This document shows positions 1-64,000 of a DNA stretch of 64,000 bases, piece after piece; within the stretch, counting starts at the first letter, position 1; every line of letters begins with the position of its first letter. The notes below the pieces were generated by a model, which made no database searches, was not told where the DNA came from, and saw only the letters and a list, made by a program, of their open reading frames with translations. Position numbers and translations under genes: made by a program. The stretch covers positions 29,266,001 through 29,330,000 of the forward strand of contig NC_086097.1 of the NCBI RefSeq assembly GCF_963921235.1, in the 5' to 3' direction. Source of the DNA: Mobula hypostoma. Taxonomy: Eukaryota.

Positions 1-504
1 AAGAGATGTCAAAATATTACAGCAAGTGGTTTAATATTTCAATATTACTGTGCTAGTTATTGTATAACAAAATGTTACAGAGAATTAGTGCATTGATATT
101 ACACTGAAAGATTTAATATATCAATAGTAATTTAATACATGTGCCGTGAGAGATTTGGCATATCGTTACAGTGAGAGATTTAATATGTCAAGTTTACTGT
201 CAGAGGTGAAGTAATCAATGTTGCAATCAGAAATTTACTGCCCTAACATTAGAGTGAGTATTAACACATTAATATTATAGTAGTTTAGTGATTCAATGTT
301 GCAGTAAGAGCTTTAAACTATCAGAATTCTACAGTGAGTGATTTAATATACCAATGTTACAGCATGAGATATTGCATATTAGAACATCACAGTGAGAGAT
401 TTAATATGTCACTATTACAGGTGTGAGGTGTGTTATAATGTTACAGTGAGACATGTGATGTATCAATGCTACAGTGAGAGATTCCTTATATTAAGAAGAA
501 AGAA

Positions 505-822
505 AGATTAGCTTTATTTGTCACACGCACATCGAACATCAAATCATACAGTGAACTGCATCATTTGCGTCAGTGACCAGCAGAGTTGGAGGATGTGCTG
601 GGGGCAGCCCCCAGGTGTGGCCATGATTCTGGCGCCAACATAGCATGCCCACGACTCACTAACCCCTACTTCTTTGGAGTGTGGGAGAAAACGTGAGCAG
701 CCAGAAGAAACCCACATGGTCACGGGGACAACATACAAGCTCCTTGCAGACAGCAGTGGCAATTGAACCCAGATTGCTGATTGCTGGTGCTGTAAACTGT
801 TGCGATAAGCACTACGTTACCG
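505..822 (-). mobile_element. tRNA-derived V-SINE-like element; similar minus-strand copies near 32090-32370, 44270-44470, 46250-46480
   Basis: Minus strand shows a B-box-like GGTTCAATT followed by a V-domain-like GAGCTTGTATGTTGTCCCCGTGACCATGTGGGTTTCTTCTGG...CTCCCACA. Confidence 0.7.
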
Positions 823-1176
823 GGATTACGAATATTAGAATCAAACAGTCAGATAATTTATATATCAAGGGTACAGACAGAGATTTAGTGTATCACAGTA
901 TTGCAGTCAGAGATTTAACTCTTTGATATTACAGTGAGCAATTTAATATATCAATGTTACAACGACATACTTAATGTATCTCCAAAACTCTGAAGTGATT
1001 CTAAGACCTACAGATTCACTGTCAGACTCCTCATAACTCACGCGCTCAGTATTATTTATTTATTTTTTATTTGCGACTTTTGTCTTTGTTGGCATATTGG
1101 TTGTTTGTCAGTCTTTGCTCATGTATGGTTCTTCGTAGAATCTGTTGGATTTCTTTATTTTTCCTGTAAGTTCCTG

Positions 1177-2042
1177 ATATGCTATGTAGGACTAGATGTT
1201 ACTATCCCTTCTTTGTGCTCCTGAGACGTGCTGCCTGGACTCTGTGGGGTGGCCAAGTGAGAGGTGGCATCTCCTGGATTACCAAGAGGGCTCCCTCTTT
1301 CCTCAGTGTTTCGCTGATAGGCCCACGACACCTCCGGAGGGTTCGGCAGTGAATCCTGGCGTCCCGGGCTCACCCCCCAGATGCCTTTCACTCACCTGGG
1401 GGCCCAGATGGAATCCTTTCCCTTCACCCAGAGCCAGTGACTACCCTCTTCAGCAGCTCTGGAGAGGGCTTTGACTGCTTGTTGGTGTGTCTTCCCTCAC
1501 ACTCCCGACTCCCGGAGTAGCCTTGATGTTGATGTGGCTACAAATCCTCTGCGGCCTACTTCGACCGGTCGGACCCTTGCCTTCCAGCCTCATTGTTGCA
1601 CATTGGCTGCAAGCTCAGCTTACCTCAGCTTCTTGCACTCGTAGGCCTCCTCCACTGGGCCTCCTCCACTAGGCCTCCTCCACTGCATCCTCCACTGGGC
1701 CTCCTCCACTGCATCCTCCACTGGGCCTCCTCCACTAGGCCTGCTCCACTGGGCCTCCTCCACTGTCCTCCACTGGGCCTCCTCCACTGGGCATCCTCCA
1801 CTAGGCCTCCTCCACTGGGCCTCCTCCACTAGGCCTCCTCCACTGGGCCTCCTCCACTGGGCCTCCTCCACTACATCCTCCACTGCATCCTCCACTGGAC
1901 CTCCTCCACTAGGCCTCCTCCACTGGGCCTCCTCCACTAGGCCTCCTCCACTAGGCCTCCTCCACTGCATCCTCCACTAGGCCTCCTCCACTGCATCCTC
2001 CACTAGGCCTCCTCCACTGGGCCTCCTCCACCGCATCCTCCA
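1177..2042 (-). mobile_element. 5'-truncated Hero/R2-like (restriction-like endonuclease class) non-LTR retrotransposon remnant
   Basis: Minus frame ending at 1392 reads EEAYECKKLR*AELAANVQQ*GWKARVRPVEVGRRGFVATSTSRLLRESGV*GKTHQQAVKALSRAAEEGSHWLWVKGKDSIWAPR*, which resembles the Hero-clade C-terminus (recalled). ~215-nt 3' UTR. Flanked by a ~61-bp direct repeat (1116-1176 / 2043-2103) inside an older LINE tail. Confidence 0.8.
1645..2042. repeat. Mixed 14-bp (CT[AG]GGCCTCCTCCA) / 12-bp (CTGCATCCTCCA) minisatellite
   Basis: Tandem units read directly. Confidence 0.95.
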
Positions 2043-2324
2043 TGCTTATGTATGGTTCTTCATAGAATCTGTTCTATTTCTTTACTTTTCCTGTAAATAC
2101 CTGCAAGAAAATGAATCTCAAAGTAGTATATGGTGACATATACATACTTTGATAATAAATTTCATTTATTCTTTGAATAAAAATCAAGTCTATTATTACT
2201 GCCAGAAGACGTGAAATTTGTTGTTTTGTGATAGCAAGGTCTCTTGAGGAAATAGAGGAGCTGATTTACTTTCTTGGTTTGACCAGGAGAAATTATTGGT
2301 GATATTTACACCTTGGTGCTTGAT

Positions 2325-3010
2325 ATTTACACACAATATCACAAATGACCTGACTTGGTCCAACCAAGCAGAGTTCACTGCCAAGAAGGCCCACCAGCAC
2401 CTTTACTTCCTGAGAAAACTAAAGAAATTTGGCCTGTCCCCTAAAACCCTCACTAATTTTTATAGATGCACCGTAGAAAGCATTCTTCTAGGGTGCATCA
2501 CAACCTAGTATGGAAGTTGTCCTGTCCAAGACCGGAAGAAGCTGCAGAAGATCCTGAACACAGCCCAGCACATCACACAAACCAATCTTCCGTCCTTGGA
2601 CTCACTTTACACCGCACGCTGTCGGAGCAGTGCTGCCAGGATAATCAAGGACACGACCCACCCAGCCAACACACTTTTCGTCCCTCTTCCCTCCGGGAGA
2701 AGGCTCAGGAGCTTGAAGACTCTTACGGCCAGATTTGGGAACAGCTTTCTTTCCAACTGTGATAAGGCTGCTGAATGGATCCTGACCAGGATCTGGGCCG
2801 TACCCACCAAATATCCGGACCTGCCTCTCGGTTTTTTTGCACTACCTTACTTTCCCTTTTCTATTTTCTATTTATGAATTATAAGTTAAATTTTTAATAT
2901 TTACTATCGATTTGTAATCCAGGGAGCGCGAAGCGCAGAATCAAATATCGTTGTGATGTTTGTATGCTCTAGTATCAATAGTTTGGCGACAATAAAGTAT
3001 AAAGTAAAGT
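2325..3010 (+). mobile_element. Rex1/Babar LINE 3' fragment
   Basis: KKAHQHLYFLRKLKKF...TNFYRCTVESIL...IIKDTTHPA...LPSGRR typical of the Rex1 RT C-terminus; AATAAAGT-type tail; closely similar 3' end at 24197-24523. Confidence 0.85.
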
Positions 3011-4427
3011 AACAGGTTCTTGCAGTGCTAATCCATCTACATTCCAGGGGTGTGTAGTCCAACCCACTTCCTGAAGTCAATGACCTGTTTTGCTGCCACT
3101 GAAAGAAAGGTTCTTGTCTTGACCTCAACAGCTAGACTGTCTATCTCCTTCCTGTATTTCAGCTCATCAATTTTTGATGACTGGCCCACCACTGTGGTGT
3201 GCCCTGCAAACTTCTAAATAGAGTTAGAGTTGAATCACGGGTGTGAGGAATGAGGAATAGAGCAGGGGCTGAGGACACGCTCTTGTGGGACACCAGTTCT
3301 GAACATCATCATTGAAGACATGTTGCTGCCTATCCTTACTGACGGCAAGTCTATTGCTCAAGAAGTTGCAGAGGGAGGCGCTGAGTCTAGGAGTTTGGAG
3401 ATGACAGTGGGAGGTGTAATATATAAATATTATGTGAAGAGTTTGATATATTTATGTTATTGTGAGACTTTTGGAATATTGGAAAGTTACAGCGAGAAAT
3501 TTCAAAAATTAGTCTTACAATGGGAGATTTAATATGTCAATAATATGATGAAAGATTTAAATTTCATTGTTACACTGAGAGATTAGATTATGAGGACACT
3601 CAGTCCTCGCTTATTGTCATTTAGAAATGCATGTATTAAAAAATGATACAATGTTCCTCCAGTATGATATCACAGAAACACAAGACAGACCAAGACTAAA
3701 ACTGACAAAGACCACGTAATTATAACACATAGTTACAACAGTGCAAAGCAATACCGTGATTTGATACGAGCAGACCATGGGCACGGTAAAAAAAATCTCA
3801 AAGTCCCGATAGCCCCAACATCTCATGCAGACAGTTGAAGGGAGAAACTCTCCCTGCCATGAACCTCCAGCACCGCAAACTTGCCGATGCAGCACCCTGG
3901 AAGCACCTGACCACAGCTGACTCTCAGTCCGTCATTACCATAACATTACTGAAATATTTTTCATATATTAATGTTACAGTGAGAGACTCAGTATATCGAG
4001 GATCACTTTATTCACCATATTAGGAATTTACATAATTAGGAATTTGCTGTGGTGTGCGGGCACAACATGCAACAAAAACAACTTTCAACACTTATAAAGA
4101 ATAAAGAAGTGTATAAGAATAAAGTTAGAGGTTAAAGTTTAGACATGGAATAAAAATGTGCACAAACATCAGCATATATTAACAATGTAGACAGCATTAT
4201 AAAGAAGTGTTTTAAAGTGTTTAGAGTGCAGTAAAGTGACAGGGGTAATAGTAAGGAGGGAGGGGTGAGAGGGGGCTAACTAGAATGGTTGATCAAATTA
4301 ACTGCCAGGGGAAGAAACTTCTAAGATGGTGTGCAAGTTTTGTTTTAATAGCCCTACAGCGCTTACAGAAGGGAATTTCTGGAAAAGACAGTTTGCAGGT
4401 AGGGTAGTGTCCGAATGCAGTATCAGG

Positions 4428-4428
<1 letters not shown>

Positions 4429-4485
<57 letters not shown>
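4429..4485. repeat. Compound (TG)n(AG)n microsatellite
   Basis: Direct reading. Confidence 0.95.
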
Positions 4486-5051
4486 AATTTTAAATATCAC
4501 TGTTATGTAGTGAGAGATTTAATATATTGGAATCTGACAGTAACAGATGTAATACGTTAATATAACAATGAGGGATTTTGCATATATACTGTGAGTTTTA
4601 ATATATTGGAATACAGTGCTGAGAGATTTAACATAGCAGAGTGTTACAGCGAGAGATTTAATATACTGGAATGTTACTGTGAACGAATGAGTACTGTATG
4701 TCCATGTAATGGTGAGAGATTTAATGTATCAGTGTGTTGTGGTGAGAGATGTGGTACTTCAGAATGTTCAGGCAGAGATTTAATACATAAATATTACAGC
4801 GGGAGATTTAATTTCTCAGTGTTACTGTGAGAGATCTAATAGATCAGAGTACTACATAAAAGGATTAACATGTTACAATGAGAGTTCTGGTGTTACAATG
4901 TTACAATATGCCGATATCACAGTGAAAGGTTTAATATTGCCATATCCTTTTTTATTGATTTTTATATTCAGAATGTTATAGTGAGAGATTTGACATATCG
5001 GAATCGTTTACTGGATCAACGCTATTATTAATGCTACAGTCACACTTCTAA

Positions 5052-5317
5052 TCGAACATCACCATGGACAGTCCCAAGCCCGGCTGCAAAAGGAGCAGGT
5101 TGGGATGGGGGTAGCAGTCCCATCCTGTAAAAAGCACTGCTTCAGAAACACCAACAGAATCCCCAAAGACCTCATGCTCGGGAGAGGAAGGATCTTCATC
5201 TGGAAGACAGAAGATGGGCCTCATCTAGGGACAGCTTGAAAGACTGGCCCAGGGCAAAGGAGTGTGGAGAGCTGCTGTTGGTGGCCCATGCCCCAGGAGG
5301 GCTTAACTAACTAACTA
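5052..5317 (+). mobile_element. Short non-autonomous RTE-derived element (5'UTR-like piece fused to ORF C-terminus)
   Basis: Encodes KMGLI*GQLERLAQGKGVWRAAVGGPCPRRA* (RTE-like C-terminus); (TAAC)n tail; 12-bp TSD TCACAC[T/A]TCTAA at 5040-5051 / 5318-5329. Confidence 0.75.
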
Positions 5318-6684
5318 TCACACATCTAACTTAGTATCAGTATCACAGTGGGAGAGCTATTGTATCAGTATTATACAATCAATGGAAATGTAATAGTGTG
5401 GAAAGGAGTATGTTAGAATGCTACTGAGAAATATATCAGGATATTTCAATGAGAAATTTGTTTTATCAGTGTTATAGGGTGTTGGTGTATCAATTTAACA
5501 GTCAGAGATTTATTATTTCAAAATCAAAGTCAAATTTATTATTACACGCAGACTGGCCAAATCAAACGTGATGACTAAAGAGCATGTAGGAGGGAGATTG
5601 AAAATCTGATTGTATGGTACCACAACAACAGTGTCTAACTCAACATCAGCAAAACAAAGAGTTGCTCATCGACCACAGGAGGAAGCTGGGTTTCATAAAG
5701 CTAGTCTTCATCAGGGGATCAGAGATGGAGAGGGTGAGTAGCTTTAAATTCCTTGAAGTTAAATCAGTGAGCCTCTCTTCTTTTGCATGTTGGTTGTTTG
5801 TTAATATCTGTATATGTATAATATTTTTAAATAAGTTCTATTATGTTTCTTTATTTTCTTCTAAATGCCTGCAAGAAAATAAATCTTAAGGTAGTATCTG
5901 GGAACATACATATTGTGATAATAAATTTTACTTCAAAGTTTGAGGTATGCACAGGTGCAACGAAAGACATACTTACTGCAGCATCACAGGCACATAGCAT
6001 CAATGTTACAAGGAGAGATTTCATCTATCAGTGTTACAGTGAGAGATTTAATACGTCAGAATGTTACAGTGAGACATTTAATAGAATATAATACAGTGAG
6101 TGATTTTTGAATAAATCAGTATGTTACAGTGAGAGATTTAGTGTAGGGAAATGTTGCAGTGAGAAAGGTGATATATTGATATTATGATGACAGATTGAAT
6201 ATGTCAATGCCACTGTAGCAGATTTAATATATCAATTTTGCAGTGAGACTTTAATACGTCAATGCTACACTGAGTGATTTAGCAATGGAGCAGTGACAGA
6301 GATTTTGCATGTCAGAATATTACAGTGGGAGATTTAATGTATCAGAATTTTAGAGTTAATATATTACAGTGTTACAGGGATAGATTTTGGATAGCAATGT
6401 TACAGTGATATTTGAACATTACAGTGGGAGATTTAGTGCATGTGAGAGTTTCAGTCTATCTGAGAATGTTACAACAAAGATTTAGTATATCTGTTTTGCA
6501 GTGAGAATTTAATGTTTCAACGTGACAGTGAGGGAGTGAATCTATCCACGTTATGGTGAGAAATTCTGTAGATCATACTGTCACAGTGAGAGGTTTAACA
6601 TAGCTGTGCTACAGTGTGAGATATTGTATATGAGGATGTAGCAGTGTGAGATTTTTGTGCATTAGAATGTTGCAATGACCAATT

Positions 6685-7690
6685 TGACATCGTCAATGAC
6701 AGACCTCAATCAGTAATCTCTCTGGTCAGCAATACAGTTGAACATCAAGGCTGTGTGCTTAGTCCCCTGCATTAATCTCTTTATACCCACAAATTTATGG
6801 TTAACGTTCCAATTTCATCTACAAATTCACTGTTGTTGGTCGGATCACAGATGGTGGGCAGTCTGCATACAGGAGCAAGACAGAATCTCCAGCTGAGTGA
6901 TGCCACAAAAACAGCCTCTCACTCAATATCACCTGAGGAGCTAGTTGTTGACTTCCGTAAGGGGGAGTTGGGAGACCACGTGCCAGTTCTCACTGGTGGG
7001 TTAGAGGTGGAGAGGGTCGGAAGGTGACCTGACCTGGACCAGCACGGTGATGCAATCCCAAAGAAGGAACACCAGACCCTCGTTCTTAGAAGATTAAGGA
7101 GATTTGGCTAACAAACCCCCATAGATGCACACTGGAAGTATCCTTACTGGTTGCATCACAGCCTGATATGGCAATCCCAATGCAGAGGAACACAAGAGTC
7201 TGTTGAGAATAGTGGACACTGTCCAATCCATCCCAGAGACGGTGCTTCCCACCGTTGACACCATCTACAGGACATGCTGTCTCAAGAGGTCAACGTCCAT
7301 CATCAAAGATCCCCCACCCCCGCCCCCAATCTGGGCCAAGCCATCTTCTCACAACTACTACTGGGCAGGAGGTACAAAAGCCTGAAGACCCACACCACCA
7401 GATTCAAGAACAGCTACTTTCCTACAACCATAAGGGTTCTTGAACCAACCTTCACAATTCCAACCTTAACTCAGCAATGGCACTCTACAGACTACCGGTT
7501 GTTCTACCACAGACATCTCTGATAACTTTCTGTTTGCACCAAGATGCACTAACTGCAGTCTTTTATTCTTCAATGTCTTGTATAATTATAACTTCTGTTC
7601 TGTGTGCTGTCTGAATCTACTTTGCCTGTGATGGTGCTGTGAGCCATTTTTTCATTGTACTTGTTCACAGGAGAATGAACTTGATTTGAC
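6685..7690 (+). mobile_element. Degenerate Rex1/Babar LINE fragment
   Basis: Remnant QGCVLSPL, ELVVDFRK and GRRYKSLKTHTTRFKNSYFP motifs in broken frames. Confidence 0.75.
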
Positions 7691-10600
7691 CTGAGACACT
7701 GTATCAGTGGTACGTTGAGAGATTGACTATATCAGAATATTGCAGGGAGATATTTAATATAACAATGATACAGTGAGTGATTTAATATTTCAGAATATTA
7801 CAGTGATGAGTTTGTATATCAGCATTGCAATGAGAAGTTCGTGTGTCAATGTTATAGTGAAAGATTTAATATTACAGTGAGACATTGAGTACATTTGAAT
7901 ATCACAGTGAAAGTTTTAATATGTTATTGTTGCTGTGATACTTTTAATATATCAATTCTACAAAAAGAGATTTTGTATTTCAGAATGCTAGTGAGAGATT
8001 TAATAATGTTTTACTGGGAGTTACTACTTCAGAGTTACAGTGAGAGATTTATAGTATTAGAAGTGGGATGTTTCATGTATCAGACACTTTACAGATTGAG
8101 ATTTTTTTTATCATATTCAGACAGTGAGATCTTTAGTGATTTGAAATATCCCAGAGTTACAGTGAGCATTAAATATTTAACAGCATGTTGAACAAGTGAA
8201 TTTAATAATTCAAAATTTAGTATGTCAGATCATCAGAATGTCATTTTTAATATTGCTTTAACATAGTGGTGTTATAGTAAGCAAATTGGTGGACTAGAGG
8301 TAATTGGTTTATCATTGTCATACATATTGAGATACAGTGAAAAGCGTTGCTTTGCACCCCATGCATGCAGATCATTTCATCACATTCGTGCATTGAGGTG
8401 GTGCTGTACAAGGGGAGGTGATAACAGAGTACAGAATGAGGCATCACAATCACAGAGAAAGTACAGTGCTGCAAACAATGAGCTGCCGGGCCATGGGTGA
8501 TAGACCAGGAAGTTAATCTTATAACAGCAGGATAGAAGTTGTCTGGGGTAGGAGTGGTCTTTGATTACGTTAGCTGCTTTATCGAAGTAGCAAGAACTGT
8601 AGAAACACGAGATTCTGCAGATGCTGTCAATCCAGAGGAACACTTACAAAATCCTGGAAGAACTCAGTAGGTCAGGCAGCATCTATGGAAAGGAATAAAT
8701 TATCAATGTTTTGGGCCAAGACCTCTCATCAGGACTCTTCATCTGGAGAAGCGTATCAATAGTGTTACTTAGCAGATATTGTTGCATATAGAAACGTATC
8801 AATCTTTTACAGGACAAATGTTTATTGCAATGACTTTTCAAACATTTACCATGAAATTCAATACATCAATGGATTACAATGATCTTAATTGTGTCAGCAA
8901 TTGTACTGGAGTGTTACAGGGAAAAGTTTAACATATCAGAAAATGGAGAGATTTTGTTACAATTTGCAATCCATCAAAGTGACAGCAAGAGATTTATACA
9001 GAGAACTCTCTTGCATTGGTTATGAGAGTTTAATCAGATGAAAGAAGGCTACAATAGAATTCAACAAAGTTAGAGTTTTGATAGATCAGATTATCACGGA
9101 GGATGAGAGGTGACTTGATTGCGACACAGATAGAGTGGGCAGCTGGAGACTTTTCCCAGGGCGGAGACGGCTAATACCAGGGGGCGTAATTTTCAGGTGA
9201 TTGGAGGAAAATATAAATGGGATGTCAGAGGTAAGCTCTTTACACGGAGAGTGGTGGGTGTATGGAACACCCCGCCAGGGGTCTTGGTAGAGTCGTATAC
9301 TTTAGCGGCATTTAAGAAACTCTCGGATTAGCACATGGATGATAGAAAAATGGAGGGCCACGTAGGAGGGAAGGATTAGAGTAGTGTTCTAGGCTCTATT
9401 TTCTATAATAATGGGGAACGTTATTTGTCAGGGATTGTTAGAGATTGAATTAGTACATCAGAAAGTGTTACACTGGCCAATTATCAAGTGTTCTGCAGTA
9501 AGATTATATACTTACAGTGTTACAGTGAGAAATGTTACCTGTATATATAAGGATTGGAGAGCTGAGATATCAAAGATTTCTACCGTAACTGGGGTGAATT
9601 AGACAAGCTGATTAAAGTCAGTTTTATATATCAGAGAGCACATCAATGAGAGATTCAGTCTGCTGAAGTGTTACTCTGGAGTATTGTATACATCAGTATT
9701 TATTGCAATGAAAAATAATCTGTCAACTTGTGTTACAGTGAGATGATAATTAGGCAGGGTTAGAATCAGAATCGGGTTTATTATCACTGACATATATTGC
9801 AAAATTTGTTGTTTTGTGGCAGCAGTACAGCACAATACATAAAATATACTATAAGTTCCAAAAAGAAAGTGCTATAAATATTTTAAAAATTAAGTAAGTT
9901 GTGCAAAAAGAGAGCAAAAATAGTGAGATAGTGTCCATGAGTTCATGGACCTTTCAGAAATTTGATGACAGAGGGGAAGAAGCTGTTCCTGAAGTCTTTA
10001 GGCTCCTGTATCTTCTCCTTGATGGTAACAATGAGAAGGGAGCATTTCCTGGATGGTGAGGTTCCTTAGTGATGGATGCTGCCTTTTCAAGGCATCACCT
10101 CTTAACTAGTTAACTGGAATTACTTAATGCAGAACAAGTCATGGCTGGGTTAGTAAATCTGTTAAGGGTCTGTGAAGCAACTGTACATTTCACTGGGGGC
10201 AGAGTCTGTGGAGTCCAGACTTTGATGAATAAGGCGAGGTTCTTTTAAAATAATGACATATTTAGCTGATTTCAGTTTTACAAATCCGAGAGCGTTTCAA
10301 TGTGATTTTCTGATTACTGAGATTTTGATCCCTAGTGAAAGCAAATAGTAAAAAGTGGTTTACCTGCCAGTGTCCAATTGAACGATTCAGATTTATTTAT
10401 CATATCTACTGTACACTGAAATGTACACAGTGAAATGTCTTGTTTGCCTTAACTAAGGGTGTGCTGGAGGCAGCCTGTAAGTGTTGCCACATATTCCGGC
10501 CTCAACATAGCACGTCTACACATTCAGCAAAGTAACATGAGGAGCAGCAACAATAAAAACAACAACAGCAACAACATTTAAAAACAACAGCTGCAACAAT

Positions 10601-11837
10601 ACCAGCAATAACAACAGCAACAGTAAAAACAATAACAACAACAGCAGCAGCAGCAAAGCAAGCCTTCAAGCCTTGATTCTGCATCCCACCCACTCACACA
10701 CACACAGTCCTCTATCCCCAGGATAAGCCTTTTCCAGCCTTCGACTTCCCAGCGGACTCGCAGGCCGGGGCTCCTACAGCCACTGGGCTTTGACTTCTGT
10801 ACTTTCAATTGACCTCTAGGCTTCAATCTTCAGTATTGACCCCAGGAATCATTGGTGTCAATGAATGAGGCTCCACAGCTAGTTGGTCATGGCTGAGTGA
10901 GGTTGCTGTAAGTTTTCTCAGAGCTGGGGGTGAGGAGTTCATGAGCTCTGCTGAGGTACAGTGTGCAGTGAACAACACACACAAAATGCTGGAGGAACTC
11001 AGCAGGCCAGGCAGCGTCTATGGAGAGGTATAAACAGTTGATGTTTTCGGCCAAGACTCTTCTGCAGGATTGAAAAAAGAAGGGAAGGAAACAAGAATAA
11101 GAAGGTGGGGTACAAATTAGAAGTGATAGGTGAAGCCAGCCGGGAGACGATAGGTGAAAGAGGTAAAAGGCTATAGAAAAATGACTTTGACAGGAGAGGA
11201 CAGTAGACCTCAAGATTTCCAGTGCTCTTGTGTTTACTGTGTGCATTGTAACTTTTTCACATTGGTATGAACTTCGGTGAATAAGGGTCTCCAGTAATGT
11301 AAGAGTACAAGATTATTGGTTTGTTACTCTCTCATGTACCAAGCTATAGTGAAATTCTCTTCTTTTTTGATTATCATCCAGACAGATCATGCCATACATA
11401 ATTACATTGAGATGGTAAAACTGAAACAAAATGTTTCCAGTCCTGCTGAAGGATCTTGGACTGAATCGTTGACTGTTTACTCTTTTCCATAGGTGCTGCC
11501 TGGCCTGCTGAGCTCCCTCAGCATTTTGTGTGTTGCAGAATATAGTGTAGCGTTAGTTACAGAGAAAGTGTAGTGCAAGTAAGTGAATAAAGTGCAAGGG
11601 TTACAACGATTCAGAATCAAGTTCATTATCACGGACACGTTGTAAAATTTGCTATTTTGCGGCAGCCGGATATTGCAACACATACAATATTACTATGAGT
11701 TACAATAAAAGATAAACTAAATAAATAGGGCAAAGAAGGAATAACGAGGTAATGTTAATGAGTTCTGAAATCTGATGGCTGAGGGGAAGAAGGTATTCCT
11801 GAATGATTGAGTATGTTTCTTCAGGCTCCTGAACCTT

Positions 11838-12865
11838 CTAGCGTGGATGAAGCAGTGACTGGCCGGCAGGAGGCAAAGAGTCGGAATGAAGGGAGGCTTT
11901 TCTAGTTGGCTGCTGGTGACTAGTGGTGTTCCAGAGGGGTCTGTGTTTGGACAGATCTTTTTTAAGTTATATGTCACTGATTTGAATGATGGAATTGATG
12001 AGTTTGTTTGAAAGTTTTGCAGATGATATGAAGATAGGTGGAGGGGTAGGTAGTTTGAGGAAGTAGATTAGGAGAATGGACAAAGAAATGGCTAATTTAA
12101 TACAGTGTCGGGAAATGTATGATCATGCACTTTGGTAGAAGAAATGAAAGGGTTGACTATTTTCTAAATGGAGAGAAAATACAAAAAACTGAGGTGGAAA
12201 GGGACTGGGGAGTCCTTGTGCAGGATAACCTAAAGGTTCATTTGCAGGTTGAGTCTGTGGTGAGGAAGGCAATTGCAATGTTAGCATTCATTTCAAGGGG
12301 ACTAGAATATAACAGCAAGGATGTAATGTTGAGATCTAATAAAGCACTGGTGAAGCCTCACTTGGAGTATTGTGAGCAGTTTTGGGCCCTTATCTTAGAA
12401 AGGATATGCTGAAACTGGAGAGGGTTCAAAGGAGATTCACAAAAACAGGATTAATTAGCTTGTCATATGAAGAGCGTTTGATGGCTCTGGGCTTGTATTC
12501 ACTAGAATTCAGAAGAATAAGGGATGACCTCATTGAAACCTATCGAATGGTGAAAGGCCTTGATAGAGTGGATGTGGAGAGGATGCTTCCTGTGGTGGGA
12601 GAGCGTAAGACCAGAGGACACAGCCTCAAAATACAGAGTGTCCTTTTAGAACAGAGATGAGGAGGAATTTCCTTAGCCAGAGAGTGGTGAATCTGTGGAA
12701 TTCATTGCCACAGGCAGCTGTAGAGGCCAAGTCGTTATGTATATTTAAGGCAGAGGTTGATAGATTCTTGATTGGTCAGAGCATGAAGGGATATGGGGAG
12801 AAGGCAGGAGATTGGGGCTGAGAGGAAAAATGGATCAGCCATGATGAAATGGTGGAGCAGACTGC
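11838..12865 (+). mobile_element. CR1 LINE 3' fragment (frameshifted RT C-terminus)
   Basis: VTSGVP, MHFGRRN, KALVKPHLEYCEQFW, LERVQRRFTK; homologous to the intact ORF2 at 26529-29528. Confidence 0.85.
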
Positions 12866-12929
12866 GGTTGTGTCTTTTAGTCCTAGGCTCTTCCAGTATT
12901 GGAAACAGCGTCTACACACCCACTCTGTC

Positions 12930-13460
12930 TAAGAGGCTAAAGAATTTCGGGATGTCCCTGTCGACTCTTACCAATCTTTACTGACACATCATAGAAAGCA
13001 TTCTGTCTGGATGCATAATGCATAGGAAACTACAAGAGAGATGTGGACAGCTCAGCACATCCCAGGAACCAGCCTCCCCTCCATGGACCCTGTCTACACT
13101 TCTCACTGCCCCGGGAAAGCAGCCGACAGAATCAAAGACCCCACCCACCCCAGACATTCTCTCTTCTCCCGTCTCCCATCGGGAAGAGGATACAAAGATT
13201 TGGAAGCACGTGCCACCAGTCTCCAGGACAGCTTATATCGCACTGCTAACACACTCGTGAACAGGTGATAAGGTGAACTCTTGGCCTCACAATCTACCTC
13301 GTTATGACCTTGCATTTTATCAGTCATGTGCACTACACTTTTACACTTAATTCTGCATTGTTATTGTTTTACCTTATTCTAGCTCAAAGGACTATCTAAT
13401 GATTTGATCTGTCTGAGCAATATGCAAGACAAACTTGTCATTGTACCTGTGACTGGTACC
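12930..13460 (+). mobile_element. Rex1/Babar LINE 3' fragment
   Basis: IKDPTHPRHSLFSRLPSGRGY motif plus the family's AT-rich tail. Confidence 0.75.
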
Positions 13461-13559
13461 TATACCAACACTAATCCTCCAGCCTGGTGCAATGTTGGTG
13501 GGTTTCGTGTCCACGAGGTTACAGATGGGGTTAATTACTGACAGGGACTGTGATGGAAT

Positions 13560-14098
13560 GTGTTCGTCCATCGTCAACGTCGATGAGCACCTCGACACCA
13601 TAATGATGGTGTCGAGACTAGCACGTGATTTGGATTTAAGTGAGGGAGAGTTGTGCAGCGTCAGCCTCACTCTCTCTTCCCAATTCCCATCTGGATCCAG
13701 TGGCAAGACAGAGTCTAGATGGCTGGAGTGGATGACCAGGACATCTTCTGTGTCTTGTCCTGCTCTACACGTCCCACGACGCTTGCAGAGACCGTCTTCT
13801 TGACCATTGGACCTTCCATTGGTCTCGTCCGCTCAATCCGCCGGAGTCTGTCTTCACATGCTGGGATAGACAACTCCCTATCTCACTGAGGGTTTGAGAC
13901 CCGTCGGTTACCCTCACCTGGTTTAGCCGGCTTGTCGAAGCCATTGCCCGGGGTGTGGCCACTGTCACATGCTACGGGGAGCCACAGGTGAGTGCTGAGT
14001 GCCAGGTGGGGACCAAAAGTGGACTAATTGCCTTGAAAAGGACGCGACATGTTCCCCCACCAGAGGTGCTACCCCTCCCTGACACCCCATACACCCCA
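13560..14098 (-). mobile_element. 539-bp non-autonomous retroelement (RTE-like 5' UTR plus structured 3' end)
   Basis: Perfect 13-bp TSD ACTGTGATGGAAT at 13547-13559 and 14099-14111; GC-rich and non-coding; perfect 11-bp hairpin at 13591-13616; RTE affiliation is inference. Confidence 0.8.
13913..14097 (-). ncRNA. Candidate HDV-like self-cleaving ribozyme with expanded L3
   Basis: Minus strand: P1 GGGGUGU/ACACCCC, P2 CUCACCUG/CAGGUGAG, P3 GGC/GCC, L3 starting UCCCCG, GGG after P1', P4 GGCUU-CGAC-AAGCC, J4/2 GGCUAAA; P1 starts 1 nt inside the TSD-defined 5' end. Confidence 0.7.
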
Positions 14099-15589
14099 AC
14101 TGTGATGGAATACTGTCACAACGACACAGAATCTCCACTGAGTGGTGGGGGGGAGTTCAGTAATCATGACCCAGAGCGTGCAAGCCAGCCAAATCCAACA
14201 GTATATTGGAATGTTATTGGAAAGGATGTTGTATACTCAGGCAATCCAAAGATAGTTTAGGTACATTACAAAATTACATTGGGAATTTTAGTATAATAGA
14301 GACTAGAGCAGGGGTTCTCAATGTTTTTTGTGCCTTGGACTAATACCATTAAACAAGGGATCTGTGGACCCCAAGACTACAACATATTGGATCTCCCACT
14401 ACAACAGTGTAACAGTGGACGATTTAGTATATTATTGTTACAGTGGGAGTTATAGTGGGTCAGGATGTTATAGTGAAGTTCTTAATATATTGAACGTTTG
14501 CAGAAGAGATTTAATATTTAGGATGTGGCGGAGAGAGATTCGGTATATTAGAATTTCACAGTGATGGATTCAGTGTACTAGAATGTGAGGAGAGATTTAG
14601 TATGTCTGTATGTCACAGTGAGAGATTTAGTACATTGGCACCTACCATGCTCTGTGTAAAAAACCAACCTCTGACATTCCTCCTATACTTGCTTCCAATC
14701 ACCTTAAAATTACACTCCCTTGTATTAGCCATTTCCGCCCTGCGAAATAGTCATCTGTCCTCTCTATCTGTGCTTGTTATTATTTTATACACCTCTATCA
14801 AGTTGCCTCTCAGCCGCCTTAACTTCCGAACGGAAAAGTCCTAGGCTCAATCTATCCTCGTAAGATATGCTCTGATCCTGAAACCATCCTAGTAAATCTC
14901 CTCTGCACTCTCTCAAAAGCATTCACTTCCTTCCTAGAATGAGGCGACCAGGACCGAACACAATATTCCCAAGTATTGGAGAATGCTGTGCTATTGTTCC
15001 CAATAAGATCTCTGATCAAAGACAGTAGCCATAGAAACAGGCTCATTGCCCCATCTAATCTGTGCAAAACTCTTATACTGTCCAGTGATGGTGTTGCAAT
15101 TGTTACATTGAATTGCAACAGTGACCCCAACAGACCTTCAGAATATGGGAAGGGGATTTCATCCACTTTACCAGCAGATTTTCTCTCACTCTGAGTACCT
15201 GTTTCATGTCAAATTGGATATTGTAACCTTAATAACCTGGGGCTGAAAAATTGGGCAGGCTTCACAAGGAAAGACGAGGTGTTACTCCCCACTACGTCAC
15301 TAAAAATCTCACGGTTTTGAGAATTAGGCCATTCAGCCCATCGAGTCTGCTCTACCATTCCATCGTACCTGATTTATTATCTCTCTCAGCTCCATTCTCC
15401 CCGTAACCTTTGACCTCCTTACCCATCAGGAATCAAGAACCTCATCCGGACCCGTTGAAGGGTCTCTGCCAAAACGTTCACTGCTCCATAGGTGTTTACC
15501 TCAGTTTATTCAGTAGTTTGTGTGTGTGTTACTCTGGATTTCTAGCGTCTGCAGAATCTCTTGTGTTTATGGGAGTTTCGTTTTGAGAC

Positions 15590-16410
15590 CATAAACGCAA
15601 TTGTGACTAATCCCAGCCCCTATTAATTGTCTGGGTTAGCTTCACTTGGAATGCAGACTAAGTTCAGATCCTGTTTTTTCTCTTTCTCTCTCTCTGTTTA
15701 AAGTCTGTGGCAGCTGCAAAGACCCACACGCAGCTCGCGTTTATATGTGTTTTGGATTGCAAAATAGGATTATTGCGCTAAAGTGTGATTAGGATGGTTA
15801 AACACAATTAATTGGAACCGACCTGAGCCGCAAGGGACCGCGACCGCCGCTGGCTGTCGTCCAATTTGTGAAATGGAGCGGAGGGCTAACAATCCGAGAA
15901 CTTTCCACATCTCGCTATTGCTCCGAGAACTTTTTTTTTTCTGGTGTGTGTGCTTTGCAGCTTCTCATAGCCAGATCGTCTCAGAGCAGATTAAATACAG
16001 CTGAGAACGTTGGTCCAGGCTTGCTGTGTGCTGTCCCGGGGGGAAAGGCAGGAACCGTGAGCCGAGACTTAGTTGATGTAAGTGCTGGGTGAAACCTGCC
16101 ATATACCCAGGGCACGAGTCCAGGTGCGGCAGCAAGGGGGATAAAAAAAAACCCTATTAAACTCCTGAACTTTAATCAGGACAGCTACCAGGCTGCCAAC
16201 TGTGATTTACTTGTGTGTATCGGTAGGTGGGGAGAGAGTACTTTGAGGGGGGCGGGATTGTGTTATTGCCACATTCTCTTTTTCCCTCTGCCTTGTTACT
16301 TTATCACAGCAAACGGTTTAAGATTTAACACTTCTGATTAAGCTGTGAAAAGACACATACCAGAGAGTGTGCGTAGACAGCAGTAACTGTGGCAGCTTCA
16401 CTGTTTGCTG
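15590..16410. promoter_or_regulatory. Repeat-free island, putative conserved non-coding/regulatory DNA
   Basis: No TE similarity seen; CpG-retaining; homeodomain-type sites (TAATTG, TGATTTAC near 16203). Confidence 0.4.
15961..16077 (+). other. Candidate 117-nt internal exon (gene unknown)
   Basis: T10-CTGGTGTGTGTGCTTTGCAG acceptor ending 15960; GAT|GTAAGT donor at 16078; single open frame, phase 0-0 (LLIARSSQSRLNTAENVGPGLLCAVPGGKAGTVSRDLVD). Confidence 0.35.
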
Positions 16411-17379
16411 GGCCCACAGTATTAGTTTCAGATTCATTTATTCATCACAAGTACATCAAAACAATCAGTGAAATGCATAGTTTGCATTAACAGCCAACAT
16501 AACCCAAGGATTCGCTGGGGACGGCCTGCAAACGTCGCCACGCATTCTGGTGCCAACATTGTATGCCCACAATGTCCAGCAGAACAACACAACACAACAC
16601 AGTAACAACAGAGGCATTGATCGTGTGGATAGTCAGAGGTTTATTCCCAGGGCAGAAGAGGGCACAGTTTTAAGGTGCTCAGAAGTAGGTACAGGGGAGA
16701 TGTCAGGGGTAAGTTTTTTTACACAGAGAGTGGTGAGTGTGTGGAATGGGCTGCCGGCGATGGTGGTGGAGGCGGATACGATAGGGTCTTTTAAGGGACT
16801 CCTGGACAGGTATAGGATAGGAGTTCAGAAAAATAGGGGGCTATGGGTAACCCTAGGTAATTTCTAAGGTAGGGACATGTTCGGCACAGCTTTGCGGCTG
16901 AAGGGCCTGTATTGTGCTGTAGGTTTTCCATGTTTCTAACAACAGCACAACCAAGCCCCTATCCTCTCTCCCACCCACACAGATAGGCCTCCAACCCCAG
17001 GTTAGGCCGCTTCTAGGCCTCAGGCCTCCATCGGACTTGCAGACATTGGGCTTCTGGCTTCCCTAGTGGACTCACAGTCTCGCAGACCGGGGCTTTGGCC
17101 GTGCAGTCTCAACTGCTGGACTCAGCAACTTCGACCTTCGAACTATGATCGGTTTGCCAGGCTTATTAATATAAACTTTATTGCTTAGAGTTTATTCGTT
17201 TCAGTCCCATACCATTTACCACTTCGCACAATTTGCAGGAGCAGAGAGGTGCTGTGGGAGCGTCACATTGTTATGGGAGCTTCGGAGGGTATGTTGTCTT
17301 GTGGGAGGGTCACACTGTGGGAAGGGAGGTACTGAGGGAGTGACACACTGTTGGAAGGGTGGTACTGAGGGACTTTTCA

Positions 17380-18256
17380 CTGTTGGCACATCTCAAGGCT
17401 GTGTGCTTAGCCCACAGCTCTACTGTATCTACGCCCGTGACTGTGCCAGTTCAAATGCCATCTATAAATTTGCTGATGAGAGAGTGTACAGGAGTGAGAT
17501 ATATCAGCTAGTTGAATGATGTCATAGCAACAACTTTGCACTCAACGTCAGTAAGGCTTCAGAAAGGCAAGATGAGGGAACACAATCCAGTCCTCATAGC
17601 GGGATCAGAAGTGGAAAAAGTGAGCAATTTCATGTTCCTTGGTGTCAAGATCTCTAGGCATCTGGACCCAACTTATCGATGCAGCTATAAAGAAGACATG
17701 ACAGTGGTCATATTTCATTTGGAGTTTGAAGAGATTTGGTATTTCACCAAAAACACTCACAAATTTCTGCAGATGTACCGTGGAGAGCATCCTGCTTGGC
17801 TGCATCACTGTTTGGTGTGGTGTGGGGTGGGGGCTTCTGCACAGGATCAAAGTAAGCTGCAGAGAGTTGTAAACTTAGTCAGCTCCATCATGGTTACCAG
17901 CCTCCATTGTATCCAGGACACCTTCAAGGAAAGATGCCTCGAGAGGGCAGCATCCATCATTAAGGAATCCCATCACCCAGGGCATGCCCTTTTCTCACTG
18001 TTACCATCAGGTAGGAGATACAGAAGCCTGAAGGCACACACTCAGCGATTCAGGAACAGCTTCTTCTCCTCTGCCATCGGATTCCTAAATGGACATTGAA
18101 CCCATGAACATTACCTCACTACTTTTTAATTTCTATTTTTGGACTACTTATTTAATTTAACTTACTGTAATTCAGTTTTTTTTCTATTATTATGTACTGC
18201 TGCTGCAAAGGCAATAAATTTCACAACAGATGCTGATGATATTAAACCTGATTCTG
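17380..18256 (+). mobile_element. Rex1/Babar LINE fragment
   Basis: QGCVLSPQLY, YKFADE, HPGHALFSLLPSGRRYRSL; tail AAACCTGATTCTG. Confidence 0.85.
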
Positions 18257-19789
18257 GAGATGAATACTGAAGAAATGTTCTCACCTGAGGGGTTTTGAAC
18301 CAAGGGGGTATGGAGAGTGCAGGAAAGAATAGCGTGACCCATGCAGGGATGGGCTTCCTGGGTTACATATGGTTGATGAGATCTGGTTAATGAATTGACT
18401 GGTTTAAACATGGTTCTTGGTTTAGTTACCCATCTTTGTTCATGACTTCTGCAGACCTGATAGAAGTTTGCAAGATTATGAGAGGCACAGATAGAGTCGT
18501 CAGCTGGTATCTTTGTCCCGGGCTTGAAATATTTAGTACTAGAGAGCATACATTTAATGTGAGAGGAGCCAAGTTCAAAGGATATGTGCAGGGTAAGTTT
18601 TTTTTACAGAGAGTGGAGCGCACTGCCAAGGGTGGTGTTAGAGATGGATACATTAGGACACGTAAGAGACTCTTAAATAGGCACATGGGTGGATTAGATT
18701 GATTTTAGAGTAGGTATAAGGACAGCACAGCATCGTGGGCCAAAGGGCCTGTACTGTGCTGTGCTGTAGTGGTCTATGTTCTAGAAGGGAGGGAGTTTAG
18801 CTTAATGGGTCTAGCACAGACACGGTGGGCCGAAGGGCCTCTTTCTGTGCTGTAATGTTGTGTATTCAATGATCTGTTAATCATCGAGTCTCTGCGTGTG
18901 TGCGTGCAAAATGCTTCTGGTTAAAGTCAACGTCAAAGTAAATTTATTATCAAACTTCGCATGTGGCACTTTATACAACACTGAGATTCATTTTCTTACA
19001 GGCATTACGGGAAAATAAAGAAATACAATAGAATTTTTGAAAATCTACATAAACAAAGACTGACAAACAACCAATGCGACAAAGAAGACAAACTGTGTAA
19101 ATAAAAATGAATGGACGAATGAATGAATAAATAACAAGTCTCTCACTTAATGATGTCCAGTTGCCTGGTGAGAAGAGAGTTATTGACTACAGATTTGACG
19201 TGACGGACCAGCCTGTAACAACAAAGAGAACTCTCATCACTGGGGCCAACATCCCTCTCTCATACTCACTGCCCCCTCTGCATGTTCCTTGAGAGTTATA
19301 CAACTTCTGTCACTACCATACACTTTCCTCCAAGGCCGGTGGTTTTAACCATTTCAGTACTTTTTAAATTCCCTTCGAGTCCACCTCACTTCCTTTTGGG
19401 GACAGTGCACACCACCAAGTCACAGAGTAGTACAAAATAACCACAACGGCTCTTTGGATAGAAGCCATCTAAAGCCAAACCACCCAACTGAAATCTCAGA
19501 GCAAATTGCTCTGTTCCATAACAGCCTGGTAAGGAGGCTCCAATGCATGGTATCACATGAGGATGTAGAGGGCTGTAGGCTCAGCCAGATCCATCACGGT
19601 CACAACCCTCCCCACCATCGAGGACGTCTTCGCGAGGTGGTTCCTCAAGATGGTGGCCTCCATCACTAAGGACTGATTTCAGTCTCTCAGACTGATGTGA
19701 ATGGTGAATCCACAGAAAGCACCTGGTCCAGACAGTGTTCCTGGAGGAGTAGTAAAGACTTGTGTTAGTCAACTGGCCAAGTGTTTACA

Positions 19790-20665
19790 GACATCTCGTT
19801 ATGGGATTGGAGATGGAGATGGTCAGTAGCTTTAAAATCCTTGGCATTATCATTTCAGAGGACCAGCACGTCAATGCCATCACAAAGCAGAGAGCAGTGC
19901 CTCTACTTTCTCAGAAGTTTGCACAGATTCAACACATCATTGAAAACCTGAACAAACTTCTATAGATGCACAGTGGAGAGTATCCAACTGGGTCTCAGTC
20001 AAAAATGTTGACTATTCATTCATTTCCAAAGATATTGCCTGACTTGCTATGTTCCTCCAGCGTTTTGTGCGTATTGCTTTGGATTTCTAGCATCTGTAGA
20101 ATCTCTTGTGCTTCTTGGTTGCACCATGGTTTGGTTTGGAAACACCAATACCCAGGAACGGAAAAGTCTACAGAAAGTGGTGGACACAGCTCAGTCTCTC
20201 ACAGGCAAAGCCTTCCCCACCACTCAGCACATCTACATGGAGTTGCTGCCACCGGTCAGCTGCATCCGTCATCAAAGACCCCCACCATCCAGGCCATGTC
20301 CTCCTCTCTCTACTACCAATGGGCAGGAGGTACAGGAGCCTTGGGTCTCACACTACCAGCTTCAAGAACAGTTTCTGTATTACCCTTCAACCATCAGGCT
20401 CCTGAACCAGCATGGACAACTTCACTCAACTCAAAACTGAACTGATTCCACAACAATGGGCTCACTTTCAAGGACTCTACAACTCATGTTCTCAGTATTA
20501 TTTATTTTGCACTATTTGTCTTCTTTTGGACATTGGTTCTATATCAGTTTTTGTTTCTGTATAGTTTTTCATATATTCTATTGTACTTCTTTATTTCCCT
20601 GCAAGAAAATAAACCCTAAGGTCGATATGGTAATATATACATACTTCGATAATAATTTACTTTGA
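19790..20665 (+). mobile_element. Rex1/Babar LINE fragment with a nested Penelope-type short repeat (~19990-20110)
   Basis: IKDPHHPGHVLLSLLPMGRRYRSL; family tail. Confidence 0.75.
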
Positions 20666-21045
20666 CATTGATTCAGGACCTGCCCTTTTCTCATTACTAC
20701 TGTCGGGGAGGAGGTACAAGAAACTGAAAGTATGTCCCCAGTGATTCAGAAACAGCTTCTTCTCTCAGAAATTGCCTGCTGCAGATGCTGGAAATCCAAG
20801 GTAACACACACAAAATGCTGGAGGAACTCAGCATCTATGGAAATGAATAGACAGTCGACATTTTGGGCTGAGACCCCTCATCAGGACTGAGAAGAAAGGG
20901 GAAAGACGTCAGAATAAAAAGGTGAGGGGGAGGAGAAGAAGGCTAGCTGAAGGTGATAGGTGAAGTGGGAAAGGTCAAGGGATGGAGCATCAGATTTCTG
21001 AGTAGTCCATGAATCTATGAAAACTACCTTGTAATTAGCCTTTTA

Positions 21046-23005
21046 AGACCATAAGATATGGGAGCAGAATTAGGCCATTTGCCCATCATCTGCTCCACCA
21101 TTTCATCATGGCTGATCCATTTTTCCTCTCAGACCCAGTGTCCTGTCTTCCACCCATATCCCTTCATGCCCTGAACAATCAATAATCCATCAACCTCTGC
21201 CTTCAGTATACATAAATACTTGGCCACCACAGCTGCCTGTGGCAACGAATTCCACAGATTCACCACCATCTGGCAAAAAAATTCCTCTTCATCTCCGTTA
21301 CAAAAGGATGCCCCTCTATTCTGAGGTTGTGTCCTCTAGTCTTAAGACTCTCCCATCATTGAAAATATCCTCTCCACATCCCCAATCAAGGCCTTTCACC
21401 AATCGATAGGTTTCAATGAGGTCACCCCTCATTCTTCTGAATTCCATTTAGAAAATAGTCACCCCTTTCATTTCTTCTACTAAAGTGCATGACCATACAC
21501 TTCCTGGTACTGTATTCCATCTGCACTTCTTTACCCATTCTCCAAATCTGTCTAATCCTTCTGTACCTCTCTATTTCCTCAAAACTACCTGCTCCTCCAT
21601 CTACCTTCATATCGTCTGCAAATCTGCAACAAAGCCCTCAATTCCATCATCCAAATCATTGACATAACATAAAAAGAATCGATCCCAACACAAGACGCCC
21701 GCGGAACACCACCAGTCCCTGGCAGCCAGTCAGAAAAGGCTCTCACTATTCCTACTCTTTGCCTCCTGTAATCAGCCACTGTTTTATCCATGCTAGACTC
21801 TTTCCTGTAATACCATGGGCTCATAGCTTGTTAAGCAGCCTCATATGTGGCATCTTGTCAAAGGGCTTCTGAAAATGCAAGTGCACAACATCAGCTGATT
21901 CTCCTTTGTCTATCGTGCTTGTTATTTCTTCAAAGAATTCGAACAGATTTGTCAGGCGAGATTTTCCCTTGAGGAAACCTTGCTGACTACAGTGTATTTT
22001 ATCCTGAGCCTCCAAGTACCCCGAAACCACATCCTTAACAATTGACTCCCACATCTTCCCAAACACTGAGGTCAGACTAACTGGCCTATAATTTCCTTTC
22101 TTCTGCCTCTCTCCCTTCTTGAAGAATGGAGTTACATTTGCAATTTTTCATTTTTCTGGAACCATTCCAGAATCTAGTGATTCTTAAAAGACCATTACTA
22201 ATCCCTGATGATCTCTTCAGCCATCTCTTTCAGAACCCTGGGGTGTTCACCATCTGGTCCAGGTGATTTATCTACCTTCAAACCTTTCAGTTTTCCAAGA
22301 ACCTTCTCCATAGAAATGGTAACTTCACACACTTCTTGTCTCCTGACACCTGGAACTTCCACCATACTGCTAGTGTCTTCCATAGTGAAGAATAATCAAA
22401 ACCCTTATTCACTTCATCTGCCATTTCCTTGTCCCCCATTTCTATCATTCCAGCACAGTTCTTCAGCAGTCCAGTATCCACTCTCACCTCTTTTACACTT
22501 TATGCATCTGAAAATAACTTTTGGTAACCTCTTTAATATTATTGGCTAGCTAACTTTCATATTCCATCTTTACCTTCTTAATGACTTTTTGGTTGCCTTC
22601 TGTTGATATTTAAAAACATCTTAATCCTCTAACTTCCCACTAATTTGCTCTATTATATGCCCTCCCTTTGGCTTTTATGTTGGATTTGACTTTTCTTGTT
22701 AGCGATGATTGTGTCATTTTCCCTTTAGAATATTTCTTCCTCTTTGGGATGTATATATCCTGTGCCTACTGAACTGCTTCCAGAAATTCCAGCCATTGCT
22801 GCTCTGCCGTCATCCCTGCCAGTGTTCTTTTCCAGTCAGTTCAGGCGAACTCCTCTCTCATACTTCTGTAATTCCCTTTACTCCACTATAATACCGAAAC
22901 ATCTGACTGGCTTTTCCTTCTCAAATTTCAGGGTGAATTTGATCATATGCTCCTAGAGGCTCTCTAATCAATTCTGATTCATTGCACAATACCCAATCCA
23001 GAATT
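21046..23005 (-). mobile_element. Degraded CR1 LINE (~2 kb)
   Basis: KSPGPDGEHPRVLKE, QQGFLKGKSRLTNL, FQKPFDKMPH in broken minus frames; (TCTTATGG)-type tail near 21046-21060. Confidence 0.85.
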
Positions 23006-23849
23006 TTGCACTATTTATTTAAGTAACATAGTAATTTATGCTGATGCAAAACAACTCATTTCACAACACTTGTTTGTGATAATAACTCTGATTCTGATGG
23101 TGAATCCTCTGAACCCCCTCCCAATCTGCTCTGACCTCTGTCTGAATGAGGTAATGCATTTTAAAGGCAAAGTTTATTGATTGGGACAGTTTGATCACAT
23201 ATCTTTCTCTCATAACGGTGCACGTTCCTAAGAACGTCTACTGTGAGTTAAGTGGTAGCAAGCATTGGAATTGGTTTATGATTGTCACTTGTACTGAGGT
23301 GCAGTGTAAAGATTGTCTTGCATACAGTTCATACAGATCAGATCATTATACCGTGCACTGAAGTAAAACAATAACAGAAAAAGTTCAAAGTAAATTTATT
23401 ATTATCAAAGTGCATATATATCACCATATCCTATTCTGAGGTTCATTTTCTTGCAAACATTCACAGTAGAACAAAGAAATACAAAAAAATCAACGAAAAA
23501 CTACACAGCAAGACTGACAACCAATGTGCAAAAGAAAACAAACCGCACAAATACAAAAAAGAAACAGTAATAATAATAATTGATAAGTAAATAAATAATA
23601 CTGAGAACATAAGTTGTAGGGTCCTAAAAGTAAGCCCATAGAATGCAGAATAAAGTGTAACAGCTTCAGAGAAGGTGCAGTGCAGGTAAACAATAAGGTG
23701 CAATATCATAATGAGGTAGATTATGAGGTCAAGCGTTCAGTTTATTGGCTACCTGTACATGGGTGTGTGTGCAGGTTTGACTGGCCCAAGTCTCACCTGG
23801 TTAGTTAACTGACAAACAGAATGCCACAATGGTCTTTTCTCAGATGTGT

Positions 23850-24065
23850 TGTGGGGCATAGCAGTTAGACCCACTGCCTCAAAGCTACAGAGACCTGGCT
23901 TCAATCCTGACCTCGGGTCCTGACTGTAAGGAGTCTACACATTCTCCCTGTGACCTTCTGTGTTTTCCTCGCATGCTTTGTCTTATTCCCACATTCCTAA
24001 GGTGTACAGATCAGTGGGCTGATTGGCAGCTGTAAATTGCCCCTACTGTGTAAGTGAGGAGTGCA
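23850..24065 (+). mobile_element. V-SINE-like tRNA-derived SINE
   Basis: A/B-box-like head followed by GGAGTCTACACATTCTCCCTGTGACC...CCCACA...TGTAAATTGCCC. Confidence 0.7.
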
Positions 24066-25054
24066 ATCAGAAGATATAGGAGCAAAATTGGGCCAGTTGA
24101 GCCTAATTCACCATTCCTTTACAGCTGACTTATTATCCCTATCAACCCCATTCTCCTTCCTTCCCCTGTAACCATTAATGTCCTTACTAATCAAGACTTC
24201 GTCCCTCTTCCCTCTGAGAGAAGGCTCAGAAGCTTGAAGACTCGTACGGCCAGATGTGGGAACAGCTTTTTTCCAACTGTGATAAGACTGCTGAATGGAT
24301 CCTGACCTGGATTTAGGCCGTATCCTCCAAATATCCTGACCTGCATCTCAGTTTTTTTGCACTACCTTACTTTCCATTTTTCTATTTTCTATTTATGGTT
24401 TATAATTTAAATTTTTAATATTTACTATCGACTTGTAATCCAGGGAGTGGGAAGCGCAGAATTAAATATCGCTATGATGATCGTACGTTGTAGCATCAAT
24501 TGTTTGGCGACAATAAAGTATAACTATCAACCTCCACTTAAAATATATCCAATGATTTGGCCTCCAGGTCCGTCTGTGGTAACGAAGGCCACAGGTTCAC
24601 CACTCTCTGGCTGAAGAGATTTCTCCTCATCTTCGTTCTGAATGAACATTCTTCTATTCTGAGACTGTGCCTCTGGTCCTAGACTGCACCCACAACTGGA
24701 AACAACCTCTCCACATGCACTCGATCTAGGCCCTTCAATATTCGATAGGTTCAGTGAGATGGCCCTCATTTTCTAAGTACCAGTGAGTACAGGCCCAGAG
24801 TCATCACACACGTCTCATGTGTTAACCCTTTCATTCCCGGGATAATTCTTTTGAAGCTTCTCTGTATCCTCTGCAAAGCCAGTATATCCTTTCTTAGATA
24901 AAATCGGCTTCCATCAGCACCAGCCAGCCACTAATGATGTTAACTAGTCATGCAATAACACCCAATGGATATACGCCAGATCCCTCAGGTGGGATGGTGG
25001 GATGAAGACAATGAGGTGAGAAGATGAATTTTATATGTGACCCATATTGGGTCA

Positions 25055-25440
25055 GTAGGGTGGCGGGGTGGACAAACGTCTCTACCAAAGGAGGTGTAAG
25101 GTGCTCCTCCCCTCTGCTAGCCTGCAGGTCACCCTTGGGCAAGGTGTAGCACCCCCTAAACACCACACCCCCCACCCTGATCAGGGTCACAAAATCCATG
25201 GGACCAGGTGGTGGATGGTCGTAAGAGCAGCTGGTGCATATCACAAGTCCTGGTTATGTGACCACTGACGCCAGGCAGACAATCTCTGGAGAGTATTGAT
25301 AATGGCTGGGGACACCCATCCTGTAAAGACACTGTCCAGAGGAAGTCAATGGCAAACCAGCCCCGTAGATAAATTTGCTGGGAACAATCATGGTCAAGGC
25401 CATGCTTGCCCATGTCATATGACACGGCACATAATGATGG
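25055..25440 (+). mobile_element. 386-bp non-autonomous RTE-type SINE with a degenerate HDV-like 5' fold
   Basis: 8-bp TSD TTGGGTCA at 25047-25054 / 25441-25448; GGCAAACC...CATGGTC...GACACGGCACATAATGATG RTE-like 3' end. Confidence 0.7.
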
Positions 25441-25449
25441 TTGGGTCAA

Positions 25450-26420
25450 CGTGGTGTGGGCTAATTGCACAACCGTTCAGATGCTTCCTTTCTCAATTCC
25501 GGGCTCCGATTTCTCCCCTGGAAAGTTAACTAGTTCTCCCAGGTTCCGACCAAGCCTAAGCTGTGCTTTCCCCGTACAGCTTCACTATCAACTCAGCAGG
25601 AGGCCGCACTAGTGACAGGACAGGCGTCGAGGCCTGGATCTACCTCCAGTCACGGCTACAATGCTGCTCTTAATCCTGACCTGACTGGTCTCTGAAAGAT
25701 TTGGAGATTAGAGTGTGTCGGGGCAAGTCTGCGAACTGGGGTTAGAGTTGTCATGTAGGACACAGACACTGCCACAGCAAACAACCCCCACCAGCACCTC
25801 ACTGACCCTCCGCCTCTCTCCCACCTTCCAGCAAGTCTTCCCAAGGAAGGGGACACAAACAAGAAGGAAATTGCAAGCTTGATCCCACCTGGTGGGAGGT
25901 AAAAGACAAATATGAATAACAAATTGGTATTCTGTAGACTCGGAGAGAGAGGGAGCCATTTCTAACCAGCCTGAGGCTGGGCCAAGGCATGGGTCACTTC
26001 TCGACTTATCACACAGTATGTGCGCTTGAACCGAAGGCCTCGTCTTAATTAAAAGACTTCGATGCAAATGCAAACCACCTGTGAGTAATTAGACAATTAA
26101 AGTGCTATTGAGAACGAATCATTTCTGTGACCATTGCAATAAATCTTTCGCTGTCTGGCTTCATACTTTAACATGAACTTTTTCTTTTGGAAATGTTAAC
26201 GCAAAAGCATTATTGACTTAAAGAAACAGTATCCTTTTGTGTGGTGGTCTGAGCTCCGTTTCTAAGCAGGGAAGGGTATCTACTGAATCGCCCGTTCCAC
26301 ATACCAGTGATGGTTCACGATCTGTCAGCAGGGGGTGAGTGGCCACAGTTTAACCCTTTATACACCCCAGGTCCCCTGGTCTTGCAAACTCCCACCACCT
26401 TTGTCTTCTGTAGGGGCCAA
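25450..26420. promoter_or_regulatory. Repeat-free island, putative conserved non-coding DNA next to the CR1 3' end
   Basis: No TE similarity seen; clustered TAATTA/CAATTAA/CAATAAA homeodomain-type sites at 26045-26145. Confidence 0.35.
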
Positions 26421-26528
26421 CCTTTGTTACATAGAAACATAGAAACATAGAAAATAGGTGCAGGAGTAGGCCATTCGGCCCTTCGAGCCTGCACCGCCAT
26501 TTATTATGATCATGGCTGATCATCCAAC

Positions 26529-29528
26529 TCAGAACCCAGCCTTCCCTCCATACCCCGTGACCCCTGTAGCCACAAGGGCCATATCTAACTTCCTTTTAAA
26601 CATAGCTAATGAACTGGCCTCAACAGTTTGCTGTGGCAGAGAATTCCACAGATTCACCACTCTCTGTGTGAAGAAGTTTTTCCTAACCTCGGTCCTAAAA
26701 GGCTTCCCCTCTATCCTCAAACTGTGACCCCTCGTTCTAGACCTCCCCAACATCGGGAACAATCTTCCCGCATCTAGCCTGTCCAATCCCTTTAGGATCT
26801 TATACGTTTCAATCAGATCCCCCCTCAATCTTCTAAATTCCAACGAGTACAAGCCCAGTTCATCCAGTCTTTCTTCATATGAAAGACCTGCCATCCCAGG
26901 AATCAATCTGGTGAACCTTCTTTGTACTCCCTCTATGGCAAGGATGTCTTTCCTCAGATTAGGGGACCAAAACTGCACACAATACTCCAGGTGTGGTCTC
27001 ACCAAGGCCTTGTACAACTGCAGTAGTACCTCCCTGCTCCTGTACTCGAATCCTCTCGCTATAAATGCCAGCATACCGTTCGCCTTTTTCACCGCCTGCT
27101 GTACCTGCATGCCCACTTTCAATGACTGGTGTATAATGACACCCAGGTCTCGTTGCACCTCCCCTTTTCCTAATCGGCCACCATTCAGATAATAATCTGT
27201 TTTCCTATTTTTGCCACCAAAGTGGATAACTTCACATTTATCCACATTAAATTGCATCTGCCATGAGTTTGCCCACTCACCCAACCTATCCAAGTCACCC
27301 TGCATCCTCTTAGCATCCTCCTCACTGCTAACACTGCCACCCAGCTTCGTGTCATCCGCAAACTTGGAGATGCTGCATTTAATTCCCTCATCCAAGTCAT
27401 TAATATATATTGTAAACAACTGGGGTCCCAGCACTGAGCCTTGCGGTACCCCACTAGTCACCGCCTGCCATTCTGAAAAGGTCCCGTTTATTCCCACTCT
27501 TTGCTTCCTGTCTGCTAACCAATTCTCCACCCACACCAATACCTTACCCCCAATACCATGTGCTTTAAGTTTGCACACTAATCTCCTGTGTGGGACCTTG
27601 TCAAAAGCCTTTTGAAAATCCAAATATACCACATCCACTGGTTCTCCCCTATCCACTCTACTAGTTACATCCTCAAAAAATTCTATGAGATTCGTCAGAC
27701 ATGATTTTCCTTTCACAAATCCATGCTGACTTTGTCCGATCATTTCACCGCTTTCCAAATGTGCTGTTATCACATCCTTGATAACTGACTCCAGCAGTTT
27801 CCCCACCACCGACGTTAGGCTAACCGGCCTATAATTCCCCGGTTTCTCTCTCCCTCCTTTTTTAAAAAGTGGGGTTACATTAGCCACCCTCCAATCCTCA
27901 GGAACTAGTCCAGAATCTAACGAGTTTTGAAAAATTATCACTAATGCATCCACTATTTCTTGGGCCACTTCCTTAAGCACTCTGGGATGCAGACCATCTG
28001 GCCCTGGGGATTTATCTGCCTTCAATCCCTTCAATTTACCTAACACCACTTCCCTACTAACATGTATTTCGCTCAGTTCCTCCATCTCACTGGACCCTCT
28101 GTCCCTTACTATTTCTGGAAGATTATTTATGTCCTCCTTAGTGAAGACAGAACCAAAGTAATTATTCAATTGGTCTGCCATGTCCTTGCTCCCCATAATC
28201 AATTCACCTGTTTCTGTTTGCAGGGGACCTACATTTGTCTTTATCAGTCTTTTCCTTTTTACATATCTATAAAAGCTTTTACAGTCCGTTTTTATGTTCT
28301 CTGCCAGTTTTCTCTCATAATCTTTTTTCCCCTTCCTAATTAAGCCCTTTGTCCTCCTCTGCTGAACTCTGAATTTCTCCCAGTCCTCAGGTGAGCCACT
28401 TTCTCTGGCTAATTTGTATGCTACTTCTTTGGAATTGATACTATCCCTAATTTCTCTTGTCAGCCACGGGTGCACTACCTTCCTTGATTTATTCTTTTGC
28501 CAAACTGGGATGAACAATTGTTGTAGTTCATCCATGCAACCTTTAAATGCCTGCCATTGCATATCCACCGTCAATCCTTGAAGTGTCATTTGCCAGTCTA
28601 TCTTAGCTAATTCATGTCTCATACCTTCAAAGTTACCCCTCTTTAAGTTCAGAACCTTTGTTTCTGAATTAACTACGTCACTCTCCATGTTAATGAAGAA
28701 TTCCACCATATTATGGTCACTCTTACCCAAGGGGCCTCTCACGACAAGATCGCTAATTAACCCTTCCTCATTGCTCAAAACCCAGTCCAGAATAGCCTGC
28801 TCTCTAGTCGGTTCCTCGACATGTTGGTTCAAAAAACCATCCCGCATACATTCCAAGAAATCCTCTTCCTCAGCACCTTTACCAATTTGGTTCACCCAGT
28901 CTACATGTAGATTGAAGTCACCCATTATAACTGCTGTTCCTTTATTGCACACATTTCTAATTTCCTGTTTAATACCATCTCCGACCTCACTACTACTGTT
29001 AGGTGGCCTGTACACAACTCCCAGCAGCGTCTTCTGCCCCTTAGTGTTACGCAGCTCTACCCATATCGATTCCACATCTTCCCGGCTTATGTCCTTCCTT
29101 TCTATTGCGTTAATCTCTTTTTTAACCAGCAACGCCACCCCACCTCCCCTTCCTTCGTGTCTATCCCTCCTGAATATTGAATATCCCTGAACGTTGAGCT
29201 CCCATCCCTGGTCACCCTGGAGCCATGTCTCTGTGATCCCAACTATATCATAATCATTAATAACAATCTGCACTTTCAATTCATCCACCTTATTACGAAT
29301 GCTCCTTGCATTGACACATAAAGCCTTCAGGCGCTCTTTTACAACTCTCTTAGCCCTTTTTAATGCTTGCCCTGGATTTGTCGGCCTGCCACTTTTACTT
29401 TTCCCCTTTGTACTTTTTGCTTCTACGCTCACTTTACACTCCTCTGTCTCTCTGCACTGGTTCCCATCCCTCTGTTGTGAACTAACCTCCTCACACCTAG
29501 CCGCTTTAATTTGATTCCCACCCCCCAA
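26529..29528 (-). CDS. CR1 ORF2: APE endonuclease plus reverse transcriptase (999 codons from TTG; first ATG at codon 202)
   Basis: APE motifs NARS, ITETW, YRPP, GDFN, SDH; RT motifs NYRPVSLTS, LDFQKAFD, GVPQGSVLGP, FADD. Confidence 0.97.
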   Translation of the reverse strand: MGGGNQIKAARCEEVSSQQRDGNQCRETEECKVSVEAKSTKGKSKSGRPTNPGQALKRAKRVVKERLKALCVNARSIRNKVDELKVQIVINDYDIVGITETWLQGDQGWELNVQGYSIFRRDRHEGRGGGVALLVKKEINAIERKDISREDVESIWVELRNTKGQKTLLGVVYRPPNSSSEVGDGIKQEIRNVCNKGTAVIMGDFNLHVDWVNQIGKGAEEEDFLECMRDGFLNQHVEEPTREQAILDWVLSNEEGLISDLVVRGPLGKSDHNMVEFFINMESDVVNSETKVLNLKRGNFEGMRHELAKIDWQMTLQGLTVDMQWQAFKGCMDELQQLFIPVWQKNKSRKVVHPWLTREIRDSINSKEVAYKLARESGSPEDWEKFRVQQRRTKGLIRKGKKDYERKLAENIKTDCKSFYRYVKRKRLIKTNVGPLQTETGELIMGSKDMADQLNNYFGSVFTKEDINNLPEIVRDRGSSEMEELSEIHVSREVVLGKLKGLKADKSPGPDGLHPRVLKEVAQEIVDALVIIFQNSLDSGLVPEDWRVANVTPLFKKGGREKPGNYRPVSLTSVVGKLLESVIKDVITAHLESGEMIGQSQHGFVKGKSCLTNLIEFFEDVTSRVDRGEPVDVVYLDFQKAFDKVPHRRLVCKLKAHGIGGKVLVWVENWLADRKQRVGINGTFSEWQAVTSGVPQGSVLGPQLFTIYINDLDEGIKCSISKFADDTKLGGSVSSEEDAKRMQGDLDRLGEWANSWQMQFNVDKCEVIHFGGKNRKTDYYLNGGRLGKGEVQRDLGVIIHQSLKVGMQVQQAVKKANGMLAFIARGFEYRSREVLLQLYKALVRPHLEYCVQFWSPNLRKDILAIEGVQRRFTRLIPGMAGLSYEERLDELGLYSLEFRRLRGDLIETYKILKGLDRLDAGRLFPMLGRSRTRGHSLRIEGKPFRTEVRKNFFTQRVVNLWNSLPQQTVEASSLAMFKRKLDMALVATGVTGYGGKAGF

Positions 29529-29533
29529 CCATT

Positions 29534-30469
29534 CTAGTTTAAAGTCACCTCAGTAGCCCCCGCTAATCTCCCTGCCAGGATATTGGTCCCCCTAGGATTT
29601 AAGTGTAACCCGTCCTTTTTGTACAGGTCACACCTACGCCAAAAGAGGTCCCAATGATCCAAAAACTTGAATCCCTGCCCCCTGCTCCAATCCCTCAGCC
29701 ACGCATTTATCCTCCACCTCATCGCATTCCTACTCTCACTGTCGCGTGGCACAGGCAGTAATCCCGAGATTACTACCTTTGCGGTCCTTTTTCTCAACTC
29801 CCTTCCTAGCTCCCTATATTCTTCTTTCAGGACCTCATCCCTTTTCCTACCTATGTCATTGGTACCTATATGTACCAGGACCTCTGGCTCTTCACCCTCC
29901 CACTTCAGGATATCTTGGACACGATCAGAAATATCCCGGACCCTGGCACCAGGGAGGCAAACTACCATCCGAGTCTCTGGACTGCGTCCACAGAATCGCC
30001 TATCTGACCCCCTTACTATCGAGTCCCCTATCACAACGGCCCTCCTCTTCCTTGCCCTACCCTTCTGAGCTACAGGGCCAGACTCTGTGCCGGAGGCAGG
30101 GCCACTGTCGCTTCCCCCGGGTAAGCTGTCCCCCCCAACAGTACTCAAACAGGAGTACCTGTTGTTAAGGGGCACAGCCGCCGGGGTACTCCTCATCACC
30201 TGCCTTTTCCCCTTCCCTCTCCTAACCGTGACCCACTTGTCTGCCTCCCGTGGCCCCGGCGTGACCACCTGCCTTCCACTCCTCTCTATCACCTCCTCGC
30301 TCTCCCTGACCAGACGAAGGTCATCGAGCTGCAGCTCCAGTTCCGTAACGCGGTCCCTTAGGAGCTGCATCTCGATGCACTTGGCGCAGATGTAGACGTC
30401 CGGGAGGCTTGGAGACTCCAGGGCCTCCCACATCCGACACCGAGAACAGCAAACTGCCCTCACAGTCAT
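29534..30469 (-). CDS. CR1 ORF1: zinc-finger/leucine zipper plus SGNH (GDSL) esterase domain, 311 aa from ATG at 30469
   Basis: CSRC...CAKC, heptad LRDRVTELELQLDDL, GDS, GTND and DGLH blocks. Confidence 0.93.
   Translation of the reverse strand: MTVRAVCCSRCRMWEALESPSLPDVYICAKCIEMQLLRDRVTELELQLDDLRLVRESEEVIERSGRQVVTPGPREADKWVTVRRGKGKRQVMRSTPAAVPLNNRYSCLSTVGGDSLPGGSDSGPASGTESGPVAQKGRARKRRAVVIGDSIVRGSDRRFCGRSPETRMVVCLPGARVRDISDRVQDILKWEGEEPEVLVHIGTNDIGRKRDEVLKEEYRELGRELRKRTAKVVISGLLPVPRDSESRNAMRWRINAWLRDWSRGQGFKFLDHWDLFWRRCDLYKKDGLHLNPRGTNILAGRLAGATEVTLN
29537..29543 (-). other. Candidate -1 programmed ribosomal frameshift heptamer U_UUA_AAC
   Basis: ORF1 ends acT TTA AAC TAG; ORF2 is in the -1 frame and is open only from 29549 (TGA at 29552-29550). 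Confidence 0.7.
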
Positions 30470-30631
30470 AATGCCCCTCTCCTCAAATAGCAACAGAAAA
30501 TGAATGTCAAACCTTCCTCGCCTCGCCCGCTTCCGCCTAAGCCCGTTGAGCCGAAGCCCTTAAGTCTTCACTCTGCTCCCGGCTCACTCCGCCGCCCGCA
30601 AACTACGCTGCCCGCTCTATGAGGCTTTGTT

Positions 30632-31239
30632 CCTTTTAAATCTGCCGCGCTGCACTGCCCGACGTCACACGCCTGCGCAGTCCCGCCTCTCAGAAAGCCG
30701 TTGGAGAAAAAAAAATAACGAAAATTTCAAAAATCTCTTTCTCGGCACTCCCACTCAGACTCTCAGACTCCTTCTTCGAATCAAATCCGAAGCAGGATGT
30801 CTGCCCTTTTAAATCTGCCGCGCTGCACTGCCCGACGTCACACGCCTGCGCAGTCCCGCCTCTCAGAAAGCCGTTGGAGAAAAAAAAATAACGAAAATTT
30901 CAAAAATCTCTTTCTCGGCACTCCCACTCAGACTCTCAGACTCCTTCTTCGAATCAAATCCGAAGCAGGATGTCTGCCCTTTTAAATCTGCCGCGCTGCA
31001 CTGCCCGACGTCACACGCCTGCGCAGTCCCGCCTCTCAGAAAGCCGTTGGAGAAAAAAAAATAACGAAAATTTCAAAAATCTCTTTCTCGGCACTCCCAC
31101 TCAGACTCTCAGACTCCTTCTTCGAATCAAATCCGAAGCAGGATGTCTGCCCTTTTAAATCTGCCACGCTGCACTGCCCGACGTCACACGCCTGCGCAGT
31201 CCCGCCTCTCAGAAAGCCGTTGGAGAAAAAAAAATAACG
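30632..31239 (-). promoter_or_regulatory. ~3.5 tandem 173-bp CpG-rich 5' monomers, putative internal promoter array
   Basis: Units start at 30632, 30805, 30978, 31151; one substitution noticed (31166); each carries, on minus, GAGGCGGG, TGCGCAGGCGTG, TGACGTC and ATTTAAAAG. Confidence 0.85.
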
Positions 31240-33482
31240 TCGCGGTTGCCGTCACACCTAGAGGGAGAAAAGTGGGCAGTCAGCAAGCGACTGCCCTTGT
31301 TCGTGTCTCAGAGTCAGATTCAGATTAGTTTGTTGTCATGTAGGATTCAAGATTCAAATTTATTTATCACTGATCATCTTTGTTCGCTGTGTCCTGCTGA
31401 GGGGTTTCAGCCCGAAATGTTGACTGTTTTTCTTTTCCATAGATGTTGCCTGGCCTGCTGAGTTCCTCCAGCATTTTGTGCGTGTTGTTTGTTTGCCATA
31501 TACATTTGCATGTACTAGGAATTTGCTTTTGGTAAGGGCATGACATTCAACAAAAAACAGAACTACCACTCCCTTTATGTTTTTAAACTCTCGCACCATT
31601 CTCTGTAAACTCCAGAGACAGTTGTGTGTGAAAATCTCAGGAGGTTACCAGTTTCTGAGATACTCAAACCACCCCATCTGGCACCAACAATCATTTCACA
31701 GTCAAAGTCACTTAGATCACATTTCTTCCCCATTCTGATGTTTGGCCTGAACAGCAGATGAGCCCCTTGACCATGTCTGCATGCTTTTATGAAAAAGGAA
31801 ATGCTAAGATGATAATAAGGGGGTAGGTTTAAGAGTCCAAGAATGTGGCCAGATATTCTAATGAAGTATAGCTGCTGGCATCGCCTACTTCATGATTTCA
31901 TCAACATGTTGACCCCAGGATATTCTGGTCCCTCGAACAGGGCACAGGACATTCTGAAAGGGGAGAGAATATGCTATAGGTTGTGCTCGACTACGGTTCT
32001 AACATAGAAGACAAGAATAACACAACATACTGTAGGAGATATAAAGACAATGTAGGAGATTGTATTTCTTTGTTTGGTGAATTTATTTAGAGCTACAGTG
32101 TGGAATAGGTCCGTCTGGCCCTATGAGCCACACTGCCCAGCAACCCGGACAACCCCAGATTTAACCCTAATCTAATCACGGGATGACTTACAACGACCAA
32201 TTAATCTACCCGGTACATCTTTGGACTGCGGCAGGAAACCAGAGCACCCAGGGAGAACCCCACGCATTCCACCAGGGGGACATACAAACTCCTTACAACG
32301 GACGCCGAGACTGAACTCTGAACTCCGACGCCCTGAGCTGCAATAGCCCTGCTAACCACGACACTACCGTGGCACCTGTGAATGCCTGCAAGAAAGTGAA
32401 TCGCAGGGTAGCATATGGTGGCAATTTGCTTTGAACTTTGAAGGTCCTACAGAGAGAGTTTGTGGAGTTAGGCAGGAAGTTAAAAAGCAGGATATCAAGG
32501 GTTGTAATTTTGGGTGTACTTTTTGTGCCATGTGCTGGTAAGGTAAGAAGTGGTGAGATATTACATTTAAATGTGGAATTGAAACTGGAGTTAGTTTATT
32601 ACTGTTGCATGTACCTAGGGACACTGTAAACCCTAGTTTTGCATGCCATCCTCACAGATTATTGCAAACGTAAATATATTGAGGTAGTACAAGGGGAAAC
32701 AATGAGAGAATGCAGAATATAGTGTTACCGTCACAGAGGAAGGGCAGTGCAGGGAGAGGGGAGAGGGGAGAGTGTCTGGAGTGGGATGGGGCTGCTCTCG
32801 AGCCTGGTGTCTCTTCTCCCAGAACATACTACAGACCCTGCCCTCCCCTCCAGAAGCTGCTGGACAAGGCTTCCCTGGTCCAGTTGTTCTGATCAGGCAG
32901 CCAAAGAGTGACCCCAGATACAGACCATAAGACAAAGGAGCAGAATTAGGCCACTTGGCCCATCATATCTGCTTCTCCATTCCATCATGGTTGATTTATT
33001 ATTCCCCTCAACCCCATTCTCATGCCTTCTCCCAATAACCATTAATGCCCTTACAGATCAGAAACCTAACATCTCCCATTTTAAATACACCTTGGCCTCC
33101 AGAGTCATTTGTGGGCATAAATTCCACAGATTCACCACCCTCTGGCTAAAGAAATTCCTCCTCAACCCTGATCTGAAGGGGCATCCTTGTATTCTGATAG
33201 TGGCTGCAGAAACATATCAGAAACATCCTCTCCTCACCCGCTTTTCAATATTTCATAAGCTTCAGTGAAATCCCCCCTCATTCTTCTGAGCTCCAGCAAG
33301 AACAGGTTCAGAGCTATCAAATGCTCCTCACAGTTAACCTTTTGATTTCCCGAGATCATTCTCTTGAAAATTCTTTGGACCCTCTCCAACACCAGCACAT
33401 TAGGTAAGAGGTCCAACACTGCTCACAATATTCCAAGTGTGGTCTGACCAATACCCTAGAATGCCTCAGCATTACATCCTTG

Positions 33483-34927
33483 TGTTGCGTATTTAATGTT
33501 TCAGTAATATTTGAGTAATCTTGTGTCTATATTGGTTGATTTCAGCATTCTTGTACCTTCAAATAATTCATTATTGGTCATCCGTATAAACACGTGAACT
33601 GCATACTGCCACATGTGGTAAAAACAGGCGGGCCAGCATTGTGGGGATGTGAGTGGCTGAAACAAATACAACTTGATTGGAGATCCATCCACTATTTGCA
33701 TGCCACATACCCTGCATGAAGCCAACCGAAAGCCAATTAAGAAAGCTACTGGATGATGCCACAACTGTCTCTACGCCAAACAGCATGAACCATTTCCCAA
33801 CAGAGGACAAACAGGTGTGGGTGCCGACCTCTGCGCATCTGGTTGGAAAGCATATTGGACCAAGGAAGGAGCATGCTGCTTAGAGGAATTGTGGAAGAGA
33901 TGAATGCAATGGTTAAACTGGAACAGTTTTTGTCGGCAACGTATCTGAGATAGCTTCTGATATTTTTAAGCAGGCAGTTACTTATGAAATGTGGTTTGGT
34001 TTTAAGCTGGAAGAGAGTTCAAGGATCTTCTGGAAAGATACAAGCATTCTGCTTTTGCAAATTTAAAGAACCAGAATCTACTCTGCGTGCATTAAGGTTA
34101 TTGCATGAACTTCAGGTGGGAGATAAAAAAGCTGCTTGTAAAAGTAGATGCAAAGACGAAAGCCCAGCTGGATGAATGGAAGGTCAGCAAGGAGACAATG
34201 GAGACACAAAAACCAAGGATTCATCAGATGATGTTGTGGATGAGGAAACCAAGAGGAGAGAATAGATCATAAAGGGAGCAATAGAAGGATCAGTAAGAGA
34301 ATATTTCAGTGGACTAAATGGACCTTCCCAAGATAAAGATGCACAAAGCGGAAGAAAGGTGAAAAAGAAAGGTGGCTACCACTGTCAGAACCAGTTCCTG
34401 CAGTCCCAGAGTCAACTCCTACAACCACCATGGGGGAGGCTCCAGAACCCGAGATTGTTTTACAGCCTCAGGTCTCACCTGCCAAGCAGAGTGATTCCCC
34501 CTCATCAGGAAAGGTGCAATCCCACAAGAGTAAGAAATCCTCCACGGCAATTAAATCGTTAGGCTGAATGGGACAATTTAAAGTTTACAATGCTGTACAG
34601 TGGCTGTATTATATAATGTACTGTGTATGTAGTTGATGTGCATTCTCTATTGAGTTGGAGTTCATAGCTAATCAGGGAGGAGTGTCGTGTATTTAATATT
34701 TCAGTAGTATTTGAGTAATCGTGTGTGGTGTGTATATTAGTTGATTTAAGGTATTCTTGTTCCTTTAAATAATTCATTATATGTATAAATATAACTTTAT
34801 ACATCGTCATGCTACTGCATGATACGTGCGCACCTCATTTAATGTAAACCCATAGTTGGACTCACATTTAGGACTCCCATACCTTCATTTGAATTAGTTT
34901 AATGTTCTGAAGGTGCAAAACATAACA
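33483..34927 (+). mobile_element. Non-autonomous Gypsy-type LTR element carrying host cDNA
   Basis: TG...CA ends; 5' LTR portion 33483-~33610 similar to 3' LTR 34683-34927; polypurine tract AGGGAGGAG before 34683; TSD CCTTG/CCCTG; pol C-terminal remnant ...ERCNPTRVRNPPRQLNR*. Confidence 0.85.
33815..34372 (+). pseudogene. RBM25: Intronless RBM25 retrocopy fragment (RRM and flanks), with stops and two frameshifts
   Basis: VWVPTSAHLVGKHIGPRKEH...TVFVGNVSEIASD / RQLLMKCGLVLSWKRVQGSSGKIQAFCFCKFKEPESTLRALRLLHELQVGDK / KLLVKVDAKTKAQLDEWK...DEETKRRE*IIKGAIE matches recalled vertebrate RBM25. Confidence 0.92.
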
Positions 34928-35789
34928 CCCTGCTTTTATATTCCAGACATCTCAAAATGAATGCTAACATTGCATTTGCCTTCCTTCCCACCAATTCAAC
35001 CTGCAAGTAAACCTTTAGGGAATCCTGTGCAAGAATTCCCAAGTTCCTTTGTACCTCTGACTTATGAAGTTGTTCCCCATTTAGAAAATAGCCTACACCT
35101 TTATTCCTTCTACCAAAGTGCCTGACCATATACTTCCCTACACTGTATTCCTTCAGTGCCAATATAACATGCTGCGACGCACTGACCCTGGCTGAAGACT
35201 GGCCTTCTGTACTAGTCTAAATTGTCAACTTCAGAGGGAGTAGGCCGAGGGAATAAAGTGTTTTGTGAGGTTGGTTATGGTGCCAATCACCTCCTGCCTC
35301 AGAAATCCTCTTGCGTAGAGCAGTTGCTGTACCAAGCCATGATGCATCTGGATAGGGTTGATAAAAGTTGGTCAGGGTCGACAGGGACTTGCCAAGTTTG
35401 GTATCACTGGCTGTCCATTCAGTTCTGGATCACCTGGACAACAGTAATGTGTAGGTCAGCCTGCTCTTTATCAACCACAGCCTGGCGTTCGGCACTATCC
35501 TTCTCTCCAAACTTAACATCAAGCTCCAAGGCCTGGAGCTCTGTTCCACCCTCTGCAAATGGATCCCCAACTTCTTCATCAGCAGACCCCAATCAATCCG
35601 AATTGGTCACAACATCTGCTCCACAGTGGTAATCAACACTCATAATCAACAAAAGCTAAAGAAAGTTGGCATGTCTCCTTTAACCCTCTTCAATTTTTAC
35701 CAGTGCACTGTAGAAAGCATCCTATCCCGATGTATCACAGCTCGGTACAGCAAATGACCAAAGAAACTGAAAAGACTTGTACAGTCCTA

Positions 35790-36680
35790 AGATAGCGTTG
35801 AGGTGTGGTCGGAGGGTAGTGTTGAGGTGCCGTCGGACGGTAGGGTTGAGGTGCGGTCGGACGGTAGGGTTGAGGTGTGGCTGGAGGGTAGCTCTGAGGT
35901 GCAGTTGGAGGGTAGCGTTGAAGTTCAGTCAGAGGGTAGCGTTAAGGTGTGGTCGGAGGGTAGTGTTGAGGTGCCGTCGGACGGTAGGGTTGAGGTGTGG
36001 CTGGAGGGTAGCTCTGAGGTGCGGTCGGAGGGTAGCGTTGAAGTTCAGTCGGAGGGTAGTGTTAAGGTGCGGTCAGAGGGTAGCGTTAAGGTGCGGTCGG
36101 AGGGTAGTGTTGAGGTGCCGTTGGACGGTAGGGTTAAGGTGCAGTCGGAGGGTAGTGTTGAGGTGTGGTCAGAGGGTAGCATTAAGGTGCGGTTGGAGGG
36201 TAGCTTTGAGGTTCAGTCAGAGGGTAGTGTTAAGGTGCGGTTGGAGGGTAGCGTTAAGGTGCAGTCGGAGGGTAATGTTGAGGTGCTGTCGGACGGTAGG
36301 GTTGAGATGCGGTCGGAGGGTAGCGTTAAGGTGCGGTCGGAGGGTAGCGTTAAGCTGCGGTCGGACCATAGGGTTGAGGTGCGGTCGGACCGTAGGGTTG
36401 AGGTGCGGTCAGAGGGTATCGTTAAGGTACGGTCGGAGGGTAGTGTTAAGATGCGGTCAGAGGGTAGCGTTAGGGTGCAGTCGGATGGTAGGGTTGAGGT
36501 GCGGTCAGAGGGTAGTGTTAAGGTGCGGTCGAAGGGTAGCATTAAGGTGTGGCCGGGGGAAGGGTAGCATTAATGTACGTTGGAGGGTAGTGTTAGGGTG
36601 CAATTGGAGGGCAGGATTAAGGTGTGGATGGAGGGCAGGTTTAAAAGGTGTGGTCAGTGGATGGTGTTAAGGTGTGGTTA
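35790..36680. repeat. 24-bp minisatellite (GGAGGGTAGCGTTAAGGTGCGGTC), ~35 copies
   Basis: Direct reading; 8-aa periodic ORFs. Confidence 0.95.
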
Positions 36681-36769
36681 CAGGCTGTGTCTGAGGGGAC
36701 ACTTTTCCACCCTAATTTGCCTCAAGACAGCAAGCACCTCCTTTTCTGTTGTCTAGATATGAACCCTCA

Positions 36770-37585
36770 CCTACTCAGGGTATTGACAGAATGCAAAGCT
36801 GGGCTGAGAAGTGGCAGATGCAGTCCAACTCAGAAAAGTGCAAAGTGATTCACTTTGGAAGGTTGAATTTGAAGGCAGAATACAGGGTTAATGGCAGGAT
36901 TCCTGGCGGTGTGGAGGAACAGAGGGATCATAGGGTCCATGTCCACAGGTTCCTCAGAATTGCTGCCCAGGTTGATATGTTGGCAATGAAAGTGCATGGT
37001 GTGTTGTCTTTCATTAATTGGAGGATTAAATTCAATAGCTGCAACTCTATAAAATTCCGGTTAGACCACACTTGGAGTATTGTGTTCACTTCTGGTCACC
37101 TCATTATAAGGGGGGTGTTGAAGCTTTAGAGAGGGTGCAGAGGAGGCTTACCAGAATGCTGCCTGGGTCCAAGAGCATGTCCTATGAGGATAGGTTGGGC
37201 GAGTTAGGGCTTTTCTCTTTGGAGCAAAGGAGGATGAGAGGTGACCTGATAGAGCTGTACAAGTTAATAAGAGGCATTGATAGGATGGACAGCCAGAGAC
37301 TTTTCCCCAAGGAGAAAATAGCTAACACAAGAGGGCATAACTTTAAGGTGTGTGGTGGAAATTTGAGATGGGTTTCTTCCATAGTGGTGTGGTGCTGTCA
37401 GTGGTGGTTGGAGAGGTAGATACATTATGGACATTTAAGGGACTCTTAGACATGCACATGGATGGAAGTTAAATTGAGGGCTATGTAGAAGGGAAAGAAT
37501 AGTTTGATCTTAGAGTGTGTTAAAGGATCAATACAACCTTGTGGGCCAAAGGACCTGTATTGAGCTATACTGTTGTATGTTCTAC
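36770..37585 (+). mobile_element. CR1 3' fragment
   Basis: WAEKWQMQ, EYCVHFWSPHY, LERVQRRLTRM; 3' stem-loop and tail. Confidence 0.85.
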
Positions 37586-38119
37586 TCTCATATACCTCTC
37601 ATAATTTTATAAAGATGCTGGCTGATGGAGTTTGTTCAGCAGCTTTTTTTTTGCTCTGGGATTGAGAGTTTCAGTGGCAGGACATCCTGATGTTGAATCT
37701 GAAACAAAAAGTTAACCTTACTATCAGGGACCATGAAGTTACCAGGTTGTGGTTAACTTGAATCATTAATGTCCTTCAGGGCAGTTGGTTTATACGTCCT
37801 TCCAGAACCAACCAAGATCGTTGACTCTGAGCTGCCCTCTGCTTAGATACTTGATGGTAGCCCAGTCATCAAGGACGTCTTCGAGAGGTGATGCCTCAAG
37901 AAGGTGGTATCCATCATGAAGGACCCTCATTAGCTAGGACATGCCCCCTTCTCATCACTATCATCAAGGAACCTGAAGACACACATTCAAAGCTTTAAGA
38001 ACAACTTCTTCCCCTCTGCCATCAGATTTCCAAACAGACCATGAACCCATAGCACTACCTCAGTATTTTTGCTCTCCTTTTGCACTATGTATTGATTTAC
38101 TATATATTGCTTATTCCAA

Positions 38120-40185
38120 ACAGATATATTCCAAATAAGAAGAAATTTTCACAGGGAAGAAGGACACTACCATGGCTGACAAGTGAAGTCAGAGCCAAAG
38201 TAAAAGCAAAAGAGAGGGCACACAAGGAAGCCAAAGCCAGTGGGAAGATAAGAGGATTGGGAAGCTTATAAAAACTTGCAGAAGGAAACTAAGATGGTCA
38301 TCAGGAAGGAAAAGATGAATTAACAGAGGAAGTTGGCGACTAATATCAAAGAAGATACTAAAAGCTTTTTTTTAAGTACATAAAGGGTAAAAGAGAGTCA
38401 AGGGTAGATATAGGACCAATATAAAATGATGCTGGAGATATTGTAATGAGAGATGCAGAGATGGCAGAGGAGCTGAAAGTGTATTTTGCATCAGTCTTCA
38501 CAGTGGAAGATATCTCCAGTATACCAGACATTCAAGAGTGTCAGGGAAGTGAAGTTTGTACAGTGAAAATTATGACTGAGAAGGTGCACAGGAAGCTTAA
38601 TGGTCTGAGGGTGGATAAATCTCCTGGACCTGATGGAATGCACGCTCGGGTTCTGAAGGAAGTAGCTGGAGAGATTGCAGAGGCATTAACAATGATCTTT
38701 CAAGAATTGATAGATTCTGGCATTTTACCAGATGACTGGAAAATTGCGAATGTTACTCTACTATTTAAGAAGGATGGGAGGCAGCAGAAAGGAAACTATA
38801 GACCTGTTAGCCTGACATCAATGGTTGGGAAGTTGTTGGAATCGATTGTTAGGGATGAGATTACGGAGTGCCTGGAGGCACATGACAAGATAGGCCAAAG
38901 CCAGCATGGTTTCCTGAAAGGAAACTCCTGCCTGACAGACCTACTGCAATCCTTTGAGGAAATTACAAGCAGGGTAGACAAAGGAGATTCAGTAGACGTG
39001 GTATACTTGGATTTTCAGAAGGCCTTTGACAAGGTGCCACACATGAGGTTGCTTAGCAAGATAAGATCCCATGGAATTACAGGGAAGATACTAGCTTGGG
39101 TGGGGCATTGGCTAGTCAGCAGAAAACAGAGAGTGGGAATAAAGGGATCCTATTCTGACTGGCTGCCAGTTACCAGTGGAGTTCCACAGGGGTCAGTATT
39201 GGGACCGCTGCTCTTTATGATGTATGTCAATGATTTGGATTACTGTATTAATGGATTTGTGGCTAAGCTTGTCGATGATACAAAGATAGGTGGAGGAGCG
39301 GGTAGTGTTGAGGAAACAGAGAGCCTGCAGAGAAACTTAGATAGTTTAGGGAAATTAGTGGCAAATGAAATACAATGCTGAAAAGTGTATGGTCATGCAC
39401 TTTGGTGGAAGAAATAAACGGGCAGACTATTATTTAGATGGGGAGAGAATTCAAAATGCAGAGATGCAAAGGGACTTGGGAGTCCTTGTGCAAGATACCC
39501 TAAAGTTTAACCTCCAAGTTGAGTCGATGGTGAAGAAGGCAAACGCAATGCTGGCATTCATTTCTAGAGGTATAGAATATAAGAGCAGGAATGTGATGTT
39601 GAGGCTCCATAAGGCACACATGAGACCACACTTGGAGTATTGTGTGCAGTTTTGGGCTGCTTATTTTAGAAAGGATATCCTGACATTGGAAAGGGTTCAG
39701 AGAAGATTCACGAGAATGATTCCAGGAATGAAAGGGTTACCATATGAGGAACGTCTGGCAGCTATGGGCTGTATTCCCTGGAGTTCAGGAGAATGAGGGG
39801 GGATCTCATAGAAACATTCAGAATGTTAAAAGGCCTGAACAGATTAGATATGGCAAAGTTATTTCCCATGGTAGGGGATTCTAGCACGACTTCAGGATTG
39901 AAAGACATCCTTTTAGAACTGAGATGTGGAGAAATTACTTTAGTCAGAGGGCAGTAAATCTGTGGAATTTGTTGCCACAAGCGGCTGTGGAGGCTAAGTC
40001 ACTGCGTGTATTTAAGATAGAGATAGATAGGTTCTTGATTAGCCAGGGCATCAAAGGGTATGAGGTGAAAGCAGGGGAGTGGGGATGATTAGAAGAATTG
40101 GATCAGTCCATGATTGAATGGCGGAGCAGACTCGATGGGCCAAATGGCCTACTTCTGCTCCTATATCTTATGGTCTTACGGTCAT
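38120..40185 (+). mobile_element. CR1 3' ~2-kb copy with a largely readable RT (ORFs 38446-39381, 39365-39796)
   Basis: GPDGMH, NYRPVSLTS, LDFQKAFD, GVPQGSVLGP; frameshifts; TCTTATGG tail. Confidence 0.92.
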
Positions 40186-41889
40186 ATTGTATCTTTTAGT
40201 CATTTTTTATGTGTGGCACCATATCGCTGCCGTAAAACAATAAATTTTCCAACTCACGTCAATGATAATAACCCTGATTCTGAAATGCACCATGAGCAGC
40301 TCACTTGGCGAGAAAACACCAGCCTTGTCAGTATGGCCAATGTCCTCACAGGCAGCACTGGGCAATGGTGAACATGTCCCAACAACAGGCAGAGGGTATC
40401 CAGTGGGAGAAGTGTGTGGGCCAAAGTCATAGTTGAGTTTATTGTCACAAGTCCAACTGTGCACAGGTGGACTGAAAAAGTCGCAGCAACACCACAGGCA
40501 CATAGCATCAGGTAAGAAAGTTAAACATTATACTCAATTTAGAAGACAATTAGAACAGAAAAAAAGTGTATTTTAGTGCAAAGTGATCACCGTGTTGCTA
40601 ATCGTAAACACAAGGAATTCTGCAGATGCTGGAACTCTTGAGCAACAGACAGAAAATCCTGGCGAAACTACTTGAGTTCCTCCAATATTTTGTGTGTGTT
40701 GCTCAAGATTTCCAGCATTCACAGAATCTCTTGTGTTACTGCTTGTTCCCCCCGTGGGTGCTGCCTGAGCTGCTGATTTCCTCCGGCATTCTGAGTGTGT
40801 TGCATAGTGTGGTTATTAGGGTTGTGCCAGTTGGTTCAGGGACCAAACGGCTGAAGGGAAGCAGTCGTTCTTCAGCCTTGTGGTGTGGAAATTCAGGCTT
40901 CTGTACCTCCTGCCCAATGGTAGCCGTGAGAAGATGGCTTGACCCGGGTGGTGGGGATTGTTGATGATGGATGTTACCTTCTGGAGGTAGCACCGATGAC
41001 ACGACCGATGGTGGGGAGGGTTATGCCAGTGATGTATTGGGCTGATGCAGAGATGAAACGTATTGAACATTGAAAGGCTTGGATAGAGTGGGATTTTGGA
41101 AGGACATTTTAGACCATAAGTCCATGACATAATGGTCAAAACCATCCTTTTGATGTCCACTCTGTCTAGGCCTCTCTATAGTGTGGTGTCTAGGACCAGA
41201 AGGTACAGATGCAGAATAGAGGGAGGAGCTTATAAGGGTGAAGGGGGATCTAATTGAAACTGATCAGATATTGAAAGGCCTAGATAGAGTGAATGTGGAG
41301 GGGATGTTTCCTATACTGGTTGAGTTTAGGACCAGAGGGCACAGCCTCAGGATGGAGAGAACTTACATTTAGAACAAAGATGAGAAGGAATTCCTTTAGC
41401 CAGAAGGCAGTAAATCTGTGGAATGCTTTGCCACAGAGGGCTGTGGGGGCCAGGTCATTGGGTGTATTTAAAGTGGAGACTGATAGGTCCTTGATTATTA
41501 AGGGCGTCAAAAATTATGGGGAGAAGGCAGGAGAATGGGGTTGAGAGCAACAATAAATCAGCCATGATCAAATGGCAGAGCAGACGATGGGCAGAATGGC
41601 CTAATTCTGCTCCTGTGTCTTATGATCTTATTCAATTAAGAAATATTTGCAGTGCCATTGCTCCCTCGAGGAGCTCAAAGTTCAAAATTTATTAAGTACC
41701 TATATGTTAGCATACTGTATACTACCTTGAGATTCATTTTCTTGCAGGCATTTACAGAAAACAATTAAAAATAGAATTTATGAAAAAACTATGCATACGG
41801 AATGACAACAAACAATGTGCAGGATAAGACAAACTGTAAATAAAAAATAATATTAAAAGCATGAGTTGTAAAGAGTCCTTGAAAGTGAG

Positions 41890-42397
41890 CCTCCTCTACT
41901 GTCACGATGAGGCCATAGTCAGACTGGAGGAGCAACGCCTCATGGTCTGTCTGGATGGCCTCCAACCTGACAGCATGGACATCAATCTCTCTAATGTCCC
42001 GTAATTTCTCCCCACTCCCCCCAATATCCTTCTCCACTCATCGTTCTGGTTCCCTTCTTACCCCTTCTCTTATCCTCACCTGACCATCGTCTCTCTCTGG
42101 TCCCCCTCTCCTCCTTTTCTTTCTCCCACAGTTCACTCTCCTCCCTATCAGATTCTTCTTACCTTCACCTCCCAGCTCCTGCCCCACCTTTACCCCTCAC
42201 CTGGTCTCACCTATCACCTGCCAGCTCCTACTCCTACTCCACCCAACTTCTTATTCTGATTTCTTCCCCCTTCCTTTCCAGTCCCGATGAAGGGTCGTGG
42301 TCCAAAATTTATTCCCCTCCATAGATGCTGCCTGACTTGCTGAGATCCTCCAGCGTTTTGAATAAGATTCCCAGCATCTACAGAATGCTTTGTGTTG
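41890..42397 (+). mobile_element. Penelope-like element 3' fragment (GIY-YIG C-terminus, CT-rich tract, degenerate hammerhead repeat)
   Basis: 41891-42004 encodes LLYCHDEAIVRLEEQRLMVCLDGLQPDSMDINLSNVP*; CCGATGAAGGGTC near 42284; 11-bp TSD TTGAAAGTGAG at 41879-41889 / 42398-42408. Confidence 0.85.
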
Positions 42398-43099
42398 TTG
42401 AAAGTGAGTCTGTAGGTTATAGAACCAGATCAGAGTTGTGCTGAGTGAAGTTATCCACACAGGTTCAGGAGCCTGGTGGTTGATGGCTAGCATGGGGATT
42501 GTGGGCTGAAGGGCCTCATTCAACATGATCTTAATTATACATAATGTTGCAGATTTATAAAACTCTGGTTAGACCACACTTGGAATATTGTGTTCAGTTC
42601 CGGCTGCTTCATTATAGGAAGGATTTGGATGCTTTAGAGAGCATACAAAGGAGATTTTAGCGGGATGTTGCCTAGACTAGACAGCATGTCTGATGAGGAT
42701 AGGTTGAGTGAGCGAGGGCTTTCCTCTTTGTGGTGAAGGAGGGTGACTTGATAGAGGTGTACAAGATGATAAAAGGCACAGGCTGAGTGGATAGCCAGAG
42801 ACTTTTTCCTCCTCAAGGCAAAAATGGCTAATACAGGGGGCACAATTGGAGGAAAGTAAAGTGGGGAATGGCAGAGTTAAGTTTTTTTTACACAGAGAGT
42901 GGCAGGTGCCCAGGGATGGCAGTTGTGGCAGATATGTTAGGGTATTTAAGAGTTTCTTAGATGGGCGCATGAATGATAGGAAATTGGAGGGCTATGTAGG
43001 AGGGAAGGGTTAGATTGATTTGTAGAGTGGGTTAAAAGGATGGCACAACATTGTGGGCCAAAGGGCCTGTACCGTGCTGTAGCTTTCTATGTGTTCCAG

Positions 43100-43760
43100 C
43101 ACAATGGATCGGGTGAAAGTCCTCCTTCAACAGAGCTGGGCAGGGAGCTGTATCACATGTGCTGGTGATTTATGCTCTGGTGGTTATGTGTGGACAAGAC
43201 TGTGCACCTCTCCTCTAAGTGATCCAAACACTTCAAGGGCAGTGTTATTGCAAACACCGATGTTGACACTTCTACTTAAAGCCACACAGAGCCGTGATTG
43301 GGAACTTAATCGAGGTTTTTGGAACTGCACTGCACATTTAGAACCTCTGACAGGCAAAGCAGTCAAGATGTTCTGAATTAGATTTGAATTACAGCCACTA
43401 AATACCTTTGTCAGAACATATTACACTTGACAGTCTCCATACAGCCTTCCCCACGCACCCCCCACCCGACTCGGCGCTGGGGTGCGGGTTGGGGGGAGGG
43501 GGCTCCGTTCCGAACAAAAGGAGAACCTCGGTGACCTCATATTGAATTGTCAAAGTGTCGGGGGCTGACAGGCGAGTAACTGAATGCTGACGATAGCCAG
43601 GGTTCCCGCAACCTCGGGATGAAAAATTAAAAACCGAGTTTAAAAAGTAGCCGAGGCAGAGAGTGTGGGTGGGTGGGGGAGCTGCAGGAACCTCTTTTCT
43701 TGAAAGTTTCAGACCATTGTACCAGGGATTGATTGCAAAGTTCTAATGGGGACTGGTAGA
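43100..43760. promoter_or_regulatory. Repeat-free island, putative enhancer-like DNA
   Basis: No TE similarity seen; TGATTTAT and three TGACAG (Meis/Pbx-type) sites. Confidence 0.35.
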
Positions 43761-44724
43761 TTTCTAATAAGCAAAGGTTTTGAGGTGATTGGAGGAAATT
43801 ATCGGGGGGCGCTTGTCAGAGGTAAGTTTTTAACACAGAGTAGTGGGTGCATGGAGTGTACTGCCAGGGGAGGTGGTAGAGGCATTTAAGGTAGATACAT
43901 GGATGATAGAAAAATGGAGGGCTGTGTGGGAGGGAAGGGTTAGATTGATCCTAGAGTAGGTTAAAAGGTCAGCACAACATCATTGGCCATAGGACCTGTA
44001 CTGTGCTGTACTGTTCTATGTTCTATGGGTAAAGGTGTTGGGCAACATTGAGCCAGGCTGGTAAATGGAGCTAAGATGGAGATTGCCCATGGTCACCAAA
44101 TGGTAGCAAAAAACCCTGCAGGTCAGGCAGCATCTGTGGAGGGAAATGAACAGCTAACGTTTCGGGTCATCTGGTCTGCATAAGGAGGTGGCAGTCAGCA
44201 GAGGGTCCAAAGGTGGCAAGTGATACGGGTTAGTTTTATTTCCCACATGTACATCGAAATGTAAGTGAAGTGTCTCGTCTGTGTCATCAACCAATACAAA
44301 CTGAGGACCGGGAGGGCAGCCCGCAAGTGTCGCCGTGCTTCCGTCAACAACGTAGCATGTCCACAACTTACTAACCCTAACCGTGCGTCGGTGGGATGTG
44401 GGAGGAAAGCTACATGGCCGTAGGGAAAACGGACAAACTCTGTGGTGGGTCTACAAGCAGCACCAGTGATGGGTGGACCGAGATGAGGAGGCGTAACACA
44501 CAGGTGGAGGAGGAGAGAGAAGGTGCTGAAGATGTGAATGAAATCCTGCAATCCCTATTCATCTTATTTCCTTCATTGGATAGTTTCCACTGTTCTGTCC
44601 CTTCCTCGGCTTTTCAAAGTTCATAATAAATTAATGATCAAAGTACGTATATTACCGCACATGACCTTGAGATTCATTTTGTTGCTGGCATTTACAAGAA
44701 AAATACAATAGAATTTACAATAAA

Positions 44725-45264
44725 CTTGCCTTGCCTTGTGCCCTAAACTCCTGGTGGAGTGGTCAGGGCGCCGTCATGACAAGCTTTGCACCAATCTGTT
44801 CCATCTGTCGCGGTTGTGTGCCAGAGCCTGGGTCACTGCAAATGTTTTCCCTGTCCATTCTTTAATGTTGTCCATCCATCTTTTCCTCTGTCTGCCTCTC
44901 CTTCTTTTCCCCTCCACAGTTCCTTGTGGAACGGTCTTTGCAAGGCCACTGGATCTTGTTACGTGGCCGTTCCATCTCAGCTTTCTTTTCTTCACCGTTG
45001 TGAGAAGGTCTTCATGGGGGCCAGTGTGGTGCTGGATGGTCTTACGGACCTGCTTGTTTGTGATGTGGTCCAAGTATGAGATGCCCAAGATGTTGTGATA
45101 GCATCTCATTTCCAATGCCTGTATCGTCCTCTGTAGCTCTGCTGTGAGGGTCCATGTCTCACATGCGTACAGGAAGATGGAGAATACCAACGCACGCAGG
45201 AGTCTGATCCTGTACTTCATGGTGATGTTGCTGTCCCTCCATATTGTCTTGAGTTTGGATAGTG
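44725..45264 (-). mobile_element. 5'-truncated RTE-clade LINE with an uninterrupted C-terminal frame
   Basis: LYACETWTL, EMRCY..ILGISY, RKLRWNGHVTR, GRQRKRWMDNI; (CAAGG)n tail. Confidence 0.9.
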
Positions 45265-46808
45265 CAGAAAAACTATGCATAGATTAAAGAGGGATTTGCA
45301 AAATTTGTCACATGTAGATCGAAACAGAGTTAAATGTGTCAGTGACCAACACAATCAAAGCAACACACACAAAATGCTGGAGGAACCCACAGATCAGGCA
45401 GCACCTACAGAGAGGAATAAACATCTGACACCCTTCATCGGGACTGGAAAGGCAAGAGGAACATCAAAGTTCGTACCAAATTTATTACCAAAGTACATAA
45501 ACGTCACCATATACTGCCCTGAGATTCACTTCTTTGTGGTCGTTCACAGTAAGTAGAAAGAAACACAATAGAATCAATGAAAAATAGCACGACAGAGATG
45601 GGCAGACAACCCGTGTGCAAAAGACAACAAACTGTGCAAGCACAAAAACAAATAAACAAATAAATAAATAAGCAATAATAAGTATCGAGAATACGAGTTG
45701 TAGAGTTCTTAAAAGTAAGTCCATAGGTTGTGGTGAATTCGGTATTGAAGTGAGTGAAATTATTCCCTCTGGTTCAAGAGCTTGATGGTTGAGAAGTAAT
45801 AACTGTTCCTGAACCTGGTAATGTGGGACCTGAGGCTCCTGTACCTCCTTCCTGATGGCAGCAGCAAGAAGAGAGCACGACCTGGATGGTCATGGGGTCT
45901 TTGATGATGGATGCTACTTTTCAGCAATGGTGTTCCTTGGAAATGTGCTCTTTGAAGGGGAGGGCTTTACCTGTGATAGTCTGGGCTGTATCTATTACAT
46001 TTTGTACAGTTTTCCTTCAAGGGCATTGGTGTTCCCATACCAGGCCAAGATGCAACCAGTCAGTATACTCTCCAGTGTGTATCTACGCCAAAATTTTGTT
46101 GATGTTTTAGACAACAAACCAAATCTGTGCAAACTTCTGAGAAAGTAGAGGTGCTAAGAAGCTAGATTAAGAAGGTAGGGAAGGGAGGAGACGAGCTGGT
46201 AGGTGAGGGGGAAGATGGATGGTGAGGGAAATGAGAGGCTGGGAGGCGACAGTACGAGGATGTCCTGGGGTCAGCTCACAAGTGTCGCCATGCTTCCAGA
46301 GGCAATATAGAATGCCCACAACATACATCTTTGAATGTGGGAGGAAACCGCAGCACCCAGAGGAAACCTGCATGGTCATGGGGAGAACGTACAAATTCCT
46401 TACAGAAAGTGGCAAAAATTGAACTCTGACCTTCTGATTGCTGGTGCTGTAAAGAGTTACTCTAGCTGCTATGCTACTGTACTGCCCTTATTGGATAGCA
46501 GCAGAGGCTTGAAGGGCTGAATGGTCTCCTGCTTTCACTGCTTGTTTTCTAGTAACCATCTGATGATGGTTCCTGAGAATAATGGTTCCTCAGCAACCTC
46601 TCAGTTCCTGCCCTGCCAAGCCTCAAAGAATTCTCCGTGTTTTGATGAGATCACCTCTCATTCCTCTAAACTCCAGAGATTACAAGCACAGTCTGCTCAC
46701 AGGCCACCTCTCCCAGCCCGGGAAATGAGTGCAGCCACCATGACCCCACGTATCCAAGGGTCTGCTCACACGGGCTGAGTCCCTTCGGAAGGAAGAAGGG
46801 TGGCTTAC

Positions 46809-46851
46809 TTTATGTGGGTGTGATCCTGGCGAGTCACTGCTGTCCGTGGCA
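46809..46851 (-). other. Candidate 43-nt micro-exon (gene unknown)
   Basis: Long pyrimidine tract ending CTCTCTTTCGCACTGTCCAG; donor AAA|GTAAGC; reads xATDSSDSPGSHPHK (phase 2 to 0). Confidence 0.35.
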
Positions 46852-46864
46852 CTGGACAGTGCGA

Positions 46865-47365
46865 AAGAGAGAGGGAGGGAAGGAGAGCGTGAGGGAGAGA
46901 TGGATAGAGAGATGAGAGAGAGAAACCAAGAGGGATAGATAGATAGAGGGAGGGAGAGAGAGAGGAAAGAGAAGGAGAAACAAATGGAGAGAGAGGGAGG
47001 GGGAGAGGGAAAGAAAGAGAGGAGAAAGGGGAGAGGGAGAGAGAGAGAAAGAGAGAGAGAGAAAAAGAGAAAGAAAGAGAAAGAAAGAGAGAGAGAGAAA
47101 GAGAAAGAGAGAGAAAGAGAGGGAGAAAGAGGGAAAGGAGGGAAAGGAGGGAAAGGAGGGAAAGGAGGGAAAGGAGGGAAAGGAGGGAAAGGAGGGAAAG
47201 GAGAGAAAGGAGGGAAAGGAGGGAAAGGAGAGAAAGGAGGGAAAGGGGGAAAGGGGGGAAAGGGGGGAAAGGAGGGAAAGGAGAGAAAGGAGGGAAAGGA
47301 GGGAAAGGAGAGAAAGGAGGGAAAGGGGGGAAAGGGGGGAAGGGGGAAAGGGGGAAAGAAAGAAA
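46865..47365. repeat. Polypurine (GA-rich) tract including a (GGAAAGGAG)n 9-mer array
   Basis: Direct reading. Confidence 0.95.
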
Positions 47366-50281
47366 ACAGGATGTCATTTAAAAGTATTATGGATCCTAGT
47401 GCATGTTTCTCAGACTCCAGCTAAGCTGCGGGTCACTGAGGGATCCTTTGCTGGTGTTTTCCGTAATCAAACTCAGCAGGAAATACAATTGGAAAGTGTA
47501 ATTGGGATCAGCTCTCTACAGAAAGTTCACTATTTCCCTTTGTCTGTGTCTTTATCTCAAAGGAGTTGCGAGGCTGCTCCCAATAAACGGAGGGCTGGTC
47601 TGCTCTGAACAACTTTAAAAATCGAGGCTCAGGCAAAGACCAATATAGAACAAAGAACGCCAAACAGCACGGCACAGTACAGGCCCTTCAGCCCACACCG
47701 TTGTGCTGACCTTTCAAACAACTCCAAGATCAATCTAACCCTTCTTTCTCACATATCCCTCCGATGTGAAAGATGTGTACCAATAATTGATATTTATAAA
47801 GCACAACAAAGCAATCATATTGGTAAATTATTTTTTATTGTCATGCGTATCAGGGTGCAGTGAAACCTACATCGAGGAATTACAAATTTAAACAATATCA
47901 GAATGCAGAATAAAATGTAAGTTACAGAGAAGGTGTATTGCAAGGCCATGCCAAGGTGGATTGTGAGGCCAAGGGTCCATCTTACCATACAATGGTCAAG
48001 AGTCTAAAGCCAGCAGGATGGAAGCTGTCACTGAGGCTGCTTCAGGCTCTTGTACCCACTGCTCGGTGGGAGAGGAGGGAAGAGAGAATGTGCGGGGTGG
48101 GTGGGGACTTTGATCATGCTGGCTGCCAGGCAGAGTCCATGGAGGGGGGCTGGTTTCTGTAATGCACTGAGCTGCATGCACGTTCTCTGCAGTTTCCTGC
48201 AGGAGAATATTATAAGATTATCATCAGACTGAAACTTGTTCTCCAGCCACAAGTTGAGGAGAGATGATTAGAAGCTTAGTCAAAGGTTTTAAGAAGCATC
48301 TGAAAAGACAATTTGCATTCAGAATCTGATTTATTATCATTGAGATATGTCATGAAATTGATTATTTTTTGTGGCAGCAGTACAGTGCAAAGACATACAT
48401 GCAACTATAATGTAAAACATAAAACACAGAACAAACACCACAACAGAATACAGGCCCTTCGACCCACAATGTTGTGCTGACCCTTTAACTGACACTAAGA
48501 TCAATCTAACTCTTGCCCCCTACATGGCCATCCATTTTTCTAACATCCGTATCTTACAGATAAATAAATGGTCTAAAAGAGGAATAGTAAGGTAGTATTC
48601 ATAGACTGATCAGAAATCTGGTAGCAGATGGCAAACTGTTACTATAATGTATTTTCATAATATGCCCAAAATCTGTAGGTGTTGGAAATAAAGACACAAA
48701 ATGCTGAAATGAAGCATTAGCTCTGTTTTCTCTCCACAGATGCTGCCTGTCCTGTTGAGTGCTTCCAGCATTTTCTGTTGTACTTGGTAGGCTGAGCGAG
48801 CTAGGGCTTTTGTCGTGGGAGTAAAGGAGGATGAGAGTTGATTTGATTGTAGTGTATAAGATGATAGGAGGTATCGACTGAGTGAATAGCCAGAGACTTT
48901 TCCCCAGGGCATGTGAGGGAACATAATTTTAAGGTGGTTGGAGGAGAGTATGGGGGGGGGGGGGATGTCAGAGGTAAGTTTTTTTTTTACACGAGGAGTG
49001 GTGAATGCATGGAACACGCTTCCGGGGTGGAGGTAAAGCCAAATACATTCGGGACATGTATGAGACACTTAGGTAGGCAAAATGGAGGGCTGCCTCTTAT
49101 CAGCTCATACACCTCTATCAAATCGCAACAGAGAAAAACCCTACCTCACTCAACCCATCTTCATAGCGTGCTGGTAAATCTCCTCTGCACCCTCTCTAAA
49201 GCATCTACATCCTTCCTATAACGAGACGACCAAACTGAGCACTCCTCAAAGGAGATGAGGGGCTCCACCTGATAGAATGGAGGGTTGGCTTGGACTGGAC
49301 ATCCTTGAAGCTCAAGACTGTGAAAGCCCCAGGCAGAAAACGACTACCTGCTCCAAATGTAACAACAGTTGGTATTTCTAAAGCACAAGTTACAATTTAC
49401 CAATTAGTAAATTGGTTTATTATTGTCACCTGTACTAAGGTACAATGAAAAACTTTGTTTTGCGTGCTGTTAATGCAGATTATTTCATCATAACAGTGCA
49501 CAGAGGTGGTACAAGGGAGAATAATAACAGAGTAATTATTCTCTGTTAATGACTATGACCTGAATAATGACTATGACCATGAGTGCAGAATGAAGTGTTA
49601 CAATCACAGAGAAAGTGCAGGCACGTTAATTAGCAACACACACACAAACAAACACATCTATCTAGGGCAACAAACAGGCTGAGACCCTTCATGAGGACTG
49701 GAAAGGAAGGGGGCAGAAGCCGGAATAAAAAGAAGCGGAAGGAGTACAAACCAGCAGGTGATCGTAAGTCTCATAAAGTCATGGAGCACTACAGCACAGA
49801 AACATGCCCTTTGGCCCATCTAGTCTGTGCCTGTTATTCTGTCTAGTCATGTCAACCCACACCTAGACCATTGCTGTCCATACCCCTCCCATCCATGAAT
49901 ATACCCAAAATTCTCCCGAGTGTGGCAAACAAACCTGTATCCATCAGTTCAGCTGGCAGGTCCTTCTACACTTGCAGAACTCTCTGAGTGAAGAAGACTC
50001 CCTCAACTATTTCACCTTTTACCCTCAACCTATGACCTCTAATCTCACTCAACCTCCGTGGAAAAAAACCTGCTTGTATTAACCCTATCTATACCCATTT
50101 TTGTGTAATTTTGTCTACCTCTGTCAAATTTCCCCTCATTTGACTACACTCGAGGGAAAAAGATCCAAACCTATTCAACCATTCCCTGTATTTCAGGTGC
50201 TCAAGTCAGGAACACATTGTTCTAACATTCCTTCTGTACTCCTCACTCTGATTATTATCTGGTGAGGGGGAAGGAAGGGTG

Positions 50282-50492
50282 GAAATGCCCCAGTGAGCAA
50301 CACACACAAGATGCTGGAGGAACCCAGCAGGTCAGGCAGCTTCTATGGAAAAGAGTAAACAGTCTACGTTTCGGGTCGGGACCCTTCATCAGGTCTCGGC
50401 CTGAAACACAGACTGTTTATAAACTCCATAGAAGCTGCCTGACCTGTTGAGTTCCTCCAGCATTTTGTGTGTGTTGCTCGCTGGGGCATTTC
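50282..50492. repeat. 211-bp imperfect palindrome made of a Penelope-type short repeat
   Basis: GAAATGCCCCAG...CTGGGGCATTTC arms; ORFs on both strands read KCPSEQHTQxAGGTQQVRQLLW. Confidence 0.9.
50360..50396 (-). ncRNA. Minimal type I hammerhead ribozyme motif (Penelope pLTR type)
   Basis: Minus strand: AGAC CUGAUGA A GGGU-CCCG-ACCC GAAA C GUA GACUG; conserved core intact, one mismatch in helix I. Confidence 0.7.
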
Positions 50493-50850
50493 AAGCACCT
50501 GTGGACTTTCTGTTTATGAGTGCTATCATGAAGTCGACTTTGTGCTACTTTCAGAACTACAGTGGAGTAAAGGGGATTACAGAGGTGTGAGAGAAGAGCG
50601 GGCCGAAGTTGACTGGCAGGGGACATTAGCAGGGATGATGACAGAACAGCAGTGGCTGGAGTTTCTGGTAACAATTCGGAGGCACAGGATAGAAAGGAAA
50701 GAACATGCAACAAAGGCTAACAAGGGAACAGAGAGGGTGTACAACAGAGCAAAAATTAATGTGAAGATAAAAGAGAGGAAAGCTTTAAACATCAATGGGA
50801 AACGACAAAAAGGCAATAGGTATAGAAGTGGTGTAAAAGTGAAGGGTTGC

Positions 50851-53590
50851 AATATGTCAGACTCACAGTGAGGGATGTGGGGTGTGTCGGTGTTACAGTG
50901 AGGGATGTGGGGTGTGTCGGTGTTACAGTGAGGGATGTGGGGTGTGTCAGTGTCACAGTGAGGGATGTGGGGTGTGTCGGTGTTACAGTGAGGGATGTGG
51001 GGTGTGTCGGTGTTACAGTGAGGGATGTGGGGTGTGTCGGTGTTACAGTGAGGGGTGTGGGGTGTGTCAGTGTCACAGTGAGGGGTGTGGGGTGTGTCAG
51101 TGTCACAGTGAGGGGTGTGGGGTGTGTCGGTGTTACAGTGAGGGGTGTGGGGTGTGTCAGTGTCACAGTGAGGGGTGTGGGGTGTCTCGGTGTCACAGTG
51201 AGGGGTGTGGGGTGTGTCGGTGTCACAGTGAGGGGTGTGGGGTGTGTCAGTGTTAGTGAGGGGTGTGGGGTGTCCGTGTTACAGTGAGGGATGTGGGGTG
51301 TGTCGGTGTCACAGTGAGGGGTGTGGGGTGTCCGTGTTACAGTGAGGGGTGTGGGACGTGTCAGTGTCACAGTGAGGGGTGTGGGGTGTGTCGGTGTCAC
51401 AGTGAGGGGTGTGGGGTGTGTCGGTGTCACAGTGAGGGGTGTAGAGTGTTTCAGTGTTACAGTGAGGGGTGTGGGGTGTGTCAGTGTTACAGTGAGGGGG
51501 TGTGGGGTGTGTCAGACTCACAGTGAGGGGTGTGGGGTGTGTGTGAGTCACAATGAGGGATGTGGGGTGTGTCAGTGTTAGTGAGGGGTGTGGGGTGTGT
51601 CGGTGTCACAGTGAGGGGTGTGGGGTGTGTCGGTGTCACAGTGAGGGGTGTGGGGTGTGTCAGTGTTAGTGAGGGGTGTGGGGTGTCCGTGTCACAGTGA
51701 GGGGTGTGGGGTGTGTCGGTGTCACAGTGAGGGGTGTGGGGTGTGTCGGTGTCACAGTGAGGGGTGTGGAGTGTTTCAGTGTTACAGTGAGGGGTGTGGG
51801 GTGTGTCAGTGTTACAGTGAGGGGGTGTGGGGTGTGTCAGACTCACAGTGAGGGGTGTGGGGTGTGTGTGAGTCACAATGAGGGATGTGGGGTGTGTCGG
51901 TGTCACAGTGAGGGGTGAGAGGTGTGTCAGTGTTACAGTGAGGGGTGTGGGGTGTGTCGGTGTCACAGTGAGCGGTGTGGGGTGTGTCAGTGTTACAGTG
52001 AGGGGTGTGGGGCGTGTCAGTGTTACAGTGAGGGTTGTGGGGCGTATCAGTGTTACAGTGAGGGGTGTGGGGTGTCTCGGTGTTACAGTGAGGGGTGTGG
52101 GGTGTGTCGGAGTCACAGTGAGGGGTGAGAGGTGTGTCAGTGTTACAGTGAGGGGTGTGGGGTGTGTCGGAGTCACAGTGAGGGGTGAGGGGTGTGTCAG
52201 TGTTACAGTGAGGGGTGTGGGGTGTGTCAGTGTCACAGTGAGGGATGTGGGGTGTGTCGGTGTCACAGTGAGGGGTGTGGGGTGTGTCAGTGTTACAGTG
52301 AGGGGTGTGGGACGTGTCAGTGTCACAGTGAGGGATGTGGGGTGTGTCGGTGTCACAGTGAGGGGTGTGGGGTGTGTCAGTGTTACAGTGAGGGGTGTGG
52401 GACGTGTCAGTGTCACAGTGAGCGGTGTGGGGTGTGTCGGTGTCACAGTGAGCGGTGTGGGACGTGTCAGTATCACAGTGAGGGGTGTGGGGTGTATCAG
52501 TGTTACAGTGAGGGGTGTGGGGTGTGTCGGAGTCACAGTGAGGGGTGATGGGTGTGTCAGTGTTACAGTGAGGAGTGTGGGGTGTGTCGGTGTTACAGTG
52601 AGCGGTGTGGGGTGTGTCAGTGTCACAGTGAGGGGTGTGGGGCATATCAGTGTTAGTGAGGGGTGTGAGGTGTGAGGTGTTTCGGTGTTACAGTGAGGGA
52701 TGTGGGTGTGTCAGTGTCACAGTGAGCGGTGTGGGGTGTGTCAGTGTTACAGTGAGGGGTGTGGGGTGTGTCAGTGTCACAGTGAGGGGTGTGGGGCGTA
52801 TCAGTGTTACAGTGAGGGGTGTGAGGTGTTTCGGTGTTACAGTGAGGGGTGTGGGGTGTGTCAGTGTCACAGTGAGGGGTGTGGGGCGTATCAGTGTTAC
52901 AGTGAGGGGTGTGAGGTGTGAGGTGTTACAGTGAGGGATGTGGGGTGTGTCAGTGTTACAGTGAGGGGTGTGAGGTGTGAGGTGTTTCGGTGTTACAGTG
53001 AGGGATGTGGGGTGTGTCAGTGTCACAGTGAGGGATGTGGGGTGTGTCGGTGTCACAGTGAGCGGTGTGGGGTGTGTCAGTGTCACAGTGAGGGGTGTGG
53101 GGCGTATCAGTGTTACAGTGAGGGGTGTGAGGTGTTTCGGTGTTACAGTGAGGGGTGTGGGGTGTGTCAGTGTCACAGTGAGGGGTGTGGGGCGTATCAG
53201 TGTTACAGTGAGGGGTGTGAGGTGTGAGGTGTTACAGTGAGGGATGTGGGGTGTGTCAGTGTTACAGTGAGGGGTGTGAGGTGTGAGGTGTTTCGGTGTT
53301 ACAGTGAGGGATGTGGGGTGTGTCAGTGTCACAGTGAGGGATGTGGGGTGTGTCGGTGTCACAGTGAGCGGTGTGGGGTGTGTCAGTGTCACAGTGAGGG
53401 GTGTGGGGCGTATCAGTGTTACAGTGAGGGGTGTGAGGTGTTTCGGTGTTACAGTGAGGGATGTGGGGTGTGTCAGTGTTACAGTGAGGGGTGTGAGGTG
53501 TGAGGTGTTTCGGTGTTACAGTGAGGATGTGGGGTGTGTCAGTGTCACAGTGAGGGGTGTAGAGTGTTTCGGTGTTACAGTGAGGTGTGT
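50851..53590. repeat. 30-bp G-rich minisatellite (TGTTACAGTGAGGGGTGTGGGGTGTGTCAG), ~90 copies, with higher-order duplications
   Basis: Direct reading; variant blocks recur at 325-bp (51511/51836) and 306-bp (52931/53237) spacing. Confidence 0.97.
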
Positions 53591-54840
53591 CATGGTGTTA
53601 TATCTACGGCTGCGCGGTAAAACGGCAATAGACTGAAGTGTGTGCAATACATCAGCACGGATTGTTCTGTTAATAAACTTATTAAAATCTCTTTTGAAAA
53701 AAACTGATGTCTAATACGACTTAAGTTCTGGAATGATTACAAATCACCGGGTACATGGGCTATTACAGCATTAGGGGAATAAGGGGCGGACAGACTGTCC
53801 ACCATCAATTAAAATCACCCCAAGATAAAGTGGATTTCTTTGGAATGACGGGCTGGATCATTGAAACACTGGCCTGCAACTGGATTTAATTACGCCTGAG
53901 TGTGTGCCGAGGCGAGGCAGCGCTGAGAGGGGTCGGCCGTACACATACCATCAATAAACCGCGGAGTGTCGTTGTCAGGGTGGCAATTTACAATAATCCT
54001 CTGGTACAAAACTTAAATATATGCAGATGATTTTTTTTTCCTCCTGTGCCTCCCACAACTCCCGACCCCTGGTTGAAATGGAAGAGGAAAGCAAGATGAT
54101 CCGGGCTAGACAGCACCAAACCGAGCGAGGGGCGAGAGCCCGTGTTGAGTGACGCGCATTTTAGTGCTAGCCAGGGACTGAGTGGAGAGGTCATAGGAAA
54201 GTTTCTTGGCAAGGGCTTCTTGGGAAACAATGAATTTCTACATATTTATTTGCCATGTCTTTGTTTTTATAGCGAGCTGAATAAATGAGTTAAAGGACAT
54301 GGAGTCTGTACAGTGTCTACGCAGGTTATAAGTCATTATTATACATCTGAGCTGTGCTAAGTTCGTCCGGGGAATAAAAAAGCAGCTGAAAATGTATTTC
54401 GAATTCTTTCTGTCAAAAATTCATATCGCTTTTCCTATCAATTTTTAAATATATTAAATACAGTCACTTGGGTATTTTGTTATTTCTTTTTACTGCGCCC
54501 TTAATCAAGAACACTGTAGATTTTCAGCTCTCTTTTTAAAAAAAATCTATTTATTAAAGCATTTCCTTATCCTGGTGAGAGCCACGATTGCTGTTCACGC
54601 ATTACTCCTAAATAAGATTAGCCTTTGTGTGTGTGTTACTACAGTGGGAAGTCTATCAAGATCAGGATTATTTCTTTAGCTGGCGAAAGGCAGGTCTGAC
54701 AGAGTAACTCCGTAAATACGGCTTTTCTTAGCGTTAATGAGTGGAGAGGCCAGGCAAGGCAAAAGTTGTTGTCAGGCACTGTCCGTGTCGTTTTATATAC
54801 GAAAGTGCGTTTATTCCAAATTAGATTCTACAATACCAAA
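53590..54840. promoter_or_regulatory. 1.25-kb repeat-free island between two satellites, putative conserved non-coding DNA
   Basis: CpG-retaining; CATCAATTAAAATCA, CATCAATAAA, TTTAATTAC and TGACAG sites; no TE similarity or convincing ORF. Confidence 0.45.
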
Positions 54841-54934
54841 ACAAACACAGAGCCATTGACAGTGACCAACACAACCACTAACATGAACTAAATTAAAATG
54901 TTCCCATCCTTATCAAGGATGGCATATATCCATT

Positions 54935-55775
54935 GCTTTCTGTGTCCTGGGACAGCACAAAGGGGGCTTCACTCTGTGTCTGACCCTGGGTGTGTGTGAA
55001 TGGACAGAGAGTGTGATGGGTTGGTGTAAAGGAAGCTTCACTTTGTGTCTGACTCTGGGAACGTGCGATGAGATGGTGTAGAAGGAGCTTCACTTTATTT
55101 GACTCCATGAGCGAATGACAGGTTGGTGTGGAGGGAGCCTCACTCTGTGTCTGACCCCTGGATTGTGTGATGAGACAGTTTGGAGGGAGCATCACTGTAT
55201 CTGATCCCTGGCGTGTCTGATGGGACAGGGTGGAGGGAGCTTCACTCTGTGTCTGATCCCTGGAGTGTGTGATGGGATTGTGTGGAGGGAGATTCACTCT
55301 GTGTTTGACTCTGGGAGTGTGTGATGGGACAGTGTAGAGGGAGCTTCACTCTCTGTCTGATCCCTGGCGTGCATGATGGGACAGTGTAGAGGGAGCTTCA
55401 CTCTGTGTTTGACTCTGGGAGTGCGTGATGGGACAGTGTAGAGGGAGCTTCACTCTGTGTTTGACTCTGGGAGTGCGTGATGGGACAGTGTAGAGGGAGC
55501 TTCACTCTGTGTTTGACTCTGGGAGTGTGTGATGGGACAGTGTAGAGGGAGCTTCACTTTGTGTCTGATCCCTGGCGTGCGTGATGGGACAGTGTAGAGG
55601 GAGCTTCACTCTGTGTTTGACTCTGGGAGTGTGTGATGGGACAGTGTAGAGGGAGCTTCACTTTGTGTCTGATCCCTGGCGTGCGTGATGGGACAGTGTA
55701 GAGGGAGCTTCACTCTGTGTTTGACTTTGGGAGTGTGTGCTGGGACAATTCTGAGGAACATATTCTATATCTAAT
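54935..55775. repeat. 52-bp satellite (GGGACAGTGTAGAGGGAGCTTCACTCTGTGTTTGACTCTGGGAGTGTGTGAT), ~15 copies
   Basis: ACAGTG recurs at 55329, 55381, 55433; two interspersed variants. Confidence 0.95.
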
Positions 55776-56251
55776 CTGCACACTCAAACCTCCACTGCCT
55801 TGCAGTTACACCCACTCATGGGGAAGGCTTTGGGAGTAAACCCTGAGGGAAAATCCAGAGCTTGAATCCCTTAGGCACTTTTGGGATTGTTTTGGATGAT
55901 GTCCTTATGAGGCAAACAAATGGACCCAAGATCATAGGTTTAGTATCAGAATTATATCATTCACCTGCTCCGCCATTCCATCATGGCTGATCTATTTTCC
56001 TTCTCAGCACTACTTTCCTGCCCTGTAACCTTTGACACCCTGACTGATCAAGAATCTACCAAACTCCGCTTTAAGTATACCCAGTGATGACCTCCACAGC
56101 CATCTGTGGCAATGAATTCCATAGATTCACCTCCCTCTGGCTAAAGAGATTCCTCCTCCTCTTTATTCTAAAGAGAAGTCTTCTTCTGAACTGCACTCTC
56201 TGGTCCTAGATACCTCACTATTGGAGACATCCTCTTCGCATCCACTCTAAC

Positions 56252-56625
56252 TATGTATGGCCCTCCATCAGTCAAGGTTGACCATGAGTGTTGCATCCCA
56301 GGTGTCTACATGATACGCAGGCCAGGGCAGTACGATATGGAGAGCGAGCTGTTGCCCATACAACAGGCTCCCCCTCTCCACGCACTTGATGAACCCAAAG
56401 GAACAGCAGAGACCGATACAGTTTGGCACCAGCAACATCGCAGGAGTTGCCAGTCAGCGTTGAACTCAACGTAGGACTGCCTTAGGGAGTCCAGCCCTGG
56501 ATTTTCCCTTCAGGGTTTACTCCCAAAACCTTCCCCATATGTAGGTTTAACAACAAGGCAGCGGTAGTTTGAGATTTCCTTCTCCTGGAACCCCCAACCA
56601 TGGCTGATGAGCACCATCTGTCCAG
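56252..56625 (-). mobile_element. RTE-type non-autonomous element nested in a CR1 fragment; partial inverted copy at ~55790-55875
   Basis: Shares GGAGTAAACCC...AAATCC and GCAACTCCTGC...GCTGGTGCCAAA blocks with 61835-61935. Confidence 0.6.
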
Positions 56626-56985
56626 AACTCTATCTGGGCCTTTCAATAATTGGTAGGTTTCAATGTGATTCTGCATCTCCCTCATCCCTGTCATTCTTAT
56701 TAACCCAAGTGAGTACAGGTCCAGAGCCATCATAACTCCTTATATGTTAACTCTTTCATTTCCAGGTTCATTCTCATGAATATCCTCTGGAGCCTCTCCC
56801 ATGCCAGCACGTCCTGCTTTACACAGAGTCCTAAACTGCTCACAATACTCCCAATGTGGTCTGACCGTTGCCTTATAAAGCCTCAGCATTACATCCTTGG
56901 TTTTATATTCTAGTCATCTTGAAATGAATTCTAACATTGCATTTTCTAAAATGGGGATGAACTTTAGTGAGCGGGCAGCCGTATT

Positions 56986-58620
56986 TCAAGTCAAATCAAG
57001 TCAAGTCAAGTCAAATTTATTTATAAAGCACATTTAAAAACAACCCATGTCAACTAAAGTGCTGTACAAACCATAACAGGTAGCTAAAATTACATATACA
57101 AGAAACACAGATATAAACAACAAGGCACACAGCTTATAGGCACAAAATAAACAACACATGAGCCTAGGCACAAGCCAAAAATCAGTCACATCAGGAAGAT
57201 TCAAACGCTAGTGAATAAAGGTAAGTTTTGAGCCTGGACTTAAGAGAGTCAATGGAGGGGGCAGATCTGATGGGGAGGGGAATGCTGTTCCACAGTCTAA
57301 GGGCTACAACAGCAAAGGCGTGGTCACCCCTGAACTTAAGTTTAGATCGCGGGACAGCCAGGAGCCCCAAGTCAGCTGACCTGAGGGAGCTGGAAGTAGA
57401 ATAAAGGGTGAGAAGGTCTGCGATATAGGAGGCAGCCAGCCCATTTAGGGCTTTATACACAAACAGGAGAACCTTAAAATCAATTCTAAACCATACTGAT
57501 AGCCAGTGGAGAGAGGCCAGGATAGAAGTAATATGGTCCCTCTTCCGGGTACCTGTCAGGAGCCTGGCTGTGGAGTTCTGGACCAGTTGCAGGCAGGACA
57601 TGGATGACTGACTAATCCCAGTGTACAGGGAGTTGGAGTAGTCCAAGCGGGAGGATATAAGGGCATGGATGACTTTCTCGAGATCTTTGAAAGAGAAAAA
57701 CGACTTGATTTTGGCAACAGTACGAAACTGGACAAAACTGGCTTTTACTACTGCATTAACTTGCTTGTCAAACTTAAAGGCGGAATCAAATATCACAGCA
57801 GGGTTTTTGACATGGGATTTGACAAGGGTGGACAGGTTACCAAGACTGTTGGTAATCACTTTGATGGAGTCAGGGGGTCCAAGTAGGACAACTTCAGACT
57901 TGCCTTCATTCAGCTGTAGGAAATTTTGTGCCATCCAACACTTTATATCCTCAAGACAGTTCATGAGGCTGACTAGATTTGACTGGTCGTTTGGTTTCAA
58001 GGGGAGATAAAGCTGTGTGTCATCAGCATAACAATGGAAGGAAATGTCATGTTTTTGAATGATTTGGCTGAGGGGAAGCATGTACATAAAGAAAAGAATG
58101 GGACCTAGGATGGAACCTTGTGGGACCCCGTGGCAGAAACTAGCTGGAGAAGAGGAAAATTTGCCTATGTTGATGGAGAAGCTTCTATTTTTGAGGTAGG
58201 ATGTGAACCAGTTCAAGGCATTGCTATCAACACCAACCCTGTACTGGAGATGGTCTATTAAAATGGCATGATCCACAGTATCAAATGCTGCGCTGAGGTC
58301 AAGAAGAATTAAGATGGCAGAGTCACCTGAGTCAGTAGAGAGGAGAGAGTACACTTTCAGCAAGGCTATGATAAGCCTTAAAACCTGACTGAAATCTTTC
58401 CAAGATGTTGTTGTGGTATAGGTAGGGCAGCAATTGACTAAGAATAACCTTTTCGAGGACCTTTGACAGGAATGGAAGTTTAGACATAGGTCTGTAGTTA
58501 CTAGGTAAGGTAGCATCGAAGTTGGGTTTTTCAGGAGGGTCTGGACCATGGCACACTTGAAGCAGGTTGGAATGGTACCAATGGCCAGGGAGCTGTCAAT
58601 AATAGAGTGGATGCTGGGAT
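56986..58620 (-). mobile_element. 5'-truncated L2-clade LINE; RT frame open ~58345-57191, frameshifts upstream
   Basis: LLDLSAAFDTVDH, GVPQGSILGP, HCYADDTQLY, SRLDYSN; (TTGAC)n tail. Confidence 0.93.
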
Positions 58621-60329
58621 TGGCTTCACATTCTCTCTTGACTGATGTATAAAGCTTTACCAAGGCTAAAACTGACCCTGTATGGTTGATGACCTGATAG
58701 TTGCTGTCAGTGGGTGAAGATCAAGTCCATTGTGGCTCCACTGTGATCTGGGGAGTAGATCTTCTTCCATTATAAGGTAGTAGTTGAAAATATCACTGGT
58801 GATGACTTTCCCTGTGGCAAAAAGTGAGGTGACTCTTTTACAGTTACCATGTTTATGCCCATCTCCTGTTAGGTGGTTATAGAGACAGAGTACTGCAGCA
58901 CAGAAACAGGCCCTTTGGCCCATCTAGTCCATGCTGAGCTATTAATCTGCCTAGTCCCATCAACCTGCACCGAGACCATACCCTCTCATCCATGTACTTA
59001 CCCAAACTTCTCTTGAATGTTTCAATCGAGCCTGCATCCATCACATCCACTGGCAGTTTGTTCCACAATCACACCACTCTCTGAGTGAAGACGTTGCCCC
59101 TCAGGTTTCCCTTAAGTATTTCACCTTTCACCCTTAACCTATGACTTCTAGTTCTAAAAGCTGTTCGTGGTGGTTCTAAGGTTTCCTGGAATATCCTCCT
59201 CTTTGCAGGTGAGGCAATTGATTTGCGAACTGAGTTTCTTCTAGCATAGATATTGAACTTCTGCAGAGATATAGGAGATCATGTCCTTTGAGGATAGGTT
59301 GAGTGAGCTAGGGCTTTTTCCTTTGGAGTGAAGGAAGATGAGAGATGACTTGATAAAGGTGTACAAGATAATAAATTGAAGTGAAGTAACTAAGACAATC
59401 CCCTTCATAGATGCTTATGGAGTTCTTCTACCACTTTGTGTGTTGCTCCAGACTGCCAGCATCTGCAGAATCCCGTGTGTTTATAATTGAAACAGCAGCA
59501 GCAGCCTCCCAGGTACTGGTTGGACCTGATTTGTAATGGACCTCCATTTATTGCTGAGAGGAATGGCTCAGAGACTGAGTGAGGGATCCAGTTACTCCAC
59601 AATCTTGGAACTGGTCAGTGAATGAGGAGCAGTTGATGCTCTCGCCTGCGCTCACTGGAGTTTAGAAGAATGAAGAGTGATCTCAATGAAACCTTTCAAC
59701 TGCTGAAAGGAGTGAACATGGAGATGATGTTTCCCGTAGTGGGGGAGTCTAGGACTAGAAGACAGCGCCTCAGTATAGAAGGGCATCCAATTAGAACAGA
59801 GATGAGGAGGAATTTCTTTAGCCAGTGGGTGATGAATCAATGGAATTCATTGCCACAGAAGGCTGTGAAGGCTGGGTACACTTAAAGCGGAGGTTGATAG
59901 ATTCTTGAATAATAAGGGTGCCAGGGGTTTCAGAGAGAAGGCAGGAGAATGGGGTTGCGATGGAAAGTAAATCAGCCATGATCAAATGGCGGAGCAGACT
60001 TGATGGGTCAAATGGCCTAATTCTGCACCTGTGTCTTATGATCTCTTATGGTCTTGTGGCACAACATTATGGGCCAAATGGCCTGTACTGTGCTGTACTG
60101 TTCTATGTTCTCTGTACTACTAATGATTTCGATCCAAGTGTGGATAAGTGATAGAAAAATCATCCGTGTGTTTGACAGTCAGAGAAAAGGCTTCAGAGTT
60201 CAGGAAGATGTAGCTGGTCTGGTCTGGTCTGATGAGCAGAATAACAGTAAGTAGAATTTAACCCAGGGGATGCAAGGTGATGCAATTTGGGGGGACAGTG
60301 ATGGTATAGACATTAAGTAGGAGGGAGAG

Positions 60330-61455
60330 GTTAAAGCAGCTCACTAACGTTGCCACAGTCTCTGCCCTCCACTCCGTCCTGTACTACTTGGAAAATGATG
60401 CCTCATACACTAGGATGTTGTTTATGACTTCAGCTCGACATTTAATATGATTATCCCTCAGAAGTTGGAGGGGAAACTGTCCTGGTTAGGTTTCAACACC
60501 TCTCTCTGTAACGGGATTTTGGACTTCTCGACAGAAAGACCACGTTGTCAGAAACATCTCTAGCTCCATCACACTGAGCACTGGACCTCACCAGGGCTGC
60601 ATGCTCAGAATGCTGCTGTTCACGGTGCTGACGTGCGACTGGACTGCTAGATCCAGCACAAACCAAATCATCAGGTTCTCTGCTGACACAACGGTGGTTG
60701 GCTTCATCAACAACGATGATGAGACAGCTTACAGAGAGGAGATAGGGCGGCCGATAGAATGGTGTGAACACAACTTGAATCTCAAAGAGAACAACGAGAT
60801 GATTGTGGACTTTAGGAAGGTGCAGGCTAAACCACTCCTCACTGCACATAAACAGCTCCTCCATGGAGAGAGCTCAGAACACCATGTTTCTGGGAGCGCC
60901 CCTAATGGATGATCTCACCTGGTCCCTCAACACCATCTCTTTGGTCATGAAAGCACAGCAGCATCTTCACTCGCTGAGGAGGTTGAGGCAAGTGAAACTC
61001 ACCCTCATTCTATCCAATTTTTACAGGAGCACCATTAAAGTGTTCTGATCAGCTGCATCACCATCTGGTATGGGAATTGCAAAGCACCTGACCACGAGTC
61101 CCTCCAAAATATTGCGAGGACTGCTGAGAGGATCATCGGAGTCTCTCTTCCACCCGCCAGAGATTTTTTTAAAATCAGGAGCGCTGCATACATGGGGCCC
61201 TTAGCATTGTCAAGGATCCCTCCCATCCAACAATCTCTTTGACCCCGTATCATCATGCAGGACGTACTGTGACATTAGGACAAGAACTGTTAGGATAGGA
61301 AACAGCTTCTTCCACCAGATCATAAGACTACTGAACTCCCTGCCACCTACCAGGTCTCATCATGCCAGAAGCATTATATTGTTTACTTTTTAACGTGTTG
61401 TAAATACACATTATTTGTTCAATTATTTGTGGTAATATTACTTTATGTGTTGTGG
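60330..61455 (+). mobile_element. Degenerate Rex1/Babar LINE
   Basis: NNDDETAYREE, EMIVDFRK, KAQQHLHSLRRL. Confidence 0.8.
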
Positions 61456-61461
61456 CATACA

Positions 61462-61692
61462 TGGTGTCAAAATGGCTGTTGTGACGCATCTAGTGTGCTG
61501 GTGTAGTGGGTAATGCTTGTTACTCACTTTCAGCTTCCACCACTGGTTAGCAGTCTCGCGAAAAGGAGAGCTGAGTGTGCAAGTCTCTCCCTGCCAGTAA
61601 CAGCCTCTCCAACAGGAATCCTCATGCAGTGCCTCCTCGCTGGCGACACACGCAAATTGAACTCCTTTCGAACTCAGGCTGAATCATAGAGG
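61462..61692 (+). ncRNA. Degenerate HDV-like ribozyme with canonical P3/L3
   Basis: GCCTCCTCGCTGGCG at 61631-61645; P1 GTGTC/GACAC; P2 CCTC-ATG/CAT-A-GAGG; P4 6 of 8 pairs; J4/2 GCTGAA. Confidence 0.65.
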
Positions 61693-62092
61693 ACGGGGAG
61701 GAGGTTTGGCCCCTGCACACGTAGTATGCAGGCTCACTGGTGTGTGGACACACCCTGGTGCTCATAGACCAGATCCCCAGCTGTGGGTAAGTAGCCTCAC
61801 TGCTTTGAGCAGCCTCGGGTAAGACGAAGGCTACAGGAGTAAACCCAGACGGCAAATCCGGAGTGAAGCCCCTGAGGTGGCTGGACGTCATTGAACATCC
61901 TTCCAGCAACTCCTGCAGCCAGGCTGGTGCCAAATGTATTGCTTCATAAGCTTTCCTTTGGACTGAGAGGGAGGCTGAGAGAGGGATCTTGACAACTGGA
62001 CATCTCAGGATCTCCATACCTTCCGCCTAGGCTTGTGATGATGATCACCATAACCCGTTGTCCTTCGAGACAGATGGATGCCAACCAACCAA
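61462..62092 (+). mobile_element. ~630-bp non-autonomous RTE-type element with (CCAA)n tail, inserted in the Rex1 tail
   Basis: GC-rich non-coding insert; similarity to 56252-56625; CCAACCAACCAA end; no clear TSD. Confidence 0.65.
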
Positions 62093-64000
62093 TGTGTGTA
62101 CAGCTGAATGATAATAAATTGAATTTTAACTTGAACTTGAATCATAGTGTAGGTTAAAAGGTTGGTGCACCATTGTGGGCCGAAGGACCTGTATTGTGTT
62201 GTACTGTTCTACGTTCTATAATTAGACAGTCTGTCTTATGAAGAATGGGGAAGAATGGGGAAAGAGGTAAAGATAGTCACAGAATAAATAATTTAAATTG
62301 GTAAATCTGGTAAATTGGTTCAGTGAAGTACAGTGAAAAAGTAGAGCCATGCACACAGATCATTTCATTAAAATCAATGCATTCAGGAAGGAAAAAGAAA
62401 ATTAAAAACAGTGCAGAATAAAGTGTTACAGTTACAGAGCAAGTGCAGTGCAGGCAGACAATAAGATGCAAGATCATAATGAGGTAGATTGTGAGGTCAA
62501 GAGTCCATCTTACCGTACAAGGAGATGGGCTTATAACAGTGGGACAGTAGTTGTCCTTGAGCCTGGTGGTATGTGCTTTCAGGCTTTTGTATCTTCTGCC
62601 CGATGGGAGGGTGATGAAGATAGAATATCCAGGGTGGCTGGGGTATTTGATTATACTGGCTGCTTTACTGAGGCACCCAGACATGTAAGACAGAGTCCAT
62701 GGAGGAGAGGCTGGTTTCTGTGATGTGCTGAGCTGTGTTCACATTCTCTGTGCCTTCTTACAGAGGTATGTTCCAAGGTCATTATTAGACCAAAATCAGA
62801 TCTCCAGGCACAGGTTGAGGAGAGATGAATAGAAGCTTGGCAAAAGTTTTGAGAAGCGTCTGTACCATTCAATGTTGTGCGAGGTAAATTGTGAGGTTAG
62901 GAGTCTGCATTATCATGCTAGGGAACCATTCAATAATGTTATAACAATGGGGTAGAACCAACCCTTGAGCCTGATGGGTACATGCTTTAAGACTTTGTAT
63001 GTGCTGTCCAACAGGAGAGGGAAAAAAGAAAAGATGGTTGAGATAATTTAGGCTGCTTTACTGAGACAGCAGGAAGTGTAGACGAAGTCTATGGAGAGGA
63101 GGCTGCTTCTTCTGTCCACTGGGAGTGGGGCGGAGAGAGAATGCCTTGGGTGGGAGGTGTCTTTGATTATGTTGGTATATTTACAAGAGTGAGGTTCGAA
63201 AGAAATTTAATACAAGTTAGCAGTGGTTTGCTCCTAAAGAAGGTAAGTTTGCAAATAAATATGGAAAATGAGAAGACAGCAGATGAATTAAAGAGATGTT
63301 TTGCTCTATTAAATTGGAAAATAACAAATATAATTCCTTCGGGAGGGAAACAGAAAGCAGGAAATTACAGGTCAGTTAGCTGAACATCTGCCACAAAGAA
63401 ATGTTAGAATCCATTATTAAATATTTTATAGCAGGGCACTTTGAAAATTGTAAGATGATCAGGAAAAGTCGACATAACTTTATGAAAGAGAAATCATAAT
63501 TTATTGGAGTCCTTTGCAGAAATTACCCATACTGTGGGTAAAGGGGAGCCAGTGGATGTACTAAGAGAAGGTGCAGGGAAGATTTACCAGGAAGCTGTCT
63601 GGATTAGGGAGCATACCCTTTGAGGAAAGGCTGAGTGAACTAGTGTTTTTCTCTTTGTATTGAAAGAAGATGAGAGCAACATAGAACACTACAGCACAGT
63701 ACAGGGCTTTCAGGCCACTGACCTTTTAACCTACTCTAAGGTCAATTTAACCCTTCCCTCCTGCATAGCTCTGAATTTTCCTATCATCCATGTATCTAAG
63801 AGTCTTTTAAATGCCCCTCTATCTATCTGTACCACTACTCTGGCACATTCCATACACCCAACACACTCTGTATTATATAAAAAAAACTACCTCTGATATC
63901 CTTCCTACACTTTCCTCCAATCACTTAAAATTGTGGTCCCATTTCAGCCCTGGGAAAAAGTCTCTGACTCTTCAATCTATGTACCTTATCATCTTGTACA

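What the first reader, a model, noticed from the sequence alone, without database searches (positions are those of the whole stretch)
13913..14097. HDV-like double pseudoknot at the exact 5' end of a short retroelement, with a 21-nt L3
Seen (minus strand): P1 14097-14091 pairs with 13956-13950 (7 bp); P2 13992-13985 with 13920-13913 (8 bp); P3 GGC/GCC; P1.1 CC/GG; P4 hairpin 13942-13929; J4/2 GGCUAAA with candidate catalytic C at 13926. The predicted cleavage site falls within 1 nt of the TSD-defined 5' boundary, and the P1 5' strand is tandemly duplicated (second copy 14088-14082). Known: HDV-like ribozymes process 5' ends of R2 and RTE retrotransposons, with L3 normally about 7-8 nt. Inference: a ribozyme-launched, promoterless non-autonomous element with an atypical L3 insertion (UCCCCG-UAGCAUGUGACAGUG) that standard descriptors would miss.
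Basis: partly seen in the sequence, partly recalled or inferred. Interest (0 to 1): 0.8.

Follow-up and report, generated by a model that had tools for sequence, protein, structure and literature searches.

The report
Self-cleaving RNA fold heading a retrotransposon
The first 190 bases of a very abundant short jumping-gene copy fold like the hepatitis-delta self-cutting RNA, which would trim the element's RNA to its exact first base; this is a known trick of such elements, here with an unusual extra hairpin in the catalytic loop.

Summary
A 13-nt target-site duplication puts the element's 5' end one base upstream of the predicted cleavage site.

P1 and P2 are separated by a 98-nt J1/2. The 21-nt L3 is private to this copy: 29 of 29 other copies have a 28-nt L3 with a 5-bp hairpin.

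The element is a roughly 540-557-nt internal-deletion derivative of a 4.1-kb endonuclease plus reverse-transcriptase LINE. That LINE begins with the same fold. The core 32-mer occurs 1296 times in the genome. 51 of 77 copies start within 4 nt of G1.

A sister family has compensatory changes in P4 and in the J1/2 rod. P1, P2, P3, P1.1 and J4/2 do not differ (0 of 46 positions).

Against: Rfam models do not match, the cleavage-site pair is G-C not G.U, P1/P2/P3 show no covariation, and cleavage is untested.

Verdict: probably a real HDV-like 5'-processing ribozyme, a known kind, with an L3 helix that may be a new variant. The scan's earlier notes hold no look-alike of this sequence.

The parts
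14099..14111 (-). 5' target-site duplication (ATTCCATCACAGT read on the minus strand)
   Evidence: Perfect 13-nt direct repeat with 13547-13559 (D5).
14098..14098 (-). One extra T between the duplication and G1
   Evidence: The TSD script also places the repeat end at -1 for this copy.
14091..14097 (-). P1 5' strand GGGGTGT. The predicted cleavage site is 5' of G14097.
   Evidence: Pairs with 13956-13950. 34 of 77 family copies start exactly here and 51 of 77 start within 4 nt.
13993..14090 (-). J1/2 peripheral domain (98 nt), including the second GGGGTGT repeat at 14088-14082
   Evidence: In a near-majority copy this region folds alone into one rod closed by a 10-bp helix (nt 11-20 with 92-101): -45.8 kcal/mol, z = -2.38. 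It carries three family-level compensatory pairs.
13985..13992 (-). P2 5' strand CTCACCTG
   Evidence: 8 bp with 13920-13913. No majority difference between the two families.
13981..13983 (-). P3 5' strand GGC
   Evidence: Pairs with 13957-13959.
13960..13980 (-). L3, 21 nt in this copy. U13980 and G13975 are L3 positions 1 and 6. C13979 and C13978 form P1.1.
   Evidence: The family has 28 nt with a GCTGT/ACAGC hairpin, whose 5' arm and the first 2 of its 9 loop bases are deleted here.
13957..13959 (-). P3 3' strand GCC
13950..13956 (-). P1 3' strand ACACCCC, directly after P3
13943..13949 (-). P1.1 3' strand GG (13949-13948), then the joiner GCAAT (GCAAC in the family)
13929..13942 (-). P4 hairpin GGCTT-CGAC-AAGCC
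   Evidence: The first pair is G-C in family 1 (13 rows) and C-G in family 2 (30 rows).
13921..13928 (-). J4/2 GGCTAAAC, with the candidate catalytic C at 13926
   Evidence: These columns are invariant in alignment A1, partly because both copy sets were picked by patterns covering them.
13913..13920 (-). P2 3' strand CAGGTGAG
13605..13912 (-). Remainder of the LINE 5' region kept in the short element. It holds an ORF1-like reading frame in better-preserved copies.
   Evidence: Colinear with LINE copies L111 and L113 up to family nt ~515. A 91-aa ORF is open in L067 and broken in the window copy.
13560..13604 (-). LINE 3' end (about the last 42 nt, ending GACGAAC plus a short tail)
   Evidence: Matches the 3' ends of L111 and L113. 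Other copies end in (AAC)n or (AACC)n.
13547..13559 (-). 3' target-site duplication
   Evidence: D5.

Best explanation
The first ~192 nt of the family (185 nt in this decayed copy) encode an HDV-like self-cleaving ribozyme. It defines the 5' end of an endonuclease plus reverse-transcriptase LINE with RTE-like architecture, and of that LINE's short internal-deletion derivative.

Proposed mechanism (the cleavage chemistry, co-transcription and reverse-transcription steps are inferred; only the folds, the TSDs and the copies' 5' ends were observed here):
1. The element is transcribed as part of a longer RNA.
2. P1 forms (nt 1-7 with 149-155), immediately 3' of P3/L3.
3. The 98-nt J1/2 folds into a rod. 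Its closing helix uses the second GGGGUGU repeat and brings P1 and P2 together.
4. C179 in J4/2 (C13926 in the window) acts as the catalytic base, and the L3 U...G pair holds the metal ion. The RNA is cut 5' of G1.
5. The trimmed RNA is copied by the LINE's enzyme, which recognises the shared ~42-nt 3' end. This gives 8-14-bp target-site duplications and copies that begin at G1.

The window copy is one old, decayed insertion, not a source element.
For: 1. All elements of the nested double pseudoknot are present in the right order and adjacency. These include two G:C pairs in P1.1, U and G at L3 positions 1 and 6, and a C after GG at the start of J4/2. (paper passages) name these as hallmarks of the family.

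2. The stricter descriptor finds only this locus in the 64-kb window, and 1 locus in 33 shuffles. Its P1 start lies one base from a boundary defined independently by the TSD.

3. The family's 5' ends cluster at the predicted cleavage site.
- The core 32-mer has 1296 exact copies and 0 in the reversed control.
- Among 77 copies sampled by that core alone, 34 start at nt 1 and 51 within nt 1-4.
- 27 of the 45 copies with a direct repeat of 10 nt or more have it end within -1 to +2 of G1.

4. The autonomous partner has the same 5' end. L113 is ~4.1 kb and starts within ~2 nt of G1. It has Exo_endo_phos and RVT_1 domains and a 3' UTR of ~40 nt. Reviews place HDV-like ribozymes at the 5' ends of RTE and baggins elements.

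5. A sister family exists in the same genome: 864 pattern hits, 0 in the control.
- Compensatory double changes: P4 163:176 (G-C in 13 rows, C-G in 30) and the J1/2 rod at 41:76, 46:71 and 54:69.
- An insertion plus a substitution keeps the closing helix paired.
- P1, P2, P3, P1.1 and J4/2 show 0 of 46 majority differences, against 19 of 92 in the rod.
- L3 differs only at positions 4 and 5.

6. Contigs from runs labelled as four different organisms (coded) show the same pattern. L3 positions 4-5 vary, and depth collapses at the element's first base.

7. Long structured J1/2 domains are established for this family: 216-498 nt in silkmoth R2, and the P1.2 'pinch' of drz-Agam-2-1.

8. A Pol III head is unlikely. 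There is no tRNA and no Rfam hit at E<=10. A conserved TTTT run lies at nt ~59-62.
Against: - No cleavage assay, and no RNA 5'-end data. All runs offered were contigs.
- No Rfam HDV-family model matches, even at E<=10 and on near-majority copies.
- The cleavage-site pair is G1-C155, not the G.U wobble usual in the family.
- L3 carries a 19-nt hairpin insertion. I found no precedent for this.
- P1, P2 and P3 show no covariation, because they do not vary in the material I could reach.
- Family differences are block-like (17 of the 19 rod differences lie in nt 41-76). Mosaic exchange between lineages, rather than selection on the core, could therefore explain part of the conservation contrast.
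- 13 of 110 rows carry A at P1 position 6, and the four seen keep C opposite, giving an A.C mismatch.
- The pseudoknot-free fold of the whole 192 nt is no more stable than shuffles (z = -0.25).
- 5'-end clustering alone would also follow from a fixed transcription start.
Confidence: 0.75

Rival explanations
1. A relic or disabled HDV-like fold. The ancestor had a working ribozyme, but the L3 hairpin insertion and the G-C pair at the cleavage site abolished cutting. The 5' region is now kept for another role, such as translation initiation, binding of the element's protein, or an internal promoter. The 5' end would then be set by transcription initiation.
For: - L3 is 28 nt, against the usual short loop, and the first pair is G-C.
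- No Rfam match.
- The 19-nt hairpin shows at most one majority difference between the families, at a CpG site (C in 77% of family-1 rows, T in 50% of family-2 rows). This would fit a sequence-specific binding site.
- L1Tc shows that one 5' segment can be both promoter and ribozyme (abstracts).
Against: - Every catalytic hallmark is kept in both families while neighbouring positions drift.
- The hairpin sits after L3 position 8. As I recall, the last one or two L3 bases are the least constrained; I did not check this in any call.
- Both families amplified to hundreds or thousands of copies with this exact architecture.
Confidence: 0.17
2. A classical SINE or LINE 5' end set by an internal polymerase promoter, with the HDV-like pairings a coincidence of a GC-rich structured leader.
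For: - The loose descriptor hits about 3.5 loci per 128 kb of shuffled sequence.
- 5'-end clustering is expected for any fixed start site.
- The whole-region fold is not unusually stable.
Against: - The stricter descriptor is rare (1 locus in 33 shuffles) and here coincides with the boundary to within 1 nt.
- No tRNA, 5S or 7SL likeness.
- A conserved TTTT run inside the element.
- Compensatory changes in P4 and the J1/2 rod, and an invariant core.
Confidence: 0.06

Closest known systems
HDV-like ribozymes at the 5' ends of RTE and baggins retrotransposons, including drz-Agam-2-1 (review passages; PMC4908430 passages). The primary paper, Ruminski et al. 2011, was not held.
   Same: - Position at the very 5' end of an APE+RT LINE that inserts with little specificity.
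- Double-pseudoknot core.
- A structured J1/2 domain whose closing helix brings P1 and P2 together.
   Different: - A 19-nt hairpin inside L3.
- A G-C rather than a G.U first pair.
- A duplicated P1 strand that doubles as the 5' arm of the J1/2 closing helix.
- The host is a 3.5-Gb genome.
- RTE clade membership was not tested by phylogeny.
R2 ribozymes and R2 SIDEs (PMC3774820 passages; PMC3414825 seen as a listing and abstract only)
   Same: - P1 can lie far from P1' (J1/2 of 216-498 nt).
- The L3/P3/P1.1 nucleotides are highly conserved while the periphery drifts.
- Duplicated P1-like segments at the 5' junction can shift or extend the cleavage site.
- Internally deleted non-autonomous copies keep the ribozyme and the 3' end.
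   Different: - R2 is specific to the 28S gene and often cuts in upstream 28S sequence.
- This element is dispersed and the predicted cut is at the element's own first base.
- R2 has a different endonuclease type.
L1Tc and NARTc of Trypanosoma cruzi (abstracts of PMC3185411 and PMC3383444)
   Same: An autonomous LINE and its truncated non-autonomous partner share a 5' segment that is an HDV-like ribozyme.
   Different: - The 77-nt Pr77 is minimal and also acts as a promoter.
- Here the fold spans 192 nt, and promoter activity is unknown.
Viral HDV and CPEB3 ribozymes (PMC13635239 passages)
   Same: - Five helices.
- A two-G:C P1.1.
- The L3 U...G pair five positions apart.
- The catalytic C at the start of J4/2.
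   Different: - Those are compact (about 70-85 nt), with a short J1/2 and a closed short L3.
- No sequence-model match here.

Membership tests
HDV-like self-cleaving ribozymes | Nested double pseudoknot in the order P1-J1/2-P2-P3-L3-P3'-P1'-P1.1-P4-J4/2-P2' | tested here: met
   All strands are at the stated coordinates and in this order. My descriptor scan recovers it.
HDV-like self-cleaving ribozymes | A P1 of about 7 bp whose 3' strand directly follows P3/L3 (PMC3774820) | tested here: met
   7 Watson-Crick pairs. ACACCCC directly follows GCC of P3.
HDV-like self-cleaving ribozymes | A two-pair P1.1 between L3 and the bases after P1' | tested here: met
   C119-G157 and C120-G156. No majority difference between the families. 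85.5% of cells are paired in decayed copies.
HDV-like self-cleaving ribozymes | Conserved U and G in L3 forming the reverse wobble | tested here: met
   U at L3 position 1 and G at position 6. G123 is an invariant column in A1. Positions 4-5 differ between the families.
HDV-like self-cleaving ribozymes | Catalytic C at the first position of J4/2 | tested here: met
   C179 (C13926) follows GG, which can extend P4 (C162-G177). The column is invariant, partly because the copies were selected by patterns that include it.
   28 nt with a 5-bp hairpin in 29 of 29 other copies. 21 nt in the window copy.
HDV-like self-cleaving ribozymes | G.U wobble at the cleavage site (recalled; only a reference title was seen) | tested here: not met
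   G1 pairs with C155 in both family majorities. C155 is in a CpG and reads T in some decayed copies.
HDV-like self-cleaving ribozymes | Covariation supporting the helices | tested here: inconclusive
   Compensatory pairs in P4 (1) and the J1/2 rod (3). P1, P2, P3 and P1.1 do not vary between the two families.
HDV-like self-cleaving ribozymes | Match to a curated covariance model (Rfam HDV-family entries) | tested here: not met
   No hit at the gathering threshold or at E<=10, on the window or on near-majority copies.
HDV-like self-cleaving ribozymes | Mg2+-dependent self-cleavage abolished by C-to-U at the catalytic position | not testable with these tools
   No bench assay. No raw RNA reads were offered.
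RTE-clade LINE (the autonomous partner) | One long ORF with an AP endonuclease then a reverse transcriptase, a very short 3' UTR and a simple-repeat tail (definition recalled) | tested here: met
   Exo_endo_phos and RVT_1 in order. The last open frame ends ~40 nt before the tail. Tails are (AAC)n or (AACC)n.
RTE-clade LINE (the autonomous partner) | Placement inside the RTE clade in a reverse-transcriptase phylogeny | not tested
   No reference set was at hand. The Atlas look-up gave only generic RVT_1 clusters.
Classical SINE (polymerase III head from tRNA, 7SL or 5S) | A 5' head related to a small RNA gene | tested here: not met
   ARAGORN finds none. Rfam finds none at E<=10. The 5' ~515 nt are colinear with the LINE instead.

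The most novel reading that the evidence does not exclude
This is an active HDV-like ribozyme of a structural subclass not yet described.
- A helix (P3.1) is inserted into L3 just after the metal-binding U...G motif.
- The first pair is Watson-Crick G-C.
- The P1 strand is duplicated, and the second copy closes the J1/2 rod and may offer an alternative cleavage register.

The 19-nt P3.1 shows at most one majority difference between two families (at a CpG site) whose rod apex differs at 17 of 36 positions. This would point to a sequence-specific role, for example as a tertiary contact or as a handle for the element's own protein.

If true, descriptor and covariance-model searches have been blind to a ribozyme class present in thousands of copies in large animal genomes.
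Probability: 0.4. Interest if true: 0.6.

Novelty: new variant of a known kind. Interest (0 to 1): 0.45.

Why it matters
HDV-like ribozymes are known to launch promoterless LINEs. The examples described in the reviews and papers I could read are mostly from invertebrates, protists and the rDNA-specific R2.

Here the same device heads a LINE and its deletion derivative, which together fill a 3.5-Gb genome with thousands of copies. It escapes Rfam's models. It also carries an insertion at a place (L3) usually treated as fixed in size.

If it cleaves, three things follow:
- The structural definition used to search for this ribozyme class becomes wider.
- It gives a natural test of how much the active-site loop tolerates.
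- It shows that non-autonomous elements in large animal genomes can depend on RNA self-processing rather than on a polymerase III head.

Tried and rejected
- **Rfam.** Searched at gathering and permissive thresholds on the window, on the core alone and on near-majority copies. No HDV-family hit. The only hits were chance-level snoR117, fstAT and MIR162_2.
- **ARAGORN.** No tRNA.
- **Covariation inside family 1.** The short form and the form with a ~145-nt insert have the same ribozyme majority, so nothing can be learned there.
- **RNA 5' ends.** The look-up of sequencing runs offered only Logan contigs, with shares of 0.04-0.37, and no raw RNA reads. The four runs I laid therefore say nothing about RNA starts, strand or expression.
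- **A second cluster of 5' ends at the second GGGGTGT repeat.** 6 of 77 copies were scored as starting at nt 6-9. At least two of these look like full-length copies with indels, so this is only a weak hint.
- **Whole-ribozyme pseudoknot-free folding.** Not informative (z = -0.25).
- **Clade of the LINE.** The Atlas gave only generic reverse-transcriptase clusters.
- **Literature.** Ruminski et al. 2011 and Webb et al. 2009 are not held. A search for HDV-like ribozymes with fish words listed one R2-focused paper holding 'HDV-like'. A search for L3 insertions returned unrelated papers. Neither search shows absence from print.
- **Earlier scan notes.** No look-alike by sequence. The word search gave unrelated cases.
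- **The insert of subfamily B as a tRNA.** Box A/B-like motifs are visible by eye, but Rfam gives no tRNA match at E<=1.

Full report
**1. What is in the window**

- P1: 14097-14091 GGGGTGT with 13956-13950 ACACCCC.
- P2: 13992-13985 with 13920-13913, 8 bp.
- P3: GGC 13983-13981 with GCC 13959-13957.
- P1.1: C13979/C13978 with G13948/G13949.
- P4: a 5-bp hairpin at 13942-13929.
- J4/2: GGCTAAAC, with C13926.
- A second GGGGTGT at 14088-14082.

A perfect 13-nt direct repeat (14099-14111 and 13547-13559) brackets a 538-nt insertion. One T lies between the repeat and G14097.

Two things were missed:
- The P1 5' strand is 98 nt away from P2, so there is a large J1/2.
- The 21-nt L3 is peculiar to this copy (see section 3).

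**2. Is it more than chance?**

I wrote a descriptor scan. The loose version requires:
- a 7-bp P1 starting with G;
- a J1/2 of up to 150 nt;
- a 6-bp P2 and a 3-bp P3;
- a 2-bp P1.1;
- an L3 of 6-30 nt;
- CNAA before P2'.

This version is not specific. It gives 5 loci in the real window and a mean of 3.5 in 33 dinucleotide shuffles.

I then added U at L3 position 1, G at L3 position 6 and a P4 hairpin. This leaves only the candidate in the real window, and 1 locus in 33 shuffles. So the fold alone would turn up by chance a few hundred times in a genome of this size. What makes it significant is that its P1 start falls one base from a boundary defined independently by the target-site duplication.

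**3. The family**

Copy number and similarity:
- The element is highly repeated. There were 5662 first-look candidates, and the best 40 were 89-92% identical to the window copy.
- The 32-nt P4-J4/2-P2' core occurs 1296 times exactly, and 0 times in the reversed control.

L3 in the family:
- In an alignment of the window copy with 29 others, all 29 have 7 more bases in L3.
- The family L3 is 28 nt: UCCCCGUA, a 5-bp hairpin (GCUGU/ACAGC with a 9-nt loop), then G.
- The window copy has lost the 5' arm of that hairpin and the first 2 loop bases.

5' ends and duplications:
- I fetched 80 further copies chosen only by the core 32-mer.
- I dropped two segmental duplicates and one rearranged copy. Of the remaining 77:
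  - 34 start at nt 1;
  - 51 start within nt 1-4;
  - 6 start at nt 6-9;
  - 1 starts at nt 14;
  - 10 start at nt 29 or beyond;
  - 9 could not be scored because they are truncated further or rearranged.
- A crude search for target-site duplications over 110 rows found a repeat of 10 nt or more in 45. In 27 of those it ends within -1 to +2 of G1.

**4. The autonomous partner**

One core-selected copy (L075, extended as L111) leaves the short element's sequence at family nt ~515. It continues into open frames with Exo_endo_phos and RVT_1 matches, then rejoins the short element for the last ~42 nt.
- A full-length copy, L113, is ~4.1 kb and starts within about 2 nt of G1. It has the same domain order. 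Its last open frame ends ~40 nt before the tail.
- L111 lacks ~600 nt present in other copies.

The short element is therefore an internal-deletion derivative consisting of three parts:
- the ribozyme;
- about 320 nt holding an ORF1-like frame (91 aa open in L067);
- the LINE's 3' UTR.

It is not a polymerase III SINE:
- There is no tRNA.
- There is no Rfam hit at E<=10.
- A TTTT run at nt ~59-62 is conserved.

The architecture and the (AAC)n or (AACC)n tails resemble RTE elements. I did not test the clade by phylogeny, and the Atlas gave only generic reverse-transcriptase clusters.

**5. The J1/2 domain**

In a near-majority copy, the 98 nt between P1 and P2 fold on their own into a single rod.
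- The rod is closed by a 10-bp helix (nt 11-20 with 92-101), leaving 3- and 4-nt linkers.
- Free energy is -45.8 kcal/mol, z = -2.38, and 4 of 200 shuffles fold as well.
- The 5' arm of that closing helix is the second GGGGUGU repeat.

Published work supports both features:
- R2 ribozymes have J1/2 loops of 216-498 nt, and up to 700 nt can lie between P1 and P1' (PMC3774820, passages).
- The same R2 paper describes duplicated P1-like segments at 5' junctions that shift or extend the cleavage site. This is a ready model for the tandem repeat here.

**6. Comparative evidence**

Within family 1, the two subfamilies have the same ribozyme majority. Individual copies decay neutrally, so they cannot show covariation.

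Contigs from four public runs:
- I laid contigs from four runs labelled as four different organisms (coded) on a near-majority copy. All were contigs, so nothing can be said about RNA.
- Depth collapses just beyond the element's first base.
- L3 positions 4 and 5 vary: they read A/A in 73-77% of the depth in one run and T in others.
- Loose ends revealed a diverged sister family.

The sister family in the window's genome:
- A 29-nt pattern taken from those loose ends finds 864 places with up to 2 mismatches, and 0 in the control.
- I fetched 31 copies and aligned 30. One, with a large insertion, was dropped.
- They were aligned with the window copy and the 12 least-decayed family-1 copies.

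Counts on the full pseudoknotted structure:

| Measure | Observed | Control |
|---|---|---|
| Cells forming a standard pair | 86.0% | 34-48% with the partner slid by 1-3 columns |
| Covariation score | 0.150 | 0.118 shuffled mean; 0 of 500 shuffles reach the observed value |

Family-level compensatory changes:

| Pair | Row counts by pair type (13 family-1 + 30 family-2 rows) |
|---|---|
| P4 163:176 | G-C 13; C-G 30 |
| Rod 41:76 | G-C 12; A-U 20 |
| Rod 46:71 | A-U 13; G-C 17 |
| Rod 54:69 | C-G 13; U-A 22 |

- In each row the first pair type listed is the family-1 majority and the second the family-2 majority.
- For P4 the counts split exactly by family.
- In the closing helix, family 2 has an inserted C opposite a U94-to-G change.
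- Each of these is a single event between two lineages.

Majority differences between the two families:

| Region | Differences |
|---|---|
| P1, P2, P3, P1.1 and J4/2 | 0 of 46 |
| L3, first eight bases | 2 of 8 (positions 4 and 5) |
| L3 hairpin | 1 of 19 (a CpG site) |
| J1.1/4 | 3 of 5 |
| P4 | 4 of 14 |
| J1/2 rod | 19 of 92 (17 of them in nt 41-76) |

The catalytic core is thus invariant where the periphery changes with compensation.

Two caveats apply:
- P1, P2 and P3 give no covariation signal at all.
- The block-like distribution of differences could partly reflect exchange between lineages.

**7. Against the ribozyme reading**

- No Rfam HDV-family model matches, even permissively and on near-majority copies. 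This is expected, given 98 extra nt in J1/2 and 19 in L3, but it is still a failed test.
- The first pair is G-C, not G.U.
- I found no description of a helix inside L3. My literature search for one was noisy and does not show absence.
- 13 of 110 rows carry A at P1 position 6, and the four seen keep C opposite. The R2 survey does report mismatches at the top of P1 in about a quarter of elements.
- No cleavage or RNA 5'-end evidence exists.

**8. Conclusion**

The most likely reading (about 0.75) is a genuine HDV-like 5'-processing ribozyme of an RTE-like LINE and its deletion derivative. This is the arrangement already known for RTE, baggins, R2 with its SIDEs, and L1Tc with NARTc. Here it has a helix inserted in L3 and a Watson-Crick first pair.

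The window copy itself is an old, decayed insertion whose L3 hairpin is broken.

The main rival (about 0.17) is that the fold is a disabled relic kept for another role. A chance resemblance on a promoter-defined 5' end is unlikely (about 0.06).

Noticed in passing
L042, L047, L048, L056, L062, L066, L070, L096 (about oriented positions 660-840 of each locus): A subfamily of the short element carries a ~145-nt insert at the deletion junction. The insert has box A/B-like motifs and its own copy of the LINE 3' end (tail ...GATGGACGAACC TTA). It looks like a tRNA-type SINE that uses the same LINE, but Rfam gives no tRNA match at E<=1.
   Followed up: partly
L114-L144 (genome G000, many contigs): An older sister family has the same 5' fold and the same tandem GGGGTGT repeat. 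There are 864 pattern hits with up to 2 mismatches. Its copies also begin at the first or the second repeat.
   Followed up: partly
L067:391-666 (minus strand); window 13605-13820 region: Better-preserved short elements keep a 91-aa open frame that starts ~90-110 nt after the ribozyme and runs through the deletion junction to the tail. It is broken in the window copy. Whether it is a real ORF1 is unknown; no Pfam match was found for the equivalent frame of L113.
   Followed up: partly
L049 and L081: Two copies have their first ~50-150 nt inverted relative to the rest of the element. This is the pattern expected from twin priming during target-primed reverse transcription.
   Followed up: no
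L079 (G000:C1:138945637-138946743): Two core 32-mers lie 181 nt apart on the same strand, giving a partial tandem duplication of the ribozyme region.
   Followed up: no
L089, L045/L046, L069 (5' junctions): Some copies show a third, partial GGGGTGTAT-like unit just upstream of the usual two. The 5' repeat number may therefore vary.
   Followed up: no
Family nt 126-144 (the remaining part in the window is 13961-13972): The L3 hairpin, including its 9-nt loop, shows no real majority difference between two families whose J1/2 apex differs at 17 of 36 positions. Such sequence-level conservation of a loop hints at a specific contact.
   Followed up: partly
L111 versus other LINE copies: LINE copy L111 lacks ~600 nt found between its positions ~1277 and ~1289 in about 20 other copies. 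LINE-internal sequence gave 1463 first-look candidates.
   Followed up: no
L067:964-1100 (upstream flank of that copy): The flank encodes an endonuclease-like peptide (GDLNAKIG...). That copy therefore sits inside another LINE, an example of insertion into a transcribed repeat.
   Followed up: no
window 14596-14793 (-), 14990-15071 (+), 32752-32905 (+), 56765-56951 (+): These other loose-descriptor hits lack the L3 U/G positions and/or a P4 hairpin. They occur at the rate seen in shuffles, so they are taken as chance.
   Followed up: yes

Follow-up and report, generated by a model that had tools for sequence, protein, structure and literature searches.

It has long been an open question how ribosomes translate the second open reading frame (ORF2) of a LINE from its bicistronic RNA. 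The question applies to CR1, the LINE that dominates in birds, reptiles and many fishes. A CR1 copy from Mobula hypostoma, which lies within a 64,000-nt stretch of DNA analysed as a whole (the window), raises the question in a specific form. Its ORF2 is in the −1 frame relative to ORF1, is open across a slippery heptamer and has no usable start codon of its own; how, then, do ribosomes reach it? Two reviews of LINE ORF2 translation treat reinitiation, internal ribosome entry sites and 2A sequences, not frameshifting (PMC3894237 and the available text of PMC3708506).

An intact CR1 element and its ORF1–ORF2 junction

Judged by its sequence, the element is a full-length CR1-type LINE, a class assignment that rests on the ORF2 domains, the ORF1 esterase and the 3′ microsatellite (Table 1). 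The esterase matches Pfam PF13472 (E = 3.7e-16), ORF1 matches the ZfL2-1 ORF1p esterase (PDB 4c1b, E = 2.3e-28) and ORF1 homologues are present from rays to birds. In the available text of PMC13343379, the SGNH esterase is the only ORF1 type reported in vertebrate CR1 and L2. ORF2 matches PF03372 (3.5e-12), PF14529 and PF00078 (1e-33). The full-length genomic copy L098 aligns up to the 5′ limit at 31239, with offset self-matches. At the other end, the tail comprises 3.8 copies of its unit, and identity between copies stops at 26429–26432; a short microsatellite 3′ end of 8-nt units in place of poly-A has a unit that we take to be typical of CR1.

The element is intact, very young and recently active. 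A stretch of 501 nt around the junction is 100% identical in every one of the 40 genomic matches scored (of 1,520 first-look candidates), and other genomic copies are 99.8–99.97% identical across 3.5–4.8 kb, which indicates that the element works as it stands.

Table 1. Features of the CR1 copy, in window coordinates; the whole element is on the minus strand
Feature	Position	Strand	Description
5′ UTR	30632..31239	−	3.5 copies of a 173-bp tandem repeat (Tandem Repeats Finder)
ORF1	29534..30469	−	311 codons + TAG; start ATG at 30469
ORF1 domains	29534..30469	−	N-terminal Cys pairs/coiled-coil region; C-terminal SGNH/GDSL esterase
TGA closing the ORF2 (−1) frame upstream	29550..29552	−	6 nt 5′ of the heptamer
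Slippery heptamer T_TTA_AAC	29537..29543	−	X_XXY_YYZ phase in the ORF1 frame (codons ACT TTA AAC)
ORF1 stop codon TAG	29534..29536	−	directly 3′ of the heptamer
7-nt spacer AATGGTT	29527..29533	−	sequence differs between lineages
Conserved G-run GGGGGG T GGG	29517..29526	−	G6 begins 10 nt after the heptamer
ORF2 frame	26529..29549	−	1006 codons; TGA stop at 26531–26529
ORF2 layout	26529..29549	−	variable basic/acidic linker, then APE endonuclease, then reverse transcriptase
First in-frame ATG of ORF2	28923..28925	−	codon 209, within the APE domain (..VIMGDFN..)
3′ UTR	26429..26528	−	8-nt microsatellite tail (TTCTATGT)n at 26457–26429

A first-pass annotation of this DNA, made from the letters alone, had drawn attention to the junction, and its description is largely borne out by the sequence and the frame coordinates. 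ORF1 ends GTG ACT TTA AAC TAG, ORF2 lies in the −1 frame and is closed upstream by a TGA, the two frames overlap by 16 nt (stop included) and the heptamer is in the X_XXY_YYZ phase claimed for it. The G-rich tract placed about 6 nt downstream is there (GGTTGGGGGGTGGG, 29530–29517, beginning 6 nt 3′ of the heptamer), as is an ATG just after the ORF1 stop (29532–29530), which is in the +1 frame and opens an 8-codon ORF (MVGGWESN). With that ATG in the wrong frame, the window element has no AUG overlapping or abutting the ORF1 stop in the ORF2 frame. The first in-frame ATG of ORF2 does fall inside the endonuclease, at codon 209 rather than at the codon 202 first reported. Between the ORF1 stop and this codon there are 13 out-of-frame ATGs, and an alignment of ORF2 N termini places the NARS and ITETW blocks, which are N-terminal APE motifs, already upstream of it.

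The arrangement is more than chance, because T_TTA_AAC is the only in-phase XXXYYYZ heptamer within the 311 codons of ORF1, covers precisely the last two sense codons and recurs in the same setting in distant relatives. TTTAAAC occurs once in the whole 6-kb element.

Conservation of the junction among CR1 lineages

The conserved cassette reads T_TTA_AAC, stop codon, about 7 nt and a run of five or six Gs. It is also found in three other CR1 lineages of the M. hypostoma genome: in 11 of 12 loci of one (P0012-type), in 8 of 10 of a second (P0024-type) and, as TTTAAAC followed by TAA at the ORF1 end, in 7 of 12 loci of a third (P0056-type), in which three further loci, all decayed and interrupted by internal stops, are one base off. 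The cassette is present as well in metagenome contigs with ORF1 proteins of just 24–39% identity. The ORF1 end was readable in 20 of 42 such loci, and 12 of these read nnT TTA AAC and then TAG or TAA; one (L061) has GTTAAAC, with G for the first T, three have the motif behind a frame break and four lack it, including two in which the ORF1 match ends at query residues 180 and 189, far before the C terminus. The first APE match is in the −1 frame in nine metagenome loci. Contigs of two other organisms (X13 record 7 and X15 record 9) span the cassette and, among the rows listed, show no variant of at least 10% at 29504–29559 and no indel in the heptamer, which lends weak support; these sequences are assembled contigs, and their status as RNA is a guess.

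Position-by-position conservation was scored across 18 representative junctions of distant lineages; because the lineages share ancestry, their counts are not statistically independent. Of the 18 junctions, 17 have a perfect heptamer, and a stop codon follows it directly in all 18 (TAG or TAA in 17, TGA in one). Positions 8–12 after the stop are G in 90–100% of junctions, and in most copies the run begins 10 nt 3′ of the heptamer (range, 8–12). Conservation is just 0.3–0.8 at the 36 positions upstream of the heptamer, and the commonest base reaches just 0.4–0.8 in the spacer. The first-pass annotation had named a heptamer that is not conserved among intact copies as evidence against slippage; the heptamer is conserved.

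What is conserved appears at the level of nucleotides. The amino acid ahead of Leu may be Thr, Gly, Ala, Ser, Tyr, His, Cys, Phe or Asp, yet the third base of its codon is T in 17 of the 18 junctions; in the window element, TTA accounts for 17% of Leu codons, AAC for 36% of Asn codons and NNT for 22–29% of four-fold codons. Among ORF1 proteins from sharks to birds, 80 of the 88 homologues that reach the C terminus end in LN. In 78 of these 80, LN is preceded by a residue that NNU can encode (G, A, T, S, C, Y, D, F or I), and in the other two by E; K, Q, M and W never occur there. Across a 43-sequence ORF1 alignment, N311 never varies and conservation of L310 is 90% or higher, on a tail that differs in length and sequence. 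Because Leu-Asn is kept while the preceding residue varies and yet can be encoded by NNU, the pattern points to constraint on the nucleotides and not on the protein. Site and phase are thus kept among relatives at positions that are synonymous for ORF1.

Routes from ORF1 to ORF2

The explanation that we consider likely is programmed −1 ribosomal frameshifting that yields an ORF1p–ORF2p fusion. Ribosomes translating ORF1 would reach its last two sense codons, UUA (Leu) and AAC (Asn), after which most would meet UAG and terminate, releasing free ORF1p. A minority would slip back by one base on U_UUA_AAC, with the tRNAs re-pairing with UUU and AAA, and continue in the ORF2 frame (Leu-Glu-Trp...). 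The predicted product, comparable to Gag-Pol, is an ORF1p–linker–APE–RT fusion some 1,315 residues long. The sequences directly show the anatomy of the junction, an intact and young element and deep conservation; from these we infer the slippage itself, its minority frequency and the fusion as the active form of the protein. The esterase–APE–RT fusion had already been proposed in the first-pass annotation, and the comparison strongly supports it, with heptamer, phase, stop and −1 ORF2 all kept at 24–39% ORF1 identity.

The G-quadruplex that was part of that proposal does not hold as a general stimulator. A two-tier quadruplex is possible in the window copy and in just 10 of 29 distinct junction contexts, a three-tier one in 1 of 29, and no conserved quadruplex was found; the conserved feature is a single run of five or six Gs about 10 nt after the heptamer. 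No stable hairpin or pseudoknot was found 5–9 nt downstream, the 137 nt 3′ of the site folding like shuffled sequences (z = −0.39), and no downstream complement to the G-run was found (z between −0.87 and +1.39 in 13 of 14 lineages). Rfam gave no match at the junction. Given that a conventional 3′ stimulator was not found, the efficiency of slippage could be very low. The abutting stop and the G-run, at a fixed distance of about 10 nt, belong to the conserved signal and probably modulate the slip.

Across these comparisons, the cassette appears to be ancestral to the esterase-bearing CR1 elements of jawed vertebrates. We tentatively extend this to a broader proposal, in which we have somewhat less than even confidence: that, over several hundred million years, esterase CR1 LINEs across the jawed vertebrates (rays to birds) have produced APE–RT as a Gag-Pol-like ORF1p–ORF2p fusion by means of a structure-less −1 cassette (U_UUA_AAC, abutting stop and G-run at about +10). 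In the same proposal, the G-run would be a novel type of linear 3′ stimulator that works either on the ribosome directly or via a factor that binds G tracts. More distant esterase families, in which ORF1p ends in Gln-Gly-Asn, Ser-Lys-Asn or Leu-Glu-Asn, may use G_GGA_AAC, A_AAA_AAC and G_GAA_AAC likewise. Retrotransposition of zebrafish ZfL2-1 is reported to depend little on ORF1p (cited in the available text of PMC13343379), which suggests that a related clade may be able to do without a fusion.

Alternatively, some ribosomes that terminate on ORF1 may restart in the ORF2 frame at or near its stop, on an AUG or a non-AUG codon, making a separate ORF2p, with the stop and the G-run as the restart signal. 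Such reinitiation would account for the conservation of the stop codon and of a G-run at a fixed distance, and it has precedents in SART1 (UAAUG plus a downstream structure) and L1 (available text of PMC3708506; PMC3894237), including reinitiation without an AUG in human L1 (cited in the available text of PMC3708506). It is the main rival, and a live one, given the lineages in which an in-frame AUG sits at the stop: the lack of an available AUG, claimed in the first-pass annotation, is true of the window element but not of relatives with TAATG, in which the AUG overlaps the stop (8 of 10 P0024-type loci), or TAGnnATG in the ORF2 frame (contigs L055, L059 and L065). However, an in-frame AUG close to the stop is missing from most lineages, among them the highly successful window family, and the early near-cognate codons differ by lineage (TTG in the window copy; TTG and GTG in two others). 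A long ORF1 (311 codons) disfavours ordinary reinitiation, as argued in PMC3894237, and neither the folding nor the G-run complement analysis revealed a downstream structure that would promote a restart. Reinitiation also leaves unexplained why TTA, AAC and the preceding third-position T (17 of 18 junctions) are frozen at synonymous positions while the residue before Leu varies. We therefore regard it as unlikely.

A much less probable explanation is dual coding without recoding, in which ribosomes begin ORF2 within the overlap, 5′ of the heptamer, through internal entry or at a codon other than AUG, and TTTAAAC is frozen because it encodes Leu-Asn of ORF1p and Phe-Lys of ORF2p. Every lineage does read Phe-Lys-Leu in the −1 frame over the heptamer, and a loosely conserved x-x-x-Gly-x-Gly comes next, but the heptamer and the TA of the stop codon already force Phe-Lys-Leu. 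In most lineages just 10–22 nt separate the opening of the −1 frame from the ORF1 stop, and in the window copy the frame opens 13 nt ahead of the heptamer's end; this short stretch contains no AUG or conserved start codon. A conserved functional ORF2 N terminus is also unlikely because a hypervariable linker of about 30–130 residues follows Phe-Lys-Leu.

We give hardly any credence to a change of frame in the RNA (through slippage during transcription, editing or a splice between ORF1 and ORF2) or to a dead-copy accident. In four copies or gene models (L052, L111, P0036 and P0121), gain or loss at one base of a poly-G just before the heptamer does bring the two frames together, but this poly-G is not conserved, no homopolymer precedes the stop in the window family, a polypyrimidine tract and a conserved splice signal are both absent and, as weaker evidence, the contig rows listed contain neither a heptamer indel nor an ORF1-to-ORF2 joint and just five longer proteins were found, chimeric-looking gene models and no fused family. 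The dead-copy accident is excluded by the 40 identical copies and the deep conservation.

A prior description of the CR1 frameshift cassette was not found in the literature searched. If programmed frameshifting is correct, the conserved cassette offers a concrete, testable answer to how ORF2 is translated for a whole clade. The fusion would tie the reverse transcriptase to ORF1p and its own RNA, providing a basis for cis-preference, the efficiency of the slip would set the ORF1p:ORF2p ratio, and a new class of frameshift stimulator may be exposed. For annotation, a CR1 ORF2 that lacks an AUG would be no sign of decay, and an intact cassette would flag candidate active copies.

Comparison with known recoding and reinitiation systems

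The frameshift site of coronavirus ORF1a/1b is U_UUA_AAC, identical to the CR1 heptamer. Like both this system and Gag-Pol of retroviruses and LTR retrotransposons, the CR1 junction has a canonical heptamer in the zero-frame phase X_XXY_YYZ at the end of the upstream gene, a polymerase gene in the −1 frame without its own start codon and, as predicted here, a minority fusion that would set the ratio of structural protein to enzyme. Unlike in either system, the zero-frame stop directly abuts the heptamer, and a single-stranded run of five or six Gs about 10 nt downstream takes the place of a hairpin or pseudoknot at 5–9 nt. CR1 also differs from the Gag-Pol systems in that the host element is a non-LTR retrotransposon without Gag.

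The arterivirus PRRSV and cardioviruses have protein-dependent −1/−2 frameshift sites, and the PRRSV stimulator is a linear motif rather than a fold. A minority of stimulators sit 12–15 nt 3′ of the site and act with trans-acting factors, according to the available text of a 2016 review (PMC5009743). CR1 resembles the arterivirus and cardiovirus sites in having its putative 3′ stimulator further off than a classical pseudoknot, a likeness that we offer as a lead, and differs from them in that its motif is G-rich, not C-rich or a hairpin. Frameshifting is also mentioned there for gag of Drosophila HeT-A, which, like CR1, is APE-type and LINE-like, with overlapping frames at the end of ORF1; HeT-A belongs to a different clade, and the text available does not describe a U_UUA_AAC–stop–G-run cassette for it.

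Within LINEs, a functional comparison can be made with SART1 of Bombyx and human L1 (available text of PMC3708506; PMC3894237). As in CR1, the LINE RNA is bicistronic, expression of ORF2 hinges on events at the ORF1 stop and, as would hold for CR1 under frameshifting, ORF2 output is low; the UAAUG of SART1 is even matched by TAATG in the related P0024-type CR1 lineage. SART1 and L1, however, make a separate ORF2p and need no slippery site, whereas in CR1 the slippery heptamer is the most conserved feature and the AUG is missing in most lineages.

The element and its ORF1–ORF2 junction

The minus strand of the window carries one complete non-LTR retrotransposon. Its ORF1 protein (ORF1p) contains an SGNH/GDSL esterase domain (PF13472, E 3.7e-16); among the relatives of this domain, a structure has been solved only for the ZfL2-1 esterase, from a zebrafish L2 element (4c1b, E 2.3e-28). 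The ORF2 protein (ORF2p) has APE endonuclease and reverse transcriptase (RT) domains. Because it combines an esterase ORF1, an APE–RT ORF2 and an octamer tail, we identify the element as a CR1-type LINE. The repeat copies in its 5′ UTR are 99% alike and form an array reminiscent of monomeric LINE promoters; in the available text of a 2026 survey of the vertebrate CR1 group, 5′ arrays of this kind are mentioned only for elements that lack ORF1 (PMC13343379).

Features of the CR1-type element and its ORF junction
Feature	Position	Strand	Description
5′ UTR	31239–30632	minus	3.5 copies of a 173-bp tandem repeat
ORF1	ATG 30469 to TAG 29536–29534	minus	311 codons
Upstream TGA	29552–29550	minus	closes the ORF2 frame
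Heptamer T_TTA_AAC	29543–29537	minus	X_XXY_YYZ phase
ORF2	29549–26529	minus	1006 codons
Earliest in-frame ORF2 ATG	28925–28923	minus	codon 209
3′ UTR	tail 26457–26429	minus	terminal (TTCTATGT)n

The named protein closest to ORF1p is uncharacterised and comes from Mobula hypostoma (98% identical). Another relative (P0022, 59% identical) sits on a 4.2-kb contig under the name ‘SGNH/GDSL hydrolase family protein [Pseudomonas aeruginosa]’; contamination of a bacterial assembly with vertebrate DNA is the probable explanation. In rays and sawfish, models of host genes also incorporate pieces of CR1 ORF1 (P0026, P0064, P0066 and P0122); these models, with names such as ‘40S ribosomal protein S24 isoform X2’ and ‘transmembrane protein 204 isoform’, are likely annotation chimeras.

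The first-pass annotation had proposed that ORF2 is reached by a −1 ribosomal frameshift at U_UUA_AAC, and its reading of the junction agrees with the sequence in all but one point. ORF1 ends in ACT TTA AAC TAG and ORF2 lies in the −1 frame, with an overlap of 16 nt because a TGA closes the ORF2 frame upstream. The correctly phased heptamer is the only one in ORF1, and TTTAAAC occurs once in the whole element. The ATG beyond the ORF1 stop opens eight codons in the +1 frame, and GGTTGGGGGGTGGG begins 6 nt downstream of the heptamer. The earliest in-frame ATG of ORF2, placed by that annotation at codon 202, is codon 209, and 13 out-of-frame ATGs precede it. Initiation there had been expected to remove most of the APE domain; in our alignment it is the N-terminal portion of the endonuclease that would be lost, and with it the conserved NARS and ITETW blocks.

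A 501-nt junction probe gave 1520 candidates in the 3.48-Gb genome; 40 of these were scored, and every one is 100% identical. Of four copies retrieved over longer stretches, three are 5′-truncated and one is full length; they retain 99.8–99.97% identity across 3.5–4.8 kb, and identity between copies stops at 26429–26432. Very recent copying is thus evident in a family whose ORF2 is AUG-less and frame-shifted. More than 15 additional 5′-truncated CR1-like ORF2 fragments are scattered over the window (9000–63700; 24–63% identical to ORF2p), none of which reaches the ORF1–ORF2 junction. Genome-wide, ORF1 probes return about 60,000 to 130,000 first-look candidates.

Conservation of the junction

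We aligned 18 representative junctions on the heptamer and calculated base frequencies. The commonest base reaches 0.3–0.8 at the 36 upstream positions and 0.4–0.8 at the seven spacer positions after the stop, and positions 8–12 after the stop are 90–100% G. The stop codon is present in 18 of 18 junctions (TAG or TAA in 17, TGA in one). The heptamer, whose conservation among relatives the first-pass annotation had named as a check on its proposal, is perfect in 17. Across all copies that carry the G-run, it starts mostly 10 nt after the heptamer (range, 8–12). These position-by-position frequencies, with the distance to the G-run, define a conserved unit consisting of T_TTA_AAC, a stop codon, about seven variable nucleotides and G5–6.

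The codon before the terminal Leu specifies Thr, Gly, Ala, Ser, Tyr, His, Cys, Phe or Asp depending on the lineage, yet its third base is T in 17 of the 18 junctions. The junction Leu is always TTA and the Asn always AAC; in the element, TTA makes up 17% of Leu codons, AAC 36% of Asn codons and NNT 22–29% of four-fold codons. Selection at the junction thus appears to work on nucleotides. We compared 120 database homologues of ORF1p, taken from rays, sharks, coelacanth, frogs, turtles, squamates and birds. The C terminus is reached in 88, of which 80 end in Leu-Asn. The preceding residue can be encoded by NNU in 78 of the 80, and Lys, Gln, Met and Trp are never seen. In an alignment of 43 sequences, the terminal Asn is as invariant as the catalytic Asp and His, on a tail that varies in length and sequence.

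Three other CR1 lineages of the same genome were retrieved with ORF1 proteins of other species as probes. ORF1 ends in GGT TTA AAC followed by TAG or TAA in 11 of 12 loci of the P0012-type lineage and in GAT TTA AAC TAA in 8 of 10 loci of the P0024-type. In the P0056-type, whose copies are old and have internal stops, GCT TTA AAC TAA is present in 7 of 12 loci; three differ by one base, and in two our procedure did not reach the ORF1 end. The −1 frame opens 10–22 nt upstream of the ORF1 stop in most copies of all three lineages.

Scanning metagenome contigs with an ORF1 profile yielded 42 loci with an ORF1 24–39% identical to that of the window; two of them come closest, among named proteins, to one from a hummingbird (53%) and one from a turtle (48%). 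ORF1 continues past the contig end in 22 loci. The remaining 20 were classified: 12 end in nnT TTA AAC TAG or TAA and one in GTTAAAC, three have the motif behind a frame break or with a mutated stop, and four are without the heptamer–stop–G-run cassette (in two of the four, the ORF1 match ends far before the C terminus). The first endonuclease match is in the −1 frame in nine loci; in six it is in another frame, and these loci have broken ORFs. No ORF1 relative was found in a viral contig collection.

Searching 1.84 billion cluster representatives with a profile added 82 proteins that reach the C terminus, with the endings LN (40), GN (8, seven with a preceding Gln), SN (2), KN (1), EN (1) and other (30). 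More distant ORF1 esterases terminate in Gln-Gly-Asn (seven), Ser-Gly-Asn, Ser-Lys-Asn or Leu-Glu-Asn (P0178, P0179, P0191, P0196, P0198, P0200, P0211, P0230, P0233 and P0234). Judging from protein, G_GGA_AAC, A_AAA_AAC and G_GAA_AAC would be compatible with the QGN, SKN and LEN endings, respectively, which could mark other A_AAC slippery heptamers adjoining the stop. The QGN-ending families have no close relative in the Mobula hypostoma genome, in which the best matches are 33–44% identical and of the LN type, and an alternative heptamer–stop at the ORF1 end was found in none of the loci examined.

Routes to ORF2p

U_UUA_AAC belongs to the most efficient class of eukaryotic slippery heptamers. 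We consider programmed −1 frameshifting the probable mechanism of ORF2 translation, because the pattern is exactly predicted by frameshifting and by no rival: a heptamer on the last two ORF1 codons, frozen at synonymous sites in distant lineages, and a polymerase frame that is always −1 and usually without an AUG. The predicted fusion would run through the terminal Leu-Asn of ORF1p into Leu-Glu-Trp, then through a variable charged linker (about 80 residues in the window element and 30–130 in other lineages) and into the endonuclease and reverse transcriptase.

The main rival, termination–reinitiation at the ORF1 stop, is a possible but much less likely source of ORF2p. It would suit the P0024-type lineage (L101–L110), in which the ATG of a TAATG is in the ORF2 frame and overlaps the ORF1 stop, as in SART1, for which the available text gives exactly UAAUG as the stop–start (PMC3708506); three metagenome contigs (L055, L059 and L065) have TAGnnATG. 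However, an in-frame AUG near the stop is missing in most lineages, including the highly successful window family, and reinitiation does not explain the frozen heptamer. The window family appears related to the TAATG lineage because their downstream linkers are similar, and frameshifting and reinitiation could coexist. The P0024-type junction has its TAATG alongside a retained slippery heptamer and G-run. A frame change at the RNA level, or an accident of dead copies, is unlikely. In four runs of assembled contigs, for which the label ‘RNA’ is a guess, low-depth joints lie inside ORF1.

One contig from another organism, in run X17, has a 221-nt skip in the ORF2 linker just past the G-run (window 29291–29513), which may represent a shorter-linker subfamily or an assembly artefact. 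At loci L052 (around position 2436) and L111 (position 155) and in proteins P0036 and P0121, the poly-G run immediately before the heptamer differs in length by one base, which places ORF1 and ORF2 in a single frame (..Gly-Phe-Lys-Leu..). One such copy in the Mobula hypostoma genome has an open frame of 1097 codons, and P0121, from Hypanus sabinus, carries the annotation ‘hydroxyacid oxidase 2 isoform X1’. A search for families with in-frame fused esterase–APE–RT proteins found only five longer proteins, all chimeric-looking gene models, and such families were rejected.

Composition of the signal and comparison with known systems

The abutting stop and the G-run at fixed distance clearly belong to the signal. 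A downstream hairpin or pseudoknot was rejected, as the minimum free energy of the 137 nt after the site is no better than that of shuffled sequences (z −0.39). Within 300 nt downstream, a complement to the G-run was not found in 13 of 14 lineages (z −0.87 to +1.39); the other gave a z of −3.15. The main proposal of the first-pass annotation, the frameshift, is well supported comparatively, but its suggested G-quadruplex is rejected as a general stimulator: the window copy could form a two-tier quadruplex, but only 10 of 29 distinct junction contexts could do so. Rfam gave three sub-threshold matches over the whole element (E up to 1), with zero at the junction. By analogy, the G-run may act as a linear element; the available text of a 2016 recoding review describes a minority of sites at which stimulators 12–15 nt away act together with trans-acting factors (PMC5009743).

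A full-text literature search, from which the first chicken and turtle CR1 papers were absent, found no proposal of CR1 frameshifting at U_UUA_AAC; those papers may already have commented on the overlap or even have raised frameshifting. Among non-LTR elements, the available part of the recoding review names only HeT-A, TART and L1 (PMC5009743), and a review of non-LTR protein biogenesis does not mention frameshifting (PMC3894237). In the portions available, the terms frameshift, overlap, slippery and stop codon are absent from the 2026 survey (PMC13343379) and, together with fused and fusion, from a paper on ORF1 modularity (PMC4120745), as are frameshift and overlap from the ZfL2-1 esterase structure paper (PMC3905857). 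The frameshift idea bears on how LINEs make ORF2p and is directly testable. The signal looks like canonical −1 frameshifting in a major LINE clade, unusual in that it is without an RNA fold.

What the first reader, a model, noticed from the sequence alone, without database searches (positions are those of the whole stretch)
30632..31239. CR1 with a tandem monomer promoter array reminiscent of mouse L1
Seen: about 3.5 near-identical 173-bp CpG-rich units. In transcript direction each ends with GC-box-like GAGGCGGG, NRF1-like TGCGCAGGCGTG, CRE-like TGACGTC and TATA-like ATTTAAAAG within about 55 nt. Known: mouse L1 uses ~200-bp monomers with additive promoter strength. Inference: each unit is an upstream-type Pol II promoter that fires into the next unit, so every retrotransposition loses one promoter and the array must be replenished by duplication. 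Near identity and retained CpGs imply a very recent, possibly active copy.
Basis: partly seen in the sequence, partly recalled or inferred. Interest (0 to 1): 0.7.

Follow-up and report, generated by a model that had tools for sequence, protein, structure and literature searches.

The report
Ray CR1 with tandem TATA promoters
An intact jumping gene in a ray carries a stack of short repeats at its front end, each most likely a promoter that starts transcription in the next repeat, so that the element loses at least one promoter every time it copies itself; stacked front ends are known from mouse LINE-1, but this TATA-driven version seems undescribed.

Summary
Observation confirmed: three identical 173-bp units plus an 89-bp partial (one mismatch) head an intact CR1 LINE on the minus strand (esterase ORF1, 98% identical to a Mobula hypostoma protein; endonuclease/RT ORF2). 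The unit-to-unit junction appears in contigs of 4 of 4 runs from three organisms. It is therefore a family trait, though the exact unit count is unverified. The promoter reading gains indirect support. The NRF1-like/CRE/TATA-like block recurs in published stingray and sawfish CR1 consensuses, once with a canonical TATA box. Seven of eight block-bearing stingray consensuses begin 28-33 nt past the TATA box, and an unrelated catshark family begins 34 nt past its own (read by eye). No start site was measured. This copy's own 5' end is out of phase, and how units are replenished is inference. Tandem 5' units are in print for mouse L1 and for ORF1-less CR1-group elements. I found no TATA-positioned promoter stack for an ORF1-bearing CR1 in ten searches. 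This scan earlier noted a phased-monomer LINE in another genome and the CR1 frameshift junction in this one. Verdict: new variant of a known kind.

The parts
30632..31239 (-). 5' tandem array: three identical 173-bp units and an 89-bp partial unit; holds four copies of the promoter-like block
   Evidence: junction also in runs X1, X6, X8, X13
30633..30689 (-). Innermost promoter-like block: GC box 30689, NRF1-like 30679, CRE-like 30667, TATA-like 30641-30633; offsets -80, -70, -58 and -31 to the predicted start
   Evidence: motif names are recalled; block conserved in stingray and sawfish consensuses
30806..30862 (-). Second promoter-like block; predicted start about 30782, the phase at which family 5' ends fall
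   Evidence: X6 contigs end at 30780/30781; consensus starts map to 30780-30785 (by eye)
30979..31035 (-). Third promoter-like block; predicted start about 30955
31152..31208 (-). Outermost promoter-like block, in the partial unit (one G>A change in transcript sense at 31166, between CRE and TATA); predicted start about 31128, whose transcript would carry three blocks
   Evidence: start site inferred
30470..30631 (-). Non-repeated tether (5' UTR) between array and ORF1; predicted start of the innermost promoter about 30609; no ATG on the sense strand from 31301 to the ORF1 start
   Evidence: similar tether in HypSab_CR1-6a
29534..30469 (-). ORF1, 311 aa: N-terminal Cys pairs (CxxC-type), coiled-coil-like stretch (read from the alignment) and SGNH/GDSL esterase
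   Evidence: Pfam PF13472 E 3e-16; 98% identical to P0001; alignment A1
29537..29543 (-). U_UUA_AAC heptamer directly before the ORF1 stop; candidate -1 ribosomal frameshift into ORF2
26529..29549 (-). ORF2, 1006 codons open, in the -1 frame, overlapping ORF1 by 16 nt: APE endonuclease + reverse transcriptase; first Met only at codon 209
26429..26528 (-). 3' UTR with predicted stem-loops and 8-bp microsatellite tail (26429-26457)
31240..31296 (.). 57 nt between the array and a candidate target-site duplication; unlike the unit, CpG-rich, with a 9-bp hairpin; origin unresolved (extra 5' nucleotides or flank)
31297..31301 (.). Candidate 5-bp target-site duplication TTGTT (partner 26424-26428); weak, and another TTTGTT lies about 30 nt further out
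   Evidence: chance of the 5-mer in a 100-nt window 0.10

Best explanation
This is a young, intact, full-length canonical-type CR1 LINE of a ray whose 5' end is a stack of promoter units (shown: array, ORFs, family-wide junction). Each unit ends in an upstream-type RNA polymerase II promoter (GC box, NRF1-like, CRE, TATA-like) that starts transcription about 30 nt past its TATA box, that is, inside the next unit (inferred from motif conservation and from the phase of family 5' ends). The promoter that fires lies upstream of its own start, so the RNA and the new copy lack it: a copy with n blocks yields daughters with at most n-1 (follows by geometry if the start site is right). The stack is the element's answer to promoter loss. 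Units are topped up and kept alike within an array by duplication, either through homology-guided template switching or slippage of the reverse transcriptase at the RNA 5' end, or through unequal exchange at source loci (inferred, not tested). This copy was cut inside its fourth unit on insertion but keeps four blocks.
For: Junction in 4 of 4 runs laid, three organisms. In the most distant organism (X13) summed contig depth stays at 29,876-58,379 over the motif block (30628-30699) and falls to 26-3,864 over the rest of the unit (depth is no copy number). The block recurs in 8 of 19 HypSab CR1 consensuses and in sawfish PriPec_CR1-5, -6a, -9; the CRE is a perfect TGACGTCA in HypSab_CR1-15 and PriPec_CR1-5, -9. 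HypSab_CR1-12 shows two tandem units with canonical TATA boxes and begins 29 nt past the first T. HypSab_CR1-18, -17, -1, -5, -6a and -15 begin at positions matching window 30785-30780, 28-33 nt past the T at 30813. ScyCan_CR1-11b, unrelated in sequence, begins 34 nt past TATAAATA of its own repeat. All of these were counted by eye on the first 400 nt. Two X6 contigs leave the element at 30781 and one listed piece at 30780, possibly one of the same two. No sense ATG in unit plus tether (309 of 10,000 shuffles). Units are identical within the array, while family variants reach 12-25% of depth at 30652, 30696 and 30735 in X1.
Against: No raw RNA reads, CAGE or RACE: all runs were contigs, and table 6 was empty. 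This copy's own 5' end (31239) is 62 nt short of the phase position. Consensus ends mark where alignments of copies stop after automated extension and curation, not start sites, and the seven stingray families fall into about four related groups. Counter or unclear cases: HypSab_CR1-9 could not be mapped; HypSab_CR1-2 and PriPec_CR1-9 begin about 17-22 nt past a TATA-like word; the tandem units of AciRut_CR1-1 and RhiBiv_CR1-3/-4 do not begin at TATA+30. The window's box is TTTAAAAG, one letter off the recalled TATA consensus. 858 loose ends were not shown, and none of those shown for the DNA runs lies at 30780-30785. None of 49 distant relatives (23-55% identity, mostly fragments) had a comparable 5' array.
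Confidence: 0.75

Rival explanations
1. The units are promoters of the mouse-L1 type: TATA-less and internal, with the start set by elements downstream of it (YY1-like), so that a unit is copied together with the sequence that drives it and nothing need be lost per cycle.
For: Mouse Tf 5' ends cluster near a putative YY1 motif (PMC9022269 Discussion). HypSab_CR1-12, -5 and -6a carry a GCCATTTT word in the unit body (YY1 likeness recalled).
Against: The window's unit has no GCCAT word (sequence), yet its relatives share the same 5' phase. The phase sits at the canonical distance from a TATA word, in an unrelated catshark family too.
Confidence: 0.12
2. The array is real and heritable but is a neutral by-product of slippage at the 5' end; transcription comes from the tether or from host read-through, and the motifs are incidental.
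For: Motif test was post hoc; many published consensuses show a single unit or none; the X6 signal has no strand and may be DNA or read-through.
Against: Selective conservation of the block between stingray, sawfish and this ray while the spacer diverges; high CpG content; phased 5' ends.
Confidence: 0.07
3. Promoters fire as in the best explanation, but arrays are not rebuilt during retrotransposition: a few master loci with long arrays, or with a host promoter upstream, supply nearly all copies and daughters simply decay in unit number. This changes only the replenishment step and overlaps with the best explanation.
For: Mouse arrays average about 3 monomers but reach 50 (PMC7778262); nothing here shows a gain of units.
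Against: The layout has persisted across stingray, sawfish and catshark families with different unit sequences, so some duplication process must recur over evolutionary time.
Confidence: 0.4
4. Assembly artefact or one-off local duplication after insertion.
For: Three units are letter-identical; no long read spanning the locus was seen.
Against: The junction is present in two further organisms, in diverged form in one, and a two-unit consensus is published for a stingray family. Only the exact count stays open.
Confidence: 0.03

Closest known systems
Mouse and rat L1 monomer promoters (L1Md A, Tf, Gf; PMC9022269 passages and Discussion, PMC5381506 passages, PMC7778262 passages)
   Same: Tandem CpG-rich units of about 200 bp joined to ORF1 by a tether; variable unit number; 5' ends cluster at one phase of the unit; modularity read as insurance against promoter loss (Loeb 1986 as cited in PMC7778262, not read).
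   Different: L1 clade, not CR1; described as lacking TATA boxes, with a YY1 motif near the 5' ends and broad start sites. Here the 5' phase lies about 30 nt past a TATA-type word and the activator motifs lie wholly upstream of the predicted start. No sequence relationship was tested.
CR1-group elements with 5' repeating subunits (Stuart et al. 2026, PMC13343379, Fig. 4 legend)
   Same: 1 to 5 subunits of 100-500 bp near the 5' UTR of vertebrate CR1-group LINEs.
   Different: Stated there for some ORF1-less elements; this one carries an esterase ORF1. The main text has no occurrence of 'promoter', 'tandem' or 'monomer'.
Stingray CR1 consensuses HypSab_CR1-6a, -5 and -12 (Table S2 of PMC13343379, first 400 nt seen)
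   Same: Same motif block, similar tether and ORF1 start; -12 shows two tandem units; -12 has 208 of 839 copies with intact ORF2.
   Different: Unit body differs in sequence and length (about 168 bp in -12); -6a and -5 are given with one unit; no promoter annotation.
HER1 LINE of sharks and rays (Ogiwara 1999; seen only as a table row and a reference in PMC3747384)
   Same: LINE of elasmobranchs; its placement in the CR1 clade is recalled, not from a call.
   Different: No sequence comparison was possible; identity with HER1 is untested.
Drosophila HeT-A (promoter arrangement recalled; the search gave no paper on it)
   Same: A promoter at the 3' end of one repeat drives the repeat downstream.
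   Different: There the repeats are whole elements in telomeric arrays; here they are 173-bp units within one element.

Membership tests
Canonical CR1 LINE (vertebrate) | ORF2 with APE endonuclease and reverse transcriptase | tested here: met
   Pfam PF03372 and PF00078 above cut-off; FADD at 730
Canonical CR1 LINE (vertebrate) | Esterase-type ORF1 | tested here: met
   PF13472 E 3e-16; feature as stated in PMC13343379
Canonical CR1 LINE (vertebrate) | 3' microsatellite tail rather than poly(A), with 3' stem-loop | tested here: met
   8-bp repeat 26429-26457; predicted stem-loops (no shuffle control); feature partly recalled
Canonical CR1 LINE (vertebrate) | RT phylogeny places it in the CR1 rather than the L2 clade | not tested
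   No tree built; assignment rests on by-eye likeness of the 5' region and ORF1 start to consensuses labelled LINE/CR1
Canonical CR1 LINE (vertebrate) | Short (3-5 bp) target-site duplication | tested here: inconclusive
   TTGTT at 26424-26428 and 31297-31301, chance 0.10, with 57 unexplained nt inside; expected length from PMC4245944
Monomer-type LINE promoter (as in mouse L1) | Tandem CpG-rich units plus tether upstream of ORF1 | tested here: met
Monomer-type LINE promoter (as in mouse L1) | Array is a family trait | tested here: met
   junction in 4 of 4 runs laid; two-unit stingray consensus
Monomer-type LINE promoter (as in mouse L1) | 5' ends of copies cluster at one phase of the unit | tested here: inconclusive
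   7 of 8 block-bearing stingray consensuses and 2-3 X6 contigs in phase; this copy out of phase; no genome-wide count
Monomer-type LINE promoter (as in mouse L1) | TATA-less, YY1-associated start | tested here: not met
   TATA-type word 28-34 nt before the 5' phase; no GCCAT word in this unit; also an L1-clade feature, so this works like, but is not, a mouse-type monomer
Monomer-type LINE promoter (as in mouse L1) | Promoter activity of units, rising with unit number | not testable with these tools
   needs reporter assays
Pol III or ncRNA-derived 5' unit | tRNA or Rfam family match in the unit | tested here: not met
   no tRNA; no Rfam match in the array at E up to 1; nine-T run on the sense strand

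The most novel reading that the evidence does not exclude
ORF1-bearing CR1 LINEs of cartilaginous fishes use ordinary upstream TATA promoters that are spent, at least one per round of retrotransposition, and are regenerated during reverse transcription by a homology-guided jump from the RNA 5' end back to the same phase of an inner unit. This would be an LTR-like strand-transfer solution to promoter loss in a non-LTR element, with unit number acting as a generation counter, re-evolved with different unit sequences in rays and sharks.
Probability: 0.3. Interest if true: 0.75.

Novelty: new variant of a known kind. Interest (0 to 1): 0.5.

Why it matters
LINEs are generally said to need internal promoters, because an upstream promoter is not copied into the RNA. 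CR1 makes up 22.6-24% of the stingray, skate and sawfish genomes (Table S4 of PMC13343379), yet I found no account of how it is transcribed in the ten searches run. A stack of TATA promoters with a sharp start would make the old question from mouse L1 (how monomer arrays are lost and regained) directly countable. It predicts that full-length copies begin at one base of the unit, that unit number falls along parent-daughter chains, and that gains leave a recognisable junction. It would also mean that many compact CpG-rich promoters are scattered through ray genomes.

Tried and rejected
No whole genome is held, so unit numbers and 5' ends could not be counted genome-wide. No second copy of the unit or of the 5' region lies in the window. 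Metagenome scan: 49 distant relatives (23-55% identity). TRF and blastn found no comparable 5' array or match in them; only L035 had a repeat of period above 30 upstream of the match (72 bp, 74% matches). Viral contigs: no ORF1 relative; the one hit to a unit motif, L050, is GC-rich bacterial-type coding DNA and a chance match. The idea that the tether is a decayed unit looked good under lenient scoring (0 of 300 shuffles) but failed under stricter scoring with dinucleotide shuffles (993 of 1000 reached the score): rejected. The 57-nt head does not resemble the unit (110 and 139 of 300 shuffles). It has no other copy in the window, and of three words from it only one hit the published consensuses, in an eagle CR1 (only the first 400 nt of each row are held). 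A tRNA or Rfam origin of the unit was not found. Depth was not used as copy number. The C>T change at 30660 that makes a perfect CRE in 48% of X13 depth may equally be CpG decay and is not counted as support. Literature searches for a CR1 promoter array and for a CR1 frameshift returned no paper that describes either. The library lacks most subscription journals, where older CR1 papers stand, and Repbase entries were not seen. The PDF supplement of PMC13343379 was not read, and consensus rows are cut at 400 letters.

Full report
Observation. TRF reports 30632-31239, period 173, 3.5 copies. Three whole units are letter-identical and the 89-bp partial unit differs at one base, 31166. CpG observed/expected is 1.25 in the array, 0.57 in ORF1, 0.40 in ORF2 and 0.33 in the window. 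The four motifs are on the minus strand in every unit, including the partial one, so the copy has four motif blocks. With recalled consensus patterns, the combination arose in 0 of 20,000 dinucleotide shuffles and nowhere else in the window; that test is post hoc.

The element. The array heads an intact LINE on the minus strand: a 162-bp tether, ORF1 (30469-29534, 311 aa, GDSL/SGNH esterase), ORF2 (29549-26529, 1006 open codons, endonuclease and RT), a short 3' UTR and an 8-bp-repeat tail. ORF1 is 98% identical to a protein annotated in Mobula hypostoma and has relatives across rays, sharks and chimaera, so the host is a ray of that kinship. Esterase ORF1 plus this ORF2 is the layout that Stuart et al. 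2026 give for canonical vertebrate CR1 (PMC13343379; abstract, passages, part 1 of 3 of Results, one Methods section and supplement rows seen). I built no RT tree. There is no ATG on the sense strand between 31301 and the ORF1 start; in unit plus tether that happens in 309 of 10,000 shuffles. A 5-bp target-site duplication (26424-26428 and 31297-31301) is possible but weak (chance 0.10). It would enclose 57 nt that resemble neither the unit nor anything else in the window. Extra 5' nucleotides are common in a zebrafish L2-clade LINE, and CR1 duplications peak near 3-5 bp (PMC4245944, passages).

Is the array a family trait? No genome is held, so I laid 4 of the 23 runs listed on one unit plus tether and ORF1 start. 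All four are contigs. The joint 30804->30632 'goes back 173' stands in X1 (DNA, organism A), X6 (RNA by guess, organism A) and X8 (DNA, organism B). X13 (organism C) has a diverged junction of 34 letters that match the window's unit end at 28 of 34 (counted by eye). In X6 the junction has depth 903, close to the 935 of a contig identical to the ORF1 start; if X6 is RNA, transcripts run across the junction, but strand and nature are unknown. In X13 the motif block keeps depth 29,876-58,379 while the rest of the unit falls to 26-3,864, which fits conservation of the block; the tool warns that depth is no copy number. The array therefore exists in reads of three organisms, while the count of 3.5 at this locus is unverified.

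Is the block a promoter, and where does it fire? A TATA box with its first T at 30813 predicts a start near 30782 (31 nt, recalled canonical distance). Table S2 of PMC13343379 lists consensus sequences, of which the first 400 letters are readable; I compared them by eye only. Of 19 stingray (HypSab) CR1 consensuses, 8 carry the block; the other 11 begin in the tether or the ORFs or lack it. HypSab_CR1-12 shows two tandem units of about 168 bp, each ending in a canonical TATA box at the place of the window's TTTAAAAG, and its first letter lies 29 nt past the first T. HypSab_CR1-18, -17 and -1 begin at letters that align to window 30785, 30782 and 30781 (22 of 27 identical for -18), and -5, -6a and -15 at about 30780 with looser alignment: 28-33 nt past the TATA T. 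HypSab_CR1-9 could not be mapped. That is 7 of 8, in about four related groups. In X6, two contigs leave the element at 30781 and one listed piece ends at 30780, possibly one of the two. A catshark family unrelated in sequence, ScyCan_CR1-11b, repeats its 5' unit and begins 34 nt past TATAAATA. Sawfish families keep the NRF1-like, CRE and TTTAAAAAG words, with a perfect CRE in two of three. Against this: consensus ends come from automated extension and curation and are not start sites. HypSab_CR1-2 and PriPec_CR1-9 begin about 17-22 nt past a TATA-like word, and tandem units in sturgeon and caecilian consensuses are not in this phase. This copy ends at 31239, 62 nt short of phase. 858 loose ends were hidden, and no raw RNA reads were available.

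How it most likely works. Each unit ends in GC box (-80), NRF1-like (-70), CRE-like (-58) and TATA-like (-31) words relative to a start inside the next unit (factor names recalled, binding untested). The promoter that fires is not in its own transcript, so this four-block copy can give daughters with at most three blocks, and a one-block copy gives promoterless daughters. That step follows from geometry once the start is granted. Units within this array are identical while family variants reach 12-25% of depth at three unit positions in X1, which points to recent duplication or homogenisation within arrays. Whether this happens during reverse transcription, by unequal exchange, or only at rare master loci is not shown; I give the reverse-transcription route about 0.3 and the master-locus view about 0.4. 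Overall confidence in the upstream-promoter stack is 0.75; mouse-type internal promoter 0.12; neutral by-product 0.07; artefact 0.03.

Comparison with what is known. Mouse L1 has about 200-bp monomers and a tether (PMC5381506, passages). Its 5' ends cluster at one phase near a putative YY1 motif, and monomer effects are additive, synergistic or non-linear by subfamily (PMC9022269, passages and whole Discussion). The modular promoter has long been read as protection against truncation, and L1 promoters are described as lacking TATA boxes (PMC7778262, passages; Loeb 1986 not read). Whether YY1 sets the start of Tf monomers is stated to be open (PMC11602158, passages). For the CR1 group, 1-5 subunits of 100-500 bp near the 5' UTR are reported in some ORF1-less elements, with no mention of promoters in the main text. 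So the layout is known. What I did not find in searches is such an array in an ORF1-bearing CR1 read as TATA-directed upstream promoters. Older subscription papers and Repbase notes were outside reach, and the array is already present, unannotated, in a published consensus.

Side finding. ORF2 has no Met before codon 209, past the first endonuclease motifs, lies in the -1 frame and overlaps ORF1 at U_UUA_AAC just before the stop. 49 of 74 ORF1 relatives end in Leu-Asn. Of the 49 metagenome loci, 29 had an ORF1 match reaching residue 285; 4 had no stop within the locus and were dropped; 7 of the remaining 25 have TTTAAAC before the stop. Of the 8 with an ORF2 match, all 8 have it in the -1 frame, 5 with TTTAAAC, one with GGGAAAC, one with GTTAAAC and one with neither. 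Three of the 8 have a Met at codon 5 of the -1 frame, so reinitiation is possible there. A -1 programmed frameshift is the likely route to ORF2 in this copy.

Verdict. A real, family-wide, probably functional promoter stack on a young intact CR1: a new variant of a known kind, interest 0.5.

Noticed in passing
window 29549-29534 (- strand); loci L001, L003-L006, L008-L010, L015: ORF1 ends on a U_UUA_AAC heptamer with ORF2 in the -1 frame and no early Met; the heptamer and a G-rich run just downstream are kept in relatives at about 30-39% identity, one using G_GGA_AAC instead. Candidate -1 programmed frameshift.
   Followed up: partly
window 31240-31296: 57-nt CpG-rich stretch with a 9-bp hairpin and a pyrimidine-tract-AG word (splice-acceptor-like on the minus strand) between the array and a candidate target-site duplication at 31297-31301; the duplication's outer edge coincides with the predicted start phase (31301). 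Unexplained.
   Followed up: partly
Table S2 of PMC13343379 (AciRut_CR1-1, RhiBiv_CR1-3/-4, SquAca_CR1-15b, ScyCan_CR1-11b, HypSab_CR1-12): Tandem 5' units are visible in CR1 consensuses of about 4.2-4.5 kb from sturgeon, caecilian, dogfish, catshark and stingray, although the paper's legend names them only for ORF1-less elements.
   Followed up: partly
Table S2 of PMC13343379, ray and shark CR1 tethers; window 30470-30631: Many relatives have GGTAAG/GGTGAG splice-donor-like words in the tether; the window's sense strand from 31301 to the ORF1 start has none of three such words.
   Followed up: no
protein P0021: A 59%-identical ORF1 relative is filed as an SGNH/GDSL hydrolase of Pseudomonas aeruginosa on a 4-kb contig; probably elasmobranch DNA contaminating a bacterial assembly.
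   Followed up: no
window 38425-40172, 11843-12748, 21221-22296, 59656-60030: Older, broken CR1-type copies at about 65-68% identity to this element, none with the 5' region.
   Followed up: no
window 57191-58720 (-), 44774-45283 (-): Further LINE remnants with long open frames (509 aa L2-like RT, 169 aa RTE-like end; labels recalled from the look of the translation).
   Followed up: no
window 35793-36556, 50865-53590, 55007-55747, 1644-2031: Minisatellites of period 24, 30, 52 and 14; the 24-bp array is open in two frames for about 260-300 codons.
   Followed up: no
window 31391-31490 and at least ten other places: A roughly 95-bp SINE-like repeat at 79-90% identity flanks the element's 5' side and recurs through the window; likeness to the HE1 SINE is recalled, not tested.
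   Followed up: no

Follow-up and report, generated by a model that had tools for sequence, protein, structure and literature searches.

How did an intronless stretch encoding part of RBM25 come to lie between two LTRs in the genome of Mobula hypostoma, and does it record a single event? The question is raised by positions 33483-34927 of the window, the whole 64,000-nt stretch of contig NC_086097.1 that was analysed, for which the original prediction proposed that an LTR retroelement had captured a spliced host mRNA. Read from its sequence, the TG..CA element at this position is a broken Gypsy-type LTR copy (Table 1). The predicted LTR pair with TG..CA ends, the polypurine tract and the 5-bp target-site duplication were all recovered, and with the element and one copy of the duplication removed, the flanks align unbroken to each of the three further copies that the window contains of the flanking LINE (3/3), which we take to be CR1-type from a motif. 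The two LTRs (33483-~33617 and 34683-34927) are 82.8% identical over 99 nt, and the alignment of the 5' LTR remnant with three fuller copies (L188, L194 and L196) covers the initial 124-140 nt of their 5' LTR. About 1.4 kb is gone at the deletion join, comprising the remaining 5' LTR, the primer site, gag and most of the protease region, which explains why similarity between the LTRs stops near 33612, matching the predicted limit near 33610. Fuller copies retain this additional ~1.4 kb between the LTR and the protease end, including a zinc-knuckle gag and a presumed primer site, the stretch beginning with TGG that follows the 5' LTR, with no tRNA assigned. None of the other fetched loci has the LTR-to-protease join (0/29), and the deletion is likely private to the window copy. 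We presume from position and a motif that 33613-33763 is the end of the protease region; a Pfam search returned no protease match for this segment or for the pieced uncaptured elements (relatives without RBM25) described below.

Table 1. Features of the LTR element and its flanks, in window coordinates.
Feature	Position	Strand	Observation
Host LINE fragment, left flank	33302-33482	-	Matches other repeats in the window; with the right flank forms a continuous empty site
Left target-site duplication CCTTG	33478-33482	+	
5' LTR remnant, TG start	33483-33617	+	First ~130-135 of ~245 nt
Deletion join, ATGTG fitting both sides	33613-33617	+	From comparison to L188, L194 and L196
Gypsy protease-region end (presumed) and linker to RT	33613-33763	+	83-88% to uncaptured elements, which continue into RT-like frames
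5' switch point TGCCACA (putative)	33757-33763	+	Common to element and RBM25 exon; in-frame join
RBM25 50-nt exon, last 10 nt	33757-33766	+	Parent exon C1:99838488-99838439
RBM25 48-nt in-frame cassette exon	33767-33814	+	Parent exon C1:99832633-99832586; AG/GT ends
RBM25 exons of 171, 58 and 161 nt and 172/177 nt of the next, joined	33815-34371	+	Includes the whole RRM
3' switch point AAGAAAG (putative)	34365-34371	+	Common to RBM25 and element; out of frame with pol
pol C-terminal tail and element 3' untranslated part	34372-34673	+	72-81% to uncaptured elements downstream of the integrase region
Polypurine tract AGGGAGGAG	34674-34682	+	Same tract precedes the 3' LTR in sister copies
3' LTR, 245 nt, TG..CA	34683-34927	+	
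Right target-site duplication CCCTG	34928-34932	+	One mismatch
Host LINE fragment, right flank	34933-35095	-	

Elsewhere in the window, a LINE at 26529-30559 (minus strand), which looks young and nearly intact, contains a 341-aa frame with a GDSL esterase domain and a 1006-aa frame with endonuclease and RT; an esterase-type ORF1 is known in CR1/L2-type elements. Just upstream of this LINE, 30632-31239 holds 3.5 tandem copies of a 173-nt unit that are 99% alike and may represent its 5' repeat region. Further RT-bearing frames are located at 38425-39381 (plus strand) and 57191-58720 (minus strand). The window also contains minisatellites at 35793-36556, 50865-53590, 55007-55747 and 1644-2031 with units of 24, 30, 52 and 14 nt, respectively, which are G-rich or C-rich and produce long spurious open frames.

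The insert carries a Pfam RRM_1 match (E 6e-05) within 33954-34172, and the best protein relatives of a sister copy are RBM25 proteins with about 70% identity. Among the protein matches listed for a chimeric frame, the closest RBM25 was that of a shark. A PDB search returned distant RRMs only. A Pfam PWI search for the parent gene did not recover RBM25 and found exons of two other genes only, presumably SRRM1-like and PRPF3-like. Using an RBM25 C-terminal query, three exons were located at G000:C1:99.79-99.80 Mb and the remainder, with introns present, in the fetched neighbourhood, placing the parent RBM25 gene on the minus strand at G000:C1:99.79-99.84 Mb. Two LTR-like matches of the chimera's family lie on the upstream side of this gene, at C1 about 99.877 and 99.906 Mb (L046-L047 region), about 35-65 kb from its first fetched exon.

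Window positions 33757-34371 match six joined parent exons at 523/609 nt (86%), and five introns of 5805, 3425, 1738, 2778 and 4824 nt are missing from the insert, all matching parent exons having AG/GT ends. With the parental exon junctions mapped, as the original prediction had proposed, the insert is found to span five of them, which refutes a single-exon origin. The predicted intronless character thus stands, whereas the predicted length of about 560 nt does not, the captured RBM25 measuring 615 nt from its start at 33757 and 615-620 nt across the chimeras. The upstream segment 33612-33814, for which an alternative exon or a second captured RNA had been considered, is composite: 33767-33814 is indeed an alternative RBM25 exon, and 33613-33756 is the protease end of the element. 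A second captured RNA was rejected, as 33613-33756 is 88% identical to uncaptured elements and 33757-33814 is RBM25. The insert's 3' end falls within a coding exon (mRNA nt 781) without a tail, and neither poly(A) nor an inner duplication is present at the 33757-34371 edges, so that the insert shows none of the processed-pseudogene marks (3' poly(A), own target duplication, kept mRNA 3' end). The absence of poly(A) had already been noted, and an insert-specific duplication or poly(A) had been named as the sign of a LINE-mediated insertion into an LTR element. Frameshifts near 33963, 34124 and 34185 as well as stops disrupt the RBM25 frame, in agreement with the view that this copy is disabled.

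Uncaptured elements contain both flanks of the chimera with about 2.4-2.9 kb between them, and their pol core yields Pfam matches to RVT_1, RT_RNaseH and integrase in that order, although matches were obtained in only 6/25 uncaptured-element frames and those to RT and rve are below the curated cut-off. The order from gag to integrase (zf-CCHC, RVT_1, RT_RNaseH, integrase, several below cut-off) was pieced together over L133, L135, L151 and L194. Based on this domain order, the RT_RNaseH and Integrase_H2C2 matches and motifs, the parent element is putatively assigned to Ty3/Gypsy. In the chimera, RBM25 replaces ~2.5 kb of RT-RNaseH-integrase, and full chimeric copies are about 2.8-2.9 kb long compared with 5.2 kb for one uncaptured element. 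The predicted direct joining of RBM25 to a Gypsy pol remnant at ~34372 is confirmed by the pol tail at 34372-34673, and capture of a host mRNA by an LTR element is supported by the five exon junctions and by a pol core that is replaced rather than interrupted. At one locus, L151 (G000:C1:80763900-80773899), an uncaptured element has a chimeric copy less than 2 kb away on the opposite strand.

Both joins coincide with sequence shared by the element and RBM25. The 7-nt TGCCACA at the 5' join is exact in 8/13 uncaptured elements, and at the 3' join, where microhomology had been proposed for inspection, the 7-nt AAGAAAG is exact in 3/8 and near-exact in most others. An exact overlap of at least 7 nt at random switch points has a chance of about 0.0007 per join. 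The same 5' switch point is found in 51/52 chimeric copies. The 3' overlap sits within a purine-rich tract, from which all 47 filter-passing chimeric copies (47/47) pass into the pol tail; tract lengths group at 46 and 49 nt and so differ by 3 nt, but since this is the unit in which the tract naturally slips, the step is not counted as frame selection.

The original prediction treated the locus as a single event, which is not upheld: the exact 20-mer across the chimeric 5' join occurs at 208 loci on both strands (reversed control, 0), compared with 509 for the exact join 20-mer of the uncaptured form (controls, 0). As the exact 20-mer is intact in 10 of the 74 chimeric copies sampled, about 1,500 copies are expected, and a decay of 10-11% per site yields 1,700-2,100. 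The chimeric family is thus estimated at about 1,500-2,100 copies, extrapolated from these 10/74 sampled copies, and the uncaptured form at about 1,500-5,200 copies by the same two calibration routes. A search of the genome with the element gave 9958 first-look candidates, of which 40 were scored, and RRM protein queries gave 7757 and 3757 candidates, of which 150 were scored for each; the best 150 of the 3757 show 74-90% identity, and none has an open frame longer than 348 aa. Among 30 loci chosen by the protease end, 20 contain RBM25 and 10 do not.

Copies are present on many contigs and both strands, have differing flanks and are 76-83% identical to the window copy. Their 5-bp duplications are distinct, with 4-5 of 5 positions matching in five of eight elements when small shifts are allowed. 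Furthermore, contig runs of four related organisms, one of which may be the assembly's own source, gave 30,920-36,981 contigs each over a 2-kb stretch with 30/30 bins covered, and the 3' join is spanned, with a single difference, by a contig of a second organism. The family thus has the features of a non-autonomous LTR element, namely LTRs, primer site, polypurine tract, lack of RT and integrase, and dispersal with its own duplications.

In eight chimeric copies whose LTR pairs are nearly full, the two LTRs are 77-84% identical. The trees built for the pol tail (69 rows) and the protease region (66 rows) are star-like with end branches of 0.11, contain almost no supported branches, and do not separate chimeric from uncaptured elements in either flank; the family is accordingly aged at about 0.11 changes per site. 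These star-like, intermixed trees suggest that chimera and helper expanded together in one burst not long after the capture. In the pol-tail tree, good support is obtained for a single pair, L008 and L164 (contig C91, about 2.1 Mb apart), whose nearly identical 3' tails reflect either a recent duplication or gene conversion. Two pol-tail variants are present in both chimeric and uncaptured elements, which may indicate recombination of the chimera with its helper. Neither 30 integrase-anchored nor 20 long-ORF Gypsy-type loci matched the chimera among the matches listed, and therefore no young, intact helper was identified among them; by tblastn, ten long ORFs were about 19-35% identical to uncaptured relatives among the matches listed. 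One of the long-ORF LTR elements, L116 (G000:C68:6490277-6498777), has its integrase-like part preceding the RT-like part by tblastn positions, an order which we take to be that of Gmr1-like elements.

Selection was assessed in 80 distinct copies, of which 71 were counted and nine dropped because large indels broke the alignment; 10 nt at the start and 35 nt at the end were excluded, and the sampled copies are best-scoring matches and hence biased to well-kept ones. Rare non-CpG differences from the parent that are private to copies comprise 294 silent, 1098 missense and 83 stop changes, near the neutral expectation of 22-30% silent. The RBM25 frame contains a stop in 57/71 copies, and no intact chimeric copy was found among those examined. 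At sixteen sites a difference from the parent is fixed, being present in 80% of the copies or more, and all sixteen are silent; as the parent's own drift at 0.11 changes per site is expected to contribute 14 silent differences, they provide no sign of selection in the element. The direction of these 16 differences was deduced without RBM25 outgroup DNA, and at one amino-acid site, polarised with the shark RBM25-like protein P0121, the parent is the changed side. Mid-frequency shared non-CpG changes comprise seven silent (three of them near-fixed) and nine missense ones. The sole linked subfamily signature among 153 pairs tested is missense and located in the 48-nt exon (sites 182/184, p 1e-7; 184/212, p 4e-4). 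Selection on the captured RRM was hence not found in the 71 copies, a test with low power for the mobile phase because the tree is star-like. Open frames cross the in-frame 5' join in L002 (284 aa), L015 (228 aa) and L019 (172 aa), and a Gag-protease-RRM fusion protein could have been made; no annotated protease-RRM fusion was found among 120 listed of 155 protein matches to a chimeric frame, with lengths of 125-399 aa. A look-up of the window stretch listed no RNA run containing it, an outcome that has no bearing on expression.

The captured transcript also preserves a splice form. Contigs of four runs from two studies, whose RNA status is a computational guess, splice the 48-nt exon to the 171-nt exon, two of the four also skip it, and its peptide begins protein P0121. 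In all four RNA-type runs, the 50-nt exon is followed by a 30-nt exon (C1:99837476-99837505) and only then by the 48-nt exon. The element skips the 30-nt exon, its 50-nt exon running directly into the 48-nt one; this direct join was absent among 15 listed exon joins (16 in all) of contigs, in which rare forms are lost. Either the captured mRNA was a rare isoform, or fixation of the 30-nt exon came later. Both are in-frame RBM25 micro-exons preceding the RRM (L202:8577-8606, 30 nt, and 3687-3734, 48 nt), and 79/82 fetched proteins matching the motif have short spacing, lacking the 30- and 48-nt micro-exon peptides.

We consider it very probable that the window element is a decayed Gypsy-type copy in which spliced RBM25 replaced the pol core via a double template switch, and which was copied in trans with RBM25 as neutral cargo. 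An RBM25 mRNA would have been co-packaged in a particle of the autonomous element, and RT would have jumped from the element to the mRNA at one of the two overlaps and returned at the second, probably in a single event. As RT and integrase are missing from the chimera, which retained LTRs, primer site, polypurine tract, gag and protease, it would have been mobilised in trans by the helper enzymes of intact relatives. One burst alongside the helper is likely to have followed soon after capture, spreading the RBM25 part as neutral cargo to about 1,500-2,100 sites; copies would later have decayed, the window copy additionally losing 1.4 kb. Template switching and trans-mobilisation are here inferred from marks left in the DNA, namely the junction-spanning insert, the replaced pol core, the overlaps at both joins, the same joins across copies and the scattered insertions with separate target duplications. 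Recombination at the DNA level with a free cDNA at the same overlaps would leave an identical sequence record.

The in-frame 5' join with open frames across it in several copies, the complete RRM within the captured piece, the silent nature of all fixed differences (16/16) and the large share of the chimera in the family (208 vs 509 exact join 20-mers) would each also suit functional cargo, that is, a Gag-protease-RRM fusion that aided packaging or handling of element RNA and drove the chimera's success. We regard this as quite unlikely. The fixed silent differences fit the parent's expected drift, the mid-frequency shared non-CpG changes are not enriched in silent ones (7 vs 9), the single linked signature is a missense change in the 48-nt exon, and the best 150 of 3757 RRM candidates have open frames of at most 348 aa. 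The in-frame join and complete RRM nevertheless count against neutral cargo, under which they would be left to chance, about 1 in 3 for the frame. Likewise, it is unlikely that the chimera owed an advantage in packaging, export or escape from silencing to the fusion or to the host sequence itself and so became a ~2,000-copy subfamily in which the ancestral splice form was preserved.

LINE RT can make retrocopies, and the genome is rich in LINE RT genes, with three RT frames in the window. An RBM25 processed pseudogene of LINE origin could accordingly have been inserted into, or recombined with, a Gypsy copy at the DNA level and then been amplified. This origin is highly improbable, since the insert is cut inside exons at both ends and is without poly(A) or duplication, ~2.5 kb of the element is replaced, and both insert ends lie on overlaps with the element; a simple pseudogene insertion is largely refuted. 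The near-identity of L008 and L164 in the 3' tail is the one observation that favours segmental or tandem duplication, or assembly artefacts, as the source of the copies, an explanation with virtually no remaining probability. It is refuted by distinct flanks and target duplications, and is further opposed by the many contigs and both strands involved, the 76-83% identity to the window copy and the presence of the family in independent runs of four organisms. Capture by template switching with subsequent neutral spread in trans is our preferred reading.

The chimera combines features of several known systems. Acutely transforming retroviruses carry gag-onc fusions, have lost pol and need a helper. 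The chimera resembles them in its in-frame fusion to gag-derived sequence and its loss of pol, and differs from them in showing no sign of a selected fusion and in germline amplification rather than infection. With uncaptured Ty3/Gypsy relatives (L133, L135 and L151) it shares LTRs, primer-site region, zinc-knuckle gag, protease region, pol tail and polypurine tract as well as age and tree position, whereas RT, RNase H and integrase are swapped for 615-620 nt of RBM25.

According to the available portion of Tan et al. 2016 (PMC5131818), LTR retrocopies arise by overlap-guided template switching on co-packaged mRNA, and the resulting chimeras are capable of renewed transposition in non-autonomous form; maize Bs1 and human HERV-K/FAM8A1 are named there as cases of host mRNA within LTRs. 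The element described here likewise has a spliced partial mRNA replacing internal ORFs, overlaps at the joins (7 nt, compared with a median of 6 bp in that portion) and no poly(A), with both LTRs present, the 5' LTR of the window copy being partial. The same portion reports nine fly retrocopies at 18 insertion sites, only two of the retrocopies having more than one site (PMC5131818), whereas the capture reported here is found at 208 exact-join loci, is old and is common to related organisms. Among crocodilian endogenous retroviruses, CrocERV31 carries nectin3 and CrocERV29 KIT-ligand, nectin3 being described in the accessible part of that study as a typical acquisition and capture as usually costing internal coding domains (PMC4299795). 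These resemble our case as vertebrate LTR elements with host mRNA in several copies across related species, but they are retroviruses present in about six to nine copies, and in the part available their captured ORFs are intact and under purifying selection (PMC4299795), in contrast to a Gypsy-type element with far more copies, no intact ORF seen and no selection found. We found no literature account of an RBM25-carrying LTR family; this family or one like it may be listed in Repbase, Dfam or the supplements of PMC5131818, outside the scope of this work.

The capture route is already published, and the family described here is an unusual case in scale and a well-resolved one. Since the host gene and the uncaptured element both survive, the switch points are readable to the base. 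A whole vertebrate transposon subfamily can originate from one mRNA captured by an LTR element, with an estimated 1,500-2,100 copies here compared with a handful of sites or fewer than ten copies in the published comparison cases, as far as the available portions of those studies extend. For genome analyses, the family can supply insertion markers in related species, and it is also a trap in annotation and read mapping, where a single real gene stands among thousands of RRM look-alikes. It furthermore makes testable whether host sequence can aid non-autonomous spread, or whether small RNAs against the element strike the host gene. Finally, the chimeric family represents a dated fossil of RBM25 splicing, with the 48-nt exon in and the 30-nt exon out.
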